Shown: positions 1 to 64,000, counted from the stretch's first letter. The stretch: DNA of 64,000 nucleotides from Camelus dromedarius (GCF_036321535.1 NC_087444.1:36456001-36520000), one strand, 5' to 3'. Translations and numbers: made by a program. The notes: generated from the letters alone by a model not told the origin.

Positions 1-94
1 GTCTTAAATCTGTACAGGTAAGCTGGGCCAGAGTTAAGAAGGAGAGCTGAATATGGGGTGGAGTAGAACAAGGATGAACCCATAAGGACAAACT

Positions 95-340
95 GTGACA
101 AATGCATATCCATTTGGAAAAAAAAAAATATTGACCCCTAGCTCACACCATGCTGAATACAACATAGAAAATAAAATTAATTTGAAAATGTTTTTGATCC
201 AAATGCAAAAGACAAAAGTATAAAACTCTTAGAAGCTAGTGTAGGAAAATATATTTGTAACCTCAGCATAGGGACACTGGACATAAAAGCATTAATGACA
301 CAGGAGAAGACTGATAAATTGGATTGCATTAGAATTAATT
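95..340 (+). mobile_element. Old L1 fragment (ORF2 3' region)
   Basis: A-rich degenerate L1 motifs (TAAAACTCTTAGAAG, GACTGATAAATTGGATTGCATTA). Boundaries are approximate. Confidence 0.6.
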
Positions 341-344
341 TATG

Positions 345-590
345 TTTATCACTCACCATGTTGTACAACCACCCCTCTATCTAGTTCCAAAATATTTCAG
401 CCACCCTAAAAGAAACCCTATACCCATTAAGCAGTTACTCCCCATTTCCTTGTCCCCCCTAAACACCAATCTGTTTTCTGTCTCTATGGATTTACCTATT
501 CTGGATATTTCTTACAATGGAATCATATAATATGTGACCATTGTATCTGGCTTCTTATAGTTAGCTTAATGTTGTCATGATTCATTCATG
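345..590 (-). mobile_element. L1M 3' end fragment
   Basis: CATGTTGTACAACCACC...TCTGTCTCTATGGATTTACCTATTCTGGATATTTC...GGAATCATATAATATGTG, typical of antisense L1MA/MB 3' ends. Confidence 0.7.
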
Positions 591-806
591 TTATACTTTT
601 TCTCCATCTTTATTTTATTATTTTTCTGGGATTCCTATTGTGCAGACATTAGAACTTCTATTTCTATCCTCCATAATTTGGGGAATTATATTATCATAAG
701 GAATTTTGGGAGAATTTCTCAGTTTGGCCTTTCCAATTTACCAATTCATTCTGTTATAACTTTCTGCTATTATATCACCTATTGTGTTCTTTGTTTCAGA
801 TATTAT

Positions 807-1290
807 TGTGGTAATTTTAATACATGGTTCTGTATTTCTTTGATTCCTTTCCCTCCAGAGATGGGCTCTATATCTCCCCACCCCTTGAATCTGGGCTCTG
901 TAACTGATTTACCAGCAAAATATGGCAGAAGTGATGCTGCACTTGTTTCCAGGCCTAGTTCTAGAGAAACTGCCAGCTTCCACTTCCTGCTTCTTAGGAT
1001 ACTTACTCATGGACTGTAGCCACTATACTATGAGGAAGCCAAGCAGCCCAGCAAGAGGTTCACATGCAGAGGACTCAATGCCCTGGTCCACAGCCCTACT
1101 GAGCTCTTAACCTACAGCCCGTAGTAACAACTTGCTAGTCATGTTCAATGAGTCATCTTGAAAGAGAATCCTCTGACTTCAACTGAAGCTGTGTGGAGCT
1201 TTTGTTGACCTGCAAATTTGTGAGCAAATAAATGTTTTTGTTGATTGTTGTTTTGGGATAATTTGTTATGTAGCAATAGATCACTAGAAT
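807..1290 (+). mobile_element. MaLR (MLT1-type) solo LTR
   Basis: Starts TGTGGTA; contains CCCTTGAATCTGGG, AATATGGCAGAAGTGA and CAGCTTCCACTTCCTG; ends AATAAATG...TTGTTATGTAGCAATAGAT. Confidence 0.75.
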
Positions 1291-3069
1291 AATTGTATTT
1301 GTCTCTACCTTGTATTTCTGCTTGTTCTTGTTTGTATTTTCTCGTTTCATATTGCTAATATTCTACCTTGTCTTTTCTAATATGTTTGTTAAACGAATTT
1401 GAATTTTTGACCCATGCATTCTAATCATTTTCCTGATAGATGTTTTCTTTGGAAATGTCTGTGTTTCTTAAATGTCTGTTTCCTTTTGCCTGTTAAGTTA
1501 TTTTTGCCTGATGGTGCAGGCTACTTGATCAGTCAATAGCATCGGGAAGCTGTACCCCAGCCAGAGTCCCTCAGAGCCTCAGCTTGTCAGTTGGGCCATA
1601 GTCACCTATCTTCCTCACACAGCACCTGATACCACCCCTGAGGAGACAGGCCACATGTAGGGGCTGGGTGGGAACTACGGGGGACCTTTGCAGAGCTTCA
1701 GGGAAGACCAAACAGGGGGCACCTGTTCATTCTTTATTCAAAAAACGTGTTGGGGCTAGGGACTGAGACTACCAAGGTGATGAGACTGAAACGGTTCTAC
1801 CCATGCAAAATCCACAGTCTAGTGGGCATGAAAAACATTAAAAATCCCCACCAACACATTTCTCCCTGAAGTGGGTCCTCTGAAAGTGCCCCAGGGGAAC
1901 CCAACCCAGGGGAGAGTGAGGTGGGGTGGTGGGGAGGTGGGGTGTGTATCAGAGAAGTCTTCTGTGGGGGAGGTGGTACTCCAAGCTGAGACCTCCTCCA
2001 TACAGAGGAGTGGTGAGGGCAGATGGTAGAAAAGCACTCTGTCAGAGTGAACAGAAACTCCTTAAAGTTTGGGAAAGTGAAAGGGGCCAGAGAGGCTTAG
2101 GCTGGGGAGGAGGATGGGGAGAGATACAGCTAGAGAGGTTGGAGGGGCCAGTTGGGGCAGGGCCTTTTGGGCCAAGAGAAGAGCCTGAGATTTCTCTTCA
2201 GAAGAGATGGCTCTACCATGAGCAGGGAGTCCACTGGGAAGGCTGCTGCTGTGGGCAACTGAAGGTGGCGTTAAGGACAGGTCAAGTCAGCAGGCCCTGT
2301 CTGGGATGACTGTAGGGTAGTGGGCAGAATGGTGGTCAGTTCTGAGGTCCTCCTGCAGGGCCCAGTGACTCTGTTCCCTGAATCCACCTCAGAGCTGGAG
2401 GCTCAGAGTGTGAGGCAGGTTGGGAAGATACCACTAGTTCTGATATTCTAAAGCCCTCTGAGTCATAAAAGGGAGAAAAATGGAGACAGAGGTGGGCTCT
2501 GGGGTTTTCTGATAGAGAAACAGCTGAAAGGATAACCTTGAAAGATAAAGATGTTAAAGTAAAGCCAACTGGATAAGTTACCTGAAGCAGTGGAGTAGAA
2601 AGTGAAAGAAAAGTTAAAGGCAAAAAAATAAATTGCTTGGGTAAAGGAACCCTCAGGAGGTGAGACAGTAAAAGATAACATTAAGATGAAAGAACTAAGC
2701 TGAAGAATCCAATGCAGTGTCCAAAGAGGCAAATGGGGCCAGGCAAGAGGGATGGGTGTCCTTCCTACCGAGGAGGAAGCAGCCTCTAGTGAAAGGGCAG
2801 GAATCCCCCGCACTGGAGGGTACGGGGGATGGGACAGGACCTTTCCGGGGGTTCAGCTTCCAGAGACGCGGAGAAAAGGTATGAGACAGAGATAATGAAA
2901 ATGGGGAGGGATACCCAGGAATAGCGGGAGGCCCTGGGCAGGACTGAAATGACCTCTGCGGTCCTGACTACCTTTCCCGTCCTTAAATAACAGAATTGTC
3001 ACTGAGCGCTCACTAGGCACAGAGCGTAGAGCCAGCGCGCCCCATCTCACGGAGAAGCCCCAAGAGGTG

Positions 3070-3142
3070 GAAGTGCCATTTTCCCATTTTACAAGTACTG
3101 CAACTGAGGCTCAGAGAGGGCAGCTCACTACCCAAGGTCACA
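3070..3142 (-). mobile_element. MIR fragment just upstream of the SLC12A4 CpG island
   Basis: CCCATTTTACA...AACTGAGGCTCAGAGAGG...CCCAAGGTCACACAG, the MIR core in antisense. Confidence 0.7.
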
Positions 3143-3406
3143 CAGGAATTGGCCCTCCCCAGGGCATAGAGCGAGTAGTACTCCTGCCTCCGGGGGGAGG
3201 GCTTCACTCCGCCTGGGCCCCTCTTAGGGAGGAGCCCGCTGAGCCCCTCCTGCTCCCCGCCTCCGAGGGGCGGCCCGGGGGGCGGGCGGAGGAAGTGAGC
3301 ACAGCAGGGAGGAATGCGAACGGGCGGGGCGCGCGGGCCTGGGGCGGCGGGGACAGCCGAGCAGGCGGCAGGGGCGGCAGACGCGGCAGGGCCGAGAGCG
3401 CGCGTG

Positions 3407-24822
<21,416 letters not shown>

Positions 24823-25281
24823 GCCCAATACAGACTTGCGGCCTAGAGTGGAGAAGTCCAGGGTAACAAACAGCCCCCTTCCAGCATCCACCCACCAGCC
24901 CTGCTTTGCCCAGCCCTGCCCTGGGCCCAAATTTGCTAGGTCTCCTTGGAGACTGGGCCCAGGCCTGGCAATGGAGATGGACCCAAGGTCCTACAGGATC
25001 CTGAGCGGTTTGGGGACTTTCCTGTTCAGCACCCCAGGAGGCTGGCCCTGGCTGGAGAAGACTGGTGGGGGCTGACGTGGGGTTTGAAGGCAGCTGTGCC
25101 AGGAGCACTATTTATTGCATATTTATTGTTCGGATGTCACCAACAGAGAGGAGGGAAAGGGCAACAAGGGAGGGGTCTGGCCCAGCCTGCCTGCAGGAAG
25201 ATCTGGCTCAGGCTACTGTGGGCAGGGACCCCCGCCAAGCCGAGCTGAATGGAGCTAGCCAGCTGAAGCCTGACTTTTTTC

Positions 25282-25287
25282 AATAAA
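25282..25287 (+). terminator. Polyadenylation signal of SLC12A4
   Basis: AATAAA about 460 nt after the stop codon, followed by U/GU-rich sequence. Confidence 0.8.
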
Positions 25288-25387
25288 ACATTGTTTACTT
25301 CTGGGCCTCCTGCTGCCCCGGCTCTGTTTCCCCTGGCGCCAAGGGAAGAAGGCGGAACTGAACTCAGGCCCAGAGCTGGCTCCCTAA

Positions 25388-28715
<3,328 letters not shown>

Positions 28716-29149
28716 AGACTTCCTCTGCTGCTATAAGCCCTGACTTGTGTATTGTGGGGTGAGAGGGAGGCACTAGGTGCCACACACCAGGATTCACTCA
28801 TCAGGAGCTGCAGGCCTGGTGCTTTGTGGAGCACAGGACAAGGTGGGCTTTCCTAAAGCCTGGGATTGAACAGGGCACCTTGACAGTACAGCTTCTCACT
28901 CTCCTGGTTGAGTTGTTTAGATAGCCTGCCTTGTGCCTGCCTCTGCTAGGGGCATGGGGACTGGAGGAGCTGCACACACAGCTGTGGAATAGGGCTACAT
29001 GGAGCCAAGGGTGCAGGATGGGGAAGATCAGAGCTGTTCCTCCTAGCTCCCAAAAGGGCAGGCGAGACCCCACCTCTAGATAGGCCTTTTGAGTGCTAGG
29101 TGGGTGACAGAAGCACAAGAATTTAGAATCTGGGAGGGTGATAGCCACT

Positions 29150-29900
29150 AAACAAGTCATTTCACTACTGAAGGTTTAACTTTAATTGATGGAACTAAGT
29201 AGTCTGAGAACAGAGTTTGTGGAGCAACAGGGAGGTGGGTCTTGTGGGTCGGGGTAGGCTCCCCCAGAGGAGGCGGTGCCTATGCTGAGACCAGGAGAAT
29301 GAGTAACATGGGCCTCTGTAAAGACTGGTTTGAGCCTAAGAGCAGTGTACAGCTGCTGAAGGGTTTAACCAGGGAAAGTGTGACCAGATTTTCAATCTAG
29401 AAAAGCATCTCTGAAAGGTAGAGTGTAGCCTGGGGTGGGGGATGTGAGGCAAAAGTTGTGGGGAAGCCAGGGAGGCCAGGGCAATATCCAGGGGAGAGAG
29501 TATGCCAGCTGAGACAAGGGGTAATGAGAAAGATGTGGATTAAAAAAAAAGTTCACTTGGGAGGTGAAATAAGGCTTGGCCCTGGGTAGAGCTCAGCATG
29601 CCTACGGGCCACCAGATGGACAGCCACAGTTCCCCTCTTGACAGAGGGAAGACAGCACCTGAGACAAGGAAGATGGAAGGGTCAGCACCACTTTGGCTGA
29701 GGATTGAGCTTTGGTGTTTGAGGTTTCAGGGAGAAGGCAAAGGCAACAAAAGAGAGACAGGAGTCAGGAGGTGGGTGACAAAGGACAAAAGGCAGCCATG
29801 CCTGATGCTTTTTGAAGGCCAGTAACGATGAGAACAGAGACCTGGTCAGTGTGACAGCCTTAGGGCATTGAGACTTGAGGTTAGGACTGGTGTCAGGGTA
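29150..29900 (-). mobile_element. L2 fragments between LCAT and PSMB10
   Basis: Purine-rich degenerate antisense L2 (GAAGGGTTTAACCAGGG...GACCAGATTTT...TAGAAAAGCATCTCTG). Boundaries are approximate. Confidence 0.5.
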
Positions 29901-30030
29901 TGCAGAGCTCAGGGCTCAGTCTGGACAATGGCCAGAAGGGAGAGATTTGTCCCTCTGTTCAGACGGGGCTGGGAAGGGAGAGCCAGGCAAAGGACATCTT
30001 CTCCAGCCCAAGCTGCCGAGGACCAGAGGT

Positions 30031-30092
30031 GAAAGTGAAAGAGAAGGTGCAGAAAGGGGCCAGCATGCTTTGAGGAAAGGTGAAAGCGAAAG
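30031..30092 (+). promoter_or_regulatory. Two IRF-E/ISRE-like elements in the PSMB10 promoter
   Basis: GAAAGTGAAAG at 30031-30041 and GAAAGCGAAAG at 30082-30092, 120-180 nt upstream of the ATG. Consistent with the known IFN-gamma/IRF1 inducibility of PSMB10. Confidence 0.75.
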
Positions 30093-30210
30093 GGGAAGCA
30101 TCAGACGTAGAGCCCACAGAGGACAAGGCTGCCGCCTTCCCGGCTCGGTGCTGATTCCACTCGTCTGACCATCGACCCCCAGTCCCTTGGACTGCCCTGC
30201 CCACCTGGAG

Positions 30211-32616
30211 ATGCAGAAGAAGGCGCTAGAGCCCCGAGGGGGCTTCTCCTTCGATAACTGCCAGAGGTCAGTTAGGGGATGGTTGGTCCCGAATGCTGTA
30301 AGGGCGTCCAGGAATGGGAGTCCCAGAGCCTTTAAAATTACTGGGGCAAGTATGGGGGAGGGTACGTGTGTGGTAAGACTTGGATTCCCAGGCCTTCCCC
30401 AGATGAGGGAGACCAGGAAGGAGTCGAGGGATGTGACGGGGTCCCAGAAGAACTGAAACCTGGGCCACTCTCTTCCGTTTTCAGAAACGCATCCTTGGAA
30501 CGTGCCCTCCCGGGGCTCCGGGTCCCTCATGCACGCAAGACCGGGACCACCATCGCAGGCCTTATGTTCCAAGTAAGCAGGGAATTGGACTGTGGGGCTT
30601 AGTGGGGCGGCCGGCAATGGGAGGTGGGCACTGAGCCAACGGCTCCTCCTCTTCGCCCCTCTCCCCAGGACGGGGTCATACTGGGCGCGGATACGCGGGC
30701 CACTGACGATTCAGTCGTGGCGGACAAGAGCTGCGAAAAAATCCACTTCATCGCCCCCAAAATCTAGTGAGAATTCCCGGGCCTGGTTCCCCCACTCAAG
30801 AACCACCCCATCGTCCCCATCCCGAGTCCCCGCACATCCTAGCCCCGCCCATACTGACCCTCCCTTCACCCTCAGCTGCTGTGGGGCTGGAGTAGCCGCG
30901 GACGCCGAGATGACCACGCGGATGGCGGCGTCCAACATAGAGCTACACACGCTGTCCACGGGCAGGGAGCCCCGAGTGGCCACGGTCACGCGCATCCTGC
31001 GCCAGACGCTCTTCCGGTACTGGGGCGGGACTAAGATGACTCTGGGGAGGGGCAGTTGCGGGGAGGGCGGGGCTGAGGAGGTAAGCCAGGAAAAAGGGCC
31101 AGGCTGCGAGGGTCTGGGAGACCGGAAGAGGCGGGCCTAAGAGGAGCTAAGAGAGCAACAGGAAGAAGCGATGCTGGTCATGGGGCGCCAGACCACGGGA
31201 AGGGGCGGGGCTCGGTTCAGGGGTGGAATAGTGGAGAGGCGGGACCTGGATCCGTGTGCGTTCGGCTGACTGCGCCCACTCCGCGAAAAGGTACCGTGGC
31301 TACGTCGGGGCTTCGCTGATCGTGGGTGGCGTAGACTTCACAGGGCCGCAGCTCTACAGCGTGCACCCCCATGGCTCTTACAGCCGTCTGCCCTTCACGG
31401 CCCTGGGTAAGCACTTCCGCCCCTTCCCCACGAACCCCACCCATGTTTGTCCTGGCCTCACGTTTGTCCCGCGACGGGGCGGCCGAGGCTAACCTCAGAC
31501 ACCCCTCCTGCCTGCAGGCTCCGGCCAAGACGCAGCCCTAGCAGTGCTGGAGGACCGGTTCCAGCCGAACATGACGGTGAGCGACACCCGCCCCCCACTA
31601 TGCGTGCATTGGTGGGACGTACCCCCGGGAGCTGGGGAAACACAGAGGTACCCCGGCCTAGTCTGGAAGTCGGGAAGGGCTTCTGGGAGGTGACGACTAA
31701 GTGGAGACTGAGGGGCCAGTGGAGTGATGGTGGAGAAGTGCTAGTCCAGCAGACCACCGTCAGTGCCAAAGCTTGGACTGCCCCCGAGAAGTCGAAAGTC
31801 AGAGAGAACCATTTGGAGCTGAGGGAGGAGGTAACAGCAGGTGGGGGCTGGTGGGTTTTGTTTGTGGTGGATGGAAGCAGAAGACGTTGCTTCAAAGCTG
31901 TCTAAGGCCCAGAAAGAAAAAGGCAGTGAGCCGGGGACCGGGGGCTAAGACCACCTTGAGTGGGTGGACAGGCAAGAGCCATATCTGTGACTCAGAGTAG
32001 TTTGTGAAGACAGGGGGCAGTGGGAACACAGGGTCTCTGGAGAGAAGGAAACCTAAAACAAAGGAAGAGGAGCTTGGGGTGGAGACGGGGGTGTACAGGA
32101 AGAGAAGGGTTTGGGTGTGAGCAAATGGCAAATAGTCCAGGCTTAAAGATTAACAAAGTCTCAAGGTTGTAGCCTGAGGGTGATACCAGAAGGGTCCACC
32201 CAGCCTCATATACACACACATTACAGCTGGAGGCAGCACAGGTGCTGCTAGTGGAAGCCATCACTGCAGGGATCCTGGGTGACCTGGGCTCTGGGGGCAG
32301 TGTGGATGCATGTGTGATCACGGGGACTAGTGCCAAGCTGCTGAGAACACTGAGCTCTCCCACAAAGCCCATAGAAAGGTAGGAGCATGGAGATGGGGGA
32401 CCACAGGGGAGGATGGGGTGGTAGCAAGGGAGATAGGGGGCTGCAAAGAGAGGATGGGCCACGTGATGGGCCCATGTTGCGAGGTCATCCCTTCTCCTTC
32501 CCAGGTCCAGCCAGTACCGCTTTGTCCCTGGGACCACAGCCGTCCTGTCTGAAACAGTGATGCCACTGACCCTGGAGCTCTTGGAGGAAACGGTGCAGGC
32601 CATGGATGTGGAGTGA
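30211..32616 (+). CDS. PSMB10: Immunoproteasome subunit beta-2i (MECL-1), 8 exons, 273 aa
   Basis: Exons 30211-30266, 30485-30572, 30669-30766, 30876-31016, 31291-31406, 31518-31576, 32227-32378, 32505-32616; sum 822 nt. Propeptide cleavage site RKTG|TTIAG with catalytic Thr, CEKIH and GSG motifs present; ends VQAMDVE*. Confidence 0.97.
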
Positions 32617-32650
32617 TGCTGGCAGAGGCTTAGAGATTGGAACAAGGAAG

Positions 32651-32656
32651 AATAAA
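32651..32656 (+). terminator. Polyadenylation signal of PSMB10
   Basis: AATAAA 35 nt after the stop codon. Confidence 0.85.
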
Positions 32657-34537
32657 CCCAAAGAACGCAAACACCTAAACACATGGCTGTATCGTTCTTG
32701 GGTGGAGGGGGACAAGCAGCCAGCAGGACTCTGTGGCTAAGGTATCCCTCCAGGGACGACTCCCTCCCATGGCTTCAGTGCCTGACCTAAGAGGTGTCCT
32801 TCACCCGTCACCAAAGGCATCTATCTACCTTTCCAGAATCCCAGCCCTGGCAAGCACTGAAGACTCAAGGTGTAAAGCCCCCTCCTGACTCTCCACACCC
32901 ACTCCCATGCCCTCTAGTCCACTGGGAACTGTTATAAAACCCAAAAGGCCCTATGTACTGCCCCCACCAAAGCCTTTACCTGGCTCATCAATGGCCCAGG
33001 ATAAAGCTCACACCTCTCAGTCGGGCCCCGCTGCCCCCACGAATGGCTAAAATGCTAATGGAGGAGCTGCTTCCTGACTCCAAGGGCAAGTTCTCACAGG
33101 TACACTCCTCACCCCTGCAACGCCTTTATCTGTGAAACCCCTCCGATGACCAGGCACACCTGAGGTGCTAACACAACACTGGGCATCTGTTTACACACGC
33201 TGGGCTGTGAATAGGGGAATTGACTCCAAGTTTTCTGTGCTGACAGGGGTCACAAGGCTCATGTGGGGAGAGATGACACGACACATTTATCCAGTAGACT
33301 TTTGTTCAGCATCCACCGGGTGCCATCCCAGGTGCTCGGTGCTGACAGAAGCATCCTGTCCTGGCAGAGAATGGCTGAGCTCCACTGGAGCTTTGGACCT
33401 GTTAAAGTCTTCCCAACCTCTGGGGAGGGTCTATTCCAGACTGGACATCTCTGGGACCCTGACTGTGCTTTTTTCTCCAGTATTTTATTACGAAGATTTT
33501 TAAACATAAAGGTTGAAAGAATTGTACATTGATCACCTTTATATCCACCACAGACTTTACAATTAGTATGCTGTTATATTTGTTTTATCACTGATTTATC
33601 CATCCATTCCTCTAATCGACAATTAACTAATTTTTTTGGGCTGATAACGTTCTTGAATCATTCAAAGCCCTCATACCCCTTGAAGGAGGCCAGCCAACTT
33701 ACCTATTGCAGCTTTGTAGACAGGAGCGTCTTCTCTCCCTCAGTTCAGGCTCAGCCTGGAACTCTACAGTGAATGGGCTGTAGATAGCAGGGGCTTGTCC
33801 ATGGGAACCCCAAGGCCTGGAAGCTGTCAAAGATTTGATGGCTGTCACCCTTCCACCTGTGACCCCCATCCAGTGTTGAGCATCACACCTTGCCCTCCTG
33901 TACACCAGGCCCCTTCCAGGTATCATCTCATCACGAAGAGTGTGGGCTTCGGAGCAAGGCAGATAAAGGTTTGGGTCCAAATGAACATTGTAGTGGGAGA
34001 GTCACCATCTCTAAGCAAACTGTGACTCCTGTTCCAAACTGATGAGGAATCACTGAAATGATATATTAGGATATGCAACCTGCCAGAACCCCCGACCTGG
34101 CCACATGGCCCTGGCCCTCAACAGTGGAGCGGGTAACAGCTGGAGTTTCCTTCCACCAGTCAGAACACCCCTGGGTGCTCAGCAGGCTTCTCTGAGTCTG
34201 GTGTCCCTGATAGCCTGGGAGACTTTCCTGATCCCAGCCACCAGGTAGTCACTGTAAGTCTAACCTTAATTCCTTGGTAACTGGTGCTCAGTACTTAGGA
34301 TGTGAGGTGGTTCTAGGAGCCAATAATAGGCCAGGCTTTAGGGGAGTGAAGGAGATGGGAACCTCACACCTGGACTCCAGTAAGTCAGGGCCTGGGTCAA
34401 GGACCTCGGCCTAAAGAGACCCTCCTCCTGACTAGAGCATGGGAGGGGGCTGAACCTACACAGCTGGCTTGGCCTTAGGCCCAAGGACAAGGAATGCCAT
34501 AAAGCCAGGCCCAGTTCTCAGCCTCATGCCTATCACA

Positions 34538-36367
34538 ATGTTGCTGCTCAGACTGACCCTTGGCCCCTCAGCTGGCTCGAAGGAAAGCAGGTAGACAGAA
34601 TGGGCAAAGGAAAAAGGATGTGCCAGGGCTGGGAGGAGGCAAGAGGTAGGCAATCCTACAAATGGGACAGGAGCTTGGGCCAGGCCCAGGGGGAGGGTTT
34701 AGGAGGCTGAGAAGCAATGGTTGGACCTGTAGTTTAGGAAGAGCCCTTAACCTGCATGCAGGGTATGGATCATTGAAATCTGGAGTGGGTGGAGAGGCTA
34801 GGGAGGAGACTATCCCAGGGATCAGGGAGAAAGATGGCCTGGGCTGGGGGGTCGGGGTGGAGTTGAGAAATGGTAGGGAGTAGGTTGGAGAGATGTGGGA
34901 GAATGGACAGAACCTGGAGGCTAGGGATGCAGGCAGCTGAGATAGCTACAGGCCCAGAGGTGCTAAGGGTGAGAAGGGGTAATGAGTCTTCTCGATTTGG
35001 ACCCCTCTGGGGGGCTTACCCTGGGGACACCCAGGAGGAGGTGAGAGGTAGGTTGGGATGTGGGAAACAAGTCCTCACCAGCCCAATGGCAGGCTGCGGT
35101 GTTCCTGACATCAAACCGGTGCTGAGCTTCAGCTAGAGTGCTGTCAATGGGGAGAAGGTAGTGCTGGGCTCCTGGCCCTGCCAGGTATCCCTGCAGGTAC
35201 ATGCACCCTGGGGGTGGGGCAAGATCCCAGGTGCTTCATGCCTAGGCATAGCCTGAGTGCACCGTATGTCTGACCCCTGAACCCAGGACAGCAAAGGCTT
35301 TCACTTCTGTGGTGGTTCCCTCATCAGCCAGGCCTGGATGGTCATTGCTGCCTACTGCAATGTTGTATGAGTGCTTCCCCTCTACCTGCCCCACCCCAGT
35401 CCCCACCTCCTCAACTCCTTTGTCCTGGATGCCCCTCTCTTGTCACTCTGCCCTCCCTGCGGCTGCCCAATCCCACTCTTACTGCAGCCACTTTGTCATC
35501 CTGGGCGAGTAAGACCCATCATCCAGTGCTGAGACTTTGCAGGTTCTGTCCATCTCTCGGGTGAGTCCCTGGGCTGCAGATAGGGAAGGAAGAGTGGGTG
35601 GTGCAGGTGTGTGGGCTCTGGGGATGAGGAATTCAGGACATGCCTAGCCTAGCCTCCTCAGCACCCATTACCTGGGGGCCTGTGCCCACTCCCATCCTAC
35701 ATGGCCCCTTCCTGGCTCCACAGGCCATCACGCACCCCTCCTGGAACCCCACCACCATCAATAATGATCTTACACTACTGAAGCTCGCCTCCCCAGCCCA
35801 GTATACAACATATATCTCACCAGTTTGCCTGGCTTCCTCAAATGAGGTGCTGCCTGAAGGCCTCATGTTGTCACCACTGGCTGGGGCCGCCTCAGTGGCA
35901 TGAGTAGGAACTTGGATCAAAAATCTGGATGGGAGTGTAGGGTGGGGACAAGTCATCTGGGGGCTAACCACCCCCTCTTGGCCCATAGGCAATGTGACTC
36001 CGGCATGCCTGCAGCAGGTGGTTCTGCCCCTGGTCACCGTCAGTCAATGCCAGCAGTACTGGGGCTCACATATCACCAACTCCATGATCTGTGCAAGTGC
36101 TTCAAGGGCCTTCTTGTGCCAGGTGAGCACCAGCACCCCATCCTGTACTCTGCACCTCGTGGCACCCTGCACCCCCCACGCTGACTTCGCCCTTCTTCCC
36201 CTCAGGAATGACTCCAGAGGTCCTCTTATCAGCCAGAATGGGAATGGGTGGGTGCTTACTAGTATTGTTTCCCGGGGCACCAGTGACTGCAATGTGTGTG
36301 CACCTGCCACGTACACTCGGGTTAGCAAGTTCAGCACCTGGGTCAATCAGGCATAGCTTACAACTGA
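34538..36367 (+). pseudogene. CTRL: Chymotrypsin-like protease CTRL, unprocessed unitary pseudogene
   Basis: Exon relics at 34538-~34565, 35093-35196, 35287-35366, 35488-35560, 35724-35903, 35989-36122 and 36206-36367 (GCGVPDIKPVLSFS, GFHFCGGSLIS, NNDLTLLKLASPAQYT, YTRVSKFSTWVNQ), in the syntenic position between PSMB10 and PSKH1. In-frame stops TAG 35134-35136 and TAA 35510-35512, catalytic His to Tyr, a lost splice donor and frameshifts. Confidence 0.93.
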
Positions 36368-36655
36368 GCCCACCAGAGGCCCTCTCCCCATCTCAGTCCA
36401 GTAAAGACCCCAGGCTATGTCCTCTCGTATATTCCTGTCTGTCTTCCTGGCTCAGGGAAAAGGAGAGGCTCTTGGGGGTCCCACTCCACACACTGACTTT
36501 GTCTTCTGGCATGGCAGGTGTTGAGGAGTCAGGATCCTCCCAGACTAGCCACGACCAGGTTGGGCTCCCCCACCTCCTTGGCAACCCCTTGGTCCACAGC
36601 AAGGAGACTGGGCTGTCAGAACGAATGGGCAGCCTTCCCTGGGGAAGGCAGCCTG

Positions 36656-36661
36656 TTTATT
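36656..36661 (-). terminator. Polyadenylation signal of PSKH1
   Basis: AATAAA on the minus strand (TTTATT on plus), about 1.95 kb downstream of the PSKH1 stop and preceded by an AU-rich 3' UTR end. Confidence 0.75.
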
Positions 36662-38604
36662 GAGTATGGAGGATACATTTACAAACTGAGTACACAAAAT
36701 AAATAACTGCACATTCTCCATCCACAGTCTGTAGCATACAGGCCCAAGTCTCCAAACTCCCTCTGTCTTATCCTCAGGACCAGGTCCACCCTGGCCGACA
36801 GGAAATAAATCCCCAGGCCTTTAGGCCCCAGAGGCACTTTGGGAAATAGGAGGAATTCTGAGGCCATGGGGCTTTGGCTTTCCACTGCCTGGTGCTGGGA
36901 GCACTGGGGACAGAAGGAAGGGGTATATAAGGCACAGTTGACTTGGCCCAGAGTGGTCTCTTTTAGCTTGGTTTCCCACTGGAGATGGCACATGCAAAAA
37001 GAGGAGGGCCTCCCTCAAGGGTACCCACTGAGAGGAACTGAGGGCTAAACCCTCCCTGCTGGCAGGGGCCCTGCAATCCTGCTAAGGCTATAGCTGGGCC
37101 CTGGCTCCTTCCCACCCACAGAAAGTAGCTGTGGAGGGAGGGGGCTTGAGTTCCAGCCCTGCTTGTGGTGGGAGGAGGCACTGTGGCTGATAGGGGGATG
37201 GTCTGGCTCAGGCCTCTGGGAAAGAGGCCACCTAATTCCACCCACCTCTTGCAGGGGCTCCCTCCAGTCTGAGATTCAGCAGGGCCCCGACTGGAAGAGT
37301 AATGCTATGAAAACAAGCGGGGACAGGCTGGACCAGGCAAGGCCACCTGTGAAAAGGCCGGTGCCCCAGGCACTCAGGGTTCAGAGGCAGGTCACACAGT
37401 ATGGCTAAGTTCCAGGGGAAGCTGCACAGAAGCTCAGCAGAAGGGGAGAGAACTGAGCAGCCCTGGGACCCTCCCTCAGTGCAGCAGCTCCTTCCTCCCC
37501 ACTTCCTCTTAGAGGACGAAAGGTGAGCAAGGTGGTCATTCCTAGGCTGCCCATACTTGTGCCAGACACTAGATGGCACCTTCATGCAGCTGCAGAAGAG
37601 AGAACATCAGAGCTGAAGGGAGAGGCAGTGGGCAATACCAAGTGTGAAACCAGGGCTGACACTGGAATCCTGATGAGGCTCTCCCTGGGAAGCCCCTGCC
37701 CTTTGCTTTGGCCCAGGTGCCCCCACCCCCAGGTGCCCCCACCCTCCAGGTAGCAGCAGTGGGGCTCCTTTTAGTCCCCCCACAGTTGGGAAGGAGGCAC
37801 CTGGGGAACAGAATGGGCACCCAAGGGGTAGAGGGAGGTGATGGTAGGCTCTGTAAAGCAGGCACTGAGAGCAGTAGGCTGGTGGGCAGAAACTCTCTCA
37901 TAGACGGAGAGGTTGGAGCCTGGAGCAAGCCTGCTATCAACACAGCCACACAGTCCAGAGGGCCAAGGACCATTCCATGGCCTTACCACCAGAGAGCCTG
38001 ACAAGTCCTAGGGCCAGAGGAGGGGTCCCTGGGGGCACCATGAAGCAAGATAGGTCTTGGCTGGGAGGTGGAGGGCTGTTTAGACTTAGCCAGGGATTGA
38101 GAGTCCAGCCAAGGCACAAGCTGTGTGCCTCCCTGGGCCTCTCACCAGAGCATAATCATAAGGATCAGGATGCCATGGAATATGGGGGGGTGGACAAGGG
38201 GGAAGAGTCAGGGAGGAAGGCCTGGTGGAGGAAAGGCGGGTTCCAGAAGTAACTGTCCCAAAGAGTCCTGGGACCAGAGGACACCGTCTACCTGGCATTG
38301 CATGCTCCTCTGGTCTGGGGAAGAGCCAAGAAGTGAGACCAAAGGCCAGGGCTTGCCCTTTCCCTAACTGGTACCAGAGTAGTTGCCCACCAAAAGTCGC
38401 ATCCGTGCCAGGCCAGGCTCCCAGTTCACCAGGCTCAGGCCCAGGGTGAAGATGGGGGCTGCTGAAGGCACAGAGAAGGGGTTGGGGCCATTCACCTACC
38501 ACCGGCCATACAAGCCCATCTCTAGAGAGGGCACTGGGCCCAGATGGCACAGCAATGTGTGGCCAGGCTGGGACCATGCCATGTCTGCAGCCCAGCCAGG
38601 TGGC

Positions 38605-41600
38605 TCAGCCATTGTACTGCTGCTGGTAGCGCAGGTTAAGCTCCCGCAGCTCTCGCTCCCGCACACGGCGTGACTTGTTGGAGCGTGTAGAGCGGCTGGA
38701 ACGTGTGGACTGGGCAGATTTGGTGCTCTGGCAGCGCGATGAGGCACGTTTGAGGAGGTTTTGGGAGATGGAGCGGTGCAGATTCTTCATAGATGAAGAG
38801 GCTGCCATGCTCACCACCCATGGATGCCTCAGGGCCTGCAGTGCAGTCATTCGAGCGCCGGGGTCCACTGTCAGCAGGCGGTCAATGAAGTCCTTGGCCA
38901 GGTTGGACACGCTGGGCCAGGGCTAGAGGCCAACGACAAGTATTAGAGTGAGTGCATTTAACACTGCCCTCCCCATCCTGACGATGTCACCACCACAGCA
39001 CTCAGACCTGTCCAGCAGCCCTGCTGCATTCTCCTCCTAGAGAGAGGCGCTGCCTGGCTCCTCCCATGTAGAATGTTCTAGGCTTCCCCTTCCCGCCAAT
39101 GCTGGCCCAGGCTGCCGAGCAGAGGTTGCTCTCTGGGTGAGGAGTCTGACAAGGGAGAAAGACCTGCTCCCTCCCCAAGGAGCAAACTTCTAAGGTGCCC
39201 GGGACTCAGAGTCTGGCTCAGGAAAGTGGCCCCTGTCAAGACCACCCAACCTACCCTTGGACCAGTATAACTCAGAGAAATTTAATGAGAATGGTCCAAA
39301 CCTTCCACCATATCTTGAGCCAGACTTAAGCTCCCACCCCTGAATGCCCATATCAAGCCACTTCCTAGTTCTTAAAGACAAAGTCCACCCTCCTTCCAAC
39401 TGACAAAGTGGTCAAAATGACCACTGCATTCTCTACATCAGCCTCAGCCTCTCAGCCATGGGGAGAAAAGGAAACAATTCAAGGCAACTAGATTTCTCCA
39501 TCTGCTGAGAGGGCAGGGGGGACATGGGACCCTGGCAGGGACCAGGACCCTTCTCAGGGCACTTCTCCAGTCTGCATGACATCTCTAAGCCACACAGTGG
39601 CTCCTGGCAGTGCCCTGTGCTAGCCTCATTTTAGTATGTGCTGTCCTCACAGAGGAGCTGATCAAAGCCTGCTCTGCTACATGTACCCACAGCTGCTTTG
39701 TCTCAGCCAGACACCAAGCAGCCATCCATCTCCAGCCCTCAGCCTGCACAGCTTGTCACTGGGCTGAATCTCAGGTCCTCAGGGTAAAGGACACTCACTC
39801 ATATTTCCCTGCAGGCCTGTGTAGCTCAGGGCTCTGGTAATGAGGCCGACCTGCAGGGTGACTGAATTGGTCAGGCACATAGTAGCTTTTGGCTCACAGT
39901 TCAAGAAAACCCCATGGCTTGCTGCTGCCACCTGAACACAAAGAGCCATTATGAGGGGCCAGCCAACCTAGACCACAGACACTCACTGTGGCCCCTGTCA
40001 TTCATCTGAGAGATGGAAAGAAGCAGGCATAATGGGGCCACTGATAGCCACAGCAAACCTAAAGCTGGAACAGGTTGGGTCATGAGAATACTGTGCTGCC
40101 CTGCCAGCTTTTATGGTCTCCAAGAAAAGGAGAAATCACTGGGGAGCACACTGCAGCTCAGCCTGGCCTGTTGGTGGGGCAGCTCCAAACAGAGCTGGCA
40201 GCCCAGGCTAGCCAAACAGGGCTGGGACATGGATTCTGCTCCTGGCCCTTGCTCCAGTCAAGAGAGAAGAGGGGCAACTCCTCTGCAGATGACAAAATAA
40301 ATAGAGGCAAAGCTGGACTCACAAGTCAGGAACCTGAATATGGATGGATCAGAGGCATCCTCACTTCACATCCATACCCAGCCAAACCAAGGCCCCCTGC
40401 AGCTCCAGTGCAGTCTTAGATGGGCCTCTCACCAGACTTGCACCACGGCTTAAGCATCTGCATCTCCAGAGTGACACAGGCTCACACTAGGCATCAACCC
40501 CTGCTGCTTGTTGCCATTAGCGCCAAAGTGAGCCAGACTGATCTGCCCCTCCTCCTCCCCTAGACACTCGCCTCTCCAATTACTGTGTACCTGCAGCTGT
40601 GTGCAGAATGCCAACGGGCTCATTAGTTGGAGGGCCAGCCTACCCTCTCTGGCAGGCCCCAGATCTCCCCATGTTTGAAGAGCTGTGAGCAGCTAGACCA
40701 GGTGGGTCCCCTAAGCCAGTGTGACTCAGCGTCCTGACCTGAGAACCGGGCTGTGCAATGGTACCCAGCCTCACCCTCACACACTGAGGAACACACTGAC
40801 TTGCAGCAGGAAGTCAAACAGGCTGAACATAGGAAGGTGGTCTTCAAGCCAGCCCACTGACATCAGGGCAGGGACTTATGTTGACCTCCAGAACAGTGGC
40901 CCCTGGGAGCCCAGCTGAGGCCTCAAACAGGGCTCAAAAAGGAAAAACAAGGCTTTCCACACTCACCCATGGCCTTGATTCTGGCTAAGTCCATTCAGTA
41001 CCTCCTAAGAAAGCAGTCAACTCCTGCAGACCAACCCATCTCCTTCCCCAACATATGCGGGTCTCTGGAGCCACAAGAGCACAAGAGTATGTCTGGGAGC
41101 CTATGACTAACTGGCCAGGTAGCTTTCTGTTCCTCACAGGCAGCCAAGTGAGGGAAAAAAAATAGGTATGAGAAGAAGAAAAATGGTCAACTGTCATGTC
41201 CTTCGGCTCCTAACTGCAGGCTGTGGGTAAAGGACAGAACCCTTGCCCCAGTATACTTGGGCCCAGATCAGGGACACATGTGGATCACAGGTGGCTGACA
41301 AAAGGGACAGGCCCCAGGTACCACCTGGCCGGTCTCCCAGAGGCTTCCACCTGTTTTTGGGCTGGCATGGAACATGGAAGGGAATGTTAAAATGTCAGGC
41401 TGCTTTGCCTCCAGACACTCAGGTCTCCCTCTGCTGTGTGATCAGAGGACAGCTGCAACACCCAGGGTGACAGCCCATACCCTCCTGGCCACAAATCTCT
41501 GAGCTGTGTGAGTAAGCAGCTGGGTTCTGCCCAGAGGACAAGGAGAGGCTATGGGAGAAAGGGTATCACCTCCCCACTGTTTCTGACCATCAAACTGGCT

Positions 41601-44600
41601 GCCTTTCTCCCTAGCCTGTAACCCCTAGAGTCCTTGCATTTTGAGTATGTACTTCTGATGCTGTAACAGCAGAGAAGCCAACAGGGTAGAGGAAAAACCT
41701 CCCCCATGAGCACTTCCTTATCAACTTCACCCTCTTTATCCCTCTGCTTCTGTGGGACTAGTCATTCCTCAGCAGCAGAATCTAACTCTCCCTTCAGAGG
41801 GAGGCACCAGACCAGAAGGGGCTTTCCATTTCAGCTCAGAGGACACACTTCCTTCTGCCCCAGCCCCATTTACTTGCTCTAATGGCATAAGGGCCTGGCA
41901 ATAACATTACTCAAGTCACTACCATTGTCCTGCCTTGAGTCCAAGGGCTAAGGGAACAAAGGCTGGAACCAACTCTCTTGGCCTAGGCTGCAGAGGGAGG
42001 AGGAAGCTGCCTCCTTCTAACAGCAAACTCAGCTCACAGGGCTTGCCCTAGACAGGCCTGACCACTTGCAAGTGAGGGGAGAAAAAGGCATTGTGTTTCT
42101 TCTGGATGGCATCTGGGTGACAGATTAAGTGTTGGGCTGCAAGCCCAATGACCTGCATTCTAGGTCTACCTTCTCTGTTGACCATAGAGAAATCACAGCC
42201 TCCTCACTTAATATTAATGCAATGAATTCTAAGTCTCTTCTAGTTTCTAAAGTCCTGGATTCTAAAAAGATGGTTCCCCATCTTTCTTCCTCACTTGGCT
42301 GCATGTGAGGAACACGTAACATTTCAGCTGACTTGACCTCTTGACCTCTATGGATTCTTTTCCAGCCCATGATGATTCTGGGGAAGGTTCTCTGGCAGAG
42401 AAGGAAGCCCCAGCAAAGAGCTGCTAGAAGAAGGAAGGGAGGAAAAAAGCCTGGGCTCTGCTCCCATGACTCAGTTCTTCCCTCAGCTTTGTCTCAAGAT
42501 GTGTTCTCAGACCCAGCATTCCCACCCTCATAGGCTTCCTTCCTGTACTTACGTGGGCCTAAATGAGAGCAGAGAAAAGGGCACAGAGGAAATTCTGGGA
42601 AATGGAGCTTCAGGTTTACTCGGGAGAGCAGAATGATCAGTATGACAAGAACAGCACACTCTGATGTTGACCATGAGGAAAAGTGCTTTGAAAAAATAAG
42701 CAGAATTAGACACTGTGTGCTGGTGGAGCCAGCATCCCCTCCTCTGGTTAAGATACTCACCCTCCTGGTGTCTGGACTTCTAACACCAGACAGAATCCAC
42801 CACCCTGGGACCTGGCAGGGAATGGGTGGGGGTCTGAGCAGCAGAAAAGAAAAGGATGTTGGGGGAGAGAGCATGAGAGGAGAAAAAGAAGGAAGATAAT
42901 AGTTTGTACAAGAGGCAGAGAATGAAGATAAAAATGAGAAAAGGTGCGACAACTTAAAGGTTAATAGACCTGTATTCTAAAACTTGAGGTGAATAACCAA
43001 ATGAAATCTTGCACCCCACCTGTCCCTGCCCAGAGTCCACAAAGTGAAGGACAAGGACATGAGGGAGTGGGGTACAACTCAAGAGTCAGGAAGGATGCTG
43101 TGTGCTTGCTTTGGAATCAGAGATGTTGGCAACCTATGCCAGCAACTGAGTAATGTCTGCTTTAACAATGTCCTGGAGCAGCCCTAGAAGGTTCTGCATT
43201 TCAGAGCCAGCTGCATGGTGTTCTTTTCTGTCTCCATTCAAGGGTTCTGCTGAAGTGAGGTGATTTCCAGGACTCAACCTGGCTCTTTTTTTTTTTTTAA
43301 ACTTCCTCTCATTCTAATTTCTGAGACAATTTGCATCCCTGGTGGCTGTTAGCAGGTCACCCATACTGTGGCCTCTGTCCCCAGAGGTCTGTGTTCCTGG
43401 AACCCTTGGTACAGGACTCAGCTCAGGGCAGGCACTTGGTCTCCATGGGATGGCAAGATGAGTGAAGAAATGAAGGTGACTCAGCCTTGTGCCCCAAGCC
43501 AGCCAAGCCATGCAGGAGCAACATTCAGGTCTGGGCACTACACTTGCACTGGGAGGCAGAGAAACCTAGGCCAGGAAGACACGCACAAGAAGGGTGACCT
43601 TGTGTGAAGGAGGCTAGAGAGGCACAGTTGGTGGGGTGTGGTTGGATCAGGTCACCCTCAACCACCTCAGTGGGGACAGGAGGGGGATAATGTGGAAGGC
43701 CAGCAGCAGATTTAAAGAGGTCAGAATGTGGGAGAAACAGCAGCCCCAGCAGCTCCCAGAGGAACTTGAAGGCCTAGACGCAACAGAAGCAAGAGCAACT
43801 CTGAAAGGGCAGAGCTACCCAGGTGGAGACAGACAATGAGAAGAGTACGAGAGGGAGGGGACGGATGGGACACTGGGAGCTGCCTGAATACAACCCACGA
43901 TACACCACTTTGTTGGAGAGGCCTCAGCAGAGCTGGGAAATAGCAGTGATGAAAGGAGGCTCTGACCCTGTGTTAACGAGATGCCGTAGGTAGTCAGAGC
44001 AAGGTGCTTCGATAAAAATAGCTAAATGCAGCAATGTGGGGAGGTGGGCATCTGTCTCTGCAACCAGGACAGCAACAGCAGAGGGATGCCTATAGGACAG
44101 GGCTCCAGGAAGCCAAGAGGTGGCCCAAGGGTGGCACATGAGGGGGCTGCTGCCCCTCTCCACTCAGAGCCTGCCTCCTGCACCGATGAAGAGAGAGCTG
44201 CCCCACCTTCCTCCAAGAGGTCTCCAACCACAGTGACCAGTGAGGGTCCACTGCCCACACCCAGTGGACCAAACCATGCTACCTCCGAGTGACCAGTCAG
44301 GGATCTGGACTGAGGGTGTCTGCTCCCTCAGTAAATGAGGGAGACTTATTTGTTGAACATCCACTGGGTACCAGCTTTGGTGAGGTAGAGATGGCCATTC
44401 CAGAGGGAACCTTCCTGGACAAGTTATGGGGGCATCTACTTGGCCTCTTGGGATCCTCACATAGAGCCAGCATTACCATCCAGCACTTAACACCTGGCAG
44501 CCACCAGCAGGCAGGCAAGGAAGAAGAGCTTCATAGGAAAGAATTCTAAAATCAGTCTGTTTTCTTGTGCTGTCAGCTATTGACACAGATACGGGAAAGC

Positions 44601-47600
44601 CATCCTCTGACTTACTAGGGGTGGGCAGCAAGAGAAGAGTGGTGAACTGATGGTCCACCACAACCCCCATCCACACTGGAGGTGGGAACATGAGACAATT
44701 AAAGGCATCCGGCAGAAGCCAAGCACGAGCCTGGAAACATGCCACCTGCCTCCCTGCATTCCACTCTGCTGCCTGCACACATCCGGTCTCCAGCTCTCCC
44801 ACACCCATGGGGTATTCGTCCCCATGGCTCTGGGGCAAGGTCCTATCCCTGCTCACCCAGCTGCTCCTGTCAGAGTACACGAACGAGGTTGCACGTCCAG
44901 TCCCCACAGGTGCTAGCCCCCTTCACCTGGAGAGCACTGGGACACACTACACTCGCTGAACCTCATTTTATCTTCAACAAGTGTCAGAGTCACTTTAAGG
45001 ACTGGGGAAGAGCTGGGATGGGAATGTGAATGTCAGCTCTGGCTCTGGGCACTCATCCTACTGCAGGGCTATCAGAACTACCAGACAGTATAACTCACTG
45101 CCCCAAGCAAGTGCCCCTTGGCCCAAATGGATGGATGGTCAGCTTGCAGCCTGGAGAGCCACTCCTGGAAAGCCACCTCCCACCAACCCAATACTCCGGG
45201 AAGTGGCAGATCAGCCCTGCAGGTGGGCTTCTTCTCCCACCAGGATTCTGTACCCTGCCCAGCAGCACTTACTCTCCTGAATAAGGTTTGGTGAGAACCT
45301 TTGCCCAAGCCCACTTGTTCCTGGTACAGTCACCTGGGCTCGCCCACAGCTCAGAGACTACTCAAGCAGAGGAGGGTGACAATTAAAGGTTCCTAAACGT
45401 GGCAGACAGCAAAGCTACTGATGGCATCACTCTGTCATCAATCCCACAAGGGCCCCTTCATCCATCCTGCCTCTAGGAATAGAACTCTTGACAAAAGCAA
45501 TGACATTAGGCCCACAACGTCACATTTCATGTCAAGTGAATCACAGAATTTCCAAGTTGATGGGACCATAACAGTCCTCTAGGAGGGTACAAAGATGGTG
45601 ACTCACCTCCTGTGTCATTCCTCTAGAAGCAGCTGCTCCAGACCTCCCAGGGCCTCCTATGACAGGAAGCTCCCTCTTTCAAGGTGACTCTGTGTCTACA
45701 AATTGTTCTCACACTCACACAGGCCTTCCTCACATCTGGCCAACATATGTCTCCCCATCACTTCCAATACGACCCTAGCTTGGCTCTCTCCCCTCCAGCA
45801 CCTCTGGTCACTGGGTAAAATTTCAGATTTCTCTTCTCAAAATCATTTGTCACAGCCTTCTCCTTTCCAGCACTCTCTTCTCTTCCAAGATTCCTGCATT
45901 TCCTTCTAAGCAGGCCTGGCCAGCAGCCCCTAAGTACATCTCTAGCAGGCGTCCCACTTCTTGGATTCCAGCTCCCAGAAGAGAACATTCCCAGCCAGCA
46001 GGAGCAGCCCCGTCTGCTTGACAGCTATTTACTTCTGGGTCCTTCCCAGGGCATCACCAATAACCACTGGTGCTTCACTTAGGAAAAGGAGGAGAAAGTA
46101 CTGGGAGCATATGTATTAATACACATGCTGTCCTCAAGGAACTTACAGGCTGGGGAGGAGAGTTATGTCCACAGACAATAGCCTGGGAAAGTGCTGAAAC
46201 AGACCCCAGCAACACAGTGAGGAATGTGTGTCAGGGAAAGTAGACTGTGGGGATGGAAAGGCCAAGAACTCTGAAGCCAAGATGGCCTGAATTCAAATCC
46301 CAGGCCTGCCTCCCTCTCTGTGAGACCCTGGACAAATTACTTAACCTCACTGGCCTCAGTTTACTCATCTGTAAAATGGGGGGGATTACACCCACTGGGA
46401 AGATTATTGTAGAGATTAGACATGTTGGGTGTAGAACCCTCAGATCTGTGCCTGGTACTCAGTAGAACTACACAATGGCAGCGGTTGGCATTATGTTTAA
46501 TGGAAGCAATCTTGAATTGGATGGTTTAAAGCTGGTCAAATTTCTAAGGCTGACATTGGGAACAGAGGGAAAAGCCTGAGCAAAAGCATAGAGTGGGGAG
46601 TGAAAGGAGCAAACATCTCAGGCCTACGGTATGTAGGGAATGGGGTGGAGTGTGGGGCCAGAGCTAGGGGTTAGAGTACTAGAATGTTGCGCTTATAGGG
46701 CAGGTGCTGAAGGAGGCCCCACTTCTGTGCTTCCCTCCACCGCTGGTCCCCATGCAGGGACATCAGGCAGGACTGTACACACTCTCTGGGTCAGAGGGCA
46801 GCCTGAAGTCCTCTCCCAATCTGCCTCATAAGCTGATGCTCCTCCTGCAAAGCTGCAAGAGCATTCTGTGCCCCACTCTGTTTCTCCCTCAGCTGTGGCT
46901 CACATGTACCATGTGGAGCTCAGTCTCTGGAATTCCCCATCTGCCCCAAACATCCCCAGGATACCAGGCTCCTCCATCCCAAAATTGGATTACTCCAACA
47001 GCCCCCAGTTAGCCTTCCCCCGCTAGTCTTCTGCAACAGTTCCTGCTACATTTCCCCTTCACTATCAAGAACCCAGAGGGCTCCCTCCCACCTAATGCTT
47101 TGATTTCCCAAATAATCCCTGGCACCACAGAGCTCCCAGAACCAAATACCAGGCCTGGTCCAACCTCATTAACCTCTGCTCCATTACTCCCAAACAATCT
47201 GTTTATTCTGGAGCACAGTTAGCGATATTGCCTTCTCTGAGCCTCCTCCTTCCCAAAGCCCACCCCCTCCAGGAAGCCCTCCATTCAAGTCCACAGAAAT
47301 CATAGAAGGCTACATGGACAGAACCCTTGAGAAATAAGCACGCTGGATAGGGCCTGGTGTATATGAGACACCACTATAAGCGGGCAAGGTGCCTATGAGA
47401 AAGGCACTGAGTGCCAGAGGACTTACTGTTGGTGAAGAATGCATACCTCCAAACCTTGATGAGCTCAAAGTTGGCACAAACTTTGCGCAAGAAACTAGAT
47501 AGAAACAGCCCCCGCAATCCAGCATGCTCTCAGATAGGTTTTCTGGCAGGGCCTTGCTCACTTAGATGGCTCTCATAAGGGTAAATGACCATCACACAGA

Positions 47601-50600
47601 AGACAGATGGCTGGAGGAGGGAGGGGACAGAGCCCAACCCTAAGAAGGGGGGCCAGTCCAGCCACCTGCCCCAAGCCCCATGGCCCACGTTCCAGATCAC
47701 CCAGGCCTGCGCTGGCATGTGCCTGCCAACAAGGGTTCATTCTGTGGCCATTTCCTATTCCTAGTCCTTTCTCCCAGACAATCTCAAGTTTCATGGGGAT
47801 GGGGAATAGGCCTTCATGTCTCTCTGCATCTTCCTCAGGTGCACTTACAGGTAGACAATGACCAGCAAAACAGAAAGACAGACGCCTGGTCTCCAGCTCA
47901 AAGAGCCTGATTTAATGATATCTCCTCACCCAGGAAACACCCCAAACAAACTCTTCCCAATCAGAGCTCTCTGCAGATGGTGGTAGAATCTGCTCTTGGG
48001 GTCAACCAAGCTCCTGGTAACAGACAGGTGCCGTCAGTGCTGGTCAGGGATTTGACTCTGGGACTGGGAACTGAGGCTTTCAACTTCAAGTGAAGGGTAG
48101 TGGGCTCCAAATGCTGGGCAGTGCCCATCCCCTACACTGGGAGCCCCAGACTCATGCCACATGATTCTAGCAGAGGAAGAAGCAGAGTCTCAGGACCCAG
48201 TCTGTGGCCACAACAGGAGCAAGAAGCCTGAGTCCATTCCCTATCCCATTCATTTGTCATTCTCTCACCCTCAGATAATCAATAACCAGTTAGCAAGACT
48301 CTGCAAGCTCCAATGAGATAAACTGCCTGATCAACAATTGCCAGAATCAGGAACTCGTGAGCCAATCTACAGACTTTTGGAAAGAGTCTTCCTTTGTCAG
48401 CATCTCTTGGGAAACTTCCCTCCCTCCCTCCCTCCCACAGATAAGCTACACCACACATAGCTCCAAGGGCAAGTCACACAGGGCCCTGGCACAACACTGC
48501 CTGTGAGGTGAATTCTGTGCGTTCTGACCATGATGAAACCCAGCCCAGAGGGTGAGCAGGACAGTGTCCTCTGTGACCATCCCATTACAGCCCAGGCATC
48601 TCAGCCAGTCAGTGTTTGTTTTATTGAATCCCATTTGGAGCAAGGAAGAAAACATAAAAACCTTTAGGGGAGAGCTGGAGAATGTCCCAGGTTCTCCTTC
48701 ACCTGTAGTCTCAGCACAGAGCTGGCCTGAAGAGGAAGGCTTCCCTCCCTTCTTCACACCATCCTGAAGCGCATGACCTGGCACATGATGCCAGCCCCCA
48801 TCCCCATGGGAGGGAAGTCCTTGGCTGACCACACAACGGTGCCCTGAAACTGACAGGGAGGATGATGGTGCACAGGATCTCAAGCACTAAAGGTACTTTG
48901 CCTTCATGAGACTTTGGGTGACTCCTGTAGGAAACACTGCTCTGGGCCAGTTGACTGAGGCCAGGGAGGGCCCAGCCCAAAAATCCCTGGGAGGAAAGCT
49001 GGGTTGCAGAAGTAAGCTAGTCCCAAAGCTCCTTCTCCTCTGCATGGGCTATTCAGGAGGCAAGGACAGCAGGCCTGAGAGGAACACTGTGGGGAGCACT
49101 CTGCAGGGGGCACTTGGGGAGGGGCCCTTGCTGTCTTGGCAGAATCCTGTCATCCTGCAAAGCTCACCTCACCTCCCACATAAAGCTGTCACCCATTCTT
49201 TCTTCACAACCTCCCCAAGCACACCACTATATTCCAGCTTGCAGTGCTTACCATTTCTGTAGTTAGCCTCATCTCCAACCCAGTCAGCATTCTGGCTAAG
49301 AATCAACCAGTTCTTACTTTTTCTGTACCTTCCTTTGGCTCCCAGCAGTGCTGAAACCTAACAGATCTTTTCAGGCATCAGGGCTATCAATGGATCCAAA
49401 GACACAAACTGATGGCCTGCCGGTTGAATTAGGCCCGCAGGTAAGCATTTTGTTGGGTTAAGTACAAGATATTGCTTAAGTATGTGAATTATATTCCAAT
49501 ATTTTAATATCAGATTTTCTGGCTTCTTTTTAAAAAACTGGAATGTCTGGGTGCATGGAGTCCTCTCTGCTGTGTGTCAAAACTGGGCAGAGATGAGAAG
49601 CAACTGTTCCTTTAGACAGGGCATCGTCACTAGACTGCCCTAGCACTCATGAGCAGATGTTGTGGACTCCCTGCCCCCACTTCCTCTCAGCCCATCTCTG
49701 AGCTCGCCTGCAGTTGTGGTGCTCCTGTGCAAGCGGACAGCTTCACACTGCTGCATCTCTCTGCCTCTTTGCCTGAGGACTTTCTCCAGCGCTAGGTGGC
49801 ATTCAGCACAGCCCAAAAGTGCCAGAGATTTAATGACCCCCCTCACCTCGAAGAAATTCTCAACTCATACTAGAGCCAGATTAAGCCCACCCACTTTCCC
49901 GCCTCTCAGTGGTATGATTCTGAGGTATGTTCCACATGATTATTCACAGGGTCCCCAGTGGGACTGAGTTCCAGTGGCCCACAGTAGCAGTCCACTCCTT
50001 CATATACCCCTTATTGTCTTCTTTTCTGTCTCACTTTCCCCACTCTTCACTTATGCTTACTGGAATCACAATTAAACTATCTAGTCCCAAGTCCTTGTCT
50101 CAGGCTTCACTTTTGAGAGAACCCAAACTAAGATACTCTACTAGTCTCACTTCATCATTTTTACATTATCTGCCTGGTCCCACGAACACGGCCTTCAGAG
50201 CACATCCCCCTGATTGAAGGCTGCAGGATAGAACCCCACACACCACACACACACAGGGGCCTCTCAGCATCCTGGGACGGGCAGACTCACCTCCCCCGAG
50301 TAACTGTACTTGCCCCTGAGGATCTGCCGGTACAGCCGGGTGCGGTTGTCATCCTCAAAGGGCATGGTGCCACTGAGCAGGATGTAGGCAATAACACCCA
50401 GGGCCCACATGTCGACTGAGTTGGTGTAGGGCTTGCGGACCAGGACCTCAGGGGCAATGTACTCGGGTGTGCCACAGGTGGTCTTCATCAGACAGTCGTC
50501 ACCCTTCTTGCGGGCACTGGCCAGACCAAAGTCGGTGATGATGATCTTGGAGTCAGTGCCTGGGTGGTAGTAGAGCAGATTCTCAGGCTTGAGGTCTCGG

Positions 50601-51247
50601 TGTGTGATGCCCAGTGCATGCAGATATCGGACGCCATCCAGTACCATCTGCAGTACCCGCGTGGCATCACGCTCAGTGAAAGAACCCTTGGCGATGATGC
50701 GGTCAAAGAGCTCTCCACCAGTGGCCAACTCCATCACCATGTACACGCGCTCCTGTGTCTCAAACACCTCCACCAGCTGGATGATGTTGGCGTGGCGCAC
50801 CCGGCGCAGTACACGCAGCTCTGATTCACAGACCTCCCGTCCCTCCCGGTACTTAGTCTCAATCATCTTAATGGCGTATGGCTGCCGGGTTGCCCGGTGC
50901 TCTACACGTACCACTCGGCTGAAGCTGCCTCGGCCAATCAGGGCTTTGATGTCATACTTGGCTGTCACACGTGGGTCAAACTTGGCCCTGTACTTAGCTA
51001 CCCTGGCCCTGCGTGGTGGTTCTGAGGGAGGCTCTGTGTGGCCAGTAGGGGGCACACTAGGGAATGGATTTGCACACTGACTGGCTGCTGGGAAACCAGC
51101 TTTGAGGGGGCCAACACTGTCCACCTCTGTGATGAAGTGCTTGTATACATCGCTCTTAGTGCCACTGAAGGGCTCCACCTTCTTGACCAGATCCAGCTGG
51201 ACATCCTTGGGCGGCTCAGGAAGGACTTTGCTTGTCCCACAGCCCAT
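38605..51247 (-). CDS. PSKH1: Serine/threonine-protein kinase H1, 2 coding exons, 424 aa
   Basis: Coding exons 51247-50291 (957 nt) and 38922-38605 (318 nt); sum 1275 nt. N-terminus MGCGTSK (myristoyl/palmitoyl motif); [24 protein letters not shown] and APE motifs intact; ends RYQQQYNG*. Confidence 0.98.
46265..46470 (+). mobile_element. MIR
   Basis: TTCAAATCCCAGG...AATTACTTAACCTCACTGGCCTCAGTTTACTCATCTGTAAAATGGGG...GTGCCTGGTACTCAGTAG. Confidence 0.85.
49850..50137 (+). mobile_element. ERVL (LTR16-like) LTR fragment
   Basis: Characteristic 3' end ATTAAACTA...CCCAAGTCCTTGTCTCAGGCT...GAGAACCCAAACTAAGA; internal CAGGGTCCCCAGTGGGACTGAG. Confidence 0.6.
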
Positions 51248-52469
51248 CACGGACACGGGGGCATCCTTCCTAGTGAGGCTGGCAGGACCTGCTCTGCAGG
51301 CAGTGCCCCATCTACACCTATACAGACAGAAGAAAGGACAACTCAGCAATGCCAGGGACACTTCTGAAGGGATACCAGCCACCTTCCTCAACCCCAACCC
51401 CTTACCCCTAGATAAACCTAGCCTGAAGACCTGCCTCTAACATAGTTCCCTGTAAGGGAGAATGGCTTTCCCCTCTGAGAGCTTAGGGTCCAGGTACCAT
51501 GGAGGATCTAGATGAAAGACTGGGTCTGAGCTCCAGGCTTTTGATTCATGTTTCCCTGGATCTGACTTTCATGCTGCTCTTCAACTCCGAAGAGGGGCAG
51601 GAACATGCACCATGCTCAGCTGTCACTATCCCCACCCTCCTCCCTACTCTGCCAGGGTCCCTTATCCTAGTTGAATTCCTGTATTTTTTAAAGGTTAAAA
51701 TCATTCCTCTTATTACTCTAACTCATCTTTTCTGAAATGGAGGTGTGGAGTGTTAGAGGCCCATTTCCAACACTATCACCCACCAAGGCTCAGAAGGCCA
51801 CTTCTCCAAGGTTTCCCCGCTCATGGATATCTTCCTGGCCCTCTAGGCTTCCTGCAGGGGTTGATGCTCCCCCTGCAACAACCATCACCACTACACACTG
51901 CCCTGGGTCTTTGCCCTAACCTCACTCTTTCTGGATGGCTCCCATTAACTTTGCTAATGCATCATCTTCACCCTGGCAGTTTAACACCCTTTTCCAGGGT
52001 CTCCCACTTACCCAGTTTACCACATAGATAACTAAAATGCCACACAAATCCCGGAATGGCTAAAATCAATCCCAGTGAACTTGGGAGCACAAGCCTTAGC
52101 ACGCTACCACCAGGTAGCCACCAAACTAACCTGGGCTTCACTTAAGAGGCAGAGGGGGCCTTGAGCACAGAAAGGACACAAGCAGCTTCACCCAGATGAG
52201 ACTCATGCTGTGGATCAGGGTATGCTGCTTCTTCGGGATGAGGATCCAGGGGCCTTCCCCATTTGTTTCCCAAAGATGTTCTGACTTAATTAATACCTTG
52301 TGGCTGGTGGAGCCCTGGACAAGGTGACGTGATGAAGTACTGCTTTCCAGAGGTCATTTCTATCTAGGATGCCCTTCTCTAACTCTATCTGAGGGCCCGA
52401 AGGGTGAAAGAAGAGAGCTTAGAATTTCCTATTATGACATACAGAAATGGGGATAAAATAAGTAATTCA

Positions 52470-53110
52470 GATCAAACGTTTACTGAACATCTACTAGGGA
52501 TACAGGAATGAATAAGACATCCAGTGCTGGTTATGTTTTAACATATACACACACAAAAAAACAGGCAAAACATGGTCAATAAACTCATAATCTAAATGAT
52601 GAGCAAAGCATAAAGACAGGTAATTGCAATATAGCAAGGTAAGTGTTAGGCTTGAGAAAATAAGAGTAAATGTGTAAAATGATGCAGGGATTACGGAAAG
52701 CTTCCTGGAGGAGGGGACTCCCACGCTGAGTTTGAAGTAAGAATAAGTGGATGGGGAAAAGTGGAATGGCATTTCAGGCAGAGACAATAACGCACTCAAA
52801 GGCCCAGAGGAGCACCCTGTGCCTGCAAAAGGGGAATTTTGGCAATATGAAGACAGGACTGGGGGCTGAAGTGTTGGGAAGTTAGTAGGAACTAGGTTGT
52901 GGAGAGCAGCACAAAGTTACGGTGAGGAGTCAGGACCTTCCTAGGAGGTGACAGGAAGCACCAAAGGGTTTATAAGGAGAGGCAATTCTGTGTTTAGAAA
53001 GAAGTACAAGGCTGAGGGTCAAAAACTGACAGGGTGAGTGAGGAGGGTGGAGTGAAGAGAGGTCAGCTGGGGAATGTACTGCCGGAGAATGGAGGCATGA
53101 TATAAGGGGT
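52470..53110 (-). mobile_element. L2 fragment
   Basis: TCAAACGTTTACTGAACATCTACT...AGCTTCCTGGAGGAGG...CTGAGTTTGAAG...CATTTCAGGCAGAG...AAAGGCCCAGAGG. Confidence 0.7.
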
Positions 53111-55939
53111 GAAAGGGAGGAGAAAGTGGCACTCCAGTCCCTTGCTCAAGTTCCTGGGCAGAGGGTCAGCAGTGCAGCAGGAGGGACAGGTTTGGGAAAC
53201 AATGGGGAAAGTTTAGTTCTGGATACATTGTGGTGGGGTGGCCGGCTGTAGAATCTAACGGTTGAAAAGAGCTGGTCAGAGATTCCATGGCCGCCCAAGG
53301 GTGGTACTTGGGACCAAGGGACAACACCAACGCCAACTCCTATCCCCACCCCCTTGCAAAGCCAGCAAAAGATCCCATGAAAGGCAGCAGAGGGAGACCC
53401 AAAGAGGTTTTGCTAGGGCATCTTGAGGGTCACAGAGAACCCACACAGAGACCCTCAGATTCCAGGGAGTCAACGGCCTGAATTCAAGACGGTAATAACT
53501 GACCAATGTGGCCAACTCTTCCAAGGAATAAGCTCACCTCTGAAACATACACAAGACCTTGATTACCAATCCATCAGATAAAAAGATCAATGATTAAGGG
53601 CTTAGGTTTTAATCAGTATGTAAATATGACTCTCAGCAGGATGAGGTTTATCTTTCTTTATATGAGAAGAAAAGATTCCTCCACTAACACAAGGCTCTTC
53701 AGAACTTGCCGCAGTTCTCACCCAAATGCTCAGGAGATCCCACATAGCAGCTTAGGAAATCATGTTTAAACAACGGCATTTAGAAACAAGGTTCCTTTTC
53801 ACAGAGGCCAAAGATTAGAACTGTGGACTTTGGAATTTTGCAGACTCATCTCTTCTTTCAGGGAAAATACAAGACTCAATATGGTAAAAGGCTGCAGCCC
53901 AGGAAAAAAAATAGCTCTTGGGCCAGGTTTCCTGAGGCAGAACAAAGGCCCTGATCCCTAAGACCACACTGTAAGCAACGCCTACGATTCAAAGAGAAGA
54001 CAAATTGCATGGGTGACCCAGCACAGCTACTCAGATGTCACTTCTTCCTGGTGAAAAGGTAGAACCCTAGATCCACAAAATAAATAACTGTCTCCAGGTA
54101 TACTCAATGGCTCTTTTTCTTTAAATGTGCATACCTAGTCTGGTCCTGATGAGAAAAACTAAGGTTTACAAAGAAAAGGCCTGAGCTCTCACTTTAAACA
54201 AAGCCTGAGCAAGGTTCTCAAGTCAGCAGTAAGAGAGCCAAGGATTACCCCTCTCTGACCTCTCTGACCTGGGACACAGTTTCTCTTACATTTGTTTCAG
54301 TTAGAAACTCTTCAAAGACAGGCTGAAGCTGGTACTCCACCTTCCCAACTACAGACCGAGAGTGGAGGAGAGAGGGTGCCAGCTTGGGATGGGGGGTGGG
54401 GGGTAGGGAGAGACAGCTGATAACTCCAGGTGATCATAGCTGCTCCACACTCCCGTTGTATCAGTTAAATCTCTTTCCACATCAGTTAGGTAAAAAAGCA
54501 AACATAGAGACAAGGGAGGCAGCTGGCAAAACTCCTTCTGGGAAGAAAGGAAACGTGTTTTCCTGTCATCAGCTCTCCTGGGTGTGTCCCAGCAGAGTGA
54601 CCAGGGTCGGTGAGGATGAATGAGGAAGCCTCAGGAAGAGACCTCCTAGGAGGGTCATGCTATGCCAGCTATGACAAATCACCATTCCATTTCACCACAC
54701 CAATTCTGCCACATCTTACAGAAAGTACTGAGCTCTCTAGAGTCAGCCTCCACACCCTCAACTCCTAGTCTGATCCAAAGCACTCCTCAAAGAAGGTAAA
54801 TGTGGTAGACAGAGTGCAGCAGTGGGTGTGAGCACTCAGAACTTCTGTCCTCACTAACACTCTATAGAAACAACAGGCCAAAAAGGTAGAAACTTGTTCA
54901 AAGACACTCGGATAGTGACGGCCAAGCACAAACCCAAATCTCCTGGTTCTCCATTCAGAGCTCCAGAAGTGCCTGGAGCCTGGCAGAATTCAGCCTCACC
55001 AGGTAAAGGCCTCAATCCTTCCTCATACACTTAGTTGGTAAATTAATGAAACTTTACTGAGGATCTTTTCTGAAGGGCATGTCTTCTGAAACCTCCATTC
55101 CAAGCACAGTCCGGGTCACGCTGCTCACTACTATAATCTAGACTGCTTTTGATCACCAGAGCGGTCAGCCTCTTGAGGGAAGGGGCCACTTCTCAAGTTT
55201 CTAGATCTCTCTGGCTCCTGGCAAAATGCTGAGCTCAGAGCAGTCATTCAATGTTTGTTAACAATGAACGAAAGGTGGTCTGGCTGGCTCTTGAATTTCT
55301 TTTTTGCTGCAGGGCAACAATCCCAGAACCTCAGAAATTTTCAAGTGGCAGGAAGAGGCCAGGCTGGTGGTTAAATCAGAGCAACACAAAGGAAGCTGGA
55401 GCTCTTGGGCCTTTTGGGTATTACAGATTGTTATCTGAACTCCAAAGCAAGTTTGTCCACAAGCTGCCAGATCCATCTGCAGGGAGGCCAGGGGCCCAGG
55501 AAAGAGGGAACAGGATGGATCCTGAAACAATTTCCTGGCCACAGAAGTCTGTGGATGTCGCCAGGCAGGGTGCCAGTAGGCACTCAGCTCTCTCCAATAA
55601 CACCTCCTAAGATTGTTCCCTACGGCAAAGCTTTACAACCTTTAGTTTTCAAAGACCTCTATATTCTGCTCCCGTGTTTTGAAAGACTGTCTATCAAAAT
55701 GAAGTAGGCAGTAATCACTCAGGAATCCCAGAAATAATTAACTGCAAAATAGCACTTCTAACCAACCTGATGCAATTAAGGAAAACGGGCAAAGAAGTCT
55801 GTCATTTTAGACAAAACCCTCGAACAAGGACCTCTGCAACCTTAGGGGGAACAGCAGGATTTTGCTTTCTGAAATAGGGAAACTGACATGAGACAAAGCG
55901 ATTTCATTTTCAGAAATAATTCTACAAAACCACTTCCAC

Positions 55940-56560
55940 AAGTATGCAAAGATATATCTGTACAAGCAAGTTCATGAAAACATTCTTTATAATAATAAAA
56001 AGAAAGTGGAAACAACCCAAATATCCATCAGTAAGGAAATAAATGAATAAACTATGGTATATTCATGTAATGGAATGCTCTACAGCTATTGAAATGAATG
56101 AGGTAAATCCATATATACTGACAAAGAAAAGTATCAGTCAAGTTTATTGAGTAGCTTTGTCCTGGGATCCATGTTTCTGATGTAGCAAGTATTTTAAAAT
56201 AGTATGTGAAGCTTATGTCCAATGAGGGATTAAAAAAAGGTATAGACATATATATGGAAGAAAAATATCCTGGAAAGGTAGAAGAGAAATTGTTGACAGT
56301 AACTACCTCTACGGTGTGGGAATGTGGAGGGAACAGGTGGAAGGAAGGAAGGAAGGGGGACTTTTACTTCTCACTTTACACACTTCTGTGCCACTGCTGT
56401 ATTTTTAAATCATCACCACATATTTCATTTTTGAAGTTAAAAATATATATAGTATAGAAATGTATAGACTAGTACATGCAATAAGAAAAAATCTGGAGGA
56501 ATACACACCAATTATTGCACCAAATTTTAGGAATATACACCAAATTATTAAAAATGATTA
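55940..56560 (+). mobile_element. Old L1ME-like 3' fragment (resumes at about 57140-57225)
   Basis: GGAAACAACCCAAATATCCATCAGTA...AATAAACTATGGTATATTCAT..AATGGAAT, degenerate. Confidence 0.65.
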
Positions 56561-56574
56561 ATGTGTCTCTAATT

Positions 56575-57135
56575 TGAAAAGATACCTGCATCTCAATAAT
56601 TACAGCAGCACTATTTACAACAGCCAAGACATGAAAGCAACCAAAGTGTCCATCGACAGATGAATGGATAAAGATGTGGTATATATACAATCATATATAC
56701 AATAGAATACTACTCAGCCATAAAAAAGAATGAAATATCATTTGCAGCAACATGGATGGACCTAGAGATTATACTAAATGAAGTAACTCAGAGAAAGACA
56801 AATATCATATGATACCACTTATATATGGAATCTAAAATATGATACAAATTAATTTATTTACAAAACAGAATCACAGACATAGAAGACAAACTTATGGTTA
56901 CCAAAGGGAAAGGGGGCTGGGGGAGGGATACATTAGAAGTCTGGGATTAGCAGATACAAACTACTACATATAAAACAGATAAACAACAAGGTCCCACTGT
57001 ATAGCACTGGGAACTATATTCAGTATCGTATAATAAACCATAATGGAAAGGAATATGAAAAAGAATGTACATATGTATAACTGAATCATTTTGCTGTACA
57101 CAACATTGTAAATCAACTGTACTTCAATTAAAAAA
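56575..57135 (+). mobile_element. Younger cetartiodactyl-type L1 3' end (ORF2 tail plus 3' UTR), 5'-truncated
   Basis: GCAGCACTATTTACAACAGCCAAGACATG...TTTGCAGCAACATGGATGGACCTAGAG...GGTCCCACTGTATAGCAC...GTATAACTGAATCA...ACATTGTAAATCAACT.TACTTCAATTAAAAAAA. Confidence 0.9.
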
Positions 57136-58877
57136 ATGATTAGTGTTTGTATCTAAAGACATGGTGCACTATTCACTTCTGTAATGTTTTAACTTATAAT
57201 ATTATTTTGTAATAAAAATTGTTATGACTTCTTTTTGGAATATAGTAGCTCAAGACCTTACTTCTCAAGAGCTCCAGCTATGCACCACTGCTCTACATGG
57301 TAATATTTGGTAAGCACAGACTTCTGCCTTAGAGCTGAGAGAGGGAGAGAAGTTCAAAAGTTTGTTGTGTCCTCATCATTTTATCCTGATCCCAACTCCA
57401 TCTGAGACATCCCACCTACAGCCCATTCCATAATCAGAAATACAGACTCTGGCAATGTACCTGAAGTTCTCCTTCCAAAATCCCAAAGTACAACCCACAA
57501 ATAAATTTACTGAGCTCCTGTTGTGGGCCAGGAACTCTGCCAGGGGCTGTGACAGACAAAAAGAAAGCAGTTATAATCTCTGCTCTCAAGGAACTTAACA
57601 GCCCAGATGGTTCTACACCGAGAGTCCCCTGATCCATTTCTCTTATGATGCTAAGTGAGGCTGCTTCAAGGCTGGCAGTCTGGAAGGGGTCCAACTTAGA
57701 TAATTTGCCCCCAGCAAATGAAAACAGCACATTCTTTTTTACTTCAGCATCACATGGGACGCCATGGCAACAGGGGTTTGTACCAAGAATTAGCTCAGTG
57801 ATGACCTAGCCAACACAAATCAGCTTAATACTCACTGAGTAAGATTCTTGGAAGGAAAGAAAGTTCAAATAAGTAAATCTTTCTCCAGCTCTCAACAAGC
57901 AGAATTGTTTCCCTTCTTCCAGGGCTGTTCTCAAATTTTTCTGTGTACTCTGGGATCAATGAAGACAGCTGTTCTCAGTTATCAGAAAGCTTAAGAGTCA
58001 ATACTTAAACACACCTATAACCAATTCACATCAGACAGCTAGGAAGCGCTGAATAGGATCAAATTTGCTCACACAACATGCTCATACTTACAAAGTAAAA
58101 CAGAAGGCCAAACTAAAGTCTCACTCATTTAACTATGAACTTGTGAGTGACAGAAAATCCCAGTATCTAGTTCAGATTTCACAGTCACTAGCATCTTCAG
58201 GGATATTACATTCCAAGTGAGGCACAGCTCTAGCTCAGTGTGAAAGGCAAAGAGGTTTCCTGAAAGCTGCACTTTCTCTAGCTCATTTATACAACCTAAC
58301 AAGCACAGGAATGGCAAATTAGACCTGGACAATGTTTGCTGAATACAGCAAACCCACCCTCCAATGAGTCAGCAATCCACATAACTTCTAGGAGAATAGC
58401 CAACTGCAACTGCCCTGAGAAGAAGCATAGTTTTGTCAGAGCTTTCCCTGATGATTAGAAATTACCTCAAGGAAATTACATTACATCAGGTAGCTTCCTA
58501 CACAAGGTTCAGTTTGAAGAGGGAGCAGGCTTTTGACAAGGGATACACTGTGGGAAGAATGGCCATTAGTAATAACAGTGGCTTCCATTTCCTGAGTTCC
58601 AACTAAGTGTTTTATATGCATTCTCACTCCTCTCTGCAACCACATAAAGTAGGCATGATTATTCCTATTATGGGACGAGCAAACTAGGACTCAAAGAACC
58701 TCAAGATCTCATAAAAGCCAAGAACTGAATCTAAGTCTTTCCAACTCCAAAGCCCATACTTCTAACCACCAAATCATACTGCCTTCCCAAGGTATGGGCA
58801 ATGAGACTGCAACAGCTGTGTGCCACAGGGCATAGCCAGCCTTTCCCATCGGACAAAGACACAACAGTTTTCTGGAG

Positions 58878-59050
58878 CAATGATCTTCAACCAGGGAGCA
58901 CAGTAAAGTCACCTGAGAGTTTTTTAAAAAATACAGATTTCTACCAGATTCCAGATATTCTGAATCAAAATCTCAGACAGTGAGACTCTTGAATTTGTAT
59001 TTTGAAAAACCACCCCAGGAGAATTTAGACCATCAAAGTTGACAAGGCTG
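58878..59050. mobile_element. MER5A-like hAT DNA transposon relic
   Basis: GCAATGATCTTCAACC...GTCACCTGAGAGTTTTTAAAAAATACAGATT...CCAGATATTCTGAATCA...TTTGTATTTTGAAAAACCACCCCAGG. Confidence 0.7.
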
Positions 59051-59899
59051 CACCACTTACCACACGCATACGTGTGCATGTGCAAACAGGATATACACAT
59101 TTGCTCTGCTCATCTCAGGTCCTGGCCCATGACAGGTACTCAACAATATAGTTGATTCTGTATCCATTCTTAAGCCAGCAACCTATCCCAGCCGATTCAC
59201 CTCCTATTTTATGCCAGGCACAGAGCCAGACACTCAGATGCAAACAAAAATAACACAATCCCCAGACCCACTATCAGGTGATATAACACAATATACTCCA
59301 AAAGTAGTAGCAAGAATAAAAGTACAAAGGAGTCAGCGGTTACATGTGAAGGGAGGCTTTTCCAAAGAAATGAAATCCAAGGTATTTTTTAAAGGAGAGA
59401 TGTAAATTTTCCATACTGGTGGGTGGAGGTAGGGGATAAAAGAGTATTACAAAGTGAGAAAACTGCGTATCTAAAGCAAAAAGGTATTAAAACACAGAGC
59501 TAAAGGCAAATTCACATATCCCCAACAAACTATGTAAACAGGAGACAAAAGTGCCCAGGTTTTGACTTCGGGCTATGTTTCTACCCAGTTATGAAGAGCC
59601 CTGAACGCCTTGCTATGAAGCTTGGCCTTTATCCTGTAGGTAGCAAGGAGTCAGTTTTAGACAATGAAGGACTTAATTCAGATTTTTAAGTGGAAATGAT
59701 CAATTTATCGCTTCGTGGAAGGGGAGTGAATGTGGAGAGCTGGGCTGCCCCTTATCAAAGCAGAGGGATAACTGGCTTGCGAAGCAGGTGGACTCAGGCC
59801 CGCTTTTTTCCCCGCCTGAACAAGGAAGCGACCAGCTGCCCCACTGACCCCTGGCGTTCAGTCGCAAAGTAGAGGGTGTAGAGTAGGTGCCGGACAAGA

Positions 59900-60490
59900 G
59901 AAGACAGTGAGGACACCGGATTAGTTCACCCTGACCGATGCCGACTTGCTGAACATGAGGCAGGACAGCTGACCACGTCCACCTGGCCCTTGCGGCCTCA
60001 GATACGGGTTACCCAGCACAGCAGCACGTTTCGAGGCCAATTAACACTTGGACACCGGGGACCCCGAGCTGCAATCGCCTGGCCTGCCCCTCAGTCCCGT
60101 AGGCCCCGGAACACCGGGCACGGGCCGAAGTATGGGCAGGAACGGGCCCTGTGCTCCAGAAAGTGACCGTGGCCTCTCCTCAGCCCCTCCTGCCCGTCAG
60201 ACCGTCGCCGTGGGCAGGGCCGCCTCACCTCGCGCGGACGGCGGGCTCTTCGGCGTCTGGGCGACTGTGCTGACCCCCTTCGGGTCGCAGCCACGGCCGC
60301 CGCCGCCGCAGCCGCCATCCTCAGGCGTCAGCGTCGTGGCGTCATCACAGCGCGCGCTTGACGCCAAAACAAATCCGGGCCGCCCACGGGGCGGTACGGG
60401 GGTGGACTCTCGGAAGAGCCGGGCTGTCCAGTTGGCGGCGCTCTGAGAGTGGCTTGCCAATCAACGCCTTCAGGGCGGGACCGGGCTTTC
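59900..60490 (-). promoter_or_regulatory. CpG island promoter of PSKH1
   Basis: CpG-rich with (GCC)n, a YY1-like GAGGATGGCGGC, several TGACG half-CRE sites, a CCAAT box (60457-60461) and GC boxes. Confidence 0.85.
60229..60400 (-). other. PSKH1: First (5' UTR) exon of PSKH1
   Basis: Minus-strand donor GAG|GTGAGG at 60229/60228 inside a CpG island; matching acceptor TGTATAG|GTG at 51318/51317. The TSS end is approximate. Confidence 0.75.
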
Positions 60491-61067
60491 TCCAGGAGTA
60501 GAGAGTGTTAAGTGTTGCTCCAAATGTTTCCACCTTAGGTTTAGGCAGACACTGTGGATAGTAGGGAGAAAGTTTCTAGATTCAAATTAGGGTGGGAGAG
60601 CGCTTTATAGTGCCAAGTGGGGGATGTAGTGCATTTCAACAGAGGTTTCTGAAACTCCGCAAAGGATCGGTTTAAATTAACAAATCTATTAAAACTGCAA
60701 TTAAAATAATTCAGACAGTCAGCTGTGTTGAAGCTTGAGGATCGGTGATATTAGTTTGGGCCAGCTTTGGCGTAACGGTTTTTTGTCTGTTTTAAGGGTT
60801 GTTATTGTTACTAAATATAAATACATCCTGAGACTGCAAAGCAAGTAGATTAAAGAAAAATTGTTACCATTAACGATTCCGCTTTAGATTCATAATTATC
60901 TCACTACTTTGCCCAGATTGCAGGGTGGAGGGGAATAGATGACTCAAGAAATAAGGAGATTGTAATCTCCATTCCATCTTCCTCATTTCAGTCTGTTCAT
61001 TTATTAAAATCTTTATTGGGAACTTCATATATGAAATTGTCTTTAACTGACTATAAGATAATGTTAT

Positions 61068-61224
61068 TTTTTAACATTTTTTATTGATTTATAATCATTT
61101 TACAATGTTGTGTCAAATTCCAGTGTTCAGCACAATTTTTCAGTCATTCATGGACATATACACACTCATTGTCACATTTTTTTCTCTGTGAGTTATCATA
61201 ACATTTTGTGTATATTTCCCTGTG
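61068..61224 (-). mobile_element. Short 5'-truncated young L1 3' end with perfect TSD
   Basis: TTTTTTAACATTTTTTATTGATTTATAATCATTTTACAATGTTGTGTCAAATTCCAGTG..., flanked by AAGATAATGTTAT at 61055-61067 and 61225-61237. Confidence 0.85.
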
Positions 61225-61349
61225 AAGATAATGTTATGTTTTAACCCTAAAAATGTATTAACACCAATAAAACACCACCTGTTTTATGCAGTAGGGTTTC
61301 AAGAAAGATTTTATTTAAAAAAAAAACCTAAAAATTACTTCCATATATC

Positions 61350-61540
61350 TAGTGTGATTAAGGGAATGGACTTAGGGGCCAAACAAACTTGGGATCATAT
61401 CCCAACTCTGACACTTCCATAGTTATGTGACCTTAAGCAAGATATCTCCCTTCCTTAAGCCTCATGTTTCTTATCTGTACAATGGGGATCGTAATTTTGA
61501 CCCCACAGTTATTGTGAGGATTGAAAATAATATAGAATCC
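61350..61540 (+). mobile_element. MIR
   Basis: AGTGTGATTAAG...CCCAACTCTGACACTT...TGTGACCTTAAGCAAG...GCCTCATGTTTCTTATCTGTACAATGGGGAT...TTATTGTGAGGATT. Confidence 0.8.
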
Positions 61541-64000
61541 AGGGTTGATGGGGCTTAGAAATCCACACAACACCTCTACTTTACTGACATTCAGCAAATT
61601 AATTCAAGAAATATTTATTGAGTCCTTGCTATGGGCAGGTGCTGGTCTGGGCTCTGGTGAAGAACACCAGACCCCAAGATGGAGAGGTATATTGATGCAG
61701 AAGGGACTGGGTTCAGGACGTCCAGCCCCCAGGCTCTCCCCTGAACAATAAGCTATTCCATGTCTGCAGAGCTGTGAATGTGAGAACCATCACCATGATG
61801 CTCTGGCCTGGGCAGCTGTGTCTAGCTAGGGCCCAGTCCATTTGGCTGTCAGCCCAACCCTCTCCTCCAGCTCTGGGATAAAACAGACAAAGCTCTTAAG
61901 CCCCTGGCCAGAGAGCAGATTCTGTCCCCACCCCCATACACAAAACACACTCCAGGTCACTCATTTCCAGGGAAGAGCAGGGACTTAGGGAGCAAAAACC
62001 AGGGGAAAGTAGGTCACAGCAGGAGGATTGGTAATCTCCCTGATGGCTGGCCAACACAGTCAGGCCCCTGCTTCTGAAAGCAGGCTGCTCCTGGCCATCC
62101 ATCAAGAATGGCTCTGGGAAGACTTTTGGAGTTTGGAGCCCTGGCACCATCCCTCCCAACAATATATGCCCAGGTTAAGGGGGCTGTGCCAAGAAGACAC
62201 GTTCTCCAACTCATTCTCAGTCCAAGCTCTTGCTATCTGTAACAGTTTCTATAAAAATAAGTTCTATTTTTCATTCCACACACTCCCACAAGTGCACTCT
62301 TTGTATCCAGCCCTAGCTTGGGTGCTAGACACACAAACAGGACCCTCAGGGAATCCACAGTGGGGAATTCTGACCTGGACCCAGACAGTAACAAGCCAGT
62401 GAGCCAGTGCTCAGTACTGAGGCAGGAGAAAGTCCTGGAGCTGTGTGTACCTGAGGCTTCTGATTCAGCTTGGAGTCAAGGTTAGGGAGGAGAGGACATT
62501 AAACAAGAAGTAGGAGTTCACCAGGAAGAAATGGGGAAGGATAGTCTGAGTACAGAAAATAAATATGTAAAGATCTAGAGGAATAAAACTCTGGCCTTCC
62601 CTTCTGGAAGATACCGATGGTCCAATGGGGCAGATCTGGGAGTGTTTGTCTCCTGAACTTTCTCCTTCAGGTGATGTGAGAAGATGGTTAATGAATGGTT
62701 GGCAGAGAGAAGCGGGAATAAAAGTACAGGTGAATGAAGCACAGGAGCAACGATAGGGCAGAGAGTGAGTTAACTGAGGTGTCTTAGCTAACCGGAATGG
62801 CAGGGTGTTTGGGAAGCACTGATGAAGTAGGGCTCCCACATATATGGTTGGAAGTCTCTGGAGGCACCTGTCACCCTAGAGCCTAAGAAATGGTCCTATC
62901 AGGCCTGATTGTGTCCTGAGAGCAACAGCCTCCCAGCATGGGCTTTAGTGTAAACCTGGCCTGCCAAGTTCTATACTAGCTCAACCCCTCCCAGCTGATC
63001 CCTTGGGCCTCTCTTATAAAGTCCTCTCCAACTCAGCCCCACTTCTCCTCCACCATTTGTAAATCTTGCATCCTTACCTCTATCACCACCTACTGTCCTC
63101 CTTCTCTGAAGCCTCCCCTTACCCCAAGGACTGAGTAGGTAGATCACTCCTCTGTGCTCCTACAGAGAAGAGTTGAAGGAATAGACTGAATAAACTGTCC
63201 TACATACAAACACAGCTGGCTTATGTAGGGTCTTGTAGACAATGGCAAGGAACTTAATATCAGGATCAATTTGTCAATTTAGAAAATAGAAAATAAAGAG
63301 GAAGAAGGGAGAGTAGAAGCCAGTTAGGAGGTCATGGCAGTGCCCACAGAAGCCGTGGCATGGTGGCTTGGAAGAGGGTCCCAGCAGTGGTGGTAGAGGA
63401 CGATCAAGAGGGTCTCATCTTCTCTGAGGCCTCCTTCTTCCGTCAGGATTTTGCCCATGTTGATTTTTGCTCTTCCTCTCCACCAGGATGAACAGGGGCT
63501 CTGTACACAGCACACACTCATTCCGTGCTCATAGAAAGTCTTCTGGGATTGTTTTTAATTCATACTGCTCAAAGAACAAGCTTGTGGAGAGCAAAGGACA
63601 GAGGAACCCTCATTGTGACCCATTTCTACAGCTCCAGCTCACCTCAGGGACTTGAATGTAGGCTCTAACAGGGTCTCCCCACCTTCTGGAACAGACTACC
63701 CTCAGATGGACCAGGACTCCAGAGAAGGAGAGGAAAGAGCACTTAATCTGAACTGTGTCTTGAAGGCTAAGGTGGTAGTTCAGCAGAGGGAAGAGGAGGT
63801 GAGAGGATCAGGAGCCTGGATGATAGTATGAACCTGGGGATAAGGGGAGGGACACTACCAGGGGCCAGGACAGGAGGAACAGGCAGAGCTAGGAGTGCCA
63901 ACCCAGGAGGACAGAGAAAGACGTGCATTCCTGCACATCTCTGGTCACCACCAGGACTCATGGAAACTGCTAGCAATGGAAAGCTCTGCCCCACCCCTGG

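What the first reader, a model, noticed from the sequence alone, without database searches (positions are those of the whole stretch)
34538..36405. CTRL is a heavily decayed unitary pseudogene in an otherwise intact gene cluster
Seen in sequence, judged against the recalled human CTRL: exon 1 matches for about 27 nt (MLLLRLTLG), then loses the signal-peptide core and its donor. Exon 2 has TAG at 35134-35136, and the R|IVNG activation site becomes S-AVNG. In exon 3 the catalytic His57 motif TAAHC becomes IAAYC (35353-35355) and the expected donor reads ATGAGT (35367). Exon 4 is 73 nt (9 nt short) with TAA at 35510-35512. Exon 5 is 180 nt with a 1-nt deletion near 35868. Exon 7 has an extra base at its start, GDSGG becomes DSRG, SWG becomes SRG, and there is a 1-nt deletion near 36352. 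The poly(A) signal reads AGTAAA (36400-36405). About ten independent lesions next to four perfectly intact neighbours argue against sequencing error and for an old loss. Inference: a pancreatic protease was lost in a foregut-fermenting herbivore lineage. I do not know whether this loss has been published.
Basis: partly seen in the sequence, partly recalled or inferred. Interest (0 to 1): 0.72.

Follow-up and report, generated by a model that had tools for sequence, protein, structure and literature searches.

The report
Dead CTRL protease gene in dromedary
The dromedary camel's copy of CTRL, a minor pancreatic digestive protease, is a thoroughly broken gene sitting in its normal chromosomal place; the same gene is broken by different mutations in a deer, the hippo, whales and a rhino, so this is one more case of a repeatedly lost enzyme, not a camel peculiarity.

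Summary
I checked each against intact CTRL genes of a seal, a ferret and a desman fetched with tools.

- **Species:** the window is Camelus dromedarius, 99.97% identical over 18.3 kb to assembly CamDro3. None of the differences falls in CTRL.
- **Position:** the relic lies at the ancestral site, PSMB10-CTRL-PSKH1. It has all seven exons.
- **Lesions:** two nonsense codons, four frameshifts, an in-frame 9-nt deletion, two dead splice donors, His57Tyr, a destroyed Arg15-Ile16 activation site, Gly196Arg, Trp215Arg, Cys201Ser and an AGTAAA poly(A) signal. I add a 13-nt promoter deletion.
- **Not an error:** fourteen DNA-type runs from at least six studies hold all sampled 31-mers.
- **Other lineages:** CTRL is also a pseudogene in muntjac, hippo, minke whale, narwhal and white rhino, and none shares a lesion with the camel. 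The two cetaceans share four lesions with each other.
- **Timing:** branch dN/dS is about 0.2 in intact lineages and 0.53 in camel. This suggests a camel-lineage loss roughly 25 My ago (CI 6-58).
- **Published record:** CTRL loss is published for vampire bats and howler monkey. I found nothing for camels or other ungulates.
- **Not done:** other camelid genomes could not be fetched.

Verdict: a new member of a known kind, of moderate interest.

The parts
34352..34525 (+). Proximal promoter relic. The CACCTG and CAGCTG E-boxes and the CATAAAG TATA-like box are kept. A 13-nt deletion between 34478 and 34479 removes a CCTGGGACTTT element present in all eight other species.
   Evidence: upstream alignment
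34538..34582 (+). Exon 1 relic. The ATG is at 34538-40, with an upstream in-frame ATG at 34526. There is a 7-nt frameshifting deletion in the signal peptide. The orthologous donor at 34583-84 reads GA, not GT.
35093..35196 (+). Exon 2, 104 nt with no indel. Nonsense TAG at 35134-36. The activation site Arg15-Ile16 (AGG ATT) has become AGT GCT (Ser-Ala) at 35137-42. A Trp>Cys change is also present.
35287..35368 (+). Exon 3 (35287-35366) plus its donor. Catalytic His57 CAC>TAC at 35353-55. Donor GT>AT at 35367-68.
35488..35560 (+). Exon 4, 73 nt instead of 82 because of an in-frame 9-nt deletion at its 5' end. Nonsense TAA at 35510-12.
35724..35903 (+). Exon 5, 180 nt instead of 181. The 1-nt deletion at 35866/67 lies in a GTGTGT tract that is also hit by other deletions in muntjac, cetaceans and rhino. 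Asp102 codon is kept.
35989..36122 (+). Exon 6, 134 nt, with no indel and both splice sites intact. It is the only exon seen spliced in RNA, in one contig that joins 31830|35989 and 36122|48275.
36206..36367 (+). Exon 7. A 1-nt insertion at 36207-08. The Ser195 codon is kept, but Gly196 GGA>AGA at 36216-18. Cys201 TGC>AGC and Trp215 TGG>CGG. A 1-nt deletion at 36351/52. TGA stop at 36365-67.
36400..36405 (+). Poly(A) signal variant AGTAAA. Seal, ferret, desman, muntjac, minke, narwhal and rhino have AATAAA.
30211..32616 (+). Upstream neighbour PSMB10, annotated with a 273-aa product in CamDro3. It anchors synteny.
38605..51247 (-). Downstream neighbour PSKH1, convergent with CTRL, annotated with a 424-aa product. 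Its large coding exon (50291-51247) is an open frame 97-98% identical to other mammals.

Best explanation
Window 34.35-36.41 kb holds the orthologous remains of CTRL (chymotrypsin-like protease, an S1 serine protease zymogen of pancreatic acinar cells) in Camelus dromedarius. It is a fixed, non-processed, unitary pseudogene.

No functional protease can be made from it:
- the signal peptide is frameshifted;
- two splice donors are dead;
- there are two premature stops and four frameshifts;
- even a read-through product would lack catalytic His57, the Arg15-Ile16 activation cleavage site, the oxyanion-hole Gly196, Trp215 of the substrate cleft and one disulfide cysteine.

Shown: the lesions, their presence in two assemblies and many runs, and the orthologous position.

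Inferred: the gene stayed under purifying selection on the early camelid branch. It drifted neutrally for roughly the last 40% of that branch, about 25 My with a very wide interval. This is independent of the separate inactivations in ruminant, hippo, cetacean and rhino lineages.

Inferred from mouse knockout data as quoted in PMC8956264: the loss was tolerated because CTRL is a minor chymotrypsin isoform (about 10% of the pool in mouse) whose knockout has mild effects. Other chymotrypsins presumably cover its digestive role. Its trypsinogen-degrading activity is lost with it.
For: - Raw sequence and translations.
- Pfam Trypsin hits for the exon pieces.
- Exact exon model of an intact orthologue.
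- Exon-by-exon alignments against three intact and five broken orthologues, with an automatic lesion list.
- Identity to CamDro3 of 99.973% over 18,255 bp, with no difference inside CTRL.
- Fourteen DNA-type runs, at least 9 samples and 6 studies, each with 100% of 215 sampled 31-mers.
- Synteny PSMB10-CTRL-PSKH1 in camel, muntjac, hippo, seal, minke and rhino.
- No normal camelid CTRL protein among the hits. The only one is a 131-aa GenBank model that translates exon 6, intron 6 and exon 7.
- Branch dN/dS: camel 0.53 (0.32-0.92) against intact lineages 0.22 (0.16-0.32).
- Promoter deletion.
- Weakened poly(A) signal.
Against: - No raw reads were seen. Read laying returned almost nothing because a filter dropped the genomic contigs, so support rests on k-mer shares and a second assembly of the same species.
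- No whole-genome search for another CTRL copy was possible.
- Other camelids (Bactrian camels, alpaca, llama) were not examined, so 'old' rests on lesion count and a noisy dN/dS estimate.
- The dating uses NG86 distances fitted by least squares on only about 260 codons.
- Redundancy with CTRB and CTRC in camel was not checked.
Confidence: 0.93

Rival explanations
1. CTRL was already inactivated, for example by a regulatory or missense change, in the common ancestor of Cetartiodactyla or of Euungulata. The different frameshifts and stops in camel, ruminant, hippo, whales and rhino would then be later, independent decay of one ancient loss.
For: - All five sampled ungulate and whale lineages are broken.
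- No normal-length CTRL model from any artiodactyl or perissodactyl appears in the protein search.
- The second position of codon Ile16 is C in camel (GCT), muntjac (ACT) and hippo (ACT), but T in every intact species.
- The confidence interval for the deep stems is wide (0.10-0.96).
Against: - No ORF-disrupting or splice lesion is shared between camel and any other lineage.
- Cetaceans and rhino keep ATT at codon 16.
- Camel branch dN/dS of 0.53 (CI 0.32-0.92) excludes neutrality over the whole branch. The cetacean stem is 0.27 and the pooled deep stems 0.29.
- The promoter deletions in camel and muntjac differ.
Confidence: 0.15
2. The lesions are assembly or sequencing artefacts, or a rare null allele, and dromedaries normally carry a working CTRL.
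For: Only contig-level evidence is available; no raw reads could be laid.
Against: - About 17 separate lesions are identical in two assemblies.
- All sampled k-mers are found in 14 runs from at least 6 studies.
- RefSeq-type annotations yield no camelid CTRL protein.
Confidence: 0.01
3. The locus has been reused. It is no longer a protease gene, but parts of it, above all exon 6 with its intact splice sites, serve as exons of a plus-strand read-through or non-coding transcript. That transcript starts in PSMB10 and runs antisense into PSKH1.
For: - One 321-nt RNA contig (run X19, depth 9) joins window 31830 to 35989. It covers exon 6 exactly (35989-36122) and continues with 10 nt that match only 48275, directly after a CAG acceptor.
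- Four RNA libraries hold 88-90% of the locus k-mers.
Against: - This is a single contig in one run.
- The RNA libraries may contain DNA.
- No conservation or function of such a transcript is shown. Splicing noise in read-through transcripts is common.
Confidence: 0.06

Closest known systems
CTRL loss in vampire bats (Blumer et al. 2022, PMC8956264; bioRxiv 10.64898/2026.07.24.740446)
   Same: The same gene, inactivated by multiple mutations at the orthologous locus. It is interpreted as tolerated or diet-related loss of a minor, tissue-restricted pancreatic chymotrypsin.
   Different: A different order and diet (blood feeder against desert foregut fermenter), and different lesions. That work screened bats only.
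CTRL among lost pancreatic-secretion genes of the howler monkey (PMC13651202)
   Same: CTRL loss reported in a herbivore or folivore, by a TOGA-type gene-loss call.
   Different: A primate. CTRL is listed with six other lost pancreatic genes, and no lesion details were read here.
Functional CTRL of seal, ferret, desman and other mammals (P0303, P0316, P0328)
   Same: The same seven-exon structure, the same flanking genes, and 75-85% nucleotide identity in the exons.
   Different: These keep the open frame, the His57-Asp102-Ser195 triad, the Arg15-Ile16 activation site, canonical splice sites and AATAAA. Their dN/dS is about 0.2.
Recurrent loss of PNLIPRP1 in herbivores (as cited in PMC13651202)
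   Same: A pancreatic secretory gene lost convergently in several mammalian lineages.
   Different: PNLIPRP1 loss tracks herbivory. CTRL loss as seen here also includes fish- and krill-eating cetaceans and blood-feeding bats, so a single dietary driver is not evident.

Membership tests
CTRL orthologue (chymotrypsin-like protease, S1 family) | Position between PSMB10 and PSKH1, same strand as PSMB10 | tested here: met
CTRL orthologue (chymotrypsin-like protease, S1 family) | Seven colinear exons with trypsin-domain similarity | tested here: met
   Pfam PF00089 hits for pieces of exons 3, 5, 6 and 7; all seven exons aligned
Functional S1 serine protease zymogen | Uninterrupted reading frame with signal peptide | tested here: not met
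   TAG at 35134, TAA at 35510, and frameshifts in exons 1, 5 and 7 (two in exon 7)
Functional S1 serine protease zymogen | Catalytic triad His57, Asp102, Ser195 | tested here: not met
   His57 codon is TAC (Tyr); Asp102 GAT and Ser195 TCC are kept
Functional S1 serine protease zymogen | Arg15-Ile16 activation cleavage site | tested here: not met
   AGT GCT (Ser-Ala) instead of AGG ATT
Functional S1 serine protease zymogen | Canonical GT-AG splice sites at all six introns | tested here: not met
   Exon 1 donor GA, exon 3 donor AT
Unitary pseudogene | Orthologue intact and constrained in related species | tested here: met
   Seal, ferret and desman have intact genes; dN/dS 0.16-0.21
Unitary pseudogene | Disabling mutations fixed in the species | tested here: inconclusive
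   Identical in two assemblies; 100% k-mer share in 14 runs from at least 9 samples. No read-level allele frequencies.
Unitary pseudogene | No functional paralogous copy of the same gene elsewhere in the genome | not testable with these tools
   Indirect only: no camelid CTRL protein. No whole-genome search was available.

The most novel reading that the evidence does not exclude
CTRL is a hot spot of convergent gene loss. It has been inactivated independently in at least five lineages of Euungulata (camel, a ruminant, hippo, the cetacean stem, rhino), irrespective of diet, on top of the published losses in vampire bats and howler monkey. Living artiodactyls may therefore lack CTRL altogether. 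A corollary follows. The 'positive selection on CTRL' reported for river dolphins (PMC13433582) would then be relaxed evolution of a pseudogene, because minke whale and narwhal share four disabling lesions that predate the split of baleen and toothed whales.
Probability: 0.55. Interest if true: 0.55.

Novelty: new member of a known kind. Interest (0 to 1): 0.4.

Why it matters
CTRL is one of four mammalian chymotrypsinogen genes. In vitro it cleaves trypsinogens, and in mouse its knockout slightly raises trypsin activity (as quoted in PMC8956264).

- **Natural knockout:** camels, and apparently ruminants, hippo, whales and rhino, live without CTRL. This gives a set of natural knockouts for asking what CTRL is for. 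It also warns against treating CTRL as a coding gene in selection scans of these groups.
- **Annotation error:** it flags a bogus 131-aa 'CTRL-1' protein in the CamDro3 GenBank annotation.
- **Limits:** this is an ordinary gene-loss case and not a new mechanism. The pattern may already be visible in public gene-loss tables that I could not search.

Tried and rejected
- **Read laying:** the genomic contigs of X12 and X14 and the RNA contigs of X15 were left out by a filter.
- **Organism B (X19):** its contigs are near-identical to the window, so it is not a divergent relative and gave no cross-species test.
- **Other camelid loci:** PSKH1 is too conserved, so all mammals fall in one 90% cluster and no camelid was among the listed members. 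The PSMB10 and LCAT exons are too short for the length window of the search for homologous proteins. The ORF-based search found only the dromedary model P0455.
- **Horse and hedgehog look-ups:** both failed.
- **Pig look-up:** it returned only short Logan contigs of the PSKH1 exon. Pig, cow and horse CTRL were therefore not examined.
- **iqtree2 ancestral reconstruction:** I did not attempt it by another route and used pairwise NG86 distances fitted to a fixed tree instead.
- **Rejected idea:** that RefSeq 'PSMB10 isoform X2' proteins listed in a CTRL cluster are PSMB10-CTRL chimeras. Their sequences are plain PSMB10 with an alternative C-terminus.
- **Rejected idea:** that the exon 5 2-nt deletion shared by cetaceans and rhino marks common ancestry. 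The hippo lacks it, and the site is a GT repeat hit four different ways.
- **Literature:** searches for camel, artiodactyl or ruminant CTRL loss found nothing.

Full report
**What is there**

The stretch 34.3-36.6 kb translates, exon by exon, into recognisable chymotrypsin-like protease pieces interrupted by stops. Pieces of exons 3, 5, 6 and 7 hit Pfam Trypsin PF00089. The exon 5 piece is closest to chymotrypsinogen B among solved structures.

The window carries these genes in order:
- the last exon of LCAT (ORF 28089-28715);
- PSMB10;
- this relic;
- PSKH1 on the minus strand, with its large exon at 50291-51247.

That is the conserved SLC12A4-LCAT-PSMB10-CTRL-PSKH1 arrangement.

**Species**

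A search with the ORF that runs through exon 6, intron 6 and exon 7 found a 131-aa GenBank model named 'Chymotrypsin-like protease CTRL-1 [Camelus dromedarius]' (P0455).

- Its locus (L008, assembly GCA_000803125.3, CM016635.2) is 99.973% identical to window 26105-44359 over 18,255 bp.
- The only differences are at 31959, 37906 and 42699-701, all outside CTRL.
- The window is therefore dromedary, and a second assembly carries every lesion.
- Earlier notes of this scan had also called the genome dromedary. I confirmed that here.

**Checking the lesions**

I derived the exact exon model of an intact orthologue, the elephant seal (L003). Its seven exons of 64/104/80/82/181/134/162 nt translate exactly to P0303. 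I then aligned each exon with 12-nt flanks to the window and to eight other loci. A script listed indels, stops and splice dinucleotides.

| Feature | Coordinates | Lesions |
|---|---|---|
| Exon 1 | 34538-34582 | 7-nt deletion; donor GT>GA |
| Exon 2 | 35093-35196 | CAG>TAG at 35134; Arg15-Ile16 AGG ATT > AGT GCT; a Trp>Cys |
| Exon 3 | 35287-35366 | His57 CAC>TAC at 35353; donor GT>AT at 35367 |
| Exon 4 | 35488-35560 | 9-nt in-frame deletion; TAC>TAA at 35510 |
| Exon 5 | 35724-35903 | 1-nt deletion at 35866/67 |
| Exon 6 | 35989-36122 | none (no indel) |
| Exon 7 | 36206-36367 | +1 nt at its start; Gly196Arg; Cys201Ser; Trp215Arg; 1-nt deletion at 36351/52 |
| Poly(A) signal | 36400-36405 | AGTAAA, where seven species have AATAAA |

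I add a 13-nt promoter deletion between 34478 and 34479. It removes a CCTGGGACTTT element present in all eight other species, downstream of the CAGCTG E-box. That this element is a PTF1-type TC-box is my recollection and was not tested.

**Is it real?**

Fourteen DNA-type runs of one organism, from at least nine samples and six studies, hold 100% of 215 sampled 31-mers of 34400-36500. Laying contigs failed to add anything, because a filter removed the relevant contigs. With about 17 lesions reproduced in two assemblies, artefact or rare allele is not credible.

**Unitary?**

The relic sits at the ancestral position, so it is the orthologue and not a decayed duplicate. In a search with a cetacean CTRL region, no camelid protein appeared among the 120 best hits. 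No cow, sheep, pig or horse protein appeared either. Carnivores, rodents, primates, bats, insectivores and afrotherians all gave 264-268-aa proteins (cluster contents). This is indirect evidence; a genome-wide scan was not possible.

**Wider pattern**

The odd cetartiodactyl and rhino gene models led me to fetch their loci. All are syntenic and all are broken, each in its own way:

- **Muntjac:** exon 3 donor GG; deletions of 2, 1, 9, 7, 2 and 9 nt; a TGG>TGA stop; a 15-nt promoter deletion that removes the E-box.
- **Hippo:** ATG>GTG; a 2-nt deletion; two acceptors AG>GG; a 1-nt insertion.
- **Minke whale and narwhal:** both share a 2-nt deletion in exon 5, a 1-nt deletion in exon 6, a 5-nt deletion in exon 7 and loss of the stop codon. 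The gene therefore died before baleen and toothed whales split. Narwhal adds ATG>GTG and Ser195 TCT>TGT.
- **White rhino:** exon 1 donor lost; 1-, 2- and 1-nt deletions; a 1-nt insertion; the same Gly196Arg CpG change as the camel.

No disabling lesion is shared between the camel and any other lineage.

The GTGTGT tract in exon 5 is hit in four different ways: -1 in camel, -2 in cetaceans and rhino, -7 in muntjac, and intact in hippo. It is a slippage hot spot and not a shared mark.

One observation remains unexplained. The second base of codon Ile16 is C in camel (GCT), muntjac (ACT) and hippo (ACT), but T in whales, rhino and all intact species.

**Timing**

Instead I computed pairwise Nei-Gojobori dN and dS and fitted branch lengths to a fixed tree by non-negative least squares, with 400 codon bootstraps.

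| Branch | dN/dS (95% CI) |
|---|---|
| Intact lineages | 0.22 (0.16-0.32) |
| Camel | 0.53 (0.32-0.92) |
| Rhino | 0.44 |
| Hippo | 0.70 |
| Muntjac | 0.77 |
| Cetacean crown | 1.28 |
| Cetacean stem | 0.27 |
| Pooled deep ungulate stems | 0.29 (0.10-0.96) |

The camel value excludes neutrality along the whole branch since the split from other artiodactyls. It implies relaxed evolution for about 40% of that branch. For a branch of 60-65 My (my assumption from general knowledge), that is roughly 25 My, with a CI of 6-58.

This favours independent losses, with the camel loss near or before the camel-llama split. The estimate is coarse, and other camelids were not available to test it.

**How it works**

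It does not work as a protease gene. The product is abolished at several levels: promoter element, signal peptide, splicing, reading frame, catalytic and activation residues, and poly(A) signal.

According to the mouse work quoted in PMC8956264, CTRL makes up about 10% of chymotrypsinogens and cleaves trypsinogens in vitro. Its knockout gives reduced chymotrypsin activation and slightly higher trypsin activity. That fits a dispensable gene that drifts to loss when constraint relaxes. Whether the loss was neutral or advantageous in camels cannot be told from this evidence.

**Known or new**

CTRL loss is published for the common vampire bat and all vampire bats. It is also listed for a howler monkey. 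Five literature searches found nothing on camels, ruminants, hippo, whales or rhino. One 2026 paper treats cetacean CTRL as a positively selected coding gene, which my alignments make doubtful. Much of the subscription literature and the public gene-loss tables were not searchable.

I class the finding as a new member of a known kind.

Noticed in passing
L004 (minke whale) 5294-7304 and L010 (narwhal) CTRL region: The two cetaceans share four disabling CTRL lesions: exon 5 -2, exon 6 -1, exon 7 -5, and stop codon lost. Narwhal also has ATG>GTG and Ser195>Cys. A 2026 paper (PMC13433582) reports 'positive selection' on CTRL in five river cetaceans. That signal may be relaxed evolution of a pseudogene.
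   Followed up: partly
window 31799-31830, 35989-36122, 48275-48284 (+ strand): One 321-nt RNA contig (run X19) joins a GAG|GTAACA donor inside the PSMB10 gene span to CTRL exon 6 exactly. It then continues with 10 nt found only at 48275, right after a CAG acceptor inside a PSKH1 intron. This looks like a plus-strand read-through transcript that uses the dead gene's only undamaged exon.
   Followed up: partly
window 35994-36356 (+); L008 8001-10252: The CamDro3 GenBank annotation carries a 131-aa 'Chymotrypsin-like protease CTRL-1' (P0455). It is an artefact: it translates exon 6, the 83-nt intron 6 and exon 7. These stay in frame only because of the 1-nt insertion at the start of exon 7.
   Followed up: yes
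exon 5, window 35860-35872 and the same columns in L001, L004, L005, L010: A GTGTGT tract in CTRL exon 5 carries a different deletion in nearly every pseudogene lineage: -1 in camel, -2 in cetaceans and white rhino, -7 in muntjac. It is a slippage hot spot that could be mistaken for a shared ancestral lesion.
   Followed up: yes
codon Ile16, window 35140-35142; L001 and L002 same column: The second base of the activation-site Ile16 codon is C in camel (GCT), muntjac (ACT) and hippo (ACT), but T in whales, rhino and all intact species. It could be homoplasy, incomplete lineage sorting, or a trace of an older weakening mutation. This is unexplained.
   Followed up: no
L005 (white rhino) 5306-7303; P0167 (black rhino): Rhinoceros CTRL is a pseudogene as well. 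The white rhino locus L005 carries the exon 1 donor loss and four frameshifts. The white and black rhino gene models show the same frame-shifted pattern, which suggests a loss older than the split between the two rhinos. Horse and tapir were not examined.
   Followed up: partly
window 34400-36500 in RNA runs X15-X18: Four RNA libraries labelled as reproductive-system metagenome or metatranscriptome hold 88-90% of the k-mers of the whole locus, introns included. This is either DNA carry-over or unspliced read-through RNA. I could not tell which, because the contigs were filtered out when laid.
   Followed up: partly
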